Shown: in pieces, positions 1 through 64,000 of the stretch
Layout of the letters: the number at the start of each line of letters is the position of its first letter
How positions within the stretch are numbered: the first letter of the stretch is position 1
Source: Candidatus Hodarchaeota archaeon
Lineage (GTDB): Archaea; Asgardarchaeota; Lokiarchaeia; Sigyniarchaeales; SOKP01
DNA: 64,000 bases
Assembly (NCBI GenBank): GCA_048886685.1
Contig: JBHLKM010000009.1
Span: 32,001-96,000 of the forward strand
Direction: 5' to 3'
Notes under the pieces: generated by a model
Seen by the model: only the letters and a program-made list of their open reading frames with translations
Database searches by the model: none
What the model was told of the DNA's origin: nothing
Made by a program: the position numbers and the translations under genes

Positions 1-328
1 TGAATTTGTAGTTAATGAAAGATTACATATTATCAATGAATTAGCTTATTTTTTGAGTGATCTCCGTGCTCATGTAAATTTGGATGAAATTACCCAAGCA
101 TTTATTTGCTGGAAACGAGAATCTGAATTCGATGAATCGCTTTATATAGCATCTAAGCTAAATTCTCGCCATCCTCATATTGAGATATTTGTACGAATCT
201 TTGACGAAGAACTTATTGATTTGGTAGAAAAATATAATGCAAAAACCTTTTCTACATCTAGCAATGCGTTTAAAATGCTTCAAAAAGAAGTTGCACCAGA
301 TTCGGCAATAGCTCCAAGAAGACATTAA
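1..328 (+). CDS. 3' part of a TrkA-N/RCK-like (K+ channel NAD-binding-type) domain protein, truncated by the window start
   Basis: Frame is open from position 2 to the stop at 328. The pattern 'DESLYIASKLNSRHPHIEIFVRIFDEELIDLVEKYNA' resembles the end of an RCK/TrkA-N domain. Confidence 0.5.
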   Translation, partial: EFVVNERLHIINELAYFLSDLRAHVNLDEITQAFICWKRESEFDESLYIASKLNSRHPHIEIFVRIFDEELIDLVEKYNAKTFSTSSNAFKMLQKEVAPDSAIAPRRH

Positions 329-411
329 AGTTAAATTTCGATAAATCTTTATTAATCAAAGGTGAATTGAGAAAATGTCAGATGAGATTATAAAGATTGT
401 ACATAATATTT

Positions 412-945
412 CTAATTACTTGACCATTCATATCTACACTTAGTACAGCTTTTCTTTTTTGCGTAGATTTTTTGAGGGGAATAGCTAATTACTCTGGATT
501 TATCATTAATTTCTTTTATTGCAAAACCCATTGCACCACATCGGGGGCATACTCTCTTATTTATACGAGTATCTTCACCAATAGCTGAATTAGGTGTTCT
601 ATACTGATCAGCTGCTGGTGGTGTGTATGATTCTTGACTTGGGTATGATGCTGGGTGTTCTTGTTGAGGTGGGGGAGGTGGAGGCGTGTAAGATTCTTGA
701 TCTGGGTACGATGGTGAACTTTTTTGCCGAGGTGGGAGTGGAGGTGGAGTTATTTCTCCTGGTAATTCTTGAATTTTCGCTTTGAGGTATCTATTTTCTG
801 TAGTTAATCGAATTATTGTATTTTCTTTTTCCGTCACAAGTGCTTGGTAATAGTGAATTTCGGAAAATAATGCAGTAATTTGTTCTTCCAGTTTATTTAT
901 CATTTCTTCAAACTCAGGTGGAAATTCAACTATGTTATTATTCAT
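412..945 (-). CDS. Hypothetical protein: coiled coil, polyproline linker, C-terminal Zn ribbon
   Basis: Heptad-like N-terminal helix, then PPPLPP and PPPPPP tracts, then CPRC...CTKC. Confidence 0.8.
   Translation of the reverse strand: MNNNIVEFPPEFEEMINKLEEQITALFSEIHYYQALVTEKENTIIRLTTENRYLKAKIQELPGEITPPPLPPRQKSSPSYPDQESYTPPPPPPQQEHPASYPSQESYTPPAADQYRTPNSAIGEDTRINKRVCPRCGAMGFAIKEINDKSRVISYSPQKIYAKKKSCTKCRYEWSSN
617..711 (-). repeat. Imperfect intragenic tandem duplication (SYPxQESYTPP twice, 63-nt spacing)
   Basis: ggtggtgtgtatgattcttgacttgggtatga (617) vs ggaggcgtgtaagattcttgatctgggtacga (680). Confidence 0.8.
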
Positions 946-1261
946 ATAATATGTTCACACCTCACTCTTAACAATATTGTCATTAGTTAGTATTTTCACT
1001 ATTGTACTTAGTTTGATTGAGAATATAAATGTTATTGGTAAGAAATTCGAAAATTAGATTTTCTGAAACTTAAGCAATCGCATTTAAATAATCATCTAAC
1101 AAAACTTCAATGTTTTTTAAGTTATTTATAATATAAAAAAATTCTTATGTTTCTACTTTTATGTTCAAAATTTATATTTTTCCTTGCCTAAAAATCTTTT
1201 TTAAATTTATTTAATTTAATGAACCAAAGCTTATTATAATGCAATAAAAAACTAAAATATT

Positions 1262-2536
1262 ATGAAAACACTGAAGATACAATTCAAATCTGATGAACAA
1301 AGATCTGCTGTAAATAAATTCTCCCTCACTACTGCAGTATTTTTTGCGGGGATCGCGGGTTATGCCTATTTTGCATTCTTGCCAGCATTTTTAGAATCAA
1401 AAGGTTACTCGGCAGGTGGAATAATATTTATTATGACATGGATGGGTGTAGGGATGGCGTTCTTTTCCTGGTTTTTTGGGAGAATAAGTGATAGAACTGG
1501 TCGTAGAAAATTTTTTTTAATTTTTGCCTTATTTTCTCAAATTGTTATATTTATGTTGTTGAATCTGAATACTCATATTATTTTTTATTGTATTCTAAAT
1601 TTTTTTAGGGGTTCTCTATTAGGGATGAGAATGCCTGTAGAAAATGCTTTATTTGCTGACATTGTGGAAAAATCGAATAAAAAAAATGGTATAGATGCCA
1701 ATTTAGGAACAATTGAAATTAGTGGAACTCAATTATCACTTCTTAACGCAACTAAAAGCAGTGGTTGGGCTATTGGCGTTTTAGGTTCAAGTTTCATTAT
1801 TTCTGTTTTTGGTGAAGGATCTTTAGTCCTTTTCTTGATATATGCAACAACGATAGCGCTTATATTTGCAATACCCGTGCAAGATATAAAAAAAGAAGAA
1901 CTTACAATAAATGAAAGTGAGACTGAAATTATTAAAGAAGAATTATTAATCCAAGATCCGAGACAAGGAAAATTGAAAAATTCAAGAAAAAGAGCAAAAG
2001 TTAAATTCCATCTCTTTATTAGTGTCTTTTTTCGCCAATTTGGTGTGATACCCTTTCTCCAGATAATATATATTATACTAACTGATGCAGGTATTTCTAT
2101 AGGTCTAACTGGTGTTGTTATCGCTCTTAATCCTATTTTGCAAGTACTAGCTATGGTGATTATGGGAAGATTAGTTGATAATCCAAAAATTTCAGAAAAA
2201 TTAATGCTTGCCGCGGGGTTTAGTTTATCAGCATTAACATTATTTTGTTATGCAGGAGGTTCAGCTACAGGTAATATTACCTTTTTTATATTGGGTCAGT
2301 TATGTCTTGGTTTTGGGTGGGGTTGTATTTATACAGGAGCAGTGAAATACATTGTAAACCGAGCACCTCTTGACAGAGCATTCTATATGGGTATTTGGAT
2401 TACTGATCTTCAGGTTGCCAAAATAAGCTCCTATCTAGTATTCGCATTTTTATGGTTTATTTTTTCTCCTACATTGGTTTTACCGTATGCGGCTTTAATC
2501 CCACTTATTGGAGTAGTACTCACTTTTTGGTTATAA
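1262..2536 (+). CDS. MFS transporter
   Basis: About 12 hydrophobic segments, MFS motif A 'GRISDRTGRR', central hydrophilic loop. Confidence 0.9.
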   Translation: MKTLKIQFKSDEQRSAVNKFSLTTAVFFAGIAGYAYFAFLPAFLESKGYSAGGIIFIMTWMGVGMAFFSWFFGRISDRTGRRKFFLIFALFSQIVIFMLLNLNTHIIFYCILNFFRGSLLGMRMPVENALFADIVEKSNKKNGIDANLGTIEISGTQLSLLNATKSSGWAIGVLGSSFIISVFGEGSLVLFLIYATTIALIFAIPVQDIKKEELTINESETEIIKEELLIQDPRQGKLKNSRKRAKVKFHLFISVFFRQFGVIPFLQIIYIILTDAGISIGLTGVVIALNPILQVLAMVIMGRLVDNPKISEKLMLAAGFSLSALTLFCYAGGSATGNITFFILGQLCLGFGWGCIYTGAVKYIVNRAPLDRAFYMGIWITDLQVAKISSYLVFAFLWFIFSPTLVLPYAALIPLIGVVLTFWL

Positions 2537-2554
2537 TAGGATTCAAAACATTTT

Positions 2555-3340
2555 TTATTCTAAATCACTTTTATACATACCTTCTAATTGAACTCCAAGT
2601 GAATTGAGCACTAAAGCTAATAAATTATAATAACCAACAATGAAGAGAATTTCAATGAGTTGATTAATCTTATATCGTTCTGACAGGATATTCCAAGTTG
2701 AGTCTGAAATGAAATTATCAGTGTAAAGTTCATCGACTGCACGGACTAATGTCGCATCAAATGGATCCCAGCCTTCAGCATCTGGTCCTTCTTTTATTCG
2801 GTCAATTAATTGATCAGAAAAAAGACCTGCTCGTTTAGCACCAGTTATATGATGTTGCCATTCGTATTCTGATTTACAAAGCCAAGCAGTACGGGAAATA
2901 ATTAGTTCTTTTTCTCGTGGAGGTATTTCCGAACGAACAAAGACTTGATTTGCAAATAGCCCCCATCTAAGAAAGAGATCCTTATGTCTCATCAAAGTAG
3001 CTCTAAGGTTAAAAATTGTTCCCTTTTGCCTAATATATTCCTTAACTGAAGTTTCGTGATCCTTAATATCAATCGAATTTACATCTAAACCTTTCTCTTT
3101 AAGTTTAAGATGAGAAGATATAGGGTTGAGATAATAACTAATAGAACCTTTCATTTCTTTTACAATAGAAAGAACTGGTTTATTCCAGTCAAGTTCTTCA
3201 TCACATTTTTCATCAAAATTCAATTGATTGATTGCTTTTCTGGAGGATATTAGCTCTTGAACATATTCAACTTCATTTAAAGGAGGAACTCGGGGTTCAT
3301 TAAATTGCATTAGCTTTCTTTTATTAATTTTTCTTTTCAC
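2555..3340 (-). CDS. Carboxymuconolactone decarboxylase/AhpD-like family protein
   Basis: 'PPREKELIISRTAWLCKSEYEWQHH', 'LVRAVDEL', 'IVGYYNLLA' are typical of the CMD-like family. Confidence 0.8.
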   Translation of the reverse strand: MKRKINKRKLMQFNEPRVPPLNEVEYVQELISSRKAINQLNFDEKCDEELDWNKPVLSIVKEMKGSISYYLNPISSHLKLKEKGLDVNSIDIKDHETSVKEYIRQKGTIFNLRATLMRHKDLFLRWGLFANQVFVRSEIPPREKELIISRTAWLCKSEYEWQHHITGAKRAGLFSDQLIDRIKEGPDAEGWDPFDATLVRAVDELYTDNFISDSTWNILSERYKINQLIEILFIVGYYNLLALVLNSLGVQLEGMYKSDLE

Positions 3341-3443
3341 TTCCTCTTCTTTGTTATTTATTGATCTTATCGCTACAAATATAGATTTTTTTTATTTTGA
3401 AATAATTATACTATAATTTTATAAATTATTTATTCTTCGGCTT

Positions 3444-4259
3444 TCAATCAATGATCCTTTTTACGCAATCTTCAGTTTGAACTCCAAAAGAATTGAGAAA
3501 CATGGCTAACATGTTATAAGCCCCAACAACAAAAGTTAAATCCATGATTTGATTTGAATCATAGCGCTCAGTTAAAGTTTTCCAAGTTTTTTCTGATATA
3601 AACGTGTTTCTGTAGAGTTCATCAGCGGCACGTACTAGAGTTGCATCAAAAGGATTCCATCCTTGAATTTCTGATCCTCTTTTTATTCGGTCAAAATCAT
3701 CATAGGAAAGTCCTACTCGTTTCCCCACGATAACATGATGATCCCATTCATATTTAGCGCCACAGAGCCAAGCAATTCGTAAAATTAATATTTCTTTATC
3801 TCTTGGGGGAAGTAATGAATCATATGTAACATGACTTGCCAATAATAACCATTTCAATCGTAATTTTCTATACTTTATCATTGTAGCTCTAATATTAAAG
3901 ATAGTTCCTTCTTGCCTAATATACGATTTAATAGAATCTTTAAAATCTTCCAAGTTAAATGAATCCATATCTAAACCTTTTTCTTCTAGTTTTAGAAAAG
4001 AAGATAAGTCTTTAAAAGTCGTTTCATTATAACCCTTTAGCCATTGTATAAGAAAATCCATTTCGTTCTCCCATTCTGATTCGATATCTTTTCTTTTAGC
4101 ATATTCAAGTCGATTTAATGCATTATGAAAAAGATATAACTCTTTAATAAAATCAGTTTCGTCTAAGGGAGGGATTCGAGGTTTGTCAAGACGTGGCTCA
4201 ATTTCGTCAACTTTTTTAATTATTTGCTCTTTGTCCTTTTTGCTCATTAATCTTTTCAC
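3444..4259 (-). CDS. Carboxymuconolactone decarboxylase/AhpD-like family protein (paralog of 2555..3340)
   Basis: 'LPPRDKEILILRIAWLCGAKYEWDHH', 'VVGAYNMLA'. Aligns along most of its length with the neighbour. Confidence 0.8.
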   Translation of the reverse strand: MKRLMSKKDKEQIIKKVDEIEPRLDKPRIPPLDETDFIKELYLFHNALNRLEYAKRKDIESEWENEMDFLIQWLKGYNETTFKDLSSFLKLEEKGLDMDSFNLEDFKDSIKSYIRQEGTIFNIRATMIKYRKLRLKWLLLASHVTYDSLLPPRDKEILILRIAWLCGAKYEWDHHVIVGKRVGLSYDDFDRIKRGSEIQGWNPFDATLVRAADELYRNTFISEKTWKTLTERYDSNQIMDLTFVVGAYNMLAMFLNSFGVQTEDCVKRIID

Positions 4260-4450
4260 CTATAAATAATAGAATATATCGATCTTTGTAATATAAATAC
4301 TTTTTTGAAAACCAATTTATGTATCGAACATACAGCAGCTATTCTCCAATTCAATATTAAATCGTGAAATTAAAATTGTTAATACAATTTTTATTGTTAA
4401 TTTACAATTTCATTTTAAAATAAAATAAACTAAAAAAAAGTGAAAATAAA

Positions 4451-5728
4451 TTGGAACTCAAAGAAGTTTGGTTAATTGATTATGCACGCACTGCATTCTC
4501 CCGTTCAAGGCCAAGACAACCAGAGAGAGATGTTTTTGGGGAGATTAGGGGAGATGAATTGTTAGCAAGGTTGTTAAAAAAATTTTTTGATGAAAAATTA
4601 GCCGATAAAGGCATAGAGAAAAAAGATATGGAAGAGGTCTCAATAGGAGTTGCTGCAGGTGTTTTAGAGAATTGGACATACGGTGGGAGACTCCCTATCT
4701 TTTTAGCTGGGTTCCCTGTTAACGTACCAGCATTTTTTATTGATAGACAATGTGGATCTGCAGGTTCAGGAATGCATATTGGTATAATGGAACTTATGAC
4801 TGGAAATGCTAAATGTGTATTAGCAACTGGTTTTGAACATATGACTCGTGTTAGGGGAAGAGGAACTGAACCAAATTTAAAATTGTTGGAAAAAGGTAGC
4901 GAATTTTATCGTCCTGATCTGGAAATGCAAACATCTTTCAACATGCTTCAGACAGCTCAGAAATTATATGAAGAAGAAGTACCAACATTTACAAAAGAAG
5001 ACTTAGATAAGTTTGGTGTGAGAAGTCATAATTTAACTGTTAAAAGCCATGAGGAAGGTTGGTTTAAAGGTGAAATCTTTCCCATAGAAGGACATGTAGA
5101 TGGAGATAATAACACTCCCCTAATTGTGGATAGAGATATGAATGCAAGGCCCTCAAGTATGGAAGGACATGCAAAATTACCGAGGTTATCTCAACCATTT
5201 TACTTGGAAAAGAACGGTGGAAAAGAAGGATATGAAAAACGCGAAGGAACTGATCAAGGAGTTATCACTGTAGGAAATTCTTCACCCTTAAATGCAGGAG
5301 CTACAGCAGCAGTCTCAATGACGGCTGAAGAAGCAAAAAAGAGAGGACTTAAGCCTATGGCAAGAATTTTATCTATTGGTTGGGCAGGCGTTCATCCATC
5401 AACTATGGGACGAGGTCCTGTTCCTGCAACTAAGAAAGCATTAGAATATGCAGGTCTTACTGCTGATGATATCGATTATTGGGAAATCAATGAAGCATTT
5501 TGTATAGTAGCCTTAAATTGTATGGATAAATTAGGTATTCCATGGGAGAAAGTGAATGTTATGGGAGGCTCTACTGCAATCGGCCATCCATTAGGTTGTA
5601 CTATGATTAGACTTACAGGAACTTTAGCAAGGATTTTAAAAGATAAAAAGGCTAAGTATGGTATAGCTAACGCTTGCGTAGGCGGTGGACAAGGCGTTGC
5701 GACTCTCATAGAAAATCTTGATGCCTAA
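4451..5728 (+). CDS. Thiolase (acetyl-CoA C-acyltransferase), catalytic residues intact
   Basis: DRQCGS (nucleophile Cys), EINEAF, GHPLG, CVGGGQG. Confidence 0.95.
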   Translation: MELKEVWLIDYARTAFSRSRPRQPERDVFGEIRGDELLARLLKKFFDEKLADKGIEKKDMEEVSIGVAAGVLENWTYGGRLPIFLAGFPVNVPAFFIDRQCGSAGSGMHIGIMELMTGNAKCVLATGFEHMTRVRGRGTEPNLKLLEKGSEFYRPDLEMQTSFNMLQTAQKLYEEEVPTFTKEDLDKFGVRSHNLTVKSHEEGWFKGEIFPIEGHVDGDNNTPLIVDRDMNARPSSMEGHAKLPRLSQPFYLEKNGGKEGYEKREGTDQGVITVGNSSPLNAGATAAVSMTAEEAKKRGLKPMARILSIGWAGVHPSTMGRGPVPATKKALEYAGLTADDIDYWEINEAFCIVALNCMDKLGIPWEKVNVMGGSTAIGHPLGCTMIRLTGTLARILKDKKAKYGIANACVGGGQGVATLIENLDA

Positions 5729-5733
5729 TCCTA

Positions 5734-5746
5734 TTTTTTTATTTTT
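5734..5746 (+). terminator. Oligo-T archaeal terminator
   Basis: T7-A-T5 tract just after the thiolase stop codon. Confidence 0.5.
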
Positions 5747-5911
5747 AAGCGTAAGGATTTAACAAATTTTTTTATTTTTTTACAAAATTTTTAATGAACC
5801 TATTTTTACTATCAATGCGGGGATTTAGATCATTATAATATGAAAGATTTAAAGTTAAAGTTAAATTTCATACTGTAAAAATATTTTATAAAAAGTTTAA
5901 GTGATATAACT

Positions 5912-6853
5912 ATGGGAATGCTAGATGGAAAAGTTGCCATAATTACAGGTGCTGGTCGTGGGGTCGGTCGAGAGGAAGCATTAATTATGGCAAAAGAAGG
6001 ATGCAATTTAGTAATTAATGATATTGGCGGGGGAGCTAGTCATCTCGATAAAGATATTAAAATTGCAGACGCTGTTGTAGAAGAGGTCAAGGCTCTTGGA
6101 GTTAAAGCAATAGCAAATTACGACTCTGTAGTTGATTATAATAAAATGAAAGCTATGATAGATAACACTATATCTGAATTTGGTAAATTAGATATCGTCG
6201 TAAATAATGCAGGTATTTTACGTGATAGAATGATCTTTAACATGTCAGAAGAAGAATTTGACCTTGTTATTGGAGTTCATATGAAGGGTACATTTAATTT
6301 AACTAGACATGCTGGTGCTTATTTTAGAGAGCAAGGAAAAGCAGATGAAACTTTAGGCAATTTTGGTAGAATTATTAATACAGCTTCAGATTCTGGTTTA
6401 TATGGAAATGTGGGGCAATCAAATTATGGCGCCGCTAAATCTGGAATAGCTACTTTTACAGTAATTGTATCTAGAGAACTTGCTAAATACGCAACGGTTA
6501 ATTGTGTTGTACCAAGTGCTCGTACCCGTATGACTACTGATTTAACACCAAGAATGGCTGGATTTATGGAAAGGAAAACGAAAGATGGTTTTGATGTCTT
6601 TCATCCGATGCATTTTGCACCATTAGTTGCTTATTTAGCTTCAGATGCCGCTAAAGATATTAATGGAGAAGTATTTAGAGCTATTGGTGATAAAGTATGG
6701 GTGTATCGTGGATGGCGTGCTGTAAAGAAAATATCAAATGATTGGCAAACATTTACCCCACAACAATTAGCTGAGCGATTTTCTGAATTAATGAAGGATT
6801 TGCCTGATAAAAGGGAAGGTGCAGCAAGTCCACAGGAATTAGGAATGATGTAA
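5912..6853 (+). CDS. SDR oxidoreductase, MFE-2/HSD17B4-like 3-hydroxyacyl-CoA dehydrogenase
   Basis: TGAGRGVG, VINDIGG, NNAGILRDR, GLYGNVGQSNYGAAK (YxxxK). Confidence 0.85.
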   Translation: MGMLDGKVAIITGAGRGVGREEALIMAKEGCNLVINDIGGGASHLDKDIKIADAVVEEVKALGVKAIANYDSVVDYNKMKAMIDNTISEFGKLDIVVNNAGILRDRMIFNMSEEEFDLVIGVHMKGTFNLTRHAGAYFREQGKADETLGNFGRIINTASDSGLYGNVGQSNYGAAKSGIATFTVIVSRELAKYATVNCVVPSARTRMTTDLTPRMAGFMERKTKDGFDVFHPMHFAPLVAYLASDAAKDINGEVFRAIGDKVWVYRGWRAVKKISNDWQTFTPQQLAERFSELMKDLPDKREGAASPQELGMM

Positions 6854-6912
6854 TTTAATTAAAATATTTTCTAATTTTTTTTTATTTTTATTGTATTTTT
6901 AAGTATAAAATA

Positions 6913-7806
6913 GTGAGTAAATTGGTTTTTATCTATAAAGAAGGAAAATTTAATGATAATAGTTATTTAATTGATGGTTATTTATTTGGGGGGCCAAGAA
7001 GTCTTGCTCTCTATGTAATTGAAAATAGTGGATCTCGGATGCTTATTGATACGTCGACTCCAGAAATGGCAGAAAGAGTTGTAAAAATGTTAAAACAATT
7101 TAAAATTTATCCTATTCATAAGATTTTACTTTCACATTCACACTGGGATCACACCGCAGGGGTCAACCAGCTAAAATCACTAATGAAGGATGTTGATATT
7201 GAAGTATTGGCATCTGAAAATGCAATTGAGAACTTAAAAAATCCAACAGTTATGAATGCTCCTTTTGAAACCACATTTGAGCCTATAGATGATGTTATTC
7301 CATTAAAAGAAGGAGATTTAATCCATCTTAACGGTCTAAAGTTAGAGGTTTTTAATTTCTTTGGGCATACAATGGATTCTATAGCAGTTCTTGATGAAAA
7401 AAATAGAAATATTTTTACGGGAGATGCCATAATTGATAAATCAGGTTATACATACCTTCAGCCAACTTTTATGCCACCAGAATTTAATGAAGCTGAATTG
7501 CTAAAAACATTTCAAAAACTTAGAGATCTAAAAAAAAAGCTAAACTCTATTACTTTAGCTCATTTTGGGGTATGGACAGATGAGGATTTTGAAACTATTC
7601 TTAATGAGATGGAAGATTTTCACTTCAAAACAAAAAAGGCAATAATTCAATGGTATAATGAGAATCTCTCAAGCAGAGAAATTACCCTCAAATATTTTGA
7701 GACTTTTATTCCCAAATCTAAAGTAGTTGAATATGGATTATTAGACAATTTAGAAATGAACATCAAATGGCTAATAGAAGGTTTAAAAGGGAGTGGCTTT
7801 ATTTAG
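6913..7806 (+). CDS. MBL-fold metallo-hydrolase
   Basis: HSHWDH, GHT, FTGDA, AHFG metal-binding motifs. Confidence 0.9.
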   Translation: MSKLVFIYKEGKFNDNSYLIDGYLFGGPRSLALYVIENSGSRMLIDTSTPEMAERVVKMLKQFKIYPIHKILLSHSHWDHTAGVNQLKSLMKDVDIEVLASENAIENLKNPTVMNAPFETTFEPIDDVIPLKEGDLIHLNGLKLEVFNFFGHTMDSIAVLDEKNRNIFTGDAIIDKSGYTYLQPTFMPPEFNEAELLKTFQKLRDLKKKLNSITLAHFGVWTDEDFETILNEMEDFHFKTKKAIIQWYNENLSSREITLKYFETFIPKSKVVEYGLLDNLEMNIKWLIEGLKGSGFI

Positions 7807-7917
7807 GTTTGGCAATCTGATATAATTGATAGTAAAAATAAAGTATTTGAAATGATTAATATACGACTAGAAATAAAAATAAATTGGATTTAAAAAATAT
7901 AAGAAAGGTAAAAAAAA

Positions 7918-8754
7918 ATGTCGTCTGGATTAGATTTAAATTGCGTTGGTATAAAGAATCCGGAAATGACTTTTAAATATACTTGGAGAGATGCCGTACT
8001 TTATGCCGTAGGAGTTGGTGCCCAAGCGGAAGAACTTCCCTTTGTTTATGAGAATACTCCTGGTGGAATTAAAGTTCTTCCTAGTTTTGCGACCATTGCG
8101 AGAGGGATTGCCTTTCCACGCAACTTAGGAAATATATTTTTCCCTAGGTTCATACATGGAGAGGAGTTAATTCATTTACACCAGCCTTTTCCGTCTCAAG
8201 GAGAAGTGATATGTTTTAGTGAAGTTACAGATATTTTTGATAAAGGTAGGGCAGCAGTTATTCATGTAAAATTCACTGGACTAACAAAAGATCGAGAACC
8301 ATTATTTGACGTCAAATCAGCATTCTTTTACTTGGGTGGTGGTGGATTTGGAGGAGATCGTGGCCCTAAAAGTGAATCTTTAACTCCTCCCGAAGGGAAA
8401 GAACCAGATTTTAGCATAACATACAAAACTGCTGAGAATCAAGCAATAATATATAGACTCAATGGTGATTTAAACCCTTTACACATCGATCCTGAATTAG
8501 CAAGACAAGGTGGTCAAGATAGACCAATATTACATGGGTTATGTACTTATGGTCATGCAACAAGAGCAATACTTTATGGTGCATGCGACGGTGATGTCTC
8601 TCGTTTCAAGGAATTCAAAGCAAGATTTACAAACGTTGTTTATCCTGGAGAAACACTTATTACTGAAGGGTGGAAAGACAACGGGCGCTATATAATTCAA
8701 GTTCGAAAGGGCGATACCGTAGTACTTAGCAATGCTTATGCAATTGTTGAATAG
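7918..8754 (+). CDS. MaoC/double hot-dog (R)-specific enoyl-CoA hydratase 2
   Basis: Hydratase-2 motif YRLNGDLNPLHIDP, PILHGLCTYG, IHGEE. Confidence 0.9.
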   Translation: MSSGLDLNCVGIKNPEMTFKYTWRDAVLYAVGVGAQAEELPFVYENTPGGIKVLPSFATIARGIAFPRNLGNIFFPRFIHGEELIHLHQPFPSQGEVICFSEVTDIFDKGRAAVIHVKFTGLTKDREPLFDVKSAFFYLGGGGFGGDRGPKSESLTPPEGKEPDFSITYKTAENQAIIYRLNGDLNPLHIDPELARQGGQDRPILHGLCTYGHATRAILYGACDGDVSRFKEFKARFTNVVYPGETLITEGWKDNGRYIIQVRKGDTVVLSNAYAIVE

Positions 8755-8933
8755 GTTTCAAAAATAATTACACAATTTCTTTTATTTTTTTCTTTTATGA
8801 TCTGAGAAAAAGGATTAAAGGTTTTTCTAAAAATCACTTCTCATTGAATAAATAAACAACAATGAAGTTGAATTAAAATAATTAATAAATTATTAGAAAT
8901 AAAAGTTAATTAAAAATTATAATTTAATGAAAA

Positions 8934-9791
8934 GTGGTAAAAATGACTAGTTTAAATTTAGAGGTTATCGGAAAAGAAACGGAAGAATTGACCTTTAAAT
9001 ACACTTGGAGAGATGTAGTCCTCTATAATTTGGGAATTGGTGCTCAGCCTGATGAATTACCATTTGTCTATGAACGAACGTCTGGTGGAGTAAAAGTTTT
9101 CCCAAGCTATGCTTGCATAGTTGCCGGGAGGGGATTTGCCGGATTAAAATTGAGTAATAAAGGAATTGATGGTGCCCGGTTTATCCATGGAGAACAAATG
9201 ATCAAATTATATAAGCCCTTTCCAACAGAGGGAGAAATAATAGTCAAAGGAGTATGCGAGAATATATATGATAAAACAAAAGCTGCAGTTATACATTCTA
9301 AAATATCTGGTAGAATGCCTGATGGTACACAAATCTTTGACACGAAATATGTTCATTTTTATATTGGTGAAGGTGGTTGGGGGGGAGATCGTGGCCCAAA
9401 AGCAGAACCACTAGATCCTCCTGAAGGTAAAGAACCAAATTTCAGTATATCATATAAAACTAATATAAATCAAGCTGCCTTGTATAGATTAAATGGTGAT
9501 CTCAACCCTTTGCATTTAGATCCAGAATTTGCTAAGAGAAGTGGTAGATTTGACAAACCAATCCTTCATGGCTTATGTACTTATGGTTATGCAACTCGAG
9601 CGATAGTTTATGGTCTTTGCGATGGAGATGTTTCTCGTTTCAAAGAATTTAAAGCAAGATTTACCAGCGAAGTATATCCTGGTGAGACATTAACGACTTC
9701 GGGTTGGAAAGATAATGGACGTTATATAATTCAAGTGAAAACTGAAAGAGGAGCAACTGTACTTGGTAATGCCTATGCTATCGTAGAATAA
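8934..9791 (+). CDS. MaoC/double hot-dog (R)-specific enoyl-CoA hydratase 2 (tandem paralog)
   Basis: YRLNGDLNPLHLDP, PILHGLCTYG. Closely similar to 7918..8754. Confidence 0.9.
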   Translation: MVKMTSLNLEVIGKETEELTFKYTWRDVVLYNLGIGAQPDELPFVYERTSGGVKVFPSYACIVAGRGFAGLKLSNKGIDGARFIHGEQMIKLYKPFPTEGEIIVKGVCENIYDKTKAAVIHSKISGRMPDGTQIFDTKYVHFYIGEGGWGGDRGPKAEPLDPPEGKEPNFSISYKTNINQAALYRLNGDLNPLHLDPEFAKRSGRFDKPILHGLCTYGYATRAIVYGLCDGDVSRFKEFKARFTSEVYPGETLTTSGWKDNGRYIIQVKTERGATVLGNAYAIVE

Positions 9792-9981
9792 TTTATGCAT
9801 TTTTATCTTTTTTATTTTTATGGGCAATTTATTTAACCGAGAGTGTGATATAGCAAGACTGTCGCAAAGTCTTTTAAGCAAGAAAGATTTCTTATTTCTC
9901 ATTAAAAAATTATCCAATAAAAATTAGTGAAAAGTTCCAACTTCACTTTTAAGATTCACATATATTAATATATGTACACGT

Positions 9982-10335
9982 TTGTTTTCATACTCATTTT
10001 CCGATGAATTGAAGATTGATGATGACGTTTTCGGGAGTTTTCTGTCTGCCTTTACTACATTTAGCAATAAAATTTTCTCTGAAGGGCTTGATCGAGCCAA
10101 ATTTGGGCATTACACAGTGCTATTGGACAAAGCAGACACATTCTCAATCTGCTATTTATTCAAAGACCAAACTTATATCGCCAAAAAAAAATTGTCAGAC
10201 TTTACAGAAAGCCTTCAAAGCAATGCTTTCATAATGAAAACATTAAATAAATATTATCAGATAAATCAAGTTATAGAAATAAAGGATTTTTCATTTTTGG
10301 AAAGTTTTATCAATCAAGTTTTTACGGATAATTAA
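9982..10335 (+). CDS. Stand-alone, possibly 5'-truncated copy of the C-terminal (longin-like) domain of the TPR protein at 41595..43631
   Basis: FGSFLSAFTTFSNKIFSEGLDRAKFG..SICYLFKDQTY aligns with FSSFMSAFDTFSSEVFSESIDRIKIG..LVCYVIKGQSY. Confidence 0.65.
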   Translation: MFSYSFSDELKIDDDVFGSFLSAFTTFSNKIFSEGLDRAKFGHYTVLLDKADTFSICYLFKDQTYIAKKKLSDFTESLQSNAFIMKTLNKYYQINQVIEIKDFSFLESFINQVFTDN

Positions 10336-10425
10336 GTTTATCTTATGACAAATTCAATATTAAATAAGGAATTTTAAAATTATTTTAAGATAAAATAAAA
10401 AAGAATGAAAAATAGGTTTAGGTCA

Positions 10426-11553
10426 TTAATTTTTGCGAGGGGGGAGCATTCTTACCATTCTCGGACCTTCGATAAGAGAAATTGCATTTTCAGGACAATG
10501 ATAGGCACATACACCGCATCCAGCACAGTATTCCTCAATCCTTTCTGCTTTATCGTTATCATTCAACTCAATAGCTTTATTAAAGCATAAATCTACACAG
10601 TTACCGCATCCTATACATAGGTCTTGATCGATTTCGGCTAAATAATTTGTTTCATTGACTACAGGAAAAATTAAGCAATCTCGCGCAGTCATGCAACAAC
10701 AGCTACAGCAATTACAGATTGCAACTTCCTCGGCTGCGGAATTACCATATTTATGATAGGCTTTATGAACTAAGCCTGCATCTTCACATTTTTTAAGGAT
10801 TTCCAATGCTTCCTCTTTTGATACCATTTTGGAGAAGCCATGATTAGAAGTATGTCTTGCTGATTTCCCTAAAGTCATACAACTTGGTGTAATTTCGATC
10901 ATCTTACAGGGGTTACCCAGAAATTCTTGATGATTACGACAATAACAATTTCCTACAGCAATATCATCATACTTTTCAATTAGCTCCCTGATTTTTTGAG
11001 TTGGTAATATTTTTTCTTCTGGAACTTCTAATTCTTCATTTATAATAACATTAATCTCTTCACCAGTTTCTAAATCTTCTAAAATCGGGACTGTACGATC
11101 CATTGCTGGCATACGACTTAATGCCGCACTAAATCCATCATATTGAGATTGGACAATTTCGGCATGTTCCTCATTCAATTTGCCAAATAACTGTGCGATT
11201 CTGTAATTTTCCTCAGTTTTTTCAAGATCGTTCATAAAAATATATTCAAATTGTCTGTGAAGAGGGAATAATTGATATACCATTACACCACTGCGATTAG
11301 GTTGGTTAATTATTACACCCTTTTTTGCTAAAACATCCGCTTTCTTCAAAATCTCTTCTTCAGATAACCCGCTACTCTCCTTTAATTGTTCCATTGTTTG
11401 GGAGATTTGATTTTCAAAAGCCATAATAAAATCCAGATTTTCATCTTTAATAGTGTATTTTAAAATTTCATGTACAGTTTCTGAAAATGGGAATTGAAAG
11501 CCTCCTGCTTTAAACAATATTTTAAGAGCTTTTTGATATTCAGCTTCACTCAT
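10426..11553 (-). CDS. Multi-Cys Fe-S protein with C-terminal 2x[4Fe-4S] ferredoxin domain
   Basis: CYCR, ICNCCSCCC, CIGCGNCVDLC, CAGCGVCAYHCP. Confidence 0.85.
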   Translation of the reverse strand: MSEAEYQKALKILFKAGGFQFPFSETVHEILKYTIKDENLDFIMAFENQISQTMEQLKESSGLSEEEILKKADVLAKKGVIINQPNRSGVMVYQLFPLHRQFEYIFMNDLEKTEENYRIAQLFGKLNEEHAEIVQSQYDGFSAALSRMPAMDRTVPILEDLETGEEINVIINEELEVPEEKILPTQKIRELIEKYDDIAVGNCYCRNHQEFLGNPCKMIEITPSCMTLGKSARHTSNHGFSKMVSKEEALEILKKCEDAGLVHKAYHKYGNSAAEEVAICNCCSCCCMTARDCLIFPVVNETNYLAEIDQDLCIGCGNCVDLCFNKAIELNDNDKAERIEEYCAGCGVCAYHCPENAISLIEGPRMVRMLPPRKN

Positions 11554-11770
11554 TTTTTACCATCGAATAATACTTTTTTTGTAGGTTATTATTTTTTTTA
11601 ATACTTTATTAAAACTGGTATGATAATAAAATTTTATTTTTTATCTTGATAACCATCTTGCGGTTTCTTTAAACTTCAAATAAATGGTAAAAGAATTAAA
11701 TAGTACAATAATCAAATTTAATTAATACGAATTAAATACTAACAAGTTTTCAATTATTATTAGTTTAGAT

Positions 11771-12571
11771 TTGAAGGTGATATTGTTTATGAGTCCAGAA
11801 TATAAGACAATTATCTATGAGAAAAAAGGTAAGGTGGCGTTAATTACACTTAATCGTCCTGAGAGAATGAATGCTATCAATGTACAAATGAATGCAGATT
11901 TGAAAGATTCATTGAAAATAGCTAAGGAAGATTCCGAGGTAAGAGTAATAGTTATAACAGGATCAGGAAAAGCGTTTTGTGCAGGCGCAGACGTTCAGGA
12001 GTTTGCTAGCGGGAAATTTAGGGAAAAAATCGCTGGAGGGAGTGTAACTATCCATCCATATGATTTTTTTAGATTATATAAGCCTATTATTGCGGCAGTG
12101 AATGGTGTAGCAGTCGGATTTGGTACTAATTTAACGTTAAGTTGCGATGTTATTTATGCTTCAGAGAAGGCGAGTTTTGGAGAATTCTTTATTCGAATGG
12201 GATTAATTCCAGATATGAATGGCAGTTTTCTACTCCCTAAGTTTATTGGAGTTCATAAAGCGAAGGAACTTATATTTAGTGGCAAACGCATATTTGCTGA
12301 GGAAGCTTATAAGATTGGATTAGTTAACGCAGTATTTCCCCACGAAGAACTATTACCTAAGACAATGGAATTTGCTAATCATCTAGCGGAACAAGCACCA
12401 CTTGCATTAGCTCTCTCGAAAGAAGCAATACATAGAGGTTATGATAAGATTTTTGATGAAATGTTAAAAGTTGAAGGGGAATTTAATGCCAGATGTTATG
12501 CCTCCGAAGACCATAAGGAAGCGGCTACTGCTTTTGTTGAAAAACGCAAGCCTGTTTTTAAGGGACGATAA
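11771..12571 (+). CDS. Enoyl-CoA hydratase/isomerase (PaaG-like crotonase); likely start is the ATG at 11789
   Basis: LNRPERMNA, FCAGAD, IAAVNGVAVG, MGLIPD, EKRKPVFKGR. Confidence 0.9.
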   Translation: MKVILFMSPEYKTIIYEKKGKVALITLNRPERMNAINVQMNADLKDSLKIAKEDSEVRVIVITGSGKAFCAGADVQEFASGKFREKIAGGSVTIHPYDFFRLYKPIIAAVNGVAVGFGTNLTLSCDVIYASEKASFGEFFIRMGLIPDMNGSFLLPKFIGVHKAKELIFSGKRIFAEEAYKIGLVNAVFPHEELLPKTMEFANHLAEQAPLALALSKEAIHRGYDKIFDEMLKVEGEFNARCYASEDHKEAATAFVEKRKPVFKGR

Positions 12572-12572
12572 A

Positions 12573-12593
12573 TTTTTTTTCTTTTTTTTTTTT
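12573..12593 (+). terminator. Oligo-T archaeal terminator
   Basis: T8-C-T12 immediately after the stop codon. Confidence 0.6.
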
Positions 12594-12696
12594 CCATTTT
12601 ATTTAAGTAAGACAAAAAGATATGAAAATATTTATTTAATCAATAAATTTCAACATTATATTCGTAAAATTTTAAACTAAAAAGAGAAAAAGAAGT

Positions 12697-14028
12697 ATGA
12701 AAGAAACAAGGGAAGTATATTTAGTAGACCATCTAAGGACACCATTTTCCCTATCAAATCCTCTGGAACCCGATAATGATGTTTTTAGTAAGAAGTGGGG
12801 AACTGAACTTGCAGCTCATGTCTTGACAGAAATGTTTGATAACCGAATACCCAATAAAGGTAGTACACTCAAGCGTGAGAATGTTAGCGAGGTTTTGGTT
12901 GGTAGTGCTTTATTGCAACATGAGCATGGGACATATGGGGGAAGAATACCTGGCTGGATGGCAAAATTTCCCTTCCATGTGCCTGCAACGGTATTCGACA
13001 AGCAAGACGGTTCCGGTATGACAACTTTGCATGTTGGATTTGGAAATATTTCAATGGGTTATTCCGATATGGTAGTAAATGTGGGTTTTGATCAATTTAC
13101 TCGTGTACCATTACATAGTTACGGTGGAAAAGTAGAAGTATTTGGATGGCCTCCAGATAAACTTATGCTTGATCCAGAGAGTAAATGGTATAACGACGAT
13201 TTATATGACTGGAAAACGAGCCGGTTATTATTCCAAACGGCTCAAAAACTTGCGGAGGAAGAAGCAGATCTTTTCACTAAAGATGAAATGGATAAATTTA
13301 GTTTTCGAAGTCACAATTTAGCAGAAAAAGCTCAGGAAGAAGGATATTTCAAGGAAGAGATAATGGCTATTCAAGGTCATAAAGTTGGAGAAGCTGAAAA
13401 TGAAATTGAGATCACAGAAGATCTATCAATTAGGAAAGGCATTACTTTAGAAGATATTGCTAATATGCCCCCCATAAGCACTCCAGGATGGGCAGGTGGC
13501 TATAAAAATCCCATATTTTCCAAGGAAGCATATGTTACAAAATTTGGAACAGAAAAAGGGATTATAACAGTAGGAAATAGTTCCCCATTATGCGATGGGG
13601 CTTCACTTTGTTTATTAGCTTCTAAAAAAGCACTTGAAGATTACAACTTGAACCCTATGGTTAAAGTTATCTCAATTGGTTTTGCAGGAGTAGATCCAAC
13701 AGTACGAGGACGAGGTGTAGTACCAGCATCCCAAATGGCTTTAGAGCATGCAAATTTAAAAGTTGATGATATTGATTATTGGGAAATCAATGAGAGCTTC
13801 AGTATCGTAGCACTTCACGCTGCGAATAAACTAGGAATCGATTGGGAAAATAAAATGAATATTCATGGAGGAGCAATAGCGATAGGGAATCCAGCATCCG
13901 CCACAGGATTGAGAATTACAACAACCTTAGCCAGAATTCTTAAAGAAAAAAAAGCAAAATATGGCCTTGCTGCCATGTCATGTGGTGGGGGTCAAGGAGC
14001 TGCAGTAGTAATCGAGAATTTAGATTAA
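12697..14028 (+). CDS. Thiolase-fold protein with substituted catalytic residues (pseudo-thiolase)
   Basis: Full-length thiolase homology, but DKQDGS, EINESF, GNPAS and MSCGGGQG replace DRQCGS, NEAF, GHP and CxGGGQG. Confidence 0.9.
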   Translation: MKETREVYLVDHLRTPFSLSNPLEPDNDVFSKKWGTELAAHVLTEMFDNRIPNKGSTLKRENVSEVLVGSALLQHEHGTYGGRIPGWMAKFPFHVPATVFDKQDGSGMTTLHVGFGNISMGYSDMVVNVGFDQFTRVPLHSYGGKVEVFGWPPDKLMLDPESKWYNDDLYDWKTSRLLFQTAQKLAEEEADLFTKDEMDKFSFRSHNLAEKAQEEGYFKEEIMAIQGHKVGEAENEIEITEDLSIRKGITLEDIANMPPISTPGWAGGYKNPIFSKEAYVTKFGTEKGIITVGNSSPLCDGASLCLLASKKALEDYNLNPMVKVISIGFAGVDPTVRGRGVVPASQMALEHANLKVDDIDYWEINESFSIVALHAANKLGIDWENKMNIHGGAIAIGNPASATGLRITTTLARILKEKKAKYGLAAMSCGGGQGAAVVIENLD

Positions 14029-14070
14029 AAAAAATATGATGTAAAAATAATAAAAAGAGGTTAAAAAAAA

Positions 14071-15375
14071 ATGAAAATAAGAGATGTATATATAACAGAT
14101 TATATAAGAACTCCATTTTCAAGATCTCGGCCAAGAGAACCGCCAAGGGATGTTTTTGGAAATTTGCGTCCTGATGAATTGACTGCGTTAACTTTAATCG
14201 AAATGTTTGACAATCGATTAAAAGATAAAGTTACACCTGAAGATGTCGATGAGTTTTATATAGGAGCTACTCATTTCAATTATGAATACGTTACACTTGG
14301 AGGAAGATATCCTATATTTTTAGCGAAATTTCCGACCAAGGTATCCTCTGTTGCATTAGATAGACAATGTGGTTCAGGAATGACCTGCGCTTCCTTAGGA
14401 TATAATAATATTGCAATGGGATACTCTGATGTTGTAATAGCTTCCGGGAAAAATAATGCTACTATGTCAAGATCAAAACGTCCAACCATGAGAGAGTTAT
14501 CCCCAGCGATGAAGAAAGGTCATGAATTTTTTATTGATGATGTTGTTGATTTCCGTTGTTCGGGTTCAATGTTACAAACCGCCCAAAAACTCCATGAAAT
14601 GGACGCTGACATATTCAATAAAGAAGATAACGATAGGTTTTCAGTTCGTAGTCATCAATTAGCTTCAAAAGGTCAGGAGGATGGCTTTTTCAAAGGGGAA
14701 ATTGTCCCTATTATGGCACATGCAGAAGGTGATGAAGATACTCCATTGTTAATTGAACATGATACATCAGTACGAAAAAATGCTACATACGAAGGAACAC
14801 GAGATTTAAGGGGATTAACTACACCTGGTTGGGCTGGTGGATACTATAGACCACTCATGACCAAAGAAGAATATGTTAAAGCGTTCGACACAGAACAAGG
14901 TTTAGTAACTGCAGGGAATTCATGCCCTATAAACGCGGGGGCCGCAACGTTATTGCTAATGTCAGAAGATGCTATGATAAACCATGAACTAGACCCATTA
15001 GCACGTATTGTTTCAAATGGTTTCGGAGCAGTAGATCCTACTGTTATGGGGAGAGGTCCAGTTCCAGCGTCGCAGATGGCACTAAAACATGCAGGGTTAA
15101 CAGTTGATGATATTGATTATTTTGAAATCAATGAGGCATTTGCTATTGTAGGTCTAAACTGGGTCCATGAGATGGGTTTAGATGATCGAATGGATGATAT
15201 AAATATATATGGTGGAGGAATCTCAATAGGACACCCAATAGCGGCAACAGGTCCAAGAATAGTTGGGACCTTAGCAAGAATCCTTAAAAAGAAAAACGCG
15301 AAATATGGTCTCGCTACAATGTGTTGTGGCGGGGGTCAGGGAACTGCAATGATTATTGAAAATCCAGACGCGTGA
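14071..15375 (+). CDS. Thiolase (acetyl-CoA C-acyltransferase), catalytic residues intact
   Basis: DRQCGS, EINEAF, GHPIAATG, MCCGGGQG. Confidence 0.93.
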   Translation: MKIRDVYITDYIRTPFSRSRPREPPRDVFGNLRPDELTALTLIEMFDNRLKDKVTPEDVDEFYIGATHFNYEYVTLGGRYPIFLAKFPTKVSSVALDRQCGSGMTCASLGYNNIAMGYSDVVIASGKNNATMSRSKRPTMRELSPAMKKGHEFFIDDVVDFRCSGSMLQTAQKLHEMDADIFNKEDNDRFSVRSHQLASKGQEDGFFKGEIVPIMAHAEGDEDTPLLIEHDTSVRKNATYEGTRDLRGLTTPGWAGGYYRPLMTKEEYVKAFDTEQGLVTAGNSCPINAGAATLLLMSEDAMINHELDPLARIVSNGFGAVDPTVMGRGPVPASQMALKHAGLTVDDIDYFEINEAFAIVGLNWVHEMGLDDRMDDINIYGGGISIGHPIAATGPRIVGTLARILKKKNAKYGLATMCCGGGQGTAMIIENPDA

Positions 15376-15382
15376 AATCTTA

Positions 15383-15399
15383 TTTTTTTTATTTTTTTT
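15383..15399 (+). terminator. Oligo-T terminator between convergent genes
   Basis: T8-A-T8 after the thiolase stop codon. Confidence 0.5.
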
Positions 15400-15445
15400 A
15401 TATTGTTGAACAATAGCTTTTTATTAAAAAAAAGAGTATTTATAT

Positions 15446-16030
15446 CTATAATCTTCTTTTCGGTCTAGGAGGAATATAATATACCTTAGGTTTTGTTCCC
15501 TCCTCAGTTTTAAGTTGAAACGTTCCCTTTTCAGATATTATTTTTGATATCCTACTATTAGAATCATTCAAATCCCCGAAGTGAATTGCTTGTCCTTCAC
15601 AACAAATCACACAAAATGGTTCAAGCCCTTGATCGACTCTTTGAAAACAAAAATTACACTTTCCTGCAATATTAGTATCATCATAGAATACAATGACATT
15701 GTAGGGGCAAGCGGTTAAACATGATTGACAGCCGGTACAAAATTCTGGATCTAATATAACAATCCCATCGTCTCTTTTATAGAGAGCTTCCTCGGTACAA
15801 GAATCAACACAAGGAGGATTCTCACAATGATTACATAGCTTAGGAAGAAAATCCATTGTTAAATTTGGAAAATTTCCTCCTGGAGTATCTTTCACAGCAC
15901 CGCCCTGAGTTTCAACTTTTATCCAGTAATCAGTGGTATTATTTTCAATTTTACACGCTATAGTACACGCTTCACATCCAATGCATCTCTCTTGGTCAAT
16001 AACCATTCCTAATCGTTTGCTATTATTCAT
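15446..16030 (-). CDS. DmsB/NrfC-like four-cluster Fe-S subunit
   Basis: CIGCEACTIAC, CNHCENPPCVDSC, CTGCQSCLTACP, KCNFC...PFCVICC. Confidence 0.92.
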   Translation of the reverse strand: MNNSKRLGMVIDQERCIGCEACTIACKIENNTTDYWIKVETQGGAVKDTPGGNFPNLTMDFLPKLCNHCENPPCVDSCTEEALYKRDDGIVILDPEFCTGCQSCLTACPYNVIVFYDDTNIAGKCNFCFQRVDQGLEPFCVICCEGQAIHFGDLNDSNSRISKIISEKGTFQLKTEEGTKPKVYYIPPRPKRRL

Positions 16031-18291
16031 TTCCTACCACTCTCAATTTTTATAATTTCAACAGCAACATCATTCATATGCATATTTGGTTCATAGACCT
16101 TGTCTTGAACAGGATTAATGATGTCGTGGGTTAGATGATTTAAACTTCCCTCTTTAAACTGTCCTATCCACCAACCTTCCGTAATATCGACTACACCTGG
16201 TTTAACTCCTTCAGATACTCTAGCTTTAAGTGTTGTTCGAGCTCTATCATTATAAACTGTAACTATATCATCCGTTTTTATATTTCGCTTCTCAGCATCA
16301 ATCGGATGAATATCTACCAATGGCTCAGGATTTAACTCAAGCAAAGATTTTACATTTGCAAACATAGAATGTGTGCGAAATCGACTATGACCATTTATAA
16401 GCGTTAAAGGAAATTTTTTGTCCCCCGGCGTAATCGGTGCTTCAATTGGTGGCAAATAGACAGGAAGAGCTTCTCCATCTTCATATAGTTGTTCCGCGTA
16501 CAATTCAATTTTTCCTGAAGGAGTGCGAAATGTAAGAGGGAAACTTGCTCCTTCTGGAAGTGTTGGTAATTTCATAGCTTGCGTTTTCAAGGTTTCCTGA
16601 GTGAATCCATCAAAAGTACGGGTTGCCATGATAAGATCTATTAATCCTTCTTCGCCACCCTTGAAATACTCACCAAATCCAAGACGTTCAGCAAGTTCAG
16701 AAACTATATTCACATCTGATTTAGATTCATATAAAGGTTCAATTACTTTTTGTTGAAGTTGTACATTAGGATAGGGATGTGCTAAAAAATCAGAAAATTC
16801 TAGGAAACTACAAACTGGAAGAAGTAAATCAGCAAATCGAGCAGAGGGTGTCATGAATAATTCTGTTTGTACAATAAAATCTAAATTCGGGTAAAACTTT
16901 TCAATGATTTTATTCGAATTTGCGCATTGATTTAAGAAGTTAATGAAAGCAAACCAGAGTGCCTTTATTGGATATGGCTTTCCAGAAATCACAGCGGCAT
17001 AAAGGTTAAGAATACCCATTCTATGAAAACTTGGTTTATCAGGGATGGCTTTAAGGAATGGATTCCAATTCAGAATTGCAGGTATATAACCCGAACTAAC
17101 TTTCGTGGTCACATTTCCAGTAATGGCAGCAACAGAGATAACTCCTCTTAAAGAGATATCTCCATGGTAAGTTCGTGTAAAACCCATATGAGTTAAAAAT
17201 ATCACTTTTTTTGAATTAGCAATTCTTTTTGCCAACTTAACAATAAGGTCTTTGTCAACACCTGTAATTTCTGCGGTTCTTTCGGGAGTATATTCAACTG
17301 CTAAATCCATTAAAAGTTGAAGTACAGGTTTGCATTCGATACCATTTATACTATAAGTTCCAATTAGACTTGCCTCTTTAGAATTAGATCGAGATAATGT
17401 CTTATGGGAATTAGAAGGCCCATGCCAAATTATATAAGCCTCTGGTTTTTTAGCTTCAACATCTTTTCCACGCAGCATTTTTCCGGTATCATTTCTCACT
17501 AAATATGGTCCATTTGTATGCTCTAAAATGAATTCCTTATTATGTAAATCATTCTGGAATATAACATTCATAATTCCAAGAGCTAACGCACTATCAGTTC
17601 CAGGAAATAGCCCTATATATTCGTCTGCTTTTGATGCAGTAACCGTAAAACGTGGGTCAACAACTATAACTTGAGTTCCAACCTCTTTCGCATCCATAAC
17701 TTTTCTCATATTATGTAAGGGCATGGATTCAGCTGGATTTGTAGCCCATATCATTAACAATTCGGGATATTTTCTCTGCCAAAACTCTCCATGTAAATGC
17801 ATATAAGGAAATTGGTGTCCTAAAATAATTCTACTCCCACATGGTAGGCCTGCATCTCCATATCCCCATGCACTCACACGTGTACTCTGAGTTAAACTAG
17901 CCAATCTTAAATATGCACCAAATTTGGTACTTCCTGCCCCAGGACCCCCTAAAACCCATCCAATCGATTTCCATCCATATTTTTCAGAAATTTCTTTAAA
18001 TTTATTGACGATAATTTCATATGCCTCATCCCAAGATATTCGTTCAAATTTTGCTTCACCCTGCTTACCAACTCGTTTCATTGGATATTTAATACGATCT
18101 GGGTGATAAGTTATATCCAAACTTGTTAAACCTCGTAAACAAATCCTCCGATCCATTTCATCAGGAAAATCAGCAGGCTCCAATTTAACAATACGATCTC
18201 CTTTTAAATGAGCAATTATTCCACAACAATCTATTCCACAATGAGCTGGACATGCTGTTCTTATAAGTTTAACCTCCTCGCTTGCTACCAT
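16027..18291 (-). CDS. Mo/W-bisPGD (DMSO reductase family) oxidoreductase, catalytic subunit, no Tat signal
   Basis: CPAHCGIDC...ICLRG, HPDRIKYPMKRVG, DPRFTVTASKAD, FRTPSGKIEL, RFRTHSMF. ATGA overlap with the Fe-S subunit gene. Confidence 0.92.
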   Translation of the reverse strand: MVASEEVKLIRTACPAHCGIDCCGIIAHLKGDRIVKLEPADFPDEMDRRICLRGLTSLDITYHPDRIKYPMKRVGKQGEAKFERISWDEAYEIIVNKFKEISEKYGWKSIGWVLGGPGAGSTKFGAYLRLASLTQSTRVSAWGYGDAGLPCGSRIILGHQFPYMHLHGEFWQRKYPELLMIWATNPAESMPLHNMRKVMDAKEVGTQVIVVDPRFTVTASKADEYIGLFPGTDSALALGIMNVIFQNDLHNKEFILEHTNGPYLVRNDTGKMLRGKDVEAKKPEAYIIWHGPSNSHKTLSRSNSKEASLIGTYSINGIECKPVLQLLMDLAVEYTPERTAEITGVDKDLIVKLAKRIANSKKVIFLTHMGFTRTYHGDISLRGVISVAAITGNVTTKVSSGYIPAILNWNPFLKAIPDKPSFHRMGILNLYAAVISGKPYPIKALWFAFINFLNQCANSNKIIEKFYPNLDFIVQTELFMTPSARFADLLLPVCSFLEFSDFLAHPYPNVQLQQKVIEPLYESKSDVNIVSELAERLGFGEYFKGGEEGLIDLIMATRTFDGFTQETLKTQAMKLPTLPEGASFPLTFRTPSGKIELYAEQLYEDGEALPVYLPPIEAPITPGDKKFPLTLINGHSRFRTHSMFANVKSLLELNPEPLVDIHPIDAEKRNIKTDDIVTVYNDRARTTLKARVSEGVKPGVVDITEGWWIGQFKEGSLNHLTHDIINPVQDKVYEPNMHMNDVAVEIIKIESGRK

Positions 18292-18437
18292 TATAAATCA
18301 TTTCTACTCAATATTTTCAATAGATGTTTTTAAATATGAATAAAGATAATGAAAAAATTGTATTAATTATTATTAGAAAACTTTAATAAAATTACTGTCG
18401 AAATATATAAACTATATAACAAAAAGGTAGAAAAAAC

Positions 18438-20369
18438 ATGGTCGTAGAGGAAGTAAAATATTTGTTTCAACCAATAACGATTGGAGATGTGGAAATAAGT
18501 AATAGAATAATGATGGCTCCTATGAACACAAGGTTCGGCTACGACGGATATGTGACCGACCAATTAGTCGATTACTATGTAGAAAGGGCTAAAGGAGGTG
18601 TTGGTTTTATTTGTGTAGAGATGGGTATCATAGATTACCCTATAGGAAGTACAGCAGGTAAAGGTATGATAGCAACTGATGATGATAAATATAGTCCAGG
18701 TTTGAAAAAATTAGCGGATGCTATTCATAAAAACGGATCTGTTCCGATGATAGAATTATCACATGGAGGGAGATATTGTCATTCAGGTCTTACTGGTTTG
18801 CAGCCTGTAGCGCCATCTCCCATTCCTGGTTATCGAGGGAGAGGTGAAATGCCAAGAGAATTAACGACAGAGGAAGTTGAAGAATTGGTTGAAAAATTCG
18901 GTGATTCGGCAGTAAGAAGTGCCGAAGCAGGATATAAGGGAGTATTGCTAATGGGATCAACTGGATATTTAATAAGTCAATTTGGATCACCTCTTACTAA
19001 CAAGCGTACTGACAGATTTGGTGGGAACACTCCCGCAGAACGGGCGACGTTTATTGTTGAAATTATTAAAAATATCAGAAAAAAACTTGGTCCCAAATTC
19101 CCTGTAATTTATAAAATTAGTGCTGAAGAATACATAGATGGGGGTACTGTTCTTGAGGATTCTCAAATTATGGCAAAACGGGCGGAATCAGCAGGAGTTT
19201 CTGTGATACACACATGGGCAGGATGGCACGAATCACCAAAACCAATGTTACCTATGTCAGTTCCTAGGGGAGCATTTGTGTATTTAGCAGAAGCGATGAA
19301 AAAAATAATAGATGTTCCTGTTATGACAGGAGGAAGAATCAATGACCCTCGATTTGCTAGTGATATTATAAGAGACGGAAGAGCAGATTTGGTGCACTTT
19401 GGAAGGTCATTTTTAGCTGATCCATATTTCCCAAGAAAAGCTATGAAAGGCGAATTTGAAGATATCAATATGTGTATAGCTTGTTGTCGTTGTTTTGATG
19501 CGATGGCTAGTCCAGGAACTGTTGTATGTTCTGTAAACGCAGAATTGGGCAAGGAAGGTAAAAAATTAGAGAAAGTAGAAAAATCTAAAAAGATCCTAAT
19601 TATTGGTGGCGGTCCAGCTGGGATGGAAGCCGCGAGGGTAGCAACACTAAGAGGTCACAGAGCGACTATATGGGAGAAAAAGGATCAGCTAGGAGGCAAT
19701 TTAATAACGGCTTCCTTAGCCCCTCATAAGGAGGAGACCAATTGTTTAACACATTATTTAACAAATCAGATGAAAAAATTAAAAGTTAATATTCAGCTTA
19801 ATAATGAAGCAACGGTGGATTCTATTTTGAAGGAAAATGCTGATGAGGTTATTGTGGCTACTGGTGCGAAAGCAATAACTCCAGATATACCCGGTATAAA
19901 CGCAAAAAATGTTGTATTGGCACTTGATGTGTTAAAGGGAAAGTCAAGCACAGGTGATAATGTGGCAATAATAGGAGGCGGAATGATTGGTTGCGAGACA
20001 GCTGAGTTCCTAAAGTCTAGAGGAAAGGATGTTTCAATTATTGAAATGTTGCCAAAAATTGCACGAGATATTGGTCCAGCAACGAAATGGTCAGTCACCA
20101 TGAGAATAGCCAGATGGGGCATTAAACAGTACACCTCTTCAAAAGTCATTAGAGTCATAGAAGAAGGTGTTGAGATTGAAAGAGAAGGAAAATCCGAAGT
20201 GATCAAAGCAGACACAATCGTCATTGCGGCTGGTATGGAACCTAATAATAGTTTAAGTAATAAGTTGAAAGAGAGCCTCCCAGATATACATATAATAGGA
20301 GATTGCTCACATGCTAGAAGAATGTTAGAAGCTATTCATGAGGGATATGCTGTAGGTCAAAAGCTTTAA
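18438..20369 (+). CDS. fadH: NADPH-dependent 2,4-dienoyl-CoA reductase-like flavoenzyme (OYE + FAD + 4Fe-4S)
   Basis: NRIMMAPM, MGSTGYLISQF, GWHES, CIACCRC, GGGPAGMEAA. The MGSxGYLI and GWHE motifs are FadH-type. Confidence 0.75.
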   Translation: MVVEEVKYLFQPITIGDVEISNRIMMAPMNTRFGYDGYVTDQLVDYYVERAKGGVGFICVEMGIIDYPIGSTAGKGMIATDDDKYSPGLKKLADAIHKNGSVPMIELSHGGRYCHSGLTGLQPVAPSPIPGYRGRGEMPRELTTEEVEELVEKFGDSAVRSAEAGYKGVLLMGSTGYLISQFGSPLTNKRTDRFGGNTPAERATFIVEIIKNIRKKLGPKFPVIYKISAEEYIDGGTVLEDSQIMAKRAESAGVSVIHTWAGWHESPKPMLPMSVPRGAFVYLAEAMKKIIDVPVMTGGRINDPRFASDIIRDGRADLVHFGRSFLADPYFPRKAMKGEFEDINMCIACCRCFDAMASPGTVVCSVNAELGKEGKKLEKVEKSKKILIIGGGPAGMEAARVATLRGHRATIWEKKDQLGGNLITASLAPHKEETNCLTHYLTNQMKKLKVNIQLNNEATVDSILKENADEVIVATGAKAITPDIPGINAKNVVLALDVLKGKSSTGDNVAIIGGGMIGCETAEFLKSRGKDVSIIEMLPKIARDIGPATKWSVTMRIARWGIKQYTSSKVIRVIEEGVEIEREGKSEVIKADTIVIAAGMEPNNSLSNKLKESLPDIHIIGDCSHARRMLEAIHEGYAVGQKL

Positions 20370-20513
20370 CATATTTTAATAATATTTATAATAACTCTTT
20401 ATTTTCATCTTGTTTCTTTAATTAACATTAAATATCTTATTTATTTCAAGTTCGCTCAAATTTTCTAAAATAAAAAGTATTTAAATTTATTAAATAATTT
20501 TAAAAGATAATTA

Positions 20514-21104
20514 TTGAATAGAACAAAAAAATATTGGGTTTATTATATGGAGACTGAGAAGGAAACTGATATTGATAGAAAAGGTCACGTTAAAATAGAT
20601 TGGGGACGACAAGGAGGTGTTATACTAGGTTATATAGTGATACTTTTAGGTTACTATGGGCTTATCGCTAATTTAACGATGTTTGATCAATATGGCAATT
20701 GGCTTTCATATGAGGATCTACCACGCTATTCTATCTATGAGACGATTGGCAGTGAACTCATTTTCTTTCCTGGAAGGGACATGTTTTTCTGGACATATAT
20801 TACATATATAGATACTTTCTTCTTACCTGCATTGTTATTATTTTTTATATGCTTTCTTTTGACCTATAAAGAAGATATTCCTCATTATGGAATAAAAGCT
20901 TCACTCTGGTTAGTACCCTTACTCATTGCGGAGGGATTCATCTTTTATGCACTTATGTTCGGAATTACTAGCGAACCTATTATTTTAAAATTTGCACGCA
21001 TAGAAGGGTATTTAGATATTCTAATCTTATTTGGATTAGCTATTTCTGGGGCGTTGAGTGGTATGAAAGTAAAACAATTCATTGTAGCGAGAAAAACTGT
21101 ATGA
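20514..21104 (+). CDS. Hypothetical membrane protein (~4 TM); likely start is the ATG at 20547
   Basis: Four hydrophobic segments, no recognisable motif. Confidence 0.75.
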   Translation: MNRTKKYWVYYMETEKETDIDRKGHVKIDWGRQGGVILGYIVILLGYYGLIANLTMFDQYGNWLSYEDLPRYSIYETIGSELIFFPGRDMFFWTYITYIDTFFLPALLLFFICFLLTYKEDIPHYGIKASLWLVPLLIAEGFIFYALMFGITSEPIILKFARIEGYLDILILFGLAISGALSGMKVKQFIVARKTV

Positions 21105-21291
21105 ATTTTTCTTTTTCTAATTTTAAAAACATTATATTAGGAAGTTGCCCTATTTAACAAGGAAGGAGTCAATAAAACATAAATTTAAATTGATTATCTA
21201 AGTTATTTATATAACTAAGCAGGTATTAGAATTGTTTTATTGAATTTATCTGTGTTTCAATTAATTTTTATAATGTGAGTAAGCATTAATA

Positions 21292-24144
21292 ATGGAAGTT
21301 TTTTTAAAAAGAGCAGAAAGGGCATATAAAGAAAAGCTAGGGGAAACTAAAGCAGTTTCCATTTTGGGCAATATAAAAAAAGCAGTTAATGAAATCCCAG
21401 CTAAATTTAGACGTGTAATTGGCTCAGAAATCCCGAGATTTTTGTTTAATTACTCTCAAGAAATTGAATACGTTTCACCTGGAATTACTGAAAGTGTGCT
21501 AAATCACATTTTTATTTTCGCAGAAACTTTAAAAGATTTAATTAACAAAGATAGAAACCAGGTGAATCAACTTTTAAATAAGAGAAGCAATAACAAAGTA
21601 CGAAATCTTTCTGAATTGTTAAACTCACTCGTTGAGAAAGCTAAAAATGGAGGAACTATCGAAAAAAATTGTAATTTTGATGTTGTTCTTGCTTACGTGT
21701 TTGGAGAAAAAAGTGAAATTACTCAACTGAATGATATAGAATTATTTGTAAAACGTGCAGAGAAAAACCTTGCATTAAAAATTGGGGAAGAAAAGGCGCA
21801 ATCTTATTCAGAAAATATTATAAAAACATTCTCTGAAATTGATGAGAATCTAAAGGATTATATAAGTTCTGAAGTGCCTAAATACCTATTTAAATTTTCA
21901 CAAAATGTTGAGAACCTTACAGTTGAAACATTGGAGGTTATCTTGAATCATGTAATTTTGTTTAATCGGGCACTTTCTAATCTGAATGGAAAATCCAAAG
22001 AACAAATCAATCAGGAAATAATAAAACGGAGTAAGAACAAATTATTTACTTTATTAGATCTATTTATTGCATTTCTAGATGCAGTTAAGAATGGAAATTC
22101 AATTGAAACTTGTGAAAGCTTAGAAGATATTTTGATTCATGTGCTAGGGGAAGAAGAAAAACGAATTCAATTTACTGATGTTGAAGCTTTTTTAAAACGA
22201 GCGGAAAAGAAATATGCTTTAATAATTGGTCAAGATATGATTCAGATGTTAATGGAAGAATTACTAGACGCAATTGATCAAATTCCAGAACAACATAGGG
22301 AATACCTCGGATCTGATCTAGCAAAATTTCTGTTCAAATTCTCAGAAACAGCGTCATATCATGAACCTGAAAAAGTCGAGTTATTATTTAATGGAGCTAC
22401 AATGTTTGCAAATTCATTAAATGAATTAAACGATTTAAATAAAGCAGAAATTAATCAATTTATCATTAACAGGTCTAATCACAAAGTAAGAAGTTTATTT
22501 TCTTTATTTGAAGCATTTCTAGAGAAGATAAAAATACGCATGCCATTATCAATTGAACCCAATTTTGATGAAATACTTATCCACACTCTCGGTAGATATG
22601 ATGGACCTAAAATGATTGAAAAAGGGGGTTTGATTCATGATTTATTGGCAGAATATCATGAGGAAATTCCCTTAGCAAAAGAGCATTTTAGGTGGGCTAA
22701 TGCTATAACAGAAATTGTTCCTCGTTTTCTTGATATCCTTTCAGATCCAGAGGGAGATCGCATCTTAGATTTTCTTTGGGAAAATAGGTTCCCTATGGAT
22801 CAAATAAAGGAACAATATCAAGAAAAATTAGTAGAGATTCCAAGAGAAAAAGAAAAAACATTTATGTTCCGTTTATTGACAATGTTGACTAATCAAATTT
22901 TAATTGATCCGGAAAAAGATAAAAAATTGACAGCAGCTATAGCGTTTAGGGTTCTTGGAACTATCTTTATTGAGATGTTTGGAGGTAGGAATGCACAAAT
23001 CAGAGGTATTAGACTTAATCAACTATTGAAAGATCGTAAGGTTGCGAATGTTGAGAAAAAGCAAAACATTGATGATCACATTAACCGTATTCTTGAAGAA
23101 GATCTAAAAGCGATTCAACAAAGAACTATGACTATTAATACAATCGGTCCAGTTTTGAGTAAAAAAGGTTATTTCATTAAAACATATGACATTATTACAA
23201 AAGATTTTCCTGAAATAATAGTCAAAATAATTTCATATCGAGAGGAAGAACGCTTAAAAGACATCGGCACTGAGTATAAGAAATCAGGTATTACAGGGGA
23301 TCTTATTCCGCTCGTAAACTTTTTTCTTCAAAACCTTGATTTGGCAAGTAGATTTTATAAAAAATATTTCGAAGAGATGTATCAAATTGCTTATGATGCC
23401 CAGCAGAACATGCTAACTATTAGAAAATTCTTTAAATTATTGGTAGATCTAAGAGAAAATATTGATACTATAGAATTTTATGGTAATCAAGTTGCTAATA
23501 CAGAACATTCGATATACATCTTGTTGCTAAAATATTTATACACTCCCTTACCAGAAGTATTTGAAACTACAAGAACTATTCTTGATGAGCAAGAATACCA
23601 AAAGAAAATCATGAAACTTGACAAATATCTAAGCAACCAGAACCTAGAACAACTTCAGGTTGAAATCAGAAATACTGAAAATAAAATTCAAGAATATAAA
23701 GAGTATGAGGATTTTGATGCTTCTCAAAAAATCTCGAATTTAACAAAATTTCTTAATAGAGATAAAAATGAAATAAAGTTTTACGAGATTATGTTTCATC
23801 TTAGAGATGAATCAGAAAAAATCCATAAAATTTTAGAATCAAGAGTAGCATTTTCTAAGACACTTTTAAAGTATTCAAATTCTTTGAAAAAAGTACATTC
23901 TAGTCTTCCAGCTGCATTATCTGAAAATTTAGAAAATTTAAATGAATTTAACCAAGAAATTGATAAAATTCTTAATCAAATAAAAGAGAAAAGTTCTTCT
24001 GGTATTCTCTCACCTTTTGAATTTAAAGAAAAAAATGATGCTGCTGAAACATTGAAAAAAGAATTACAGAATTTATGTTCGAATGATGAGTTCACTAATC
24101 ATATCAAGGATCTAACAGCAATGTCAGAAGTAACGATTACTTAA
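21292..24144 (+). CDS. Large alpha-helical hypothetical protein with three 148-aa N-terminal repeats and a C-terminal coiled coil
   Basis: 950-codon ORF. Repeats start with xExF(L/V)KRAE at 21292, 21736 and 22180. Confidence 0.85.
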   Translation: MEVFLKRAERAYKEKLGETKAVSILGNIKKAVNEIPAKFRRVIGSEIPRFLFNYSQEIEYVSPGITESVLNHIFIFAETLKDLINKDRNQVNQLLNKRSNNKVRNLSELLNSLVEKAKNGGTIEKNCNFDVVLAYVFGEKSEITQLNDIELFVKRAEKNLALKIGEEKAQSYSENIIKTFSEIDENLKDYISSEVPKYLFKFSQNVENLTVETLEVILNHVILFNRALSNLNGKSKEQINQEIIKRSKNKLFTLLDLFIAFLDAVKNGNSIETCESLEDILIHVLGEEEKRIQFTDVEAFLKRAEKKYALIIGQDMIQMLMEELLDAIDQIPEQHREYLGSDLAKFLFKFSETASYHEPEKVELLFNGATMFANSLNELNDLNKAEINQFIINRSNHKVRSLFSLFEAFLEKIKIRMPLSIEPNFDEILIHTLGRYDGPKMIEKGGLIHDLLAEYHEEIPLAKEHFRWANAITEIVPRFLDILSDPEGDRILDFLWENRFPMDQIKEQYQEKLVEIPREKEKTFMFRLLTMLTNQILIDPEKDKKLTAAIAFRVLGTIFIEMFGGRNAQIRGIRLNQLLKDRKVANVEKKQNIDDHINRILEEDLKAIQQRTMTINTIGPVLSKKGYFIKTYDIITKDFPEIIVKIISYREEERLKDIGTEYKKSGITGDLIPLVNFFLQNLDLASRFYKKYFEEMYQIAYDAQQNMLTIRKFFKLLVDLRENIDTIEFYGNQVANTEHSIYILLLKYLYTPLPEVFETTRTILDEQEYQKKIMKLDKYLSNQNLEQLQVEIRNTENKIQEYKEYEDFDASQKISNLTKFLNRDKNEIKFYEIMFHLRDESEKIHKILESRVAFSKTLLKYSNSLKKVHSSLPAALSENLENLNEFNQEIDKILNQIKEKSSSGILSPFEFKEKNDAAETLKKELQNLCSNDEFTNHIKDLTAMSEVTIT

Positions 24145-24180
24145 AAGAAAGAAATAATTTTACCTTGCTTTTCTTTAATT

Positions 24181-25401
24181 TTAAAAATTTTTAATACGAT
24201 TAGTACGTAATTGCTTTAGAAGTTGAGGAACAACTTCAAAAATATCACCTACTATCCCAAAATCAGCAATTTTAAAAATTGATGCCTCAGGATCGGTATT
24301 TATTGCAATAATTACATCACTTGTTTGCATGCCTATTAAATGTTGTATAGCGCCGCTAATTCCAAGCGCAACATATAATTTTGGACTTACTGTTTTCCCC
24401 GATTGACCAACTTGTATAGGATGAGAAGTCCAACCGAGTTCTACTAATGCGCGAGAACTTGACATTATTCCTTTTATTTCTCGTGCCAATTCTCTAACTA
24501 GTTTAAGATTTTCTTTATTACCAATTCCCCTTCCAGCAGAAACTAGAATTTCCGCTTCTTCAATGCTTATTGTATCAATTTCGAAAATTTTTTCTTCAAT
24601 AATCTTTGTTCTAATGGTTTGTTTTTCAATTTTAACTTCAAATTTATAAAACTCCCCTTTTCTAGAACTATCTTTAATTGGTATTGGAAAATTATTAGGT
24701 CGTACGGTTGCCATTTGAGGTCGTGTAAATGGAGATATAATTGAAGCCATAATATTTCCTCCAAATGCAGGACGGATTTGAACTAACTGTTTTTTTTCAT
24801 TTATTTCAAATCCTGTACAATCTGCTGTTAACCCAAGCCCTAATCGTGCTGCAATTCGAGGTGCTAAATCGCGTCCATTAATTGTAGCACCATAGAGAAA
24901 AATAGATGGTTTCTGATTAATAATTAAAGTTGTAATAGTGGTTGCATAACCATCTGTTGTATAATTTTCAAGTAGATTATGCTCACATAAATATACATTA
25001 TCCGCTCCACAATGGTATAATTCATCAATTGGTGGGATTTTTCCCGGAGATCCGAGAATAACTACAGATATTGTTTCATTAAGTATTTTATTTAATTCTT
25101 GAGCCTTTCCTAAGAGTTCAAATACCACATTTTTTATTTTTAGATTCTCTTCGTTACCTCGTTTCTCCAATTCACCCCAAATCATAATTCCTTCATATTC
25201 CTCTAATTCTTCTCTGGAAAGCGTTTTACGTTTGATAATGAGAGCATCATATTTGCAGACATTTACACAGGTTCCACAAAGAGTACAATTATCTAAGACT
25301 TTAGCTTTTTTTTCATCTGAATCAACAATTATTGCACCATACGGGCATACATTTTCGCAAACTTTACAGCCAATGCAATTATCGTCATTAATCTTTAACA
25401 T
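24181..25401 (-). CDS. etfA: Electron transfer flavoprotein alpha subunit with N-terminal 2x[4Fe-4S] ferredoxin domain
   Basis: CIGCKVCENVCP / CTLCGTCVNVC, GRDLAPRIAA, TADCT, RPAFGG, QVGQSGKTV, GISGAIQH. Confidence 0.93.
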   Translation of the reverse strand: MLKINDDNCIGCKVCENVCPYGAIIVDSDEKKAKVLDNCTLCGTCVNVCKYDALIIKRKTLSREELEEYEGIMIWGELEKRGNEENLKIKNVVFELLGKAQELNKILNETISVVILGSPGKIPPIDELYHCGADNVYLCEHNLLENYTTDGYATTITTLIINQKPSIFLYGATINGRDLAPRIAARLGLGLTADCTGFEINEKKQLVQIRPAFGGNIMASIISPFTRPQMATVRPNNFPIPIKDSSRKGEFYKFEVKIEKQTIRTKIIEEKIFEIDTISIEEAEILVSAGRGIGNKENLKLVRELAREIKGIMSSSRALVELGWTSHPIQVGQSGKTVSPKLYVALGISGAIQHLIGMQTSDVIIAINTDPEASIFKIADFGIVGDIFEVVPQLLKQLRTNRIKNF

Positions 25402-25407
25402 ATTAAA

Positions 25408-26223
25408 TTAATCAATCTCAAATTGTAATAATTTTTTTTTTCTTAGAAATGCTAACATTGCCTCAGCAGCTTTTGCTGGATCACTACCATCAATAATCTT
25501 TCCCTTTTCTTTTGGAGGTGGAGCAAAAATACTAATTACTTGTGTATAAGATCCATCTAACCCTAATTTTGCCCCTTCAACATTCAAATCTTCTGCAGTA
25601 ATAGTCTTTAGAGGCTTATTTCTTGCTTCAATTATATCTTTCATAGAGGGAAGCCTTCGAATATTAGACGGACCTTTACTGATTGAAATTAAAGCAGGCA
25701 AAGGGGATTCAATGATTTGAAAACCATTTTCAGTTTCTTTTTTAACTTTAATCTTTTTTTTTTTAATTTCCACTTCAATTCCATAAAAAATTTGAGGAAT
25801 TCCCAAATTTTCAGCTAATTCTGCAGGAACTTGTGCTGTATCTCCATCTATAGCTTGCTTTCCGCTTAATATCAAATCGAAATTAGGTACAGTTTTTAGT
25901 ATTCCTTCCTTTAAAGTTAAAGATGTTGCCCACACATCTGAACCTGCGAACTTTTTATCTGATAATAAGAAAGCTTTATCAGCACCCAATTCCAAGCATC
26001 GTAATAATGCCATTCTTGCTTGGGGAGGTCCCATTGAGATTACAATTATTTCAATATCCAAATCAGGATTATTCTCCCTTATTTTTACAGCCATATCTAA
26101 AGCATACTCACAAAATGGATTAAGAATTGATTCAACACCCTCTCTAATTAAAGTTCCATTTTCAGGATTTATCGCAACTTTATCTACTTCAGGTACTTGT
26201 TTAATTGTAACAACGATTTTCAT
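25408..26223 (-). CDS. etfB: Electron transfer flavoprotein beta subunit
   Basis: MKIVVTIKQVP, SMGPPQA, FAGSDVWAT, GKQAIDGDTAQV. Confidence 0.93.
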   Translation of the reverse strand: MKIVVTIKQVPEVDKVAINPENGTLIREGVESILNPFCEYALDMAVKIRENNPDLDIEIIVISMGPPQARMALLRCLELGADKAFLLSDKKFAGSDVWATSLTLKEGILKTVPNFDLILSGKQAIDGDTAQVPAELAENLGIPQIFYGIEVEIKKKKIKVKKETENGFQIIESPLPALISISKGPSNIRRLPSMKDIIEARNKPLKTITAEDLNVEGAKLGLDGSYTQVISIFAPPPKEKGKIIDGSDPAKAAEAMLAFLRKKKLLQFEID

Positions 26224-26226
26224 CTC

Positions 26227-27870
26227 TTATTCCTCCATAATTTCAAAAATGTTTCCACAATTAAACATTAATAAAGGATCGAGAGCTTTTTTAATGGATC
26301 GCATATCTTCAATAGCTTTCTCATTATACATAATTTTTAAAATATCCCTTTTTATTTTTCCAATTCCATGTTCAGCAGAAACTGATCCACCGTAATCTAC
26401 TGCCTTTCTTGCAAATTTCTCATAAATCTCTAAGCCTAGTTCTAATTCTTCTATATTTTTTGGTAGGATATTAACATGAACGTGATTATCACCTATATGT
26501 CCAAAAATCACATAATCTAATGTAGCTTCTCGCAAAATAGAGTGATAGTATTTCATCATCTCAGCGAATTTTTCTTCTGGAACACTTATATCCGTTCCTA
26601 ATTTGTGTAAATCCGGAAATTTTCTTTTACGATCCGCAATAATTGAATTTATAGTTTCAGGTAATATATGTCTAAAATGTTTGAATCTTGCAGATTCTCT
26701 GTTATCATAACCTGACCAACTTGCTTCTAAGGTTGTATTGCATTGTTTGGCTATTTTTTCAATTTTTCCAAAACAAGCAACTATATTATCTTCAGAATAA
26801 GGGAGATCAAAAAATATTGCTGATCTTGCTTTAGAAGGGATTTTTGGCATATTTATTATTGAAGGCGTTTTATCCTGAACATCTCTGAGAAGATCGATAG
26901 CTTCACCTGAAAAAAATTCTATGAATTCGGGATTAATCATTGGATTATTACAGATTTTTTTTACAAAACTAAGAGCATCATTTTCCCGATTAAAGAATAA
27001 AACATTAGAAATTAAAGGGTGTTTTTCTTTAATCCATACTTCAACCTCTGTAATAACACCAAAAATTCCTTCACTTCCAATAAATAAATCAATAAGATCC
27101 ATATTAGGTTTGGCATAAATCCCAGCTGCATTCTTCACACTAGTATTAAATTCATAATTCGGGATTTTAAATATTATTTCAGTTCCGTCTGTTCGTTTTA
27201 TTATGAATTTGCCATCATTTGCTGCAAAGTATTTACCCCTCGGAATTTCTAGAACTTCACCATTTACTATAACTCGAATTCTTTTAATCCATTTCCTTGT
27301 TGCACCATATTTAAACGTTCTGGCCCCCGAAGCATTCGTTGCTACTGTACCACCTATTGAAGCAGACATTTCAGTCGGATCCATAGGATAATAATAAGAT
27401 TTTTTATCTTCTTTAAATCTTGAAATAACGTTTGGAGTAAATTCTTTCACTTTATCAATTTCTTTCTTCGATATTTTATCATTAAGAACTTTTAATGTAA
27501 TACCCGGTTCGAGTCTAACGTAATATCTTCCTCTACTTTCGTCAAATCCGAATCCTAAGATTTTGTTCATTTTCTCGATTGAAATGATTGAACCAGATAT
27601 TGGAACACAAGAACCTACGATTCCCGTCCTAGCACCACTAATACATGCTTTTATATTTTTTTCTTTTAAAAAATTAATAATTGAGATTATCTCCGCTTCT
27701 GATTTTGGAAAAAATAACCATTCAGCAGTCCCTTCCAATTTGCTTTCATCAACAAGATAACTGGGATATTCAGATAAGATGACTTGAATCCCTTTAATTT
27801 TTCGAATTATATCAAAAGGAGCTTGCTCAATCCTAATAGAATTAATAGTATTAGAAGATATAATATTCAT
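26227..27870 (-). CDS. FAD-linked oxidoreductase (GlcD/D-lactate dehydrogenase LctD family)
   Basis: DPTEMSASIGGTVATNASG, IGSEGIFGVIT, GHIGDNHVH, SAEHGIG, DPLLMFNCG. Confidence 0.88.
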   Translation of the reverse strand: MNIISSNTINSIRIEQAPFDIIRKIKGIQVILSEYPSYLVDESKLEGTAEWLFFPKSEAEIISIINFLKEKNIKACISGARTGIVGSCVPISGSIISIEKMNKILGFGFDESRGRYYVRLEPGITLKVLNDKISKKEIDKVKEFTPNVISRFKEDKKSYYYPMDPTEMSASIGGTVATNASGARTFKYGATRKWIKRIRVIVNGEVLEIPRGKYFAANDGKFIIKRTDGTEIIFKIPNYEFNTSVKNAAGIYAKPNMDLIDLFIGSEGIFGVITEVEVWIKEKHPLISNVLFFNRENDALSFVKKICNNPMINPEFIEFFSGEAIDLLRDVQDKTPSIINMPKIPSKARSAIFFDLPYSEDNIVACFGKIEKIAKQCNTTLEASWSGYDNRESARFKHFRHILPETINSIIADRKRKFPDLHKLGTDISVPEEKFAEMMKYYHSILREATLDYVIFGHIGDNHVHVNILPKNIEELELGLEIYEKFARKAVDYGGSVSAEHGIGKIKRDILKIMYNEKAIEDMRSIKKALDPLLMFNCGNIFEIMEE

Positions 27871-27974
27871 CCTTATATTATCTTATTTATTCTGATTAAA
27901 GAAAAAGTCTTCTTTAAAATAAAATCATTTTACCAAGCGGTTATAAAAATGGATAACAAAATGGATTTGAACTG

Positions 27975-29654
27975 TCATTTTAGATTCTTTTTGCTAACAC
28001 ATTGTTTTATAAAATCTAAATATAATGGAGATGGATTATACGGACGAGATTTAAACTCAGGGTGAAATTGTGTCCCTACCATCCAATGATCCTTTCTATC
28101 TAATTCAATACTATTAATAATAGTACCAGTTTCATCTCTACTAGATACTAACAAACCATTTTCTTTTGCTTCAGCTGTAATGAATCTTTCTTGAATGTGA
28201 AATCTATGTCGATACCGTTCATATATTTCCTCTTGTTTATATGCCTCAAAAAGTCGCGTACCCTTTTCAACAATAATTTTTTGAGCACCTAATCTCATGG
28301 TACCCCCCTTATCAGTAACCTCTTTCTGAGTTTCTAAAATATCAACAACAGGATAGGGTGTGTCAGGGTTGATTTCTGTTGAATTAGCATTGTTTAAGCC
28401 GAGATACTTTCTACAAAATGCTACAAAAAATAATTGAGCTCCAAAACAAATCCCTAGAAATGGAACTTTATTTTCCATGGCATATTCTGCTGATTGTATC
28501 ATTCCTTCTACTGCCCTTACACCAAATCCAGGTGTGAGCAAAATGCCATCACAATCTTTAAGTTGATCACTAATATCTACGTTTTCTTCAATGTTAATCA
28601 TTTTTAGTTCAGTTCTGTATCCTAGATGAGCAGCAGCATCTTCTAAAGCCACATTAATCGAAATATAGGAGTCCGAAATGTTAAAATATTTACCCGGCAT
28701 AGCGATCTTTACTGTATTTTTGGTACTTTTAAATAATTCTACCATTTTTAGCCACTCAGAATAGTTTGTTACCTCACTATAGGCAACTAATTTTGCTTTC
28801 AAATCAATAAGTTCGCAAATGAGATCTCCTAATCCCTGCTCTTCAAATAATATTGGTAATTCATAAACGATTTCTAAATCTGGATTTGAGATTACAGCTT
28901 TTTCGGGAACATTAGAATACAATGATATCTTTCTTTTAATATCATTATCTAAAGGTTTCTCACTTCTTCCAATAATTATATCGGGTTGTAGCCCTAAACT
29001 TTGAAGCATTTTGACAGAGTGTTGGGTTGGTTTAGATTTTTGTTGGCCTACAGCTTTAGAATAAGGAATAAGAGTAACATGTACAAATGCTGTACGTTTT
29101 GGATATTCTAATTTTAATTGTCGAAATGCTTCTAAAAATATGCTTGATTCTAAATCTCCAACAGTTCCTCCACATTCAATTAGTAAAACATCTAAATCTT
29201 CTTTATCTGCAATTTCCATTAATCTTTCTTTGATTATATCTGTCACATGCGGTATTATTTGGACTGTTTTTCCTAAAAATCTCCCTTTCCTCTCACTTAG
29301 GATTGTTGAAAGGTAAATTTGCCCCGAAGTAATATTATGTGATGGATGCATCTCAATACCTAAAATCCTGGAATACGTGCCAAAATCTTGATCAATTTCA
29401 GAGATTCTATATGATCTCTCATCAGAACCAGAAACTGGCCTAAAATCCCAGACCTCTTCAGTAATAAAACACTCTCCGTGCTCTATTGGATTTAATGTTC
29501 CAGGATCTACATTCAAATAAGGGTCAATCTTAACAACTGATACTTTAAATCCACGAAATTGAAGTACTTTGCCAATACTTGCTGTTGCAACTCCCTTCCC
29601 TATTCCTGACATTACTCCTCCTGTTATAAATACGAATTTACTTTTACTATTCAT
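27975..29654 (-). CDS. pyrG: CTP synthase
   Basis: FITGGVMSGIGKG, DPYLNVDPGT, KSKPTQHSV, GICFG, QFHPEF. Confidence 0.97.
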   Translation of the reverse strand: MNSKSKFVFITGGVMSGIGKGVATASIGKVLQFRGFKVSVVKIDPYLNVDPGTLNPIEHGECFITEEVWDFRPVSGSDERSYRISEIDQDFGTYSRILGIEMHPSHNITSGQIYLSTILSERKGRFLGKTVQIIPHVTDIIKERLMEIADKEDLDVLLIECGGTVGDLESSIFLEAFRQLKLEYPKRTAFVHVTLIPYSKAVGQQKSKPTQHSVKMLQSLGLQPDIIIGRSEKPLDNDIKRKISLYSNVPEKAVISNPDLEIVYELPILFEEQGLGDLICELIDLKAKLVAYSEVTNYSEWLKMVELFKSTKNTVKIAMPGKYFNISDSYISINVALEDAAAHLGYRTELKMINIEENVDISDQLKDCDGILLTPGFGVRAVEGMIQSAEYAMENKVPFLGICFGAQLFFVAFCRKYLGLNNANSTEINPDTPYPVVDILETQKEVTDKGGTMRLGAQKIIVEKGTRLFEAYKQEEIYERYRHRFHIQERFITAEAKENGLLVSSRDETGTIINSIELDRKDHWMVGTQFHPEFKSRPYNPSPLYLDFIKQCVSKKNLK

Positions 29655-29805
29655 AATTTCGACTTTTTTAGCATTTATAATTCAACTTTTCAAAACAAAA
29701 TAATTAAAATAAACCAATTATTAAAAGAATTTCTACTACTTACATTTTAAAATAGAATTATTAATATCAAAATAGGTAAAAAGAATTTTACCAATAAAAA
29801 TCGAA

Positions 29806-30627
29806 TTACTTACCTTTAAAGAGAGGTTCTTTTTTAGTTATTAATGATTTTGTTGCTGCTCTGAAATCACTCGTTTCTAATGATTTCCTAAGTGCTTCAT
29901 TTTCTAAATCTAGTGTTTTTGATAGAATATCCTTAAAATAATCATGCATTACTCTTTTCATTCGTTTGAGCGCTAGTGAAGGAGCTTTAGGAGGCATTAA
30001 ACGTAAAGCTTGTTCCCTTACAAAAGGCATTAAATTGTCAGGAGCTAATACTTTATTAACCAATCCAAGTTTTTCTGCTTCAATAGCCGTAATTTTATCA
30101 CCAAAATATATAATTTCTTTGGCTTTTTGAAAGCCGACTAAAAAAGGAAGGATAAAAGTTGAGCTAAATTCGGGGATTACTGCGCGCTTTACAAAATAGA
30201 ATCCTAACCATGCATCTTCAGATATATAAATCAAATCAGCACCAACCAGAGGTAACGTAATTCCTATACCTACAGCTAAACCGTTAATAGCAGCAATAAC
30301 AGGCTTATGAAAATTCCAAAGTTTCATACATAATTTTTTCTGAGCTATGTCCATTAAGTCGATTTCTTTCATAATTTCTGGAGGAATAGATGTAACATAT
30401 TTCATATTAAAATAACCTCCCGAAGAAAATGCATTAGCTTCTTCACAACCAGTAATTATTAATATTTTTGCATTCTCATCTTTTTCCATATCATCAATAA
30501 CAGTACAAATCTCTAAGAAGGTTACTTGTGATAAAGCATTTCTCCTCTCTGGAATATTAAATGTAAGAGTACAAATTCCATTTTCTTCCTTCTCATATAT
30601 TACTTCATTTAAATCCTCTATTTTTAT
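29806..30627 (-). CDS. Enoyl-CoA hydratase/isomerase (ECI2-like); reading frame extends 46 codons upstream of the annotated ATG to a probable ATA start
   Basis: The upstream in-frame sequence encodes KIEDLNEVIYEKEENGICTLTFNIPERRNAL (crotonase N-terminus). Also IAAINGLAVGIG and VIPEFSST. Confidence 0.8.
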   Translation of the reverse strand: MKIEDLNEVIYEKEENGICTLTFNIPERRNALSQVTFLEICTVIDDMEKDENAKILIITGCEEANAFSSGGYFNMKYVTSIPPEIMKEIDLMDIAQKKLCMKLWNFHKPVIAAINGLAVGIGITLPLVGADLIYISEDAWLGFYFVKRAVIPEFSSTFILPFLVGFQKAKEIIYFGDKITAIEAEKLGLVNKVLAPDNLMPFVREQALRLMPPKAPSLALKRMKRVMHDYFKDILSKTLDLENEALRKSLETSDFRAATKSLITKKEPLFKGK

Positions 30628-30661
30628 TTCAATCTCCTCTTAGAAATATTGTTTAAATTTA

Positions 30662-31942
30662 TTATAGAAGTTTGAATAGTTGTCTAAGAGCCAGAGACAT
30701 AATATATTTCTGAATTTGAGATGTTCCTCCTCCTACTCGGTGAATTCTTGAAATTCCAAGTAAATCGCTCATGAGAGTATTGTCACATAAACCAGCACCC
30801 CCCATTAGATCAGCACAGCCAAAGCAAATCCTTTCAGTTAGTTTAGCACTTTGAGATTTTAATTGAGATGCAGTTGCAACAAGGGCTAAATTAAAATTTT
30901 GAGGAAGAGTACCGAATTTTTCTATTTTCTCATCAATTATTTGATATATATGCAATGCTGCTAACGTAAGACTCATAGTTTTTGCCCACATATCTGCTAA
31001 GGGAAAACCAACTCCTTGATATTTTAGGATTTCTTTATCAAATTGCTTTCTCATATTTGCATATATTGTCGCATGTGAAATTGCATTCCATGCTTCTGAT
31101 AAGTTAAGCATGACGATACCCAGCCTTTCTAAATTTAATCCTTCAAAAAGATGTTCCCTTCCTCGTCCAGGCTTGCCCAACACATATTCTGGGGGGACAC
31201 GTAAATTAGTAAACGTTTCTTTCCCAATGAAGATTCTTGGCGTCCAAGGGATATTTAATCTTTCAACTTTCCACCCTTCCCATGAAGTATCAACTAAAAA
31301 TTGCCCCATTGTATTTCCATTATTTGCCTCCGCAACAGCATAAACTATCGCTAAATCTGCCTTAGCTCCATTAGTTTGGTAGATTTTTTCTCCATTTAGA
31401 GTATAGCTGCCATCCTCATTTTCTTTGCATGTAGTTAGCATATGCACAGCATCAGAACCTCTTTCTGGTTCAGTTATACAGATACAGCCAATTTTTTCTC
31501 CTGTAACCAATTCTTTAAGTGCATTTAAACGTTCCTCCACATCTTCATGATGAAACATTAAAGGATTCACACACAAAACATTAGCCCCGATACCCATAGT
31601 TAATTGAGGGTCAAAAAAGTCGGTAGCTAAACATCTCATAAACTCTACTGTCATTCCATATGGTTCATAATTTAAGTCGAATTCTTTAAAACTGTTTACT
31701 CGAGTCAATAAACCTTCTTTACCAATCTCAGGAAACCAATCATAAAAATCTTCATTATGGGTGATATTATTGTTACTTTCAAATTTCAGGAAAAATCTTT
31801 GAGCCTGTTTTAAGAAATTAAAGTTAACTGGTTTTAAAATGTTCATTAGGTTATTATTTAGAAAGTTATAACGATTTTTTAAACTCAATTTTTCTAAAAT
31901 TTCATCATTTATACACTGAACTTCTCCTTTCTTATTTATCAT
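30662..31942 (-). CDS. Acyl-CoA dehydrogenase (catalytic Glu at the IVD/LCAD-type position)
   Basis: ITEPERGSDA, LNGEKIYQTNG, GLNLERL, RKQFDK, MGGAG, GGGTSQIQ. Confidence 0.9.
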   Translation of the reverse strand: MINKKGEVQCINDEILEKLSLKNRYNFLNNNLMNILKPVNFNFLKQAQRFFLKFESNNNITHNEDFYDWFPEIGKEGLLTRVNSFKEFDLNYEPYGMTVEFMRCLATDFFDPQLTMGIGANVLCVNPLMFHHEDVEERLNALKELVTGEKIGCICITEPERGSDAVHMLTTCKENEDGSYTLNGEKIYQTNGAKADLAIVYAVAEANNGNTMGQFLVDTSWEGWKVERLNIPWTPRIFIGKETFTNLRVPPEYVLGKPGRGREHLFEGLNLERLGIVMLNLSEAWNAISHATIYANMRKQFDKEILKYQGVGFPLADMWAKTMSLTLAALHIYQIIDEKIEKFGTLPQNFNLALVATASQLKSQSAKLTERICFGCADLMGGAGLCDNTLMSDLLGISRIHRVGGGTSQIQKYIMSLALRQLFKLL

Positions 31943-32034
31943 ATATACAACTCATTATTTTAGTTATTGAATTATAATTAGTATTAATCAAAATTCTTAA
32001 AATAATTTTATATTTAGAGAGATCTTAATTGATA

Positions 32035-33066
32035 TTAATCAAAATCAACAATTACTTTCAATTCATTGTGAGGAGGATTAGCTAATTTATCAAACATTTG
32101 AGGTACATCATCGATTTTTATATAGTTTGTGATAACTGACTCACCATTTATCTTACCTTGTTCTAATAAACTTATAGCGGTTTGAAAAATGTCTTGATTA
32201 TAACCAAAAACACCTTTTAAAGTTATATTATTCGTTGTAAAAAGCAATGCATTATTAATTTCAAACGAACTTGAATGCATCCCTATTAAAGTAATGCACC
32301 CTCCTTTTTTAATAAGTGAGAGAGATGTACTTACTGTAGATGAAAGTCCTACACAATCAAATACATGATCGGGTCCCAATTTATTTGTTAATCTGACTAT
32401 TTTATTCCAAGCTTTAGGATCGAAAACCTCATTTGCTCCTAATTCAAGAGCCTTTTTTTGTTTTGATTCCACTGGTTCTAAAACAAAAATACTTTTAGCT
32501 CCCGCAGTTTTTAAAACTTGAACTACAAATAATCCAATCGGACCAGCACCTATAACTGCTGCATTATCCCCAATACCAAATCCTGATGTTTGAACTGCGT
32601 TTATAGCAATCGATAAAGGTTCTACAATAGCGCCATTTTCATAGGAAACATTATCCGGTAAAATATGGACTCTTTCTGCTTTAACATTAATTAATTCTCT
32701 CATAGTTCCATGTTCCGTTACACCAAGAATATTATTTTGTATTTTACACATATTTTCTTGATGATGGATACAATAATAACACTCATGGCAAGGAATTTGA
32801 GGATTTGCAGTTACTCTATTCCCGATCTTTATTTTCCTAACCTTCTCTCCAAGTTCAACAATTTCACCTGAAAACTCATGGCCAATGATTTTCATTGGAA
32901 AAGATGGCCCCCCAGTTTCATAAGAACCAACATCAGTTCCACATATGCCTACCTTCTTCACTTTAATTAAAACTTCATCTGGATTTATTTCCGGTTTTGT
33001 TAAGTCATCTTTTATTGAAATCTTATGTTTACCTTCAAAAATTACTCCTTTCATAGTAAAACACAT
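32035..33066 (-). CDS. Zn-dependent alcohol/polyol dehydrogenase (MDR family)
   Basis: GICGTD, GHEFSG, CHECYYC...C, GAGPIG. Confidence 0.92.
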   Translation of the reverse strand: MCFTMKGVIFEGKHKISIKDDLTKPEINPDEVLIKVKKVGICGTDVGSYETGGPSFPMKIIGHEFSGEIVELGEKVRKIKIGNRVTANPQIPCHECYYCIHHQENMCKIQNNILGVTEHGTMRELINVKAERVHILPDNVSYENGAIVEPLSIAINAVQTSGFGIGDNAAVIGAGPIGLFVVQVLKTAGAKSIFVLEPVESKQKKALELGANEVFDPKAWNKIVRLTNKLGPDHVFDCVGLSSTVSTSLSLIKKGGCITLIGMHSSSFEINNALLFTTNNITLKGVFGYNQDIFQTAISLLEQGKINGESVITNYIKIDDVPQMFDKLANPPHNELKVIVDFD

Positions 33067-33110
33067 ACATTTGTAATTTTAATTAAAAATAAATAGAAAA
33101 AAGAAAAGAA

Positions 33111-34844
33111 TTATAGAACACCCATAGATAGCAATAATTTTGTACCATCTGGAGTATCATATTTAATTTTTACATCTAATACAGCTGGTTTGTTTGAATT
33201 TTTAGCTCGTTCAAGTGCGGGTTTGATTTCATTTGGATCAGTGATAACTTCACCATAACAACCAAATCCTTCCGCACAAGCAGCATAGTTAAACTCTGGT
33301 AATTCTGTATCTATAAACCGCTTTCCCATTGCTAATTTCTGACCTGATTTAATCATACCCCACGCACTGTTGTTAGCAATCACAAAAATTAGATTTTTAA
33401 GATTTAATCTTACAGCAGTTTCAAGATCTTGGATGTTAATCATGAAGCTGCCATCACCAGACAGAGATATTACTTGTTTATCAGGCTTAGCTAATTTAGC
33501 TCCAATTCCATAAGGAACAGATGTCCCAAGATGCCCCATACCTACTGAATTAAGAACTGAAAGAGGCCCTAGTGGTTTATGAAAATCTATTTGCTCCATA
33601 GCATAACATGTAAGATCTCCCGCATCAATTATTAATATGCCATCCTCATCGATATATTCAAGAACATCTTTAATCAATCTTTGAGGGATGATTGGAATTT
33701 TATCTCTTGAAGCCTTTTTATTATTGGTAATAATCCCATTTTGTCTAGCTTCATAGACTTTATCCAACCATTCTCTTTTTTCAATCTTCTTTGTTTTCTT
33801 TACTTCTTCAAGGATTTGGTTCATGAACATTTTGCAGTCAGCAACAATGCCTAATGTTATGGGTTTCGCTCTTCCAATGATAGTAGGGTCAATATCAACC
33901 TGTATCAACTTTTGTGAGTCTTTCCAAAATGGTTCTTCACCATGTCCTAATACATGTGAAAATCTGACTCCTAGTGCTAAAATCACATCTGCTTCTATTG
34001 TTGTTGAAAGAGCAGGTCCTCCCAATGTAGCCCCTATTAAACACTTGGATTTATTTGAAATTGTACCTAGACCCATGATAGATGTAATAACAGGGATTTG
34101 TAAATACTCAGCAAACTCTGTTAATTCGTCCCAAGCACCTGACCTTGAAACGCCTCCACCCGATATTATTAATGGCTTTTCAGCATTTAGTAAGAGATCT
34201 AAAGCTTCTTTTATTAATTCATCATTAACAGCTGGTTTCCCAATAGCCCTATATCTATCATAAGATAATATTGTGAGCTTCTCTTCTTCAATTTCTTCGA
34301 GAAATGCATCTTCAAAAATTTCTAAAAATACTGGTCTCGGACGCCCACTTGTTGCTTCTCGAAATACCTTCCGAACCGCATCAGGTATCTCTTCAATTTT
34401 ACGGATGCTTTTTTGATATTTTGTAATAGGTTTAAACAAGGTCATTTGATCAAGATTACCTTGTAGAGTTTGGTGATCTTCAAACCTACTATTTACCTGA
34501 GGTACTAGTGCTATAACAGGTATGCTATCAGCCCAGGCAGCCCCAACTCCAGGAATTAAATGGGTTGCGCCAGGACCTACAGTTCCAAAACAGACTCCCG
34601 GAGTGTTAGTAAGTCTTGCCCAAGCATCTGCAGCATGAGCTGCTGCTTGTTCATGTCTGAACAAAATAGTGCTTATACCTTGTTCTTTTCCCCATCGATA
34701 AATAGCATCATATGTAGTAAGGAGTTGCCCACCAGGGATACCAAACATATATTTTACATTTTCTTGTAGAAGACATTTTATTAAAACGTCTCCACCATTC
34801 AACTTTTTCTTTTCTTCTGTCATTTCTTTCACCCAATTTAACAA
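33111..34844 (-). CDS. ThDP-dependent enzyme (acetolactate synthase/2-hydroxyacyl-CoA lyase family), copy 1
   Basis: FRHEQAAAHAA, GPGATH, SGDGSF...NNSAWGMIK. Confidence 0.9.
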   Translation of the reverse strand: MLNWVKEMTEEKKKLNGGDVLIKCLLQENVKYMFGIPGGQLLTTYDAIYRWGKEQGISTILFRHEQAAAHAADAWARLTNTPGVCFGTVGPGATHLIPGVGAAWADSIPVIALVPQVNSRFEDHQTLQGNLDQMTLFKPITKYQKSIRKIEEIPDAVRKVFREATSGRPRPVFLEIFEDAFLEEIEEEKLTILSYDRYRAIGKPAVNDELIKEALDLLLNAEKPLIISGGGVSRSGAWDELTEFAEYLQIPVITSIMGLGTISNKSKCLIGATLGGPALSTTIEADVILALGVRFSHVLGHGEEPFWKDSQKLIQVDIDPTIIGRAKPITLGIVADCKMFMNQILEEVKKTKKIEKREWLDKVYEARQNGIITNNKKASRDKIPIIPQRLIKDVLEYIDEDGILIIDAGDLTCYAMEQIDFHKPLGPLSVLNSVGMGHLGTSVPYGIGAKLAKPDKQVISLSGDGSFMINIQDLETAVRLNLKNLIFVIANNSAWGMIKSGQKLAMGKRFIDTELPEFNYAACAEGFGCYGEVITDPNEIKPALERAKNSNKPAVLDVKIKYDTPDGTKLLLSMGVL

Positions 34845-34867
34845 TTCAATTTTAATATTTCTAAAAC

Positions 34868-36592
34868 TTATCTAAAATATATACCCAAAGAAAACAATAA
34901 CATAAGAACATCAGGGGTGGCGTATTTGATTTTAACATCTAGTACTGCTGGTTTACCTGAGCTCTTAGCTCTATTAAGAGCAGGGGTGATTTCATTTGGA
35001 TCAGTTATTACTTCCCCATAGCATCCAAATCCTTCAGCGCATTTTGCAAAATCAAAATCTGGAAAATCTACATCTATATAACGCCTTTGATAGCCATATT
35101 GTTGTCCAACTTTTATCATCCCCCATGCACTGTTATTTCCAATGACATAAATTAGATTTTTCAAACCAAGCCTAACAGCAGTTTCAAGATCATTGATATT
35201 TATCATAAAGGCACCATCACCAGAAATTGAAATTACCTGTTTGTCTGGTTTTGCCAATTTTGCTGCAATACCATACGGTACAGACACGCCAAGATGTCCC
35301 ATTCCAATCGCTTGAAGAGATGAGAGAGGTTTTCTAGGCTTATAGAAATCTATTTGCTCTAGAGCATAAAAAGCAATATTACCGCCGTCAACAATTAATA
35401 TTGCATCTTCATCCATAAATTGAAATACATCTTTAATCATTCTTTGAGGATCTATTGGGATCTTATCATTCGAAGCTACCTTGATCTTTGATTCAATAAC
35501 ACTCTTCCTACTTTCAGTTAGTTTCTCTAACCATTCTCTCTTTTCAATTTTATTAATTTTCTTTACTTCCTCAAGAATTTGTTGTAGAAAAATTTTACAA
35601 TCCCCTTCAATACCTAGTGTAATTGGTTTAGCGCGCCCTATGATTGTCGGGTCAATGTCAACTTGTATCATCTTTTGGGATTTACTCCAGGTCGGTGATT
35701 TACCATGACCCATGGAAAACCCAAATTTGACACCAAGAGCTAAGACCATATCTGATTGACTAGTTGCTTGAAAGATCGCATTATTCATTGCAACACCAAG
35801 ATAGCATTTTGAATCCGATGAAATCGTTCCTGTTCCCATAACTGTAGTAATCACAGGGATCTGTAAATATTCTGCTAATTCACGTAATTCATCCCATCCA
35901 CCTGCTCGTGAAACACCTCCTCCTGACACAATTAATGGTTTTTCTGCCTTTAATAACAGATCTAATGATTTATTAATTAAATCTTTAGGAATTGCTGGCT
36001 TATTTATTGCTCTATATTGTTGTGCTGGCAGAATTTTAAGATCTTCTTCCCTAATTTGCTCCACTAGAGCATCTGGGAAGATTTCTAATAATACAGGCTG
36101 AGGTCGTCCTCCTGTTGCTTCTCGAAATATTTTGTGAACTGCATCCGGAATCTTCTTTAATTCTCTTATGCTTTTTTGGTACTTCGTAATAGGTTTAAAT
36201 AACGCGACTTGATCTAGCATCCCTTGTAACGTAAAAGTATCTTCTAGATCAATATCGACTTGAGGTACAATGGCTATAACAGGAATATTATCTGCCCATG
36301 CTGCTCCTACACCTGGTACAAGATGTGTTGCTCCTGGTCCAACGGTCCCAAAACATACTCCCGGTGTGTTAGTTAATCTTGCCCACGCATCAGCGGCATG
36401 TGCGGCTGCTTGTTCATGACGAAACATTACAGTATCAAGTCCTTTTTCTCTACCCCATCGATACACAGCATCATACATACTTAATAATTGTCCTCCAGGG
36501 ATACCAAACATATATTTAACATTTTCTTCTACAAGACATTTAATTAAAACATCGCCACCATTAATTTTTTTTCCACTTGACATTCTTTTCAC
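34868..36592 (-). CDS. ThDP-dependent enzyme (ALS/HACL family), copy 2
   Basis: FRHEQAA, SGDGAF...NNSAWGMIK. Close paralog of both neighbours. Confidence 0.9.
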   Translation of the reverse strand: MKRMSSGKKINGGDVLIKCLVEENVKYMFGIPGGQLLSMYDAVYRWGREKGLDTVMFRHEQAAAHAADAWARLTNTPGVCFGTVGPGATHLVPGVGAAWADNIPVIAIVPQVDIDLEDTFTLQGMLDQVALFKPITKYQKSIRELKKIPDAVHKIFREATGGRPQPVLLEIFPDALVEQIREEDLKILPAQQYRAINKPAIPKDLINKSLDLLLKAEKPLIVSGGGVSRAGGWDELRELAEYLQIPVITTVMGTGTISSDSKCYLGVAMNNAIFQATSQSDMVLALGVKFGFSMGHGKSPTWSKSQKMIQVDIDPTIIGRAKPITLGIEGDCKIFLQQILEEVKKINKIEKREWLEKLTESRKSVIESKIKVASNDKIPIDPQRMIKDVFQFMDEDAILIVDGGNIAFYALEQIDFYKPRKPLSSLQAIGMGHLGVSVPYGIAAKLAKPDKQVISISGDGAFMININDLETAVRLGLKNLIYVIGNNSAWGMIKVGQQYGYQRRYIDVDFPDFDFAKCAEGFGCYGEVITDPNEITPALNRAKSSGKPAVLDVKIKYATPDVLMLLFSLGIYFR

Positions 36593-36637
36593 GTCTTAAA
36601 AGATATATAAATTTGAAATAAATCTCAATTTGAACAT

Positions 36638-36664
36638 TTATATAATTAATCAACAAATAATTAA
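36638..36664 (-). promoter_or_regulatory. TATA-like element plus imperfect palindrome TTAATCA-N5-TAATTAA upstream of ThDP copy 2
   Basis: The same element occurs upstream of copy 3 (38600-38629), while the surrounding intergenic DNA differs. Confidence 0.4.
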
Positions 36665-36833
36665 AAAATTATGAATTTACAGAATTGAATAATAGTTTAA
36701 AAGTATAGTGAATTTTTATTAACAGATTTCATTAGAAATAGAAGAAAAAAATATTCTTGAAAATTCTTATTATCCTCACTAAATGAAAAGAAATTAATTA
36801 TTGCTATATAACCTTGTTCTATCTATAATATAT

Positions 36834-38552
36834 TTATAGACCTCCCCTTGCAGCTGCTAACTTCATAAATTCAGGAGTGTCGTATTTGATTTTTACATCT
36901 ATTACTGCTGGTTTACCCGAGTTTTTAGCTCTATTAAGAGCAGGATTAATTTCATTTGGTTCAGTTACAACCTCCCCGTAACAACCGAACGCTTCAGCAC
37001 AACGACCAAAATCAAAATCAGGAAAATCGACATCTATATAACGCTTTTTGTAACGAAATTCCTGTTCAGTTTTTATCATTCCCCAAGTACTATTGTTTCC
37101 AACTACATATATCAGATTTTTTAACCCAAGTCTTGATGCAGTTTCTAAGTCATGGATATTAATCATAAAACTTCCATCACCTGAAATTGAGATCACCTGC
37201 TTGTCTGGTTTAGCTAGTTTAGCTCCGATACCATAAGGAATAGAAGTTCCCAAATGTCCCATCCCTATCGCTTGAAGCGTTGATAGTGGTTTTCGTGTTT
37301 TATAGAAATCTATTTGCTCAAGAGAATAAACTGCAAGATTTCCACCATCAACAATCAAGATAGCATCCTCATCCATGAATTCATAGATGTCCTTAATCAT
37401 TCTTTCAGGTTTTATTGGAATTTCATCACTCTCTGCAACTCTTCTTCTTGATTGAATGATGCTTTTTCTATTATTAGTTAAAGAATCTAACCAGGGTCTC
37501 TTTTCAACTTTCTTAGTTTTCTTAACCTCCTCAAGGATTTGTTCCAAGAATAACTTACAATCGCCTATAATACCTAACGTAATTGGCTTATTACGACCAA
37601 TAATGGTTGGATCTATATCAACATGAATTAATTTTTGTGATTTGTTCCAGATTGGAGGTTTTCCATAACCTAATGTAAAAGAGAACTTACATCCCAAAGC
37701 TAGAACCACATCTGCTTGACTAGCTGCAAACAGGGTAGCCATACTTATTGAAGAGCCAAGAAAAGCTTCGGAGGTATTTGGTATCGTCCCTATTCCTGTT
37801 ATTGTAGTAATTACCGGTATTTTAAGGTATTCAGCAAATTCTTGTAATTCATTCCATCCACCTGAACGTGATACACCACCTCCTGATACAATCAAAGGTT
37901 TCTCCGCTTTTAATAATAAATCTAATGATTCGGTAATTGAATCCTTAGGAATTGCAGGTTTAGATAGTGCCCTATATCGTTCTGTTGCTAAAATTGGAAC
38001 CTCATCTTCTTGTGCTTGTTCATAAAAAGCATCATGATATATCTCAAGTAATACGGGTCGAGGCCGCCCACTCATAGCTTCTCTAAAAACTTTATGAACA
38101 GCGTCAGGAATTTCTTCTAATTTACGTACACTTTTTTGATATTTAGTAATTGGTTTAAACAAGGAAACTTGATCAAGATTTCCTTGCAATGCAAAATTAT
38201 CAGCAACATCGATATCAACTTGAGGTACTATTGCTACAACAGGAATATTATCGCTCCATGCCGCCCCTATTCCAGGAACGAGGTGTGTTGCTCCTGGACC
38301 TACAGTCCCAAAACATATTCCTGGAGTATTAGTAAGTCTTGCCCATGCATCAGCAGCATGAGCAGCAGCTTGTTCATGACGAAACATTACTGTTTGTATT
38401 CCTTTCTCTTTACCCCATCGATAAACAGCATCATACATTCTTAATAATTGTCCACCAACAATACCAAACATATATTTAACATTTTCTTCTAAAAGGCACT
38501 TAACTAATACATCGCCACCATATATTTTTTTACCACTTGACATTTTTTTCAC
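36834..38552 (-). CDS. ThDP-dependent enzyme (ALS/HACL family), copy 3
   Basis: FRHEQAA, SGDGSF...NNSTWGMIK. Confidence 0.9.
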   Translation of the reverse strand: MKKMSSGKKIYGGDVLVKCLLEENVKYMFGIVGGQLLRMYDAVYRWGKEKGIQTVMFRHEQAAAHAADAWARLTNTPGICFGTVGPGATHLVPGIGAAWSDNIPVVAIVPQVDIDVADNFALQGNLDQVSLFKPITKYQKSVRKLEEIPDAVHKVFREAMSGRPRPVLLEIYHDAFYEQAQEDEVPILATERYRALSKPAIPKDSITESLDLLLKAEKPLIVSGGGVSRSGGWNELQEFAEYLKIPVITTITGIGTIPNTSEAFLGSSISMATLFAASQADVVLALGCKFSFTLGYGKPPIWNKSQKLIHVDIDPTIIGRNKPITLGIIGDCKLFLEQILEEVKKTKKVEKRPWLDSLTNNRKSIIQSRRRVAESDEIPIKPERMIKDIYEFMDEDAILIVDGGNLAVYSLEQIDFYKTRKPLSTLQAIGMGHLGTSIPYGIGAKLAKPDKQVISISGDGSFMINIHDLETASRLGLKNLIYVVGNNSTWGMIKTEQEFRYKKRYIDVDFPDFDFGRCAEAFGCYGEVVTEPNEINPALNRAKNSGKPAVIDVKIKYDTPEFMKLAAARGGL

Positions 38553-38599
38553 ATTTTAAATGGATAAATAGATTGTTATATATTTTAAAATTAAATATC

Positions 38600-38629
38600 T
38601 ATATAATTAATTAATCAACGAATAATTAA
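38600..38629 (-). promoter_or_regulatory. TATA-like element plus imperfect palindrome upstream of ThDP copy 3
   Basis: tatataattaattaatcaacgaataattaa vs ttatataattaatcaacaaataattaa at 36638. Confidence 0.4.
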
Positions 38630-38710
38630 GAAATAAAGAGTTTTCTAATTTAAACTCTTAACTATACTTTTAATTGTAATTTTACTTTTCTTTCTAAAAA
38701 GAAATGAAAA

Positions 38711-38802
38711 TTAGAGAACTAATCCTCCCGCTAATTTCATTGCCAGAGGAGCTTCGAATTTTATTTTAACATCTATTACTTAATTTTTTTACCATTTGTC
38801 AT
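38711..38802 (-). pseudogene. Remnant of a fourth ThDP-enzyme gene (first 7 codons joined out of frame to the last 22 codons)
   Basis: Minus strand reads ATG ACA AAT GGT AAA AAA ATT (MTNGKKI, cf. MSSGKKI), then VIDVKIKFEAPLAMKLAGGLVL* (cf. VIDVKIKYDTPEFMKLAAARGGL*). Confidence 0.85.
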
Positions 38803-38869
38803 TATTATCACTATATTAAAGAAAATCTTATTGAAATTTTAAATTTAAATAATTTACCAAATCATAAAT

Positions 38870-39856
38870 TTATAGCTTAAAATCTGCTAAAGAATTTATG
38901 AAATCCTTCATTCTTTGAGAAGTGCTTTTAATATTATTATTCTTCAAATTTAAACGCTCAAGCGAATTAAGGGACTTTAATATCTGAGGAATTTCTTGAA
39001 AATGATTATGACTTAAATCTAATTCAGAAAGTAGATTTAAATTTTTTATTGATCCAGGAATACTATTAAGATTATTTCTTGCCAATACTAATTTTTTAAG
39101 GTATATAAGCCTACCAATTGATTCAGGAATCACAGTATGATTAAAATTAAAATTATTATATTTTCTTATCATATTGAGATACATATCTAAATATTTTAGT
39201 TTTGAAAAGGAATTGATTAATTCTTCATTATCCTTAACAAATTTCCAATTGAAAAAATTTAAGTTTAGAACCTCAACATGCTCATTCTTTATCACTAACC
39301 AGGGTTCGGAATCTTTCCAATTATATAGAACTTCAAAATTTTTATAACAGAGGGGATTAATTTCATAATTCCTCTTATCCTTTGCGAAAATGGCCTCCAG
39401 ATCTAAAAAGAACCTCGCTTCTTCATATTGAACTCCCAGATTAGAAGCAAATGTACTTAAAAAATGACTTAAATCTCCTTCAAGTATCTCATATTTCACC
39501 TTCTTATTTCTCTCAAAGATTTTAAAAATTACATTCAGTACTAGGGGAGATTTATCATGCTGAATTGTCCATTTTAAGGGTTCTAATCCTTCTTCTAGAT
39601 GATTTAATATAATGACTTCTGCTGCAGATGCTCTAACATTCGCATTCTCATCAGAAACTAAATGATTTTCAAGAATTTTAAAAATCTTTTCATCTTTATA
39701 TTCTATTTTTCGTAATGCTTCAATGCTTGCTACCCGAACTTTGGCATCCTCGCTTCCATCGATTAATGAGATTAAAAGATCAACACTATCTTCTTTATTT
39801 ATATCTCCATTTAAATAATTTTTATGAATTTTTTCTGGAGTTAATTCTTCCTTCAT
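38870..39856 (-). CDS. HEAT-repeat plus leucine-rich-repeat protein
   Basis: N-terminal 'DAKVRVASIEAL', 'DENANVRASAA'. C-terminal LRRs 'IPESIGRLIYLKKLVLARNNL', 'LSELDLSHNHF'. Confidence 0.88.
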   Translation of the reverse strand: MKEELTPEKIHKNYLNGDINKEDSVDLLISLIDGSEDAKVRVASIEALRKIEYKDEKIFKILENHLVSDENANVRASAAEVIILNHLEEGLEPLKWTIQHDKSPLVLNVIFKIFERNKKVKYEILEGDLSHFLSTFASNLGVQYEEARFFLDLEAIFAKDKRNYEINPLCYKNFEVLYNWKDSEPWLVIKNEHVEVLNLNFFNWKFVKDNEELINSFSKLKYLDMYLNMIRKYNNFNFNHTVIPESIGRLIYLKKLVLARNNLNSIPGSIKNLNLLSELDLSHNHFQEIPQILKSLNSLERLNLKNNNIKSTSQRMKDFINSLADFKL

Positions 39857-39937
39857 AATCCAAAATCAATTAGATGATTTTGTTATTCAACTCGTTTCCA
39901 AATAATTATATTTTTTAATGAAAACAAGTAAAAATAG

Positions 39938-41266
39938 TTAATTCTTAATACGAGTTTTAAGTTTAATTTCTGCTAATTTTTTTTCTTTTCTTTTTTTAGC
40001 AAATTCATAATGAGGCCGTTCTATTGAGATATCTGGGGGAGTCATTGTCAATATTTTTTTTGCTATTTTTGGATATTCAGCAATGAAAATGAATTCTTCC
40101 TTCACTAAAGGACGTTGTTTATGAACATTTGCATATCTTACCAGTTCTAGGATTTGTCGCGCTTCCTCTTGATTTTTAAAATCAATATTAAAATGATTAT
40201 AACTATGAGTAAACGCAGAAATTCCAGAATATTCTCCTGTCGTTATTTTTCTCCCTGTTTCTATCATTATAGTTTCACCCCGACCTAATTCATTATAATC
40301 ATACAATTCATAGTTTTTTCGATCTTTTAATGCACCATCAGCATGAATTCCAGATTCATGAGCAAAAGCATTATCACCTACTCCAGGCTGATTAATAGGA
40401 ATAGGCACTCCAAATGCATGTGAAGCATATGTAGCAATTTTCCACGCCTTAGATAAATCAATTTTCGGATCAACTATTCCCAAATCTTCAATTTCGGCTC
40501 CATGTTTCAATGCTAAAGTAGTTGATACTAGATCAGCATTACCAGCACGCTCACCCATACTATTTACTGTAGTATTAATAAGAGCATCTTGACCCTCCTC
40601 AATTACACCTTTAGCACCCATTATTGAATTAGCAACTGCCATCCCTAAATCATTATGACAGTGCATTTCGATGGGTAAATCAACTGCCTTTGTAAGATCT
40701 TTCATTCTGAAGTGAATTCGAAAAGGTGTCTCATATCCTAGAGTATCACAATAACGTATACGATGAGCACCTGCCTTTTTTGCTGCTAATGAAAATTTTA
40801 TTAGAAAATCCATGTTAGTTCTGCTAGCGTCTTCTGCATTTACTCCAATAGTCTTTATTCCTAAATCAGATGCTCTTTGAACAGCTGCTACCATCATTTT
40901 AATAATGTCATCGCCTTTGAATTTCCCTTGGAATTTACCATTAATCATTTGACGTGAGGTAGAAATAGATAAATTTACATGTTTTAGCTGTGTAAGCTCA
41001 ACTGCTTTTTCAACATCTGATTCTATAGCACGCATCCATCCTGAGAGTATAATAGGATTAAGTACACCTATATCAGCAAGCTCTACATTTGCATTAATAT
41101 AATTTGTTTCATGTAAAGTTGTAGGAAATCCAATTTCAGATTGATATACTCCCATTCTATTTAATAAAATGTTTAGTACAGTTTTCTCCAATTTGGCTAA
41201 GCCCAAACGACTTGTTTGAACACCATCCCTGTTTGTAACATCTAACAGATATATCCGGTTATCCAT
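39938..41266 (-). CDS. DRE-TIM metallolyase: homocitrate synthase (NifV-like) or Re-citrate synthase
   Basis: DVTNRDGVQ, EDASR, HCHNDLGMAVAN, GERAGNA, HESGIHADG. Confidence 0.85.
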   Translation of the reverse strand: MDNRIYLLDVTNRDGVQTSRLGLAKLEKTVLNILLNRMGVYQSEIGFPTTLHETNYINANVELADIGVLNPIILSGWMRAIESDVEKAVELTQLKHVNLSISTSRQMINGKFQGKFKGDDIIKMMVAAVQRASDLGIKTIGVNAEDASRTNMDFLIKFSLAAKKAGAHRIRYCDTLGYETPFRIHFRMKDLTKAVDLPIEMHCHNDLGMAVANSIMGAKGVIEEGQDALINTTVNSMGERAGNADLVSTTLALKHGAEIEDLGIVDPKIDLSKAWKIATYASHAFGVPIPINQPGVGDNAFAHESGIHADGALKDRKNYELYDYNELGRGETIMIETGRKITTGEYSGISAFTHSYNHFNIDFKNQEEARQILELVRYANVHKQRPLVKEEFIFIAEYPKIAKKILTMTPPDISIERPHYEFAKKRKEKKLAEIKLKTRIKN

Positions 41267-41594
41267 TATTCAAAACTCGAGTTAATAAAAATATTAATAA
41301 TATAATCCATTGTACATTAATAAAACTTTTGAAAAAGTTTTAGTGTTTTTTGGTTTATAATATAAAAATTGTTGATATATTTTATTACTACTAAACAATA
41401 AAGTATGTTTATATCTTTTTCTTATTAAAACGTTTAATATTATCTAGGTTCATTATACTAAAAATGAATGATTATCATAAAAATATGGATTTCATAATAA
41501 AATATCAAACTTTCGTTAAAAGTTAAGTGTTCCAAAGTCTTTTAAGGATAACTAGCTTCTTTTTTTATTATCTTAAAAGTGTGAACCAATAAAA

Positions 41595-43631
41595 ATGCCC
41601 GAATTAGTTCCTAAGGATTTAAGGTATGCTGAAAATTTAAGGCGTGAGGGAAAACTCCAAGAAGCCCTTGAAGTTATAAGTAAAATTGAAAAGAATGGAA
41701 ACCTCATACCAGCTGATCAATTATCTCTACTTATTTCAAAAGGAAAAATATTATCTTTTTTTCAGCGACATGGGGAAGCAATTAGAATTGGGAAATTAGC
41801 ATATCGTTTAAGTAAAAGTTTGAACAGAACCAATGAAACCATTACTTCCCTTCTTTTTAGAGCAAATTGTGTATTCCTCGGACAATATGACAAAGCACTA
41901 AAGGATCTTTTCAAAGCTGAGAAATTACTTTATTCTCTCTCTGACGTTACACCTTCATATCTCACCAGACAAAGAAAAAACATTTTATTTAGAAAATCAT
42001 GGGCTTATAATCTTAAAGGAGATTCAAATCAAGCATTAGAAGCGGGACTTGAGTGTTTAGAATTACAGGAAAAACTTGGAAATAAAACGGACATTGCATA
42101 CACTTTACAGTTGCTAGGAAACATATATACTGCAAAAGGTGAATATGACTTAGCCTTCGATTATACTTCGAGGAGCTTAACGATTTTTGAAGAAATAGGT
42201 GATCAAATAGGAATAGCAAATACTTTATTTTTACTTGGACAAATTTATTCTTTTAAGGGTGAGCTTAATCAGGCATTAAAATATTGTAAGAAGAGTTTAT
42301 CCTCTAAAATGATCAGCACTGGAACCAAACTCGGCAATTTAAATACTCTAGAAGTAATTTATGAGAATCGAGGTGAAATAGATAAAGCCTTAAGGTATTT
42401 AAAGCAGGGAATTGCTTTAGCAGAGAAAGAAAATTTCTATAATTATTTTGTTCAATTTCAATCTAAAATGGGCGTTATATATGCTTTAAAGGGAGAGTAT
42501 GATCTAGCAATAGAATATCTAAATCCTAGTTTATCACTTGCGGAAAAAATGAATGATTTTGAAGCGATTCTCTATTCATCAGTATATCTGGTTAGTGTAA
42601 ATCTTGAGAGAGATGCTATTGAAGAAGCACAAAAATACTTAGAAAGAGTAAAGAAATATGAAGTTCAAAAGGGTAGCACGCTATTGAGTCATACTTATCT
42701 ACTGTTAAAAGCTATGTTTTTATTAAAAACCGGGGGGAGTCGCAATCGAACAGAAGCAGAAACATTGCTAAAACAAGTAGCTAACGAGGAAACTAATGTA
42801 TACGTAAAAACAGGTTCTCTGATCTATCTTTGTGAGTTTTATATCGAGGAATTAAATCTATTTGAAGATATAGAAGTACTGCAAGAGATTAACCCACTAG
42901 TAGCACAATTATATAAAATTTCAAAGGAACAACGAATGTATCGTTTTTTAGCCGAGGTGAAGTTATTACAAGCAAAAGTAGCATTAATTCAAATGAATTT
43001 TGAAGAAGCACAGCGTTTATTGACACAAGCTCAACTTGTAGCCGAATTGTATGGTATTACGTTTACGGCTCAAAGGATTTCAAGTGAACATGATAATTAC
43101 TTAGAAAAATTAAGTGAATGGAAAAGCCTTAAAGAAAGAGAAGCAACGATATCAGAACGCTTAAAATTAGCCTCAGTTGACGAAGTTTTAGAACGCTTGC
43201 AAGGAAAACGCATGGTAAAACCACCAGAATTGGTTGATGAGGAACCTATTGTGCTTTTAATTATGGATAAGAGTGGGATATCATATTTTAATTATCCATT
43301 TCGGAAAGATTGGGATTTTGAGTGGCTTTTTAGTTCATTCATGTCTGCTTTTGACACTTTTAGCTCTGAAGTTTTTTCTGAGTCGATTGATCGTATCAAA
43401 ATCGGGGAAAATTTAATCCTAATCAACCCGATTGAGTCATTTTTAGTGTGTTATGTAATTAAAGGGCAATCTTATCCAGGTTTACATAAGTTAAATCGTT
43501 TCTCAGAAGCTATTAAAGAGGATACTGAGATTTGGAAAGCATTAAACAGAGCAGTTAAAACAGGTGAAATACTGGAATTAGATAAACTAACATCACTTGG
43601 AGCAATAATAAATGAAATTTTTGCTCAGTAA
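41595..43631 (+). CDS. TPR-repeat protein with C-terminal longin-like alpha/beta domain
   Basis: Multiple TPR motifs (LGNIYTAKGEYDLAF, LGQIYSFKGELNQAL, MGVIYALKGEYDLAI) and a C-terminal domain starting EEPIVLLIMDKSG. Confidence 0.88.
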   Translation: MPELVPKDLRYAENLRREGKLQEALEVISKIEKNGNLIPADQLSLLISKGKILSFFQRHGEAIRIGKLAYRLSKSLNRTNETITSLLFRANCVFLGQYDKALKDLFKAEKLLYSLSDVTPSYLTRQRKNILFRKSWAYNLKGDSNQALEAGLECLELQEKLGNKTDIAYTLQLLGNIYTAKGEYDLAFDYTSRSLTIFEEIGDQIGIANTLFLLGQIYSFKGELNQALKYCKKSLSSKMISTGTKLGNLNTLEVIYENRGEIDKALRYLKQGIALAEKENFYNYFVQFQSKMGVIYALKGEYDLAIEYLNPSLSLAEKMNDFEAILYSSVYLVSVNLERDAIEEAQKYLERVKKYEVQKGSTLLSHTYLLLKAMFLLKTGGSRNRTEAETLLKQVANEETNVYVKTGSLIYLCEFYIEELNLFEDIEVLQEINPLVAQLYKISKEQRMYRFLAEVKLLQAKVALIQMNFEEAQRLLTQAQLVAELYGITFTAQRISSEHDNYLEKLSEWKSLKEREATISERLKLASVDEVLERLQGKRMVKPPELVDEEPIVLLIMDKSGISYFNYPFRKDWDFEWLFSSFMSAFDTFSSEVFSESIDRIKIGENLILINPIESFLVCYVIKGQSYPGLHKLNRFSEAIKEDTEIWKALNRAVKTGEILELDKLTSLGAIINEIFAQ

Positions 43632-43993
43632 ATTTAATTATTGAGATAAAAAAGTATAAAATATATTTTAATACACATCACTACTCATCTTATTAAATGT
43701 AATTAGAAAGCTTCTACTCCTATTCTATAATTTTCAATGTAAAACTCTACATTTTTTTTGCTGTTGGGAATGACTCCAATTAAAAAATAGAAAAATTACC
43801 TTGGGGATTTTGTTTTTTCATTTATTGATGAGAAAGTCTTACTTTATAACGATAATCTATTAACTACTGTAGAAATCCTTTATCGGAGGAAGAAAACGTG
43901 GTTAACTTGAATAGAAGTGAAATTATTAAATTAATCAATAACTTTATTATCTAATAAGAAACTCTTAAAAAATTATCCAACGTTTTAGATTTC

Positions 43994-44911
43994 ATGAGTA
44001 CTTCTAAATACAGAAAGTTAATAATACTATTTTTTATTTATATCGTTTTTTGGATAGTAATAATAAGTATTCTAGAAATATTATTTAGACCAGTTATTCC
44101 AATAACGTTAACTCGTTTTGTACCTTTAGATGATGTGCTTTTGGAACTTGGAATTATATTCATTATTATACTTCCTCTTTCTGCAATAGTTGGATTATTT
44201 ATTGGGGGTTATCTAATAAGTCCGATTATTTTATACTTACACAAAAAATTTTACGGATCAAAAATGCATTATGGCATTCAACTAGAACAACGAACAGAAA
44301 AACTATTTTCTCAAAGCTTTTTTCCAGTACTAATGGCTATTAATCTTTCCTCTATTTTTTTAACACCTACTATAGTTCAATTTATCTTATCTGCAGATGT
44401 AACAAACACTTTTGACAATATTTCTAAAATCCCTATGTTAACTAGATTCTTCGCCGATGCAATTTTATTAATGTTAACTTTTGGATTAGCTTCAATTTTA
44501 TTTTCTTCAGTTTGGTTTTTAAGAGACTCCGGAATAATTTATTCAAATAAGAAAAAAATAGAGAATTCTACAGAACCAATTGTACTACGTTCCGTAGGAG
44601 ATTGGTTTCAGACAATTCTTAGAAGTTACGCTGGTATTGGGGCTATTATTACTTATATTTTAGTTGTAAACGATTTTATTAATAGGTTTATTGCTAATTA
44701 TGGATTACCTGGAAATATTTTTAACATTCCTAGCTTAGTTTTATGGTTGGGAATGCCATTTTATTTGATAGTAGCTTTAGTGCCAACCATTATCATTAAT
44801 GATTTATTAAAGAAAAAGAGTATAAATTATATTAGAAAGATAAGTAAGAAGTTAGGGATTCAAGACACTGCTGTAATCACTTTTGAATTTAAAAAAGAAA
44901 TAGAGTCTTAA
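43994..44911 (+). CDS. Hypothetical integral membrane protein (~6 TM)
   Basis: Several hydrophobic segments, 'WFLRDSGIIY' loop, no recognisable family. Confidence 0.8.
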   Translation: MSTSKYRKLIILFFIYIVFWIVIISILEILFRPVIPITLTRFVPLDDVLLELGIIFIIILPLSAIVGLFIGGYLISPIILYLHKKFYGSKMHYGIQLEQRTEKLFSQSFFPVLMAINLSSIFLTPTIVQFILSADVTNTFDNISKIPMLTRFFADAILLMLTFGLASILFSSVWFLRDSGIIYSNKKKIENSTEPIVLRSVGDWFQTILRSYAGIGAIITYILVVNDFINRFIANYGLPGNIFNIPSLVLWLGMPFYLIVALVPTIIINDLLKKKSINYIRKISKKLGIQDTAVITFEFKKEIES

Positions 44912-45022
44912 ACTAACATTTTTGCTTTCTTAATAAACAATATCACAAAATAGAATGCAAATTCTTTCTATGCCAAATTTTTATCAGTCTAACAAATGAG
45001 ATTGATCCATATGAGCAACCTT

Positions 45023-45230
45023 ATCAACCCGATTGAGTCATTTTTTAGTGTGTTATGAAATTAAAGGGCAATTTTATCCCGGTTTACATAAGTTAAATCA
45101 TTTCTCAAAAGCTATCAAACTTAATCCTGAGATTTGAGAAACTTTGAACGGAGCAGTCCAAACAGGCGAAGTATTGGAATTAGATAAGCACGCAGCTCTC
45201 GGGAATTTAGTAAATGAGATCTTTTCTCCT
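45023..45230 (+). pseudogene. Degenerate copy of the last ~70 codons of a TPR-longin-like gene (cf. 43422-43631)
   Basis: atcaacccgattgagtcat(t)ttttagtgtgttatg... is near-identical to 43422 onward. One extra T causes a frameshift, and TGG has become TGA (gagatttga). Confidence 0.85.
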
Positions 45231-45306
45231 AAAATTCTAATAAATAAATAGTTACTTTTGATATCCTGTCAAATAATTTTTTTTAAACTCGGGTATTATT
45301 TTACAT

Positions 45307-46869
45307 ATGAAAACTTTTGAAGAATATCTTGAGTCACTCTACTCAATGAAAAAGAATATTTGGATAGGTGACGAACTTGTTGGTCGGGATGATCCTCGAA
45401 TAAGAGGGGGGATTAATATCCTGCGCGAAACATACGACCTTGCTCACGATAAGAAATTTGAAGATCTATGTACGGCAACTTCTCACTTAACCGGAGAAAA
45501 AATTAATAGATTTTGCCATATCCACCAGAGTAAAGAGGATTTATTCAAAAAGCAAAGAATGACCAGAGTTTTATGTCACAGAGTTTCGGGTTGTATTCAA
45601 AGATGCATGGGAATAGATGCCCTTAATGCTCTTTCTGTTATTACTTATGAATGCGATCAAGCATTAGGTACGAATTATTATGACAATTTCGAAAAATTCC
45701 TAAAATACTTCCAAGAAAATGACTTAGCGGGTTCTTGTGCATCGACCGATGTTAAGGGTGATCGTTTGAAACGCCCATATCAACAGGAAAATCCAGATGC
45801 ATATTTACGGATTGTTGAAACACGAGATGATGGAATTATAGTACGCGGTGCAAAATGCTGTATCACTAATACACCTTATGTGCATGAGATAATCGCGGTT
45901 CCCTGTAGAATGATGATGCCAGATGATCATGATTATGCCGTTGCTTTTGCAATCCCAGCCGATTGGGACGGTGTGAAATTACTTGTAAGGCCTGCATATT
46001 TTCATCAACCTAAGAATGTTCCCGAGAGTATGAAACCTGCAGCTTTAGCTCTTGGTGACAGTGAAACTTTTATAATATTTGATGATGTGTTCATCCCAAA
46101 GGAGCGAGTCTTTTTAAATGGTCATGCGGATCATAAACAAACACCTTTTGCAGGATTTTTAGCATTAATGTTTGCTCATTATCATCGCCACTCTTATACA
46201 GGTTGTAAAGCAGCAATGTCAGAAGTATTAGCAAGTGCTGCCGCTTTAGTTGCAGAGTATAATGGAATTCAAGACACATCCCATGTAAGAGATAAGATTT
46301 CACATATTTTAGGAACAGCAGAATTAGTTTTTGCCGCAGGTGAATCAAGTGCGCTGCATTCTGAAAGAGCCCCTTCTGGTACTCAAGTTCCAGATGAAAT
46401 TCTCACCAATGCAGGACGTAGACTTGCAGGGGAGCAAATATATGAAGAATACAAGATCTTAGCAGATTTAGCAGGGGGATTAATGGCAACATTACCATTT
46501 CTCGATACCTTCTATAATAAAGAAGTAGGTCCATTAGCAATGAAATATATGCAAAGAAATCCAAGAGTGCCCCCAGAGAATGTTTTGAAATGTTTTAAAG
46601 GAATTGAATGCATCGGATGTTCTGATATTGCAGGTCTTTTGCAGGTTGCAGGTCTTCATGGGGGTGGATCACCCCAGATGGAAACGATTGCAATGATGGG
46701 AAGATATCCATTAGAGAAACTTAAAGATATCGCTAAATATTTGTTCGGGATTAAGAAAAGCTTAAAAAGATTTGAACGACAAGAAGATTATAAGGTAACC
46801 CCAAGGACAATGCTTGAAAAGTTTAGAAAAGCTTTAATAGCAAAACAAAAAAGGGAACAAAAAGCGTAA
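45307..46869 (+). CDS. 4-hydroxybutyryl-CoA dehydratase / 4-HPA 3-hydroxylase family protein (AbfD-like, Fe-S/FAD)
   Basis: SHLTGEKINRF, GCIQRCMGID, TDVKGDR, HRHSYTGCK, HGGGSP. Confidence 0.85.
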   Translation: MKTFEEYLESLYSMKKNIWIGDELVGRDDPRIRGGINILRETYDLAHDKKFEDLCTATSHLTGEKINRFCHIHQSKEDLFKKQRMTRVLCHRVSGCIQRCMGIDALNALSVITYECDQALGTNYYDNFEKFLKYFQENDLAGSCASTDVKGDRLKRPYQQENPDAYLRIVETRDDGIIVRGAKCCITNTPYVHEIIAVPCRMMMPDDHDYAVAFAIPADWDGVKLLVRPAYFHQPKNVPESMKPAALALGDSETFIIFDDVFIPKERVFLNGHADHKQTPFAGFLALMFAHYHRHSYTGCKAAMSEVLASAAALVAEYNGIQDTSHVRDKISHILGTAELVFAAGESSALHSERAPSGTQVPDEILTNAGRRLAGEQIYEEYKILADLAGGLMATLPFLDTFYNKEVGPLAMKYMQRNPRVPPENVLKCFKGIECIGCSDIAGLLQVAGLHGGGSPQMETIAMMGRYPLEKLKDIAKYLFGIKKSLKRFERQEDYKVTPRTMLEKFRKALIAKQKREQKA

Positions 46870-46889
46870 TATTTCTCTCAGTTATTACC

Positions 46890-47852
46890 TTACAATATAC
46901 ATAAAACGAAAGATTGTGTTTCGGTAAACGATTCCATATGTAGACTTTTATCTTTTTTCAAAAAATCTTCAATAGTAATTCCAGTTTTAAGTATTTCATT
47001 AAATTTTGTTTCGAAGATCTGATAAATATTTCTATTTCGAGAGATATATGATCCAATTAAAATATTTGTTGGATCAAAACTTGGTTGAATAAGTTCACTA
47101 TCTGTAAGGCTAAAATTGCTAAAGCTTTCGTCTGTCACATAAATTTTAAGATTCTTAAATTCAATATTCATGGGATCAACATGTTTAGTAAGAAGTTTAA
47201 ATTCTTCACTATTTACAAGGTCTTTTACAACCTCAGAATGAAAAATAATTTGGACGTTAATAGTTTTAAGATTTTCTTTGATTCTATTCATTCCTGCTTT
47301 CATAGGTCCAGCTATTTCTTCTGGAATATTATTAAGACCATATTCTTGAATCAAATCAATTAAAGGATTGTGATATCTGATACCAATCGCAATTTTACAT
47401 TCTTTTTCAGCTAAAAATGAAGAGTAGCTCTCATCAAAATTTTTCACATCATAATTGATAAATTCAACGGGTTCTTGAGCAACTTGTTCTTCCAAATTGA
47501 AGTTTTTAATAAATGTCGCTAATGAGTTTTCACACTTATCTCTCTTTTCATCAAATTCATTTTGGAGATTCTCTATTCTTTTATTCACGAGATTTTGCCA
47601 TAATCCTAAAATAGGATTTGCGAGATGAATTTTCATTGGTCTATCATATATCTGAACAAGTTCTAAATCGCTGAGCACTGAACAGATTTTGTATCCTCGT
47701 TTTAAAGAGAGACTAAATTGATTACACACATCCTTTAAATTATCAATTCTTTTGTTGATTAGGAGATAATGGTAAATTCTTTCAATACCCTTTTCAATAA
47801 CGCCAACGGAATCAAATAATTGGCTCAGAGATAAATATTTGGTATCTTCCAT
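46890..47852 (-). CDS. TrmB-like transcriptional regulator (wHTH, coiled coil, effector domain)
   Basis: N-terminal 'IYHYLL...FSLSLKRGYKICSVLSDLELVQ..RPMKIHLANP' followed by a helical linker, i.e. the TrmB layout. Confidence 0.6.
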   Translation of the reverse strand: MEDTKYLSLSQLFDSVGVIEKGIERIYHYLLINKRIDNLKDVCNQFSLSLKRGYKICSVLSDLELVQIYDRPMKIHLANPILGLWQNLVNKRIENLQNEFDEKRDKCENSLATFIKNFNLEEQVAQEPVEFINYDVKNFDESYSSFLAEKECKIAIGIRYHNPLIDLIQEYGLNNIPEEIAGPMKAGMNRIKENLKTINVQIIFHSEVVKDLVNSEEFKLLTKHVDPMNIEFKNLKIYVTDESFSNFSLTDSELIQPSFDPTNILIGSYISRNRNIYQIFETKFNEILKTGITIEDFLKKDKSLHMESFTETQSFVLCIL

Positions 47853-47856
47853 TAAA

Positions 47857-48387
47857 TCACCTACTATTAATCTTTTCTAATGTCAGTTCGGTAAGGACTT
47901 TAAACGCTTCATTAACATTTAAGTTTTCTTTGGCTGATATTTCAACAAAACTTGCCATTTTATTTTTTTCAGCGATCTGAATGCCATATTCTCTCGGGAC
48001 CTGCCGAGAGGTTTTAGAAAGATCAATTTTAGAACCTACTAGCATTATTGGTATAGTTCCGCCTTTTTGCCTAACAATAGTCATCCATTCTGAAATATTA
48101 TCTAGAGTAGAAGGCCGTGTTATGTCATAAAGTAGAAATGCAGCGTTTGCACCTAAGCAATATGTCGGTAAAAGGAATCTAAAGCGTTCTTCCCCTCCGA
48201 CGTCCCATATTTGAAGTTTTACTTTAGTATTATTCAACTCAATTGTTTTAACATGGAAGTCAACACCAATAGTTAATCTTTCACTAGGGTTGAAAATGTT
48301 ATAACAATAGCGTTTTGTGAATGAAGTTTTTCCAACGGATGCATCTCCAAGGAGAAGAATCTTAAAAGTGTAATCATAATGAGACAT
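47857..48387 (-). CDS. Rab-like small GTPase (Asgard eukaryotic signature protein)
   Basis: G1 GDASVGKT, TIGVDF, KLQIWDVGG, G4 GSKID, G5 EISAK. No C-terminal Cys prenylation motif. Confidence 0.93.
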   Translation of the reverse strand: MSHYDYTFKILLLGDASVGKTSFTKRYCYNIFNPSERLTIGVDFHVKTIELNNTKVKLQIWDVGGEERFRFLLPTYCLGANAAFLLYDITRPSTLDNISEWMTIVRQKGGTIPIMLVGSKIDLSKTSRQVPREYGIQIAEKNKMASFVEISAKENLNVNEAFKVLTELTLEKINSR

Positions 48388-48722
48388 TTTTATGAATCCT
48401 AATTATAATTAGATATATTAATTATTATTTGATCTAATAAATTTTTATAATATTATACCGCTCGATAATTATAATTTTAATGGAAATGAAATCTTATAAA
48501 TGTAGTCTGATTTTCTTTTTGTATAAATCATCAGTACAAACATCCTTTATTAATTCATCAGAGAACAGATTAAAATCGAGTTTTACCATATAAATTAACT
48601 ATTTTTAGAAAGAATAATTAGAACATTTTGCGTGAGAAAAATTGATATATCGAAATTTATAAGTACTTTATATTAAAATAAAAATAATTTAATTTAATAA
48701 AAGCTTTAATAGTCATGAGGCA

Positions 48723-49292
48723 TTAAGCTTTTTTAAAAACTTCTTTAGCTTTTTCTTTAATAACATAATTCGATTCTTTTTCTATAAAACATTTAATTTC
48801 TTTACAAACTAAAGGATTTTTCACCATATTAAAGGTATCCAAGAACCGTAAAACTGCCCACCGAACTGAATCGTCAGGATCATTTAGTAGTGGTAAAATA
48901 TATTTTAAATACTTTTTATCTCCAACCTGTTCGATTTTAAATATTGTTCGTGCTCTAGTAATGAAATCAGGATCATATAAGTATGGAACTAATAGATCTT
49001 CAATCTTATTACTTTTAATAAAATCTAACATAAAATTAAAAATATCTATCTTAAAGTTATGAATTTCATTCGTTTCTTTAATATAGGAATTAATTATATT
49101 TTGAGCTTTTTTACCAATTTTCAGTAGACTCTCAAAGGATATGAAAAAATTATCTGATAATTCTGATTTATCCAATTTCAAGTTATCAAGTAAATATCTA
49201 ATAATTTTGTCGTCAACTTTCGATATTTCTATAATATCCCAATTTAGATCTTCTTCTTCTTCCCAGATTTTATTGTCCCCTAAATAACTCAC
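48723..49292 (-). CDS. HEAT-repeat protein
   Basis: LYDPDFITRART, LLNDPDDSVRWAVL, EKESNYVIKEKA. Confidence 0.8.
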   Translation of the reverse strand: MSYLGDNKIWEEEEDLNWDIIEISKVDDKIIRYLLDNLKLDKSELSDNFFISFESLLKIGKKAQNIINSYIKETNEIHNFKIDIFNFMLDFIKSNKIEDLLVPYLYDPDFITRARTIFKIEQVGDKKYLKYILPLLNDPDDSVRWAVLRFLDTFNMVKNPLVCKEIKCFIEKESNYVIKEKAKEVFKKA

Positions 49293-49561
49293 TTAATCAT
49301 CCTACGAAGTTTTTTCTTAATAATTAAAAAAAAATAGGATTTCTCTTTTAATTGATTTATTATTAAAATAGAAATAAATGATTGAATTTGATTTAATTAT
49401 CTCAAATTTTAATAATAAGTTGATAAGAAATTAAATGGTTAATAATATCTATATTCTAGAAAAATTTTTGAATTAAATTTAATTAATAGAATAATAGTTT
49501 ACAAAAAACTAAAAAAGTTTGTAAAATTGAGATTATTCAAAGGTTGGGGTATAAGAGAATT

Positions 49562-49759
49562 CTAAGTTTTCCTTTCCAGAAGATTTTTAACATTATTATA
49601 AAAAATATCTTGTTTTATTTCATGCGAGACTCTCGGTAAAGTTAGAATTTTATCGATTTCTAAGGGTAATGGAGATGCTGTAGGTGAATCTGATCCAAAC
49701 AAGATTTTTTTGTGACCAATAGTCTTTATTAGATTGTAAATGCCAAATGAAACAGAATA
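49562..49759 (-). pseudogene. C-terminal remnant of an amidohydrolase (Amidohydro_2) gene, no start codon
   Basis: Minus frame reads YSVSFGIYNLIKTIGHKKILFGSDSPTASPLPLEIDKILTLPRVSHEIKQDIFYNNVKNLLERKT*. ILFGSDxP and K..IFYNN..LL are the family's C-terminal signature. Confidence 0.8.
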
Positions 49760-49779
49760 TTAAAAAAAGAATAAAAACT

Positions 49780-50064
49780 CTATAAATTTTTAATTTTTTC
49801 GAGAATCTCTTTTCGATTTCTCTCCCAGTATTTATCAACTCTTCTCTTTACAATCTTTTTTGTTACCTTTTTAACAACGGTTCTCTTCGTCAAAATCCCT
49901 AAAATATTCATAACTTTCTCAACGATAAGAGCCTTTATTATACCTTCAATAGGTTCACCTTTAGATATTCTATCAAGCCATTTTTCAAAGACTTTACCAA
50001 TATTTTGGTCAATTTTCTCTCTTAGCTCTGATGAGACTTCTTCTCCTTGTTCTTCTTCTGCCAA
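49780..50064 (-). CDS. Small helical hypothetical protein
   Basis: 94 codons, TTG start preceded by GTGAT, acidic N-terminus and basic C-terminus. Confidence 0.6.
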   Translation of the reverse strand: MAEEEQGEEVSSELREKIDQNIGKVFEKWLDRISKGEPIEGIIKALIVEKVMNILGILTKRTVVKKVTKKIVKRRVDKYWERNRKEILEKIKNL

Positions 50065-50395
50065 ATTTTATCACTATTGTAGTTTTAATTTAATGATAAT
50101 ATTCACATCATTTAAAATTATAGAACTACTAAATGAATTTATCTTTTGAAATGAAAATCATGTCATTGATTTTTGGATATTCATCAAGAACAATCTTGGT
50201 TTTTCTCCTCTAATCTTTCAAACTCTTCTTCTTGAAAAATATATAAAAGAAAAAAAAAATTATTGTATCGGTCTTTCTTCATATTAGTATATGATTCTTT
50301 CATTTCCTACAGTTATAATATCTTAAAAGAATTTTTATTTACGCAAAAATTATTCATTTTATGTTCTATTCCATATATGAAGAGGTTAGATTTAA

Positions 50396-51829
50396 TTGAC
50401 TGATTTATTCTCAGAAATTGATGATATCTTCCATTCAAAGTCTCTTGCAATTTATGGTGTGAGTAGGAAAGGTGGTTTGGGGAATATTTTATTACAGGGA
50501 TTTATTGATCAAGAATTTCCCAAAATATTTATCGTCAACCCTAGAATAACTGAATCTAATGTTAAAATTATGGGAATCTCTGTTTTTTCAGATTTGAAAT
50601 CCATCGGGGAGCCTATTGATCTGGTTATATGCTCCACTCATCCTAAATTCGTTCAAGAGATCATTACTGAATGTGGTGAAAATGGAGTAAAGACAGTAAT
50701 AATTTTTTCAGCTGGATTTGGGGAAAAAAATGAAGAAGGTAAAAAAGCTGAAAAAGAATTGTTAAAAATTGCTCGAAAATATCAAATGAGGTTAATTGGA
50801 CCTAATTGTATGGGGTTATATTGTCCTAGTTCAAAACTCTCATTCTTTCCATCCTTACCAACAGAATCAGGTTCATTAGGCTTAATTAGCCAAAGTGGTT
50901 CAATTGCCAATATTATGGCATTTGTTTCAATGCTAAAGGGAACATACTTCTCAAAAGCAATAAGTTATGGCAATGGTATTGATTTAGGTTTTAATGATTT
51001 TTTAGAATATTTAGCAGATGACCCTGATACTAAAATAATAGCATGTTACTTGGAAGGCGTTGATGATGGAAGAAGATTCATCGAATTGGTAAAAAAAATT
51101 AAAAAACCTATAATTATTTGGAAGGTGGGGGTGACCTCTGGAGGATCAAGAGCTGCTCATTCACATACAGGGTCTATATGTGGAAATAATGAGTTATGGA
51201 ATACGGTATTTGACCAATATGGAGTGATCAGAGTATATAATTTGGAAGAAATGGTTAGTATGATCCAAGCATTCATTAATCCTATTCCAGTGAGAAATTG
51301 TAGAGTTGCCATTCTTTCAGGACCTGGAGGACCTGCTGTATCTTCAGCTGATGCATGTGAGATGAATAATCTAAAATTGGCAGAATTGACCAATGATTCA
51401 AAATTGAAGCTTGAAAAGGTTATCCCTGAATTCGGCTCAAGTATTTCAAACCCTATAGATTTAAGTCTTCAGGTAGTATTTGATCCAATGTTAGAAAAAA
51501 CCGCATATGAAATAGTTGGGATGGATTCGAATGTTGATATGATGCTTATTTGGCAATCGATGTTAAATCCTCGATATAAGGATTTGATTATGTTGCAAGA
51601 AAAGATTTCTAAGCCAATCGTAATTATTTCTGCCATAGATGTGAATGTTTCGGCAGATTCTTTTAGCAGTACGGCTAAACGATCATTTATACAGATAAGA
51701 GCCAAAAAAGTTCCTAGTTTAATAAAAAATTTGAATCAGAGCGGGATTTCAGTACATCCGAATGAACATTTAGCCGCTAAGGCTTTATATAATATTTATC
51801 AGTTTTATAACAAATCTAAGAAATATTAA
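50396..51829 (+). CDS. acdA: ADP-forming acyl-CoA synthetase alpha subunit (CoA-binding)
   Basis: SAGFGE, GPNCMG, SQSGS, YLEGVDDGR, AAHSHTGS (phospho-His), NPIDL. Confidence 0.8.
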   Translation: MTDLFSEIDDIFHSKSLAIYGVSRKGGLGNILLQGFIDQEFPKIFIVNPRITESNVKIMGISVFSDLKSIGEPIDLVICSTHPKFVQEIITECGENGVKTVIIFSAGFGEKNEEGKKAEKELLKIARKYQMRLIGPNCMGLYCPSSKLSFFPSLPTESGSLGLISQSGSIANIMAFVSMLKGTYFSKAISYGNGIDLGFNDFLEYLADDPDTKIIACYLEGVDDGRRFIELVKKIKKPIIIWKVGVTSGGSRAAHSHTGSICGNNELWNTVFDQYGVIRVYNLEEMVSMIQAFINPIPVRNCRVAILSGPGGPAVSSADACEMNNLKLAELTNDSKLKLEKVIPEFGSSISNPIDLSLQVVFDPMLEKTAYEIVGMDSNVDMMLIWQSMLNPRYKDLIMLQEKISKPIVIISAIDVNVSADSFSSTAKRSFIQIRAKKVPSLIKNLNQSGISVHPNEHLAAKALYNIYQFYNKSKKY

Positions 51830-51872
51830 GGAATAAAATTAGTAATAATGATATAAAATACAGATAGATAAT

Positions 51873-52730
51873 TTATTTGTGTTTAATAAATGTTCCATTC
51901 TGATATTCTTGAAAAGCTACTCTTAATTCTTCTTCAGTATTCATAACGATTGGTCCACGCCAAGCCACAGGTTCTTTTAGTGGTTTACCAGAGACAAGCA
52001 AAAAGCGTATATTTTGGTCATTAGTTGTGATTTTTACAGCATCTCCATCTCTATAGATTATTAATGTTTCTTTTTTCACTAGTTCCTCTTTCTTATCATC
52101 AAAATATCCTTCACCCTCAATTGTATAAGCAAAAACATTATGTCCAGATTTAACAGGATGAATATATTCTGAATTTGGATTAATATAAATATCTAAATAT
52201 TCGGGTTCAGTAATTATATCATGAACTGGTCCTTTAACTCCATTAATTACACCACAAATAATCTTTATTTTTACATTCTCACCAACTGATACTTCGGGAA
52301 TATCCTCACTTTTTATTTCCTGATAACGAGGGTCCATCATTTTATGAGATGCAGGTAAATTGGCCCATAACTGGAAACCTTTCATCAATGGGTCATTCCC
52401 TTGGAATTTAGGCATTTCTTGATGGATTATACCACTCCCTGCTGTCATCCATTGAACATCACCAGGTTCAAGCACTCCTTTATTCCCTAAACTATCCTCA
52501 TGTTCGCCTTTACCGTGTAGTACATAAGTGATCGTTTCTATTCCACGATGAGGATGCCAAGGAAATCCTGCCATATAATCACTAGGATTATCTGAACCGA
52601 AATCATCAAAAAGCAGAAAAGGATCAAGTGAATCATCAACATAACCAAATGCTCGTTTTAGTCTAACACCAGCACCTTCCATGGTTGGTCTACTTTTTAA
52701 GGTTAGTTTTATCTTTCGAATCGTATTCAT
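51873..52730 (-). CDS. Pirin family protein
   Basis: EGAGVRL, DPFLLFD, GFPWHPHRGIETITY, WMTAGSGIIHQE, GPIVMNT. Start taken at the ATG at 52730. Confidence 0.93.
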   Translation of the reverse strand: MNTIRKIKLTLKSRPTMEGAGVRLKRAFGYVDDSLDPFLLFDDFGSDNPSDYMAGFPWHPHRGIETITYVLHGKGEHEDSLGNKGVLEPGDVQWMTAGSGIIHQEMPKFQGNDPLMKGFQLWANLPASHKMMDPRYQEIKSEDIPEVSVGENVKIKIICGVINGVKGPVHDIITEPEYLDIYINPNSEYIHPVKSGHNVFAYTIEGEGYFDDKKEELVKKETLIIYRDGDAVKITTNDQNIRFLLVSGKPLKEPVAWRGPIVMNTEEELRVAFQEYQNGTFIKHK

Positions 52731-52886
52731 AGTATTTAACAGTCGAGTCAAACAGATAATTCTTTGCCTTATAATAATTAAATTCATTTCAATGTAAGTA
52801 AATAAATCATAAATCTCCACCTAACACTATTTATTTCTTGGAGATTTATATGAAAGTAAAAAGAAATACAAAATTAAGGTATTATT

Positions 52887-53387
52887 ATGATAAAAAGGAT
52901 TATACATTTTAATGTAGTTTGTTCAGACTTAGAAAAATCACTGGAATTTTATGTTGACTTTTTAGGAGGACATCTACTTGGGAATAGAAAGAAAGAGGAT
53001 ATTATTGGAAGAAAAACTGAAAGTGAAGGCGTTGGAATTGCTCTTGGATTGGGTGATACAGCGGAATATAAAGGCTGGCTTATCCGATGGGGTTACGATA
53101 AAAGTGCAACAGTACTCGATCTACTTCAATGGACTAAACCCCCTTCTACGGGAAAACCTTATGATAGAATAAACAATGTGGGAATCACTCGGATCTCCCT
53201 TGAAGTGGATGAAGTTGATAAAATGTACCGCGAACTGAAATCGAAGGGCGTTGAGTTTATTAGCCCTCCTCAAGTTGCAGACCTAACTCCTGAAACACCG
53301 GGAAGAAATCTAATAAAACTAGCTACGGCTAAGGATCCGGATGGGATTTTTGTCAATCTCGAAGAATTTATCCAGAGTCAAGACTAA
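52887..53387 (+). CDS. VOC/glyoxalase family protein
   Basis: HFNVVCSDLEKSLEFY, GITRISLEVDEVD, KDPDGIFVNLEE. Confidence 0.88.
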   Translation: MIKRIIHFNVVCSDLEKSLEFYVDFLGGHLLGNRKKEDIIGRKTESEGVGIALGLGDTAEYKGWLIRWGYDKSATVLDLLQWTKPPSTGKPYDRINNVGITRISLEVDEVDKMYRELKSKGVEFISPPQVADLTPETPGRNLIKLATAKDPDGIFVNLEEFIQSQD

Positions 53388-53444
53388 ATAAATCATAACC
53401 AATTAATAACTACACTTATTTTAACATAAATATTAATCAAATCT

Positions 53445-54632
53445 ATGTTAAATCACAGGTTAATAAATCCACCTAGAGAACCTAAGAAATTTGTTAAGGA
53501 AGCAATTAAATTCTTGAATAAGCATGCTCATGGTAAGAAAGTTTTTTGTGCTTTATCAGGAGGAATTGATAGCTCAACTGCATACCTTTTACTCAAAAAA
53601 GCAAAAATTGATACGATTCCTGTCTTTATTGATCACGGGTTAATGAGAGTTATAAGAGGTGTAGAAGAGAGAGAATATATTAAAAATTTCTTTCCTAATG
53701 TAATTATTTTAGATATTCGGGACCAATTTCTTCCCAAAATATTAGGTGAAGGAGATGCTGAAAAGAAGAGACAATTATTCAAGGATGCATATTCAAGTAC
53801 AATTAGTAAAGTTATAAAAGAGGAAAAATGTGATCTTCTTGCAGATGGAACAATTCTTCCTGATATAGAAGAGAGTTTTGGTGTAAGAATTAATGATTTA
53901 AAAGAATCTATGACGATCGATGAGGAACTTGCCTTAAAAAATACATATATGAAAGGTTTTGTAAAAAGCCAACATAATGTAGAAATTGAGTACGATGTCG
54001 AAGCAACAATTCAACCAGTTGCGAGTTTAACTAAACATGAAGTACGTAAGGTGCTTGAATATCTAAGAATGCCAGAAGACCTAATCTTTAGGAAGGCATT
54101 TCCAGGACCAGCCTTATCAGCTCGAATTATTGGTCCTGTCACGCTTGAAAATTTGGAATTTGAGAAAAAAGTTCATGACCTTGTTGAATCTCAGGTTGAG
54201 GATTTTTATAAAAATAAATACGGAAAGCCGATGATTATAAATAATGCTGAAGAACAAGAACCATTCCAAATTTTTGCTGCAATAGGCGAAGATGTTATTA
54301 ATAAGCAAGTAACTGGATTGGTTAATGGAAGTAGAACTTATCAAACTCCTAAAATTGAAAAAGGTGACTGGGATTATAACAATCTTGTTAATAGAGCTAC
54401 AGAAATTAAAGGATTCTCTCGGATTTTATTTGAATTAGGTAATAATCCTACAGGTCAATATGATGTAATTATTAGATGCATCAATAGTAAGGATGCCAGA
54501 ACCGCAACAGTCACAAATTTACCATTAGAGCTGTTAAAGCAGCTAATGCAGGCACTTCTTGAGATTCCTAAAACAAAATTTGTATATTTCGATGTAACCC
54601 CAAAACCTCCCGCAACAATAGAGTATGTATAA
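53445..54632 (+). CDS. guaAB: GMP synthase ATP-pyrophosphatase subunit (split archaeal type)
   Basis: ALSGGIDSS, DHGLMR, KSQHN, FPGPAL, DVTPKPPATIEY. No glutaminase domain. Confidence 0.85.
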   Translation: MLNHRLINPPREPKKFVKEAIKFLNKHAHGKKVFCALSGGIDSSTAYLLLKKAKIDTIPVFIDHGLMRVIRGVEEREYIKNFFPNVIILDIRDQFLPKILGEGDAEKKRQLFKDAYSSTISKVIKEEKCDLLADGTILPDIEESFGVRINDLKESMTIDEELALKNTYMKGFVKSQHNVEIEYDVEATIQPVASLTKHEVRKVLEYLRMPEDLIFRKAFPGPALSARIIGPVTLENLEFEKKVHDLVESQVEDFYKNKYGKPMIINNAEEQEPFQIFAAIGEDVINKQVTGLVNGSRTYQTPKIEKGDWDYNNLVNRATEIKGFSRILFELGNNPTGQYDVIIRCINSKDARTATVTNLPLELLKQLMQALLEIPKTKFVYFDVTPKPPATIEYV

Positions 54633-54655
54633 ATTTTTTTAATAAAATTCCTTTA

Positions 54656-55471
54656 TTGAATATAATTATGAGAGAAAACCGAAAAATAATAATAACCGCC
54701 ACTACGGCAAATTCTTTAGTATATCCTGATGTAAAAAATTGGGCAGAAACAAATGAACAACTAATCGAAGATGTAGTCGAATGTTATGAAGCTGGTGCTG
54801 CAGTTGCTCATGTTCACTTACCTCGAGGAGAGGAAGTTGAAATAGTTAAGAGAATACGAGAAAGATGTGATATAATTATTCAGGCGGGAGTTTCTAGTGA
54901 GGCGATCCAACAAAGAAAAGGAGATTTTGAATCTAAACCAGAAATGATGTCAGTGATGCTAAATCATGACGCGGAGTATTTTGAACACATTAAATTAGAC
55001 ATTCTTCATCCAATAGAAGAATTGGAAGAATACTGTGTTAAATTGAAGAAATATAATATAAAACCTGAATGGGAAATGTGGCACACGGGATCTTCCTGGA
55101 ATTTAAGTTATTTAATCGATAAAGGTTTATTAGATTGGTCAAATCCGCATGTTATAACTTTATTCTTCAATTGGCCTGGGGGAATGTGGAGCCCCCCAAA
55201 TTATCAAGAATATATGTATAGAAAAAAATTCATGCCAGAAAACACGATTCATAGTGTAAGTGTAATGGGAGAAGATCAAATGAAGCTTTTAGTTTTTGTT
55301 CTTACTCATGGGGGAAATATAAGGGTTGGTACGGAAGATTACCCGTTCATTAAAAAAGAAATACCGGCGAAAAACAATGCGGAAATTGTAAAAAATTATG
55401 TCGACATTTGCAAACATGTTCGTCGGGAAGTTGCAGATCCATCAGAAGCAAGAAATATATTAGGATTATAA
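54656..55471 (+). CDS. Beta-keto acid cleavage enzyme (BKACE/Kce, DUF849)
   Basis: KIIITAT, EAGAAVAHVH, KPEWE, GGNIRVGTED, ADPSEARNILGL. Confidence 0.88.
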   Translation: MNIIMRENRKIIITATTANSLVYPDVKNWAETNEQLIEDVVECYEAGAAVAHVHLPRGEEVEIVKRIRERCDIIIQAGVSSEAIQQRKGDFESKPEMMSVMLNHDAEYFEHIKLDILHPIEELEEYCVKLKKYNIKPEWEMWHTGSSWNLSYLIDKGLLDWSNPHVITLFFNWPGGMWSPPNYQEYMYRKKFMPENTIHSVSVMGEDQMKLLVFVLTHGGNIRVGTEDYPFIKKEIPAKNNAEIVKNYVDICKHVRREVADPSEARNILGL

Positions 55472-55571
55472 TAATAATGTTTGAAGGAAGCAAAAGATTA
55501 ATTAGAATTAATTGTAAAAAATTAAGAGAATAGAAATTAATAAAAAATATGATATTAAAGAGGTCTTAAAT

Positions 55572-56261
55572 TTGGTAAAACATATTGGAATTGTTGCTTG
55601 TAGTGCAGAAGGGGCTGCTTTATGTTATACTACTATATGCATAGAAGCGCAGGAAAAATTGTTTAAGTATAGACATCCTGAGATCACTATGCATACACCA
55701 CCTTTTTCGGATTATATGCAATACATTTGGAATGGGAATTGGGAAAAAGTAGCAGAACTAATGCTCGCCTCTACAGAAATTGTAGCAAAAGCAGGAGCGG
55801 ACTTTGCAATTTGCCCGGATAATACAATCCACCAAGCATATGGTTTAATGATATCCAAATCACCCATCCCGTGGCTACATATTGCAGAAGTAGTAGGAGA
55901 GGAAGCAAAAAATAAAAAATTTAAACATTTAGGTATATTAGGGACAAAATATCTTGTCTCATCTCAAGTTTATCCCGAATCTCTGAAGAAATTTCGGATA
56001 ACTTGTGAACTTCCGCAAGAAAGGGATCGAGAAAAAATAGATCGGATTATTTTTGAAGAACTAGTAAATGGCATTTTTTCAGAGGAATCTAGAAATGAGT
56101 TAAATAAAATAATTCAAAAGTTAGCTAAAAATGGATGTGATGCTGTCGTTCTGGGGTGTACAGAACTCCCCTTAATTATAGATCCTAATGATTGTCCTCT
56201 ACCTACTTTAGATTCTACTAGATTGCTAGCAAGAGCAGCAATTAATAAAGCTTTAGAATAG
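55572..56261 (+). CDS. Aspartate/glutamate racemase family protein
   Basis: GADFAICPDNTIH, PIPWLHIA, GILGTKY, VLGCTELP, DSTRLLA. Confidence 0.88.
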   Translation: MVKHIGIVACSAEGAALCYTTICIEAQEKLFKYRHPEITMHTPPFSDYMQYIWNGNWEKVAELMLASTEIVAKAGADFAICPDNTIHQAYGLMISKSPIPWLHIAEVVGEEAKNKKFKHLGILGTKYLVSSQVYPESLKKFRITCELPQERDREKIDRIIFEELVNGIFSEESRNELNKIIQKLAKNGCDAVVLGCTELPLIIDPNDCPLPTLDSTRLLARAAINKALE

Positions 56262-56272
56262 GGGATGAAATC

Positions 56273-57115
56273 ATGGAAATTAAATTGAAAAACCTAACAA
56301 TTTATTATGAGTTACATGGCAAAGGGTATCCTATTTTAATGATTCATGGATTTATGCCTGACCATCGTTTAATGAAAGGATGTATGGAACCTATTTTTAA
56401 AAACAAAAATAATTACAAACGAATTTATTTCGATTTACCTGGAATGGGAAAAACTGCTGGATCAAGTTGGTTAAAGAATTCAGATGAAATTGTTGACATT
56501 GTTTTAGAATTCATTGATGAAATCATTCCTCATGAAAGATTTATAATTGCTAGTGAATCGTATGGATGCTATTTAGCAAGAGGTATTATTTTAAAAAGAC
56601 CTGATTTTGTAGATGGTATCTTATTTATTTGTCCTCTTATAGCCCCGTTACCAGAAGATCGAGATTTACCAAAAGATATTAGAGTATTTGTAAAAGATAC
56701 TAATTTTATTAAAAGTTTAAATCCATTGGAGGTTGAAGAATTAGAAGAATCGTTGATAGTTCAAACTAAAGAAGTATGGGAAAGATTTCGAGATGAAGTT
56801 TTGTCTGGAATAAGAGTAGCAGATGAAAATTTTATTAATAAAATATTTCCAGCTAATTATTCATTTTCTTTTGAAGTTGACCACCTCTTAAAATTATATG
56901 ATAAACCCTCATTATTTCTTTTGGGGAGACAAGATAATACAGTGGGATATCGTGATGCTTGGAAAATTATTGAAAACTACCCAAGAGCTACTTTTGCAAT
57001 TCTCGATCAGGCAGGTCATAATCTACAAATTGAAAAAGCAAATCTGTTTAATTCTTTGGTATCAGAATGGTTAGAAAGAGTAGAAGAATATATTTCAGTC
57101 AAAAATAAGAATTAA
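56273..57115 (+). CDS. Alpha/beta hydrolase
   Basis: MIHGF, DLPGMG, SESYG nucleophile elbow, GRQD, AGHNL. Confidence 0.88.
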   Translation: MEIKLKNLTIYYELHGKGYPILMIHGFMPDHRLMKGCMEPIFKNKNNYKRIYFDLPGMGKTAGSSWLKNSDEIVDIVLEFIDEIIPHERFIIASESYGCYLARGIILKRPDFVDGILFICPLIAPLPEDRDLPKDIRVFVKDTNFIKSLNPLEVEELEESLIVQTKEVWERFRDEVLSGIRVADENFINKIFPANYSFSFEVDHLLKLYDKPSLFLLGRQDNTVGYRDAWKIIENYPRATFAILDQAGHNLQIEKANLFNSLVSEWLERVEEYISVKNKN

Positions 57116-57136
57116 AAATAAAACCTTTTAATGGAT

Positions 57137-58204
57137 TTAATTAATCTCTTTTGGCTCTTCTCTTGGTAATCTCTCTTTTACAGTTAAAATTGGATTAAAC
57201 ATCTTGTGAGGTTCTTTCTGATACCAGTATGCCGTTGATGACCAGTCATCTGAACGTTGATTTGCATGTCCGTGTTCAATTTTAACTTTTATATTTTTAT
57301 GAAAGTAGATTGGATCTTCAATATGATACCTATAATATGATATCTTACCACTCCAATTTTTCCCACCAGGTAATGTAACACCAAAATAAGGTGAGCAATA
57401 AAATTCAGTGGGACACCATGAGCCACAGAAATAATCTTCTGTTCCTGTTCCATAAAGAATTATTTCACCATCATCAATTTCGATATAATCATCTCCTTCT
57501 CCAGGCCAATTAAATCTTTCAGTATCGAATAAATTGTGTATATCTAAATGACATCCGACATAATGGCCTTCTCCCTCTGCTTCTAAAATTAAGTAATCTT
57601 CTTCATGATCGATATTACTTTTGCTGAACATTTCTGATTTCCATCCCTCTTCCTTTAAGATTTTATAGTCTTGACCTCTACAAGGATTTTCTCTATTCCA
57701 AATTACATGAAATCTACCATAAGATTCATCGATTTCTGTATATTCTTCATAATCAACATAGTAATAAACAACAAGTTCTTCTGCTGTTTCATTTTCAATC
57801 TCAATTTTCGCTTTTTTTGAAAACGGCATAGGAAACCAGCAATTAAACCCTCTACCATCATTAGGACCCATAGACAGAGGTAAACTCCAAAAATTAACTG
57901 ATTTTCCATGACCAACTCCAAAAAAATCACCAATTGGACATTCGACAGAAGGATTTGGTTCATCATCCCACCACATTCTAATCAGTATCTTTCTTAAGTA
58001 GTGAATATCCTCCGAAGCGAGAGTCATCCATACATGTTTGATAATCCCAGAACCTTCTATATTACAAAGCTCAAATTTATCATTTTTTTCTATTCTTACA
58101 AAATCTGCATTTGCCCCTTCTTTATCATAGCTAGATATTCTCTTTCTCTTTGCTTCTTTATTAATTCTTGCTAAATTCGAGAGTGAATTAAAACCAAAAT
58201 CCAT
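57137..58204 (-). CDS. DUF2961 / glycoside hydrolase family 172 protein
   Basis: RISSYD, PIGDFFG, PMPFSK, WPGEGD, GTGTEDYF, IEHGHAN. Confidence 0.88.
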   Translation of the reverse strand: MDFGFNSLSNLARINKEAKRKRISSYDKEGANADFVRIEKNDKFELCNIEGSGIIKHVWMTLASEDIHYLRKILIRMWWDDEPNPSVECPIGDFFGVGHGKSVNFWSLPLSMGPNDGRGFNCWFPMPFSKKAKIEIENETAEELVVYYYVDYEEYTEIDESYGRFHVIWNRENPCRGQDYKILKEEGWKSEMFSKSNIDHEEDYLILEAEGEGHYVGCHLDIHNLFDTERFNWPGEGDDYIEIDDGEIILYGTGTEDYFCGSWCPTEFYCSPYFGVTLPGGKNWSGKISYYRYHIEDPIYFHKNIKVKIEHGHANQRSDDWSSTAYWYQKEPHKMFNPILTVKERLPREEPKEIN

Positions 58205-58296
58205 TTAAATTCCCTATCTTGAAATAGTATCAAATTAAATTCTTAAAATGAATTAACCTTTATTAATAATTATACCAATCTTGAAATTAATTTAAA

Positions 58297-58713
58297 TTAT
58301 TGACCTTGTACTTGAACAAAAACTCTTCTATTTCGAGGCCCATCATATTCGGCAAACATAATACCTTGCCATGTTCCAAGCATTAATCTTTTTTCATGAA
58401 TTATTATTTCAACGGAATGTCCGGTTAAAGTACATTTGATGTGAGCATCTGAATTCCCTTCTCCATGCTTATATGAGTACCCTAATCCCCCACCTTTAGG
58501 GATTACTTTTCCTAAGAAATTGGAAATATCTTTTTTTACAGAAGGATCGGCATTTTCATTAATCGTTATTCCTGCGGTTGTATGAGGTATGAATATTCGA
58601 CATACCCCCTCTTGGATGTTAGCATCTCTTACGATTTTATGCACTTCATTAGTTATATCTAGAAGGATTTCTCTCTCTGGAGTTTTAAGCCTAAATTCTG
58701 CAAATTTAATCAT
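58297..58713 (-). CDS. yjbQ: YjbQ / UPF0047 family protein
   Basis: PHTTAGITINENADP, HGEGNSDAHIK, LGTWQGI..EYDGPR. Confidence 0.92.
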   Translation of the reverse strand: MIKFAEFRLKTPEREILLDITNEVHKIVRDANIQEGVCRIFIPHTTAGITINENADPSVKKDISNFLGKVIPKGGGLGYSYKHGEGNSDAHIKCTLTGHSVEIIIHEKRLMLGTWQGIMFAEYDGPRNRRVFVQVQGQ

Positions 58714-58758
58714 AACACCACCATTTATTATTTAATTTGAAAATACATAAATTAATTT

Positions 58759-59526
58759 CTATTTATCAAAAGAACCATGCTTTCCTTTTCCTTGAATGAA
58801 TGCTTTACTTCCTATTAAGTGTTCTCCAGTTTCTAATGTTTTTAACCCATATTCAAATTCTTTTTCCATTGCTTTTTTAATGTCTAATCCAAACTGAATA
58901 TAAGTTGATAACCGATCATTTCTCATACAACTCTGAGGAAAATTTGCAATTTCTCGTGCCAATTTCTCAGCTTCTTGTCTTGATTGACCGTTATCAACAA
59001 TTCGGTTAGCAAGTCCCCATTTAAAAGCTTCTTCCGCATTTACAGGTCGTCCTGTAAGAATCATATCCAGAGCTCTACTTAATCCAATAAGTCTTGGAAG
59101 CCGTACAGTGCCACCATCAATCAAAGGAACACCAAATCTGCGACAAAAAACACCAAATATGGCATCTCTTTCAACGACACGTATATCACACCATAAAGCA
59201 AGTTCAAGACCTCCCGCAACCGCATATCCAGCTACTGCAGCTATAACAGGTTTGGATAATTGTAATCTAGATGGACCCATTGGACCATCTCCATCTTTTT
59301 CTTTTCGATTCCCTTGTCCATTAGCTATATTTTTCAAGTTTGCTCCTGAACAAAAAGTGCCATTTGCTCCCCAGAGAACAGCAACTAATGCCTTATTATC
59401 TTTTTCAAATTCTCTAAATGCATTAGCAAGCTTATCCGCTGACTGTCTATCTACAGCATTTTTAACTTCAGGATTATTAATTATGACTGTATAGACAGGA
59501 TAGTCTATTTCAATATTAATTGGCAT
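58759..59526 (-). CDS. Enoyl-CoA hydratase/crotonase
   Basis: FCSGANL, GPMGPSR, AVAGGLELAL, GVFCRRFGVPLIDGGTVRLPRLIG. Confidence 0.92.
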   Translation of the reverse strand: MPINIEIDYPVYTVIINNPEVKNAVDRQSADKLANAFREFEKDNKALVAVLWGANGTFCSGANLKNIANGQGNRKEKDGDGPMGPSRLQLSKPVIAAVAGYAVAGGLELALWCDIRVVERDAIFGVFCRRFGVPLIDGGTVRLPRLIGLSRALDMILTGRPVNAEEAFKWGLANRIVDNGQSRQEAEKLAREIANFPQSCMRNDRLSTYIQFGLDIKKAMEKEFEYGLKTLETGEHLIGSKAFIQGKGKHGSFDK

Positions 59527-59568
59527 AAAAGAAAATAGGAATAAAAGAATTAAAAAATTTAGAAAAAT

Positions 59569-60657
59569 TTATTTCTGATTTTTTAGATATACATTCATAT
59601 CAACCATAGTACTTGTTCTAATTAAGGCAGCTTTAAGAAATTGGAATCCAATATCATATGTGGATCCATCACCCCCTATATGAATGACGTAGGGAACTTC
59701 ACCATCAAATTGACCTTTACTTTTACGGATTTTATAAGCTGTACTTATTGCTTCGGCTATCGTTGCTCCTGATTCAAATAGATGATGAACCCAAGGAACT
59801 CTCCAAGATGTTACATTATCTTTTGATGTGGACACCTCTGTACAAGAGGTATTATTTACATAAACTATATTATGGCCAGCTACCGCTTGGGCCGCTGTAG
59901 CTAATTGATTTAAAACCATTCCAGCACCACATCCTGGGCAGAGACCATGTCCGGGGAATAAGTGCGTTTGAGGTTCTAAAGTTTTACGATTTACTCTGTA
60001 AACATCAATAGGTTTTTCTGCTCCAAAAGTTCGAATTAATCCTTTTAATTTTTCATTTCTTTGCTCTGTATAATAGATTATCTCATCGATTTCTTTCTCC
60101 ATAAATTTTGGTTTAAATAAATGCCGAAATCGTCCCATTGATCTCAAATACTCTACAAATTTGTCTTTATCAATATCTAATCCTCGATAATAAGAGAAAG
60201 TTGGAATACCATCTTTCACACGTATGGTGTATAAGGGCCAATAACCACAATCAGTAGCTAGCTTTGATATTTTCACAGCATCTTCAGAAGCATGTCGCCA
60301 ACCTCTCATACAATCCGAATAAGCTTGAACGAAAGCAGATCCGCTTGTTTTTAATGCTTCAATTATTTTTCCCATAAAATCATTAGGATACGCTGGGTTA
60401 ACAGTTGCTAAAAATAATGAATTTGAACCATAAAAACCAAAAGGAGTTACAAGGTCTTGCTTTACTCCAACCTTCCCAGGAATTTTTTCTCCTGCGGGAC
60501 CAGTTGTAGTTGATGCATACGGAGGAGTTCCCCCGCTTTCTTGGATACCAGTATTCATGAATGCCTCATTATCATAATTCAAAAACAAAACATTGCTTTT
60601 TCCTTCTCTTGATAAAATATCTTCTATTTTAATAACATTTCTCTCTGGTTGCGACAT
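59569..60657 (-). CDS. porB: Pyruvate/2-oxoacid:ferredoxin oxidoreductase beta subunit, circularly permuted
   Basis: All PorB motifs are present in swapped order: YDNEAFMNTGIQ...RFRHL first, then GHGLCPGCG...GGDGSTYDIG. Confidence 0.88.
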   Translation of the reverse strand: MSQPERNVIKIEDILSREGKSNVLFLNYDNEAFMNTGIQESGGTPPYASTTTGPAGEKIPGKVGVKQDLVTPFGFYGSNSLFLATVNPAYPNDFMGKIIEALKTSGSAFVQAYSDCMRGWRHASEDAVKISKLATDCGYWPLYTIRVKDGIPTFSYYRGLDIDKDKFVEYLRSMGRFRHLFKPKFMEKEIDEIIYYTEQRNEKLKGLIRTFGAEKPIDVYRVNRKTLEPQTHLFPGHGLCPGCGAGMVLNQLATAAQAVAGHNIVYVNNTSCTEVSTSKDNVTSWRVPWVHHLFESGATIAEAISTAYKIRKSKGQFDGEVPYVIHIGGDGSTYDIGFQFLKAALIRTSTMVDMNVYLKNQK

Positions 60658-60658
60658 C

Positions 60659-61888
60659 TTACATCTCCACCCCCAAAATTTTTGATTTTGTTTCCCTTAC
60701 ACCGAGATACATATAGAGCCTCCCTTTCATATCTGTTACTGATTCTATCTTCTTCTTAGCAATATCAAATTCATCTCTTGTAACATCACGTCCTCCAAGA
60801 CCAACAATAAAACTCCTAAATATGGTTCCGAGAGGATATAATGCCGTAGCAATTGACATTGAAAATGGAGGTAAGAGCCCATTTAATGAATCTGACTTTT
60901 CCAAAATTATAAGCTTCTCAATATTGTATTCCTCAACAATTTCCCGTAGCTGTTCATGAGGAAATGGGCGATATGCACGTATTTTAATAAGACCAATATC
61001 TCTATTTTTTGTCATCCAACTAATAATATTACCACACATAGAGCCCATTGTTAGAAAAGCTGTTTTTGAAGAATTATCTAAATTGAATGTTTCAATTAAA
61101 CCGTATTTTCTTCCTGTTGCTTTAGCAAATTCTTCAAATGAATTTTTCATAATACCTAAGACTGGTTCTTTTTCCTCATCAAGTCTCTTCCTACCTTCCA
61201 TAAAGTAATCAGGGGTCACAATTCCACCCCACGTTCCTGGTCTCTCAGGAGTAATGTAGTGTCTTGGCTTCTTTGGAGTTAGCTGCCTGACAATCTCATC
61301 GGGAATTAATGTTAATTTTTGTACAGAATGCGAAATAATAAAGCCGTCATGAACAAACATCGTGGGGAAAAGAGAATCTTCTGAAATCATTACAGATAAA
61401 ATTGCTGCATCGTATGTTTCTTGTACGTTTTCCGATACAAAACAATTCCATCCTAGCTCTGAATTAGTTTGGGTAAATTCCCAACTGTTCCAAATTGATA
61501 GATTTGGTGAATTAAATGCTCGAGCACTTATCAGCATTGTTAAAGGAACTCGCCATCCCACCGCCATGGGTAAAGCTTCTGTCATCAATAAATAACCTTG
61601 AGATGCCGTAGCTGTAAAAGTTCTAGCTCCAGCAGCGCAAGCCGCAGTTGAATAACTTATTGCAGCCAATTCTGATTCTACATTTATAAATGCTGCCTTG
61701 AGTCTCCCATGATGAACTACATCAGATAATCCTTCAACTGATTGAGTTTGCGGCGTTATCGGAAAAGCACATATGACATCAGGATCTGTTTGAGTTACTC
61801 CTCCTGCCGCAGCATAATTACCTATCATTGTAGTCTCTATAGGTTCTTTAATTTCTTTAAAAAATATCCTCATAGGTTCAATACTCAT
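60659..61888 (-). CDS. porA: Pyruvate/2-oxoacid:ferredoxin oxidoreductase alpha subunit
   Basis: AFPITPQT, VESELAA, TATASQG, HDGFIISH, YRPFP, GLGGRD. Start taken at the ATG at 61888. Confidence 0.92.
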   Translation of the reverse strand: MSIEPMRIFFKEIKEPIETTMIGNYAAAGGVTQTDPDVICAFPITPQTQSVEGLSDVVHHGRLKAAFINVESELAAISYSTAACAAGARTFTATASQGYLLMTEALPMAVGWRVPLTMLISARAFNSPNLSIWNSWEFTQTNSELGWNCFVSENVQETYDAAILSVMISEDSLFPTMFVHDGFIISHSVQKLTLIPDEIVRQLTPKKPRHYITPERPGTWGGIVTPDYFMEGRKRLDEEKEPVLGIMKNSFEEFAKATGRKYGLIETFNLDNSSKTAFLTMGSMCGNIISWMTKNRDIGLIKIRAYRPFPHEQLREIVEEYNIEKLIILEKSDSLNGLLPPFSMSIATALYPLGTIFRSFIVGLGGRDVTRDEFDIAKKKIESVTDMKGRLYMYLGVRETKSKILGVEM

Positions 61889-61901
61889 ACATTTCCCTCC
61901 A

Positions 61902-62900
61902 TTACTCTTCAGGCACAGCACATGATGCTGGACCTTGTTTTAATTGTTTACTTATGGCCTCTACAGGGCAAATATTTAAGCAATTCTGACAAGACTTACA
62001 ATGAAAGCTATCTATTCCTGACATATGCCATAAACCATCTTCACCTTTCTCTCTAATTATTGCAAAATCTGGACAAATGTACCAACATTGAGCACAATCT
62101 GTACACTTTTCTTCATCCCATATAATTTCCCATTCTCCCCAGGTTCCTGTCATTACTTGAGAACTTCCTACTTCAATTACATCTTCATCCCGATACCAAA
62201 CTCCCGCCTTATCTAGCTCTTTATAACCTGGAAGCCCTGGTTTTACCTGTTGCCAAGGTACTTTTGTATCTATTGAAAAATCCATTTCAATTCCAAGATC
62301 ATATACACATGTTTCTTCTATTGCTTGTTTAATTGCTTGGATATTTTTTCCTGCGAGTTCTCCTTTAAATCTTCTCATAATAGCTTCTGATAATTCATCG
62401 ACAGTAAAAATATGTGAAATCCGAATTAAGGCACCTAAGATAATTGTGTTTGTTATGTTTCTGCCTAATACATCTAAAGCTATTCTAGTTGCGTCAATCG
62501 TTGCAACATTAATATCTTTTCTATTAACAATATCTTGAATATCTTGTTGATTTAAAGAGGTGTTTACTATTAACCACCCGCCTTTAGGCATCCCTGCTAT
62601 AACATCAATTTCTCCCAGTAATGAAGGATCTAATACAGATACGAAATGTGGGCTATATACTTGTTCATTAGACCTTACCAAATCTTCATTTGCAGAAAGT
62701 CTTACATAACTTTCAGTAGGAGACCCCATTCTCTCTGCTCCAAAAAGGGGTTGGCAAACACCATAACCATAAAAAGCTTCCACGCATAAATTTGAGGCAG
62801 TCACACCTCCTTGACCTCCTCTCGCATGAAATCGAAGGTTTATAACGTGATCCTTTAACACTTCTTTTACTTGTTCTGGAGTTAACATTTTAAATAACAA
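61902..62900 (-). CDS. porC: Fused PorC(gamma)-PorD(delta) subunit
   Basis: RFHARGGQGGVT, FGAERMGSP, NTIILGAL, then TGTW..CTDCAQCWYICP and CKSCQNCLNICP. Confidence 0.9.
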   Translation of the reverse strand: MLFKMLTPEQVKEVLKDHVINLRFHARGGQGGVTASNLCVEAFYGYGVCQPLFGAERMGSPTESYVRLSANEDLVRSNEQVYSPHFVSVLDPSLLGEIDVIAGMPKGGWLIVNTSLNQQDIQDIVNRKDINVATIDATRIALDVLGRNITNTIILGALIRISHIFTVDELSEAIMRRFKGELAGKNIQAIKQAIEETCVYDLGIEMDFSIDTKVPWQQVKPGLPGYKELDKAGVWYRDEDVIEVGSSQVMTGTWGEWEIIWDEEKCTDCAQCWYICPDFAIIREKGEDGLWHMSGIDSFHCKSCQNCLNICPVEAISKQLKQGPASCAVPEE

Positions 62901-63018
62901 GTTTTTTATTTTAAATGAATATTTATAAAGTAAATCTTAGAAAGTAATTTAAGTTTTATACAATATTTTAAAGGTTTAGCTTAATAAATATGATGAAAAT
63001 TGACTAAAAATCAGATTA

Positions 63019-64000
63019 TTAACTAAACTCGAGATCCAATTTCTTAACAACATCAACACATAAAGTAAGAATATTCTTAATTCCTTCTTTGGTTACTAAG
63101 TCCATACTATCTCTTCTTGTATGAACATGTTTTAAACCAGGTTGAGAACCTAGCCAACAGGCTTCAAATCCTTCTTGTACAATCGGCATGAAATCAGACC
63201 ATGAACCTGTAGGTGAATATATGTCCCTCATTTTTATTTGATTCTCTCTAGCGCTTTCTTTAAATAGAGCATTCAACTTCTTGGAAGAAACTTTTCGTGG
63301 AATTCCATAAGAACTTGTTAATCTAATTACTTCTGAACCCCCAATTAAATCCAAATTAATAAAAAAAGTTGTACTTTTATTTAAATCTTTTTTACCTTTT
63401 TCGATAAAACGAATTGCTCCCCCTAGGTTTAACTCTTCAGAACTAGGACTTAAAAATGTTAAGCTAACATTATGGGGGGGACTTATCTTATAGTATCTTG
63501 CAAGTTCTATGATTGATCCTACACCTGCAGCATTATCAAATGCTCCTGGAGATTCGTTTCCGGTTTTATTAAAATAATTGAGTGCTCCAATTATCGCGAT
63601 AAAAAGACAAAAATCTAATAAAATATTATTTATAATAGGTATATTAAAATTAATAAAAATTTTAATTAGGCTAAAAATGAAGAATATCAAATATAAAAAT
63701 AGAGAACCAAAAGTAAATATTAAAAATATCATGACCCTTGTTGTTGAAGGAAAAGATTGAGATTTTGAGTCCCAATGTGCCATAAAAATAACTTTACATT
63801 TGGGATTTCTGTTTATTAAATCAACCCAAATATTTTCTGTTTCATAATTTTTATTTTTATATTTACTCAATTTCATTTTGGTAGATGTAGCAGTCTTAAG
63901 GGCTTTAAATGAAAAGAAGAGCGCTAACCCAATTAAGCCCAAAGTTAAAAAAGGATTTATGTAAAGTGATAAGCTTAACAGTATTAAACCTGATCCTAGT
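63019..64000 (-). CDS. Membrane-anchored M28 family metallopeptidase, N-terminus beyond the window
   Basis: MAHWDS, GAFDNAAG, SEELNLGG, NLDLIG, SDFMP, VHTRRD. The frame stays open to the window end. Confidence 0.85.
   Translation of the reverse strand, partial: LGSGLILLSLSLYINPFLTLGLIGLALFFSFKALKTATSTKMKLSKYKNKNYETENIWVDLINRNPKCKVIFMAHWDSKSQSFPSTTRVMIFLIFTFGSLFLYLIFFIFSLIKIFINFNIPIINNILLDFCLFIAIIGALNYFNKTGNESPGAFDNAAGVGSIIELARYYKISPPHNVSLTFLSPSSEELNLGGAIRFIEKGKKDLNKSTTFFINLDLIGGSEVIRLTSSYGIPRKVSSKKLNALFKESARENQIKMRDIYSPTGSWSDFMPIVQEGFEACWLGSQPGLKHVHTRRDSMDLVTKEGIKNILTLCVDVVKKLDLEFS

Follow-up and report, generated by a model that had tools for sequence, protein, structure and literature searches.

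The window analysed here, a stretch of 64,000 nt from contig JBHLKM010000009.1 of Candidatus Hodarchaeota archaeon (assembly GCA_048886685.1), carries two thiolase genes in tandem on the forward strand, of which the upstream one has lost its catalytic residues and the downstream one has kept them. The features relevant to this pair are listed below, with Z. ramigera residue numbering used for the equivalent catalytic and pocket positions.

12572..12595, + strand: T-rich tract just 3' of the stop codon of the upstream enoyl-CoA hydratase/isomerase gene, read in the sequence; candidate archaeal terminator
12697..14028, + strand: catalytically dead thiolase paralogue, 443 aa; proposed non-catalytic subunit
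12910..12948, + strand: interface loop of the dead copy, residues 72-84 (LLQHEHGTYGGRI), between the second strand of the N-domain and a helix
13006..13008, + strand: nucleophile codon, GAC, Asp104 (Cys89 in Z. ramigera, position of the CxS fingerprint), read in the sequence
13705..13707, + strand: CGA, Arg337, in place of the Met of the VMG fingerprint (Met288, lining the acyl pocket), giving VRG, read in the sequence
13795..13797, + strand: AGC, Ser367, turning NEAF into NESF, with the Asn (equivalent of Asn316) retained as Asn365
13888..13890, + strand: AAT, Asn398, at the His position of GHP (His348, oxyanion hole), giving GNP, read in the sequence
13978..13980, + strand: TCA, Ser428, at the acid/base Cys position (Cys378, CxG fingerprint), giving SCG, read in the sequence
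14029..14070, + strand: A-rich spacer of 42 nt, with GAGG (Shine-Dalgarno-like) 10 nt before the ATG of the partner and no T-run
14071..15375, + strand: intact sister thiolase, 434 aa, with C100, N354, H388 and C418 present; proposed catalytic subunit
14446..14463, + strand: GKNNAT, residues 126-131 of the partner, a clade-specific replacement of the G-x-E-H-M-T of other Asgard thiolases

The upstream frame is open throughout, with zero internal stops in its 443 codons, as expected from the original prediction of a full-length gene free of frameshifts, and the codons singled out there (GAC at 13006, AAT at 13888 and TCA at 13978), along with the NESF variant, are exact. The resulting motifs, FDKQDGS, INESF, IGNP and MSCGGG, were compared with the five thiolase fingerprints (CxS, VMG, NEAF, GHP, and CxG) enumerated in section 12 of PMC3406046. 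CxS, VMG, GHP, and CxG are all replaced, and in the third fingerprint, where Asn316 holds the catalytic water, the Asn is kept and the Ala has become Ser, with Asp replacing the Asn in deep branches of the clade. In addition to the losses listed in the original prediction, the equivalents of Met157 (L178) and Met288 (R337) are gone.

Membership of the thiolase family is clear from the profile scores of Thiolase_N (PF00108; 92.5 bits vs a cut-off of 26.4), Thiolase_C (PF02803; 119.4 bits vs 27), and TIGR01930 (276.8 bits vs 240.55), and the two thiolase domains span all 443 residues, with no extra domain. The AF2 model of the dead copy (pLDDT 96.5, pTM 0.94) was obtained from a 149-sequence alignment, compared with a pLDDT of 53 from the 27-sequence alignment of the clade, and its best Foldseek match is FadA 1wdk_C (E = 8.8e-40; TM-score 0.92 by target length); in this model, the dead copy retains the thiolase fold, including the loop domain. 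The source annotation of these dead proteins is acetyl-CoA C-acyltransferase. A conserved two-gene thiolase would supply a sequence signature for what automatic annotation currently misnames: DKQDGS, GNP, and SCGGG in a gene followed by a [K/Q]NNAT thiolase.

The loss of the catalytic residues is shared by the whole clade: in about 35 orthologue clusters (59-89% identity), all from Asgard archaea, the Cys, the His, and the second Cys are all gone. Among 134 other full-length thiolase homologues in the alignment, the nucleophilic Cys is present in 134, the His in 133, and the second Cys in 130, compared with 15 of 15 dead-clade members in the same alignment that lack all three, a pattern far beyond chance. 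Position 104 is Asp in 29, Trp in 3, and Ala in 1 of the 33 clade members, and position 398 is Asn in 32 and Glu in 1 (n = 33), while positions 428 (S/P/A/T) and 337 (R/M/Q/I/S/W) are variable. Elsewhere, 97 columns are invariant in 27 dead-clade sequences, conservation extends down to 59% identity, and H75, E76, T79, G81, G82, and R83 of the loop 72-84 are invariant throughout the clade.

These observations bear directly on whether the gene is simply an inactivated duplicate heading for loss. The missing catalytic residues fit such a fate, and so does a somewhat faster divergence over long distances, with dN of 0.26 for the dead copy vs 0.14 for its partner between the window and a second locus (L002). 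However, the frame is intact in all 13 loci compared, the monomer model is confident, and dN/dS (Nei-Gojobori, pairs with dS of 0.5-0.9) is 0.11-0.14, close to the 0.085-0.10 of the partner genes from those genomes. Early decay, as framed in the original prediction, would have left close orthologues with Cys, His, and Cys or a dN/dS near 1, and neither was seen. The dead gene is under strong purifying selection; the reading as a decaying pseudogene, which we consider almost certainly wrong, was rejected on the conserved residue losses, the dN/dS values, and the invariant columns.

In 13 of 13 loci, 5 of which were reached starting from the partner, a thiolase of the [K/Q/P/T]NNAT clade directly follows the dead gene on the same strand after a gap of 14-46 nt, which bears out the adjacency to an active paralogue; the 42-nt gap noticed originally in the window is exact. 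At ten further loci the spacer measures 14-46 nt and carries GAGG 7-10 nt before the ATG, and in all 11 spacers inspected GAGG is present and a T-run is absent, features that fit co-transcription of the dead and live genes. If the tract at 12572..12595 indeed acts as a terminator, the thiolase pair would form its own transcription unit. The pair is rare, being found in 5 of the 300 Asgard genomes searched, and in these 300 sampled genomes of the phylum partner-clade scores occur only beside dead-clade scores. Phylogenetically, the dead and partner clades (SH-aLRT 99 and 100, respectively) are sister groups (99) within the Asgard thiolases, both with long stems (0.19 and 0.31, respectively). 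A weak search of proteins of 777-2215 aa turned up no fusion of a dead with a live copy. A second, independent degenerating tandem pair was considered at another locus (L013), where the upstream thiolase seemed to have LGIP instead of GHP, and rejected: this protein in fact carries IGHP at position 397, none of its 32 nearest relatives is degenerate, and therefore the other Asgard tandem pairs (L013 and L014) have two live members.

Within the window, the neighbours of the pair encode an SDR, two hydratase-2 proteins, a crotonase, a FadH-like reductase, an ETF, an acyl-CoA dehydrogenase, and ThDP enzymes, which suggests a substrate of the beta-oxidation type. Across the loci, a two-subunit Mo enzyme adjoins the pair in 8 of 13 and MaoC-type hydratase genes lie near it in several. 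At one locus (L001), no further beta-oxidation gene is found close to the pair. The sole invariant neighbour of the dead gene is the sister thiolase; no hydratase or dehydrogenase gene is constant.

A protein conserved in this manner could be a stand-alone enzyme with new chemistry, such as a retro-aldolase of the Ltp2/Sal kind, a decarboxylase like KS-Q or CLF, or an enzyme that uses Cys429 or Asp104. Thiolase-like proteins with repurposed sites are known (Sal/Ltp2; PMC12329534). In the dead clade, Cys429, which adjoins the lost acid/base, is kept in 32 of 33 members (Ser in P0005), Glu366 is conserved, Asp104 predominates, and the MaoC-type hydratase genes near several loci would also be compatible with a separate activity. 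Cys429, however, is probably just inherited, because its equivalent is equally invariant in the active partner clade. No replacement residue is constant across the clade, given the variation at positions 104, 398, 428, and 337 and the change of Asn365 to Asp in deep branches, and this drift of the dead site alongside an invariant interface loop argues against new chemistry, as does a sister thiolase as the only constant neighbour. As regards the Ltp2/Sal kind in particular, the nearest folds of the dead copy are FadA-type thiolases, and among the 30 window products scanned there was no match to the DUF35 family. Altogether, we regard an independent enzymatic function as very unlikely.

The partner is 48% identical to the dead copy and has the motifs DRQCGS, INEAF, IGHP, and MCCGGG. 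Its GKNNAT motif, described at the outset as atypical against the usual GxExM, is a genuine clade character: N128, N129, and A130 (E128N, H129N, M130A) are invariant in 19 of 19 partner-clade proteins, whereas the E, H, and M of the EHM motif are conserved at 100%, 97%, and 83%, respectively, in 65 other Asgard thiolases. Besides EHM to NNA, the partner pocket has Ala in place of Met107, Ser in place of His108, and Cys in place of Ser285. The third thiolase in the window (4451-5728) has DRQCGS, GFEHMT, NEAF, GHP, and CVGGG. The TPGWAGGY insert that the original prediction had described as shared by the pair is not specific to it, since an insert at this place is present in every Asgard thiolase sequence inspected and its PGWxG form occurs in 9 of the 65 others.

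The heterodimer structure that the original prediction had proposed to model was obtained with a score of 0.97, the best of 3 controls scoring 0.00, but this result cannot separate a heterodimer from homodimers. The mark used for such predictions is attained for 58 of 80 complexes of known structure, as against 2 of 110 mismatched pairs. At least 93% of the contacts agree between runs, with a pLDDT of at least 94 for the partner, and the predicted interface is the canonical thiolase one, with strand 93-103 set against 89-99 and with residues 72-76 and 78-84 of the dead copy taking part. Because this interface resembles that of solved thiolase homodimers, the score may reflect likeness, and the prediction is undiscriminating because any two thiolase paralogues would probably dock alike. 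Conservation at the predicted interface vs the rest of the protein (0.86 vs 0.82 in the dead clade, 0.87 vs 0.87 in the partner) is not discriminating either. The idea that GKNNAT and its counterpart GFDQFT are co-adapted interface strands is not supported, both (partner 126-131 and dead copy 130-135) lying outside the predicted interface.

In PcaF, a degradative thiolase of solved structure, the ligand is contacted by two residues from the neighbouring subunit, Q64* and R65*, and the dimer is traversed by a channel (PMC7337054). The loop 72-84 of the dead copy, which judging by its position in the sequence would correspond to this PcaF segment, may be what the dead copy contributes to the partner's substrate tunnel. 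The corresponding loop of the partner has T67, H68, F69, N70, E72, G77, and G78 invariant in its own clade. Such invariance would be superfluous in a loop that faces only a dead site, and it may mean that homodimers of the partner occur as well or that something still binds in the dead pocket.

A dead pocket that binds acyl-CoA or CoA would make the protein a non-catalytic sensor, a carrier, or a subunit for docking to other beta-oxidation enzymes. In line with this, the pantetheine-loop motif G293-N294-S295 is conserved in the dead clade, no substitution occurs in the invariant positions of the partner loop that would face the dead pocket, the nearest folds belong to FadA thiolases, enzymes that operate inside FadAB multienzyme complexes, and TLP1, an inactive mycobacterial relative, is itself of unknown function (PMC3406046). 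Residues of the CoA and acyl sites are, however, degraded or variable in the clade: the equivalents of Met157 and Met288, Ala318 (replaced by Ser), R246 (K/Q/N, compared with an Arg conserved in all other Asgard thiolases), and R19/R21, which are lost. Nor does the gene have a constant hydratase or dehydrogenase neighbour, and at L001 no other beta-oxidation gene is nearby. We judge a binding role of this kind to be quite unlikely as the main function, although it overlaps with the explanation we favour and does not exclude it.

We consider it likely that the thiolase is an obligate hetero-oligomer of which the dead protein forms the non-catalytic half. The original inference of selection for a non-catalytic role, such as that of a heteromeric subunit, or for new chemistry is supported, and the heteromeric subunit fits best. 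Tandem duplication of an Asgard-type thiolase would have produced two sister genes that have stayed together ever since. The downstream copy has kept the Cys/Asn/His/Cys machinery but has a remodelled pocket. From the upstream copy, the nucleophilic Cys, the His of the oxyanion hole, the acid/base Cys, and the two methionines of the pocket have disappeared, while the whole fold and the elements of the dimer interface remain. We infer that the two proteins pair through the interface that thiolase dimers normally use, giving a pseudo-symmetric heterodimer or an alpha2-beta2 tetramer in which each dimer has one working site. The dead subunit would serve as a scaffold, and its invariant loop 72-84 would become part of the live subunit's substrate tunnel.

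As to the substrate, the pair might be a thiolase specialized for bulky or methyl-branched acyl-CoAs, for example isoprenoid-derived ones, with the dead subunit enlarging and shaping the live pocket, and might belong to an Asgard pathway in which split MFE-2-type (R-specific) enzymes of beta-oxidation act together with ThDP lyase-like enzymes and a cytoplasmic Mo/W enzyme. We put this forward tentatively and think it unlikely to be correct. Several observations point in this direction, none of them decisive: the bulky-to-small changes M107A, H108S, H129N, and M130A, the beta-oxidation neighbours, and the Mo enzyme adjoining most of the pairs. If this were the case, the pathway would be the anaerobic equivalent of the branched-chain oxidation carried out in eukaryotic peroxisomes. 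Asgard archaea are the closest archaeal relatives of eukaryotes, and the pair marks a rare accessory lipid-catabolic module in them, with neighbours that include peroxisome-like MFE-2-type enzymes; its substrate could reveal which unusual lipids these archaea degrade.

Textbooks describe thiolases as homodimers or homotetramers with all subunits active, and we know of no heteromeric thiolase with a single active site. A literature search on heteromeric, inactive, or pseudo-thiolases that covered few subscription journals returned nothing relevant to PF00108 thiolases. The arrangement has parallels in heteromeric enzymes of the breakdown of bulky lipids: the ChsE4-ChsE5 acyl-CoA dehydrogenase and the ChsH1-ChsH2 hydratase of M. 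tuberculosis are adjacent paralogues of which one is catalytic, an organization thought to fit bulky acyl-CoAs, although their folds differ from that of the thiolase pair. Ltp2 and Sal, in turn, belong to the SCP2-type branch and are paired with DUF35 domains, in contrast to the dead copy, whose nearest relatives are type-I thiolases and whose 30 scanned neighbouring products include no DUF35. The FadA-type thiolases that are its best structural matches (P. fragi 1wdk_C and S. typhimurium 3goa; 28-29% identity) have the same domain order and loop domain; unlike it, they are homodimers with Cys, His, and Cys intact and do not have the insert of about 24 residues before the pantetheine loop. In type II polyketide synthases, KS-alpha and KS-beta (CLF) are side-by-side sister paralogues, of which the beta subunit has no nucleophilic Cys and shapes a tunnel across the interface; they form a ketosynthase that acts on ACP-bound substrates, and in CLF the Cys is replaced by a conserved Gln, for which a decarboxylase role has been proposed. 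By contrast, position 104 of the dead copy, being Asp, Trp, or Ala, is not conserved and is never the Gln of CLF.

TLP1 of Mycobacterium smegmatis resembles the dead copy in its thiolase fold and in the replacement of CxS, NEAF, GHP, and CxG (PMC3406046), with replacements that are conserved among its homologues and no thiolase activity (PMC3406046). TLP1, however, is monomeric, belongs to the SCP2-thiolase branch, and has an additional beta-barrel domain at its C-terminus (PMC3406046), whereas the dead copy has neither the beta-barrel nor SCP2 affinity, its nearest folds being FadA and biosynthetic thiolases. No obligate active partner gene is described for TLP1 in PMC3406046, in contrast to the FadA-like dead copy, which is always paired.

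PqsBC of P. aeruginosa has adjacent genes from one superfamily and one dead scaffold subunit, as proposed for the Asgard pair: PqsB, which has no catalytic residue at all, scaffolds PqsC in a pseudo-2-fold heterodimer that mimics the homodimer of the family, and the active site of PqsC is atypical and enlarged (PMC4807248), comparable to the remodelled pocket of the partner. The differences are that PqsBC belongs to the KAS III/FabH branch rather than to PF00108 thiolases, that PqsB has diverged strongly and become shorter, whereas the dead copy is full length and 48% identical to its partner, and that PqsBC is biosynthetic whereas the context of the Asgard pair is catabolic and its heterodimer is a prediction only. 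Side-by-side inheritance of paralogues, as in KS-CLF and PqsBC, is evident from the constant adjacency in 13 of 13 loci, the sister clades, and the co-occurrence in 300 genomes. If the proposed assembly is correct, a conserved two-gene thiolase would extend the principle of the pseudoenzyme scaffold from KS/CLF and PqsBC to true CoA thiolases.

The two adjacent thiolase genes considered here and a third thiolase of the window were placed as follows, with codons read from the sequence.

12697-14028, + strand: thiolase paralogue (the dead copy), an open ORF of 443 aa with Pfam Thiolase_N and Thiolase_C across its full length
13006, + strand: codon GAC, Asp104 of the dead copy
13888, + strand: codon AAT, Asn398 of the dead copy
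13978, + strand: codon TCA, Ser428 of the dead copy
14071-15375, + strand: partner thiolase (the live copy), 434 aa, starting 42 nt downstream of the dead copy
4451-5728, + strand: third thiolase, with canonical motifs

The dead copy carries the motifs FDKQDGS, INESF, IGNP and MSCGGG; its partner, 48% identical over the full length, carries DRQCGS, INEAF, IGHP and MCCGGG, along with GKNNAT at residues 126-131. The original observation that all three catalytic residues are replaced in the dead copy holds at each of the three codons. When scored against the five thiolase fingerprints CxS, VMG, NEAF, GHP and CxG (PMC3406046), the dead copy reads DGS for CxS, VRG for VMG (Arg337), GNP for GHP and SCG for CxG, with NEAF changed to NESF; the equivalent of Met157 (Zoogloea ramigera numbering) is Leu178. 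The protein scores above the NCBIfam TIGR01930 cut-off (276.8 versus 240.55 bits), and its model from a deep alignment is a complete thiolase (pLDDT 96.5), with the dimeric FadA thiolases 1wdk_C and 3goa as top fold matches (TM-score 0.92 by target length). Judged from its sequence, the dead copy is a member of the thiolase family by homology only, four of the five enzyme-defining fingerprints having failed.

A search of 5.8 billion proteins by word index recovered about 35 clusters of close homologues (the dead clade; 59-89% identity), all from Asgard archaea with the source names Thor-, Loki-, Hermod-, Odin- or Promethearchaeota, beyond which identity falls to 50% or less, the partner's clade. 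All members of the close group are without the three catalytic residues: the nucleophile is replaced mostly by D (by W in three and by A in one), the His by N (by E in one) and the base Cys by S, P, A or T. Among the other full-length thiolases in the alignment (n = 134, from homologue searches), the nucleophile is present in 134, the His in 133 and the second Cys in 130. Pairwise Nei-Gojobori dN/dS, calculated for six unsaturated genome pairs only (dS 0.5-0.9), was 0.11-0.14 for the dead copy versus 0.085-0.10 for the partner, and the reading frame is intact in 13 of 13 dead copies read. Clade-wide loss, low dN/dS and intact frames together support selection for a non-catalytic role, as had been proposed from the window alone; the loss of the catalytic residues is neither chance nor decay.

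Contigs were retrieved for six dead-clade proteins spanning the depth of the clade and three partner-clade proteins, and matches were also excised from whole genomes; the 13 distinct places are the window and loci L001, L002, L004-L012 and L016 from other Asgard genomes. The adjacency to an active paralogue expected of the dead copy recurs at all 13, where the dead gene lies upstream and, 14-46 nt further along the same strand, is followed by the gene for an intact thiolase (433-444 aa, with [K/Q/P]NNAT). The spacers between the two genes lack a T-run and have a GAGG resembling a Shine-Dalgarno sequence 7-10 nt ahead of the ATG, and in the window a long T tract follows the crotonase gene that precedes the dead copy; these features fit a bicistronic unit, which we infer for the dead and live genes. 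In the window (14029-14070) and in L005, L006, L008, L010 and L016, the spacer is kept beyond the ribosome-binding site, with a second motif, ATGAGG(T/A), some 20 nt ahead of the GAGGTT that precedes the ATG.

Dead-clade scores were obtained in five of 300 sampled genomes of the phylum, namely the window's genome, three of 21 further members of its genus, one of which has two pairs, and a genome of another family in which the contig breaks off within the gene; wherever partner-clade scores appeared, they lay beside dead-clade ones. The pair did not turn up in the remaining genomes of the 300, some of them incomplete, and given so few occurrences it is a rare, patchy accessory module. The two pairs of the single genome, L015 (G275:C17) and L016 (G275:C120), differ, one reading DRQWGS and IDEVF (Trp at the nucleophile position) and the other DKQDGS (Asp), so that sub-lineages of the dead clade are paralogous, not just orthologous.

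In a maximum-likelihood tree of 73 sequences (IQ-TREE quick search, LG+G4), SH-aLRT support was 99 for the dead clade, 100 for the partner clade and 99 for their sister grouping, which is nested among other Asgard thiolases. Both stems are long (0.19 and 0.31, respectively). On this tree, one tandem duplication gave both genes, after which both changed. The partner clade departs invariantly from 65 other Asgard thiolases at E128N, H129N, M130A, S285C, M107A, H108S and V70N. The TPGWAGGY insert, originally read as a mark shared by the pair, proved to be an older feature of Asgard thiolases, not specific to it. Other Asgard genomes contain tandem thiolase pairs belonging to a separate clade (L013, 108-2835; L014, 79-2789), with an upstream member of 445-447 aa, a downstream member of 427-433 aa and complete catalytic residues in both.

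The pair sits in an acyl-CoA island with a thiolase, an SDR, two MFE-2-type hydratase-2 genes, a crotonase, a FadH/BaiCD-like flavoenzyme, an ETF with a ferredoxin domain, an acyl-CoA dehydrogenase and two ThDP enzymes with a putative third, which suggests a specialised substrate for the pair, perhaps bulky or branched. Neighbouring features are listed below.

4451-9791, + strand: same-strand run of thiolase, SDR, metallo-beta-lactamase-fold protein and two double-hot-dog hydratase-2 genes (Pfam MFE-2_hydrat-2_N and MaoC)
10426-11553, - strand: 375-aa protein with a C-terminal 2x[4Fe-4S] ferredoxin domain (residues ~300-365)
15446-18291, - strand: two-subunit molybdopterin oxidoreductase, tail-to-tail with the partner
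21292-24144, + strand: 950-aa ORF with no Pfam match
24181-26223 and 30662-38552, - strand: ETF beta, ETF alpha with an N-terminal ferredoxin domain, acyl-CoA dehydrogenase, Zn alcohol dehydrogenase and ThDP enzymes
33111-34844 and 36834-38552, - strand: the two ThDP enzymes of the preceding entry, with a similar-sized third ORF between them

The run at 4451-9791, which corresponds to the peroxisomal MFE-2 enzyme set in unfused form, is kept in L005 and L006. The first 300 residues of the ferredoxin-domain protein gave no family match; proteins of 375-376 aa whose ferredoxin-domain matches are the same lie next to the thiolase pair in L005, L006, L007, L008 and L009 (the last cut at the locus end, 351 aa), and L007 also encodes near the pair a 950-aa product with no Pfam match (12108-14960). 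The molybdopterin enzyme comprises a 754-aa catalytic subunit, in which the Fe4S4 domain begins at residue 8 and so leaves no room for a Tat leader, and a 194-aa four-cluster Fe-S subunit. Every NCBIfam match is far under cut-off; among solved structures, the enzyme comes closest to polysulfide/thiosulfate reductase (2vpw), type II DMSO-reductase-family enzymes, acetylene hydratase and ethylbenzene dehydrogenase. At 8 of the 13 loci (the window, L002, L005, L006 and L008-L011), the thiolase pair is adjoined on the opposite strand by two genes that match these subunits in Pfam families and approximate size.

The residues at the former active site drift among dead-clade members, and H75, E76, T79, G81, G82 and R83 of loop 72-84 are invariant, the 59%-identical member included, as expected from a lost site with a retained protein-protein surface. 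This pattern speaks against the old site having acquired a new, conserved chemistry, the other role originally envisaged. By its place in the sequence, the loop may correspond to that of the solved degradative thiolase PcaF, in which two residues of the neighbouring subunit, Q64* and R65*, contact the ligand and a channel crosses the dimer (PMC7337054). The predicted dead-live complex scored 0.97 (best of three controls, 0.00), a mark that 58 of 80 solved complexes attain, as do 2 of 110 mismatched pairs, with at least 93% contact agreement between runs and a partner pLDDT of at least 94. Its interface is that of a canonical thiolase, with strand 93-103 lying against 89-99 together with loop 72-84; this pass may reflect likeness to thiolase homodimers, which are already solved, and the prediction cannot tell AB from AA plus BB. 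Heteromerisation of the two copies is therefore something we only infer: the subunits would pair into a pseudo-symmetric heterodimer, or assemble as an A2B2 tetramer, each dimer having a single live site, and the dead subunit would act as a scaffold and contribute to the wall of the tunnel. Against this heteromeric reading, the partner's equivalent loop is likewise invariant, and a weak search of proteins of 777-2215 aa found no fused dead-live protein.

In type II polyketide synthases, KS/CLF is a pseudoenzyme-partner pair. PqsB, which has no catalytic residue, serves as the scaffold for PqsC in a dimer with pseudo-2-fold symmetry (PMC4807248). The inactive thiolase-like TLP1, in contrast, is a monomer of the SCP2 branch with an extra domain (PMC3406046), and the thiolase-like aldolases Ltp2 and Sal have a repurposed site and DUF35 partners (PMC12329534), neither of which is seen for the dead copy. 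No heteromeric PF00108 thiolase was found in the literature searched, whose partial coverage makes this no proof. PqsBC and KS/CLF, both from other branches of the thiolase superfamily, would be the nearest analogues of the dead/live pair by mechanism, and the principle of a pseudoenzyme with a partner already has precedents in this superfamily.

Follow-up and report, generated by a model that had tools for sequence, protein, structure and literature searches.

A circularly permuted PorB-like subunit of a probable 2-oxoacid:ferredoxin oxidoreductase in the Asgard class Promethearchaeia

2-Oxoacid:ferredoxin oxidoreductases (OFORs) are central to the proposed energy metabolism of Asgard archaea and to syntrophy models of eukaryogenesis, as set out by Imachi et al. 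(2020, PMC7015854). The described protein closest to the beta subunit considered here, in both sequence (163 bits) and fold, is PorB of the Methanosarcina acetivorans POR (PDB 9bt4, chain C). The two have in common the ThDP motif, four cluster cysteines and a partnership with alpha, gamma and delta, but the order of our protein is rotated, with the part equivalent to chain residues 118–282 coming first and that equivalent to residues 5–115 last. It also has ≈20 extra N-terminal and 15 extra C-terminal residues, and its gamma and delta partners are fused. The beta subunit of oxalate oxidoreductase from Moorella thermoacetica (5c4i, chain C), the second-best match, is a collinear chain that aligns to our protein in two non-collinear pieces; its alpha subunit has an Arg (P-I-R-P) at the position where the alpha subunit encoded beside our gene has a Thr, like PFOR. 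The nearest canonical relatives are the ≈326-aa PorB proteins of other Asgard archaea, encoded in porG-porD-porA-porB operons (loci L017–L020) and 40–46% identical per half. These sit on the same side of the tree and follow the same operon logic, but are collinear, have separate gamma and delta genes and are absent from the class described here. Two canonical paralogues from the same genome, P0122 and P0123, share the superfamily and the cofactor motifs, but are collinear, 35–37% identical per half, and fall in the opposite half of the tree. Circular permutation is known among ThDP families, where the PP-PYR-x order of the transketolase/dehydrogenase type is related in this way to the PYR-x-PP order of the decarboxylases (bioRxiv 10.1101/2021.03.21.436335). 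In those families whole domains were moved, whereas in our protein it is the PP (diphosphate-binding) domain itself that is cut, at a point that separates one half of the GDG...N motif from the other. No description of a permuted OFOR beta subunit, or of a PP-domain cut that splits G-D-G from the Asn side, was found in a literature search whose coverage mostly excludes subscription journals.

The gene lies on the minus strand of the 64,000-nt stretch of Asgard archaeal DNA analyzed here (the window), at positions 59569–60657. As the initial annotation had reported, its ORF of 362 codons is unbroken, and its ATG (60657) follows the TAA of the alpha gene (60659–60661) by a single nucleotide. A Shine–Dalgarno-like run, GGGGGTGGAG, is found 8–17 nt 5' of this ATG; as read from the nucleotide sequence, the permuted beta gene is translationally coupled to the alpha gene. 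The protein opens with a new N-terminal tail (residues 1–21; 60595–60657) with the family consensus N-I-I-x3-D-L-L-x-R, predicted by AlphaFold to form a short strand and a short helix. Residues 22–193 (60079–60594) correspond to the canonical C-terminal half, and include the Y-D-N-E strand and N35, the putative Mg/diphosphate side of the ThDP motif, as well as a beta hairpin and C116 (in CMRGW), the predicted fourth Fe-S cysteine. Residues 194–227 (59977–60078) form the junction between the canonical C-terminal helix and the canonical N-terminal leader, modeled as a helix (187–211) followed by a strand (212–221). The canonical N-terminal half follows as residues 228–347 (59617–59976), with C240-x2-C243, C272, the motif W-x-V-P-W-V-H-H-L-F-E, and G-D-G (329–331) with its succeeding helix. 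Residues 348–362 and the stop codon (59569–59616) make up a new C-terminal tail, with a predicted helix at 352–359.

The initial annotation had read this ORF as a PorB with exchanged halves, the canonical second half leading, and matches to the PDB, to paralogues and to profiles all bear this out. In a phmmer search of the PDB, residues 228–347 matched residues 5–115 of 9bt4_C (6e-18), while residues 22–193 matched residues 118–282 of the same chain (4e-26), and 5c4i_C was likewise hit in two non-collinear pieces. P0122 (contig 7) and P0123 (contig 16) were used as references for BLASTP. Each gave two non-collinear HSPs, which on a head-to-tail concatemer collapsed, as had been predicted, into a single HSP (query 18–352). 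A canonical profile was built from 54 canonical PorB sequences and applied both as it stood and in doubled form. Against the canonical profile, all 21 family members tested split into two non-collinear domains; against the doubled profile, each of the 21 gave one collinear match, that of the window protein scoring 285 bits (E = 1e-87). The doubled-profile alignment runs unbroken across the junction, where the canonical C-terminal helix leads directly to the canonical N-terminal leader, and there is thus no foreign linker; the separate short linker originally proposed is in fact this helix fused to this leader. The profile overlap between the two chain ends amounts to only ≈5 positions. When 1.84 billion representatives were searched, the permuted family alone was collinear with the query among the matches listed. 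The other matches listed aligned in two stretches each, with a drop in score from 439 to 200 bits, and none was a collinear alignment to a canonical beta subunit, which is what the initial annotation had named as evidence against a permutation. On these alignments, the product of the ORF is a circularly permuted PorB.

AlphaFold models were compared for the window protein (model mfd690200e642; pLDDT 73.7, pTM 0.81) and canonical P0122 (model me59d0e41644f; pLDDT 88.2, pTM 0.90). The elements of secondary structure are common to both models, their order in one being a rotation of that in the other; the permutant also has a short strand followed by a helix at its N-terminal end and a further helix at its C-terminal end. 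The order of the elements places the cut where it had been proposed, in the loop between the helix that follows GDG and the strand that carries YDNE, and the Mg/diphosphate motif is therefore split onto the two chain ends. Confidence in the monomer model of the permutant was low at the ThDP loop (residues 32–67). A Foldseek search of the PDB returned PorB first, along with PFOR chains, with ≈210 aligned columns and TM scores of 0.41–0.50; the alignments cover one part of the permutant model because the aligner is sequential.

The permuted order is widespread in a single class. A word-indexed search found more than 100 full-length homologues, 54–91% identical, from many contigs and samples. We then surveyed the phylum, searching 398 species genomes for a collinear full-length match to the window protein. 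The permuted form was present in 108 of the 132 genomes of the window's family, in 17/19 from other families of its order and in 5/7 from the rest of its class, giving 130 of the 158 other species genomes of the Promethearchaeia. Across ≈239 genomes of other classes it was found in one (G075), in short contigs with sequences 83–87% identical to those of the window's family and in a bin with 8% contamination; we consider this case to be probable contamination rather than a genuine carrier outside the class. The initial annotation had called for a search of other Asgard genomes for the same order and had suggested a lineage marker. The order is indeed found in them, and the permutation does mark one class, as a clean and rare genomic change, but it is not a marker for Asgard archaea as a whole. 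The 24 family genomes in which the permuted gene is missing include some that are 98–100% complete, and the gene must therefore be dispensable. Some proteins with >80% identity to the window protein are labeled "Thorarchaeota" or "Hermodarchaeota" at NCBI. These labels conflict with genome-based taxonomy, and we took them to be submitters' names.

Exact look-up identified orthologues in three closed genomes: QEE14985.1 (DSAG12_00808) of Promethearchaeum syntrophicum, UYP46588.1 (NEF87_002873) of Ca. Lokiarchaeum ossiferum and MCF2138868.1 of Ca. Harpocratesius repetitus. All three species are placed in class Promethearchaeia in the NCBI taxonomy, and all three proteins are labeled "hypothetical protein". 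Imachi et al. (PMC7015854) assign the beta, alpha and delta/gamma subunits of POR (EC 1.2.7.1) to DSAG12_00808–00810, for which they give RPKM values in MK-D1 of 286, 372 and 314, respectively; the orthologue of the permuted beta subunit is thus transcribed in MK-D1. The rearrangement is not mentioned in the text or the accessible supplements of that paper. The beta subunit of an enzyme annotated as POR is permuted in the very class that holds every cultured Asgard archaeon, and a correct domain map is the first requirement for structural or biochemical studies of Asgard POR.

Both halves of the protein are under constraint. C116, C240, C243, C272, G329-D330-G331, Y28-D29-N30-E31 and N35 are invariant among the 21 family members, and the four cysteines align with the cluster cysteines of PorB, in agreement with the initial reading that the likely Fe-S cysteines and both halves of the ThDP motif had been kept. 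Among 12 same-genus orthologues, pN/pS was 0.10 overall, 0.06 for residues 22–193, 0.10 for residues 228–347 and 0.17 for the junction; the new tails gave 0.29 (N-terminal) and 0.13 (C-terminal). The permuted gene is under purifying selection. We considered the possibility that the rearrangement is an assembly artefact, or that the gene is a pseudogene, the decaying remnant of a tandem duplication. A few relatives do have stops or partial copies, and nothing specific points in that direction. Against it stand the recurrence of the same order in ≈130 independently assembled species genomes and in the three closed genomes, the low pN/pS (0.10), the invariant active-site residues and the transcribed orthologue, and we regard this explanation as practically dismissed. 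The permuted porB is fixed in one lineage and is not a one-off product of assembly.

Three minus-strand genes form a unit in the order gamma-delta fusion, alpha, permuted beta. The alpha subunit (POR_N + PFOR_II) is encoded at 60659–61888, with 409 residues from the ATG at 61888, where its homologues also start. The gamma-delta fusion, which combines a POR gamma domain with two 4Fe-4S ferredoxin motifs, occupies 61902–62888, with a probable ATG at 62888. The starts returned by the ORF finder, GTG 61921 for alpha and TTG 62900 for gamma-delta, are probably too far upstream; with the ATG starts seen in the homologues, the two genes are separated by a 13-nt gap and do not overlap. An A+T-rich, TATA-like stretch at 62918–62930, ≈30–40 nt 5' of the gamma-delta start, is a possible promoter for the operon. 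The order gamma-delta fusion, alpha, beta is kept in loci L006–L016, L021–L023 and L028, including the three closed genomes, and the fusion is the same in L021–L023 and L028. In the closed genome G277 (family f4), the operon is split: the permuted beta gene stands alone (C1:1502548–1503600), ≈540 kb from alpha (C1:2045958–2047169). A locus in another Asgard class (L020; G117:C1:1587500–1597500) holds canonical porGDAB next to a second OFOR set with a gamma-delta fusion of 309 aa, so the fusion either arose more than once or has moved.

In the window, two minus-strand genes (58297–58713 and 58759–59526) directly follow the operon on its 3' side; one encodes an enoyl-CoA hydratase (ECH_1), the other a protein of the UPF0047/YjbQ family. 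Proteins of this family have been reported to contribute to thiamine phosphate synthesis as a side activity, and the position beside a gene for a ThDP enzyme may be either significant or a coincidence.

The alpha subunit keeps the P-I-T-P-Q-T motif and an Arg that aligns with that of solved PorA, and has Thr at the position of the oxalate oxidoreductase Arg. A model of the alpha+beta complex scored 0.82, compared to 0.00 for the best of three controls; 58 of 80 solved complexes and 2 of 110 mismatched pairs attained the mark applied. At least 96% of the contacts agreed between runs, and the pLDDT of the partner was at least 86. Since similar complexes have been solved (9bt4, 5c4i), this pass may reflect likeness or memory instead of binding. 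In the model, all contacts of beta with alpha are predicted to fall in residues 262–358, including the helix after G-D-G, and residues 355 and 357–358 of the C-terminal tail would touch alpha.

The initial suggestion of a functional natural permutant is supported by the purifying selection, the conserved operon, transcription in MK-D1 and the predicted alpha/beta interface, and the permuted PorB is very probably functional. We considered whether the protein might have left OFOR chemistry, as a structural or regulatory subunit or as a ThDP enzyme that catalyzes a different reaction. The long stem of the permuted clade (1.41 changes per site) and the low family-model scores of all subunits would fit such a change, but the residue classes for ThDP, Mg and the proximal cluster are all invariant, the gene is coupled in translation to alpha with a gamma-delta gene upstream, and an interface with alpha is predicted, albeit one for which similar complexes had already been solved. 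We therefore judge it very unlikely that OFOR chemistry has been abandoned. With good confidence, the gene appears to encode a working beta subunit of a 2-oxoacid:ferredoxin oxidoreductase of the four-domain type, the PP domain of which is a natural circular permutant.

In such a working beta subunit, the chain would retain the PorB fold. The fourth strand of the central sheet, with Y-D-N-E, would come first; the canonical C-terminal half and the C-terminal helix would follow, leading with no foreign linker into the canonical N-terminus (CxxC), and the chain would close once G-D-G and the helix behind it had been passed. By homology, the Mg-diphosphate of ThDP would be held jointly by D330, close to the C-terminus, and by N30 and N35, close to the N-terminus, while C240, C243, C272 and C116 would hold the proximal [4Fe-4S] cluster. 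Cofactor geometry and enzyme activity are both inferred: the delta domain, with its two clusters, would receive electrons from the proximal cluster and hand them to ferredoxin, and the acyl group would be transferred to CoA. The permutant is a natural experiment in how far a ThDP/Fe-S active site tolerates changes in chain connectivity, which makes it useful to protein engineers and to studies of OFOR assembly. A more far-reaching reading, which we put forward only as a speculative one, is that a single event long ago re-wired the enzyme that serves the Promethearchaeia as their main pyruvate-type oxidoreductase: the permuted beta subunit would have replaced porB, would close the ThDP/Mg site with its chain ends and pack its C-terminal tail on alpha, and would differ from every studied OFOR in cofactor loading, assembly or stability, with a few members also needing removal of a 30–31-nt hairpin insert in the ThDP loop at the RNA level.

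A tree was made from the 21 permuted members, put back into canonical order, and 59 canonical sequences. The permuted sequences formed one clade (SH-aLRT 100) with a stem of 1.41 changes per site and short internal branches. The sequences nearest to this clade were the canonical PorB proteins of other Asgard classes, not P0122 or P0123. As judged from this tree, the permutation is ancient and of single origin. The best non-permuted matches in the window's class (≈1e-21 to 1e-27) were weaker than those in other classes (1e-30 to 1e-37), pointing to a replacement of the canonical orthologue by the permutant. Most simply, porB would have been duplicated once, in tandem and in frame, in the stem lineage of the Promethearchaeia and would then have lost its outer ends, with the permutant presumably taking the place of canonical porB in the Asgard porG-porD-porA-porB operon. 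No duplication intermediate was found among the relatives examined. Profile–profile comparisons of the N-terminal tail with the C-terminal half and of the C-terminal tail with the N-terminal half found no significant relics of the lost halves (probability 0.1–0.2%). A likeness of the C-terminal tail to Y-D-N-E-A-Y had been noticed by eye; it was dropped in view of this null result and of the ≈5-position overlap between the chain ends.

The assignment of a substrate is less firm. Against NF008819 (PorB), the protein scored 212.5 bits in two stretches, compared to a cut-off of 405, and the alpha subunit scored 303 bits on the PorA model, for which the cut-off is 550. The scores on VorB (NF008818), 175 bits, and on oxalate oxidoreductase beta, 183 bits, were also below the respective cut-offs, while Pfam TPP_enzyme_C was reached with 23.7 vs. 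21.9, over profile positions 72–150 only. The best-scoring families for the three subunits were PorB, PorA and POR-gamma, far under the NCBI cut-offs, which marks the enzyme as divergent in addition to permuted; for beta, the permutation and the divergence together account for the low score. Between these scores and the "hypothetical protein" labels, automated annotation of pathways can overlook POR in these genomes or score it wrongly. Of the eight POR_N genes in the genome of the window, two belong to canonical Por/Vor-type sets. The alpha subunits of these two sets score 403–408 bits on PorA, above the alpha of the permuted operon, and the permuted enzyme therefore need not be the pyruvate enzyme of this genome.

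It is conceivable, then, that a functional permuted OFOR acts mainly on 2-oxobutyrate or on branched-chain or aromatic 2-oxoacids that arise in the fermentation of amino acids, as a VOR-like or broad-range enzyme. The VorB and oxalate oxidoreductase beta scores (175 and 183 bits) are near that of PorB (212 bits), the MK-D1 orthologue was called VorB by Prokka, the genome contains two more Por/Vor-type sets, which score better on PorA, and MK-D1 is reported to live on 2-oxoacids derived from amino acids (Imachi et al., PMC7015854). On the other hand, PorB, PorA and POR-gamma are the top families for all three subunits, EC 1.2.7.1 was assigned both by KEGG and by Imachi et al. (PMC7015854), and the Thr of P-I-T-P in alpha is that of PFOR and not the Arg of oxalate oxidoreductase. 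Furthermore, several genomes of family f3 (G135 and G138 among them) have no other Por/Vor-type beta subunit at E ≤ 1e-20. A main substrate other than pyruvate is thus rather unlikely, and pyruvate is, with moderate confidence, the most likely substrate.

In four related genomes from three genera, the permuted porB carries an insert at one site in the ThDP loop, between the codons for G37 and I38 (L029 249–282 in G163; L030 229–262 in G272; L034 ≈378–410 in G271; L035 ≈266–300 in G159). The insert is 30 nt long, or 31 nt with a frameshift in G159, and contains an in-frame TGA or TAG, while the gene is otherwise intact. The insert forms a hairpin of 7–9 bp in which compensatory changes occur, and the hairpin has a CUG/CAG helix and an exon–exon helix on its flanks. 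This layout resembles a relaxed bulge-helix-bulge, and the insert may therefore be an mRNA mini-intron; alternatively, it may be passed by translational bypass, or the genes may be early pseudogenes.

Extra copies of the last 114–116 codons of the permuted porB were seen 3' of the gene in two genomes. In G271 (contig C60), two identical copies of the end (L027 3–347 and 1294–1638) flank a gene for a PIN-domain protein. In G178 (contig C42), a 78%-identical copy of the end lies 2.5 kb away, past FrhB-like and FlpD-like genes (L025 2550–2900 and 5433–6494). These extra ends look like the result of an element that integrated at the 3' end of the gene and carried its own replacement end.
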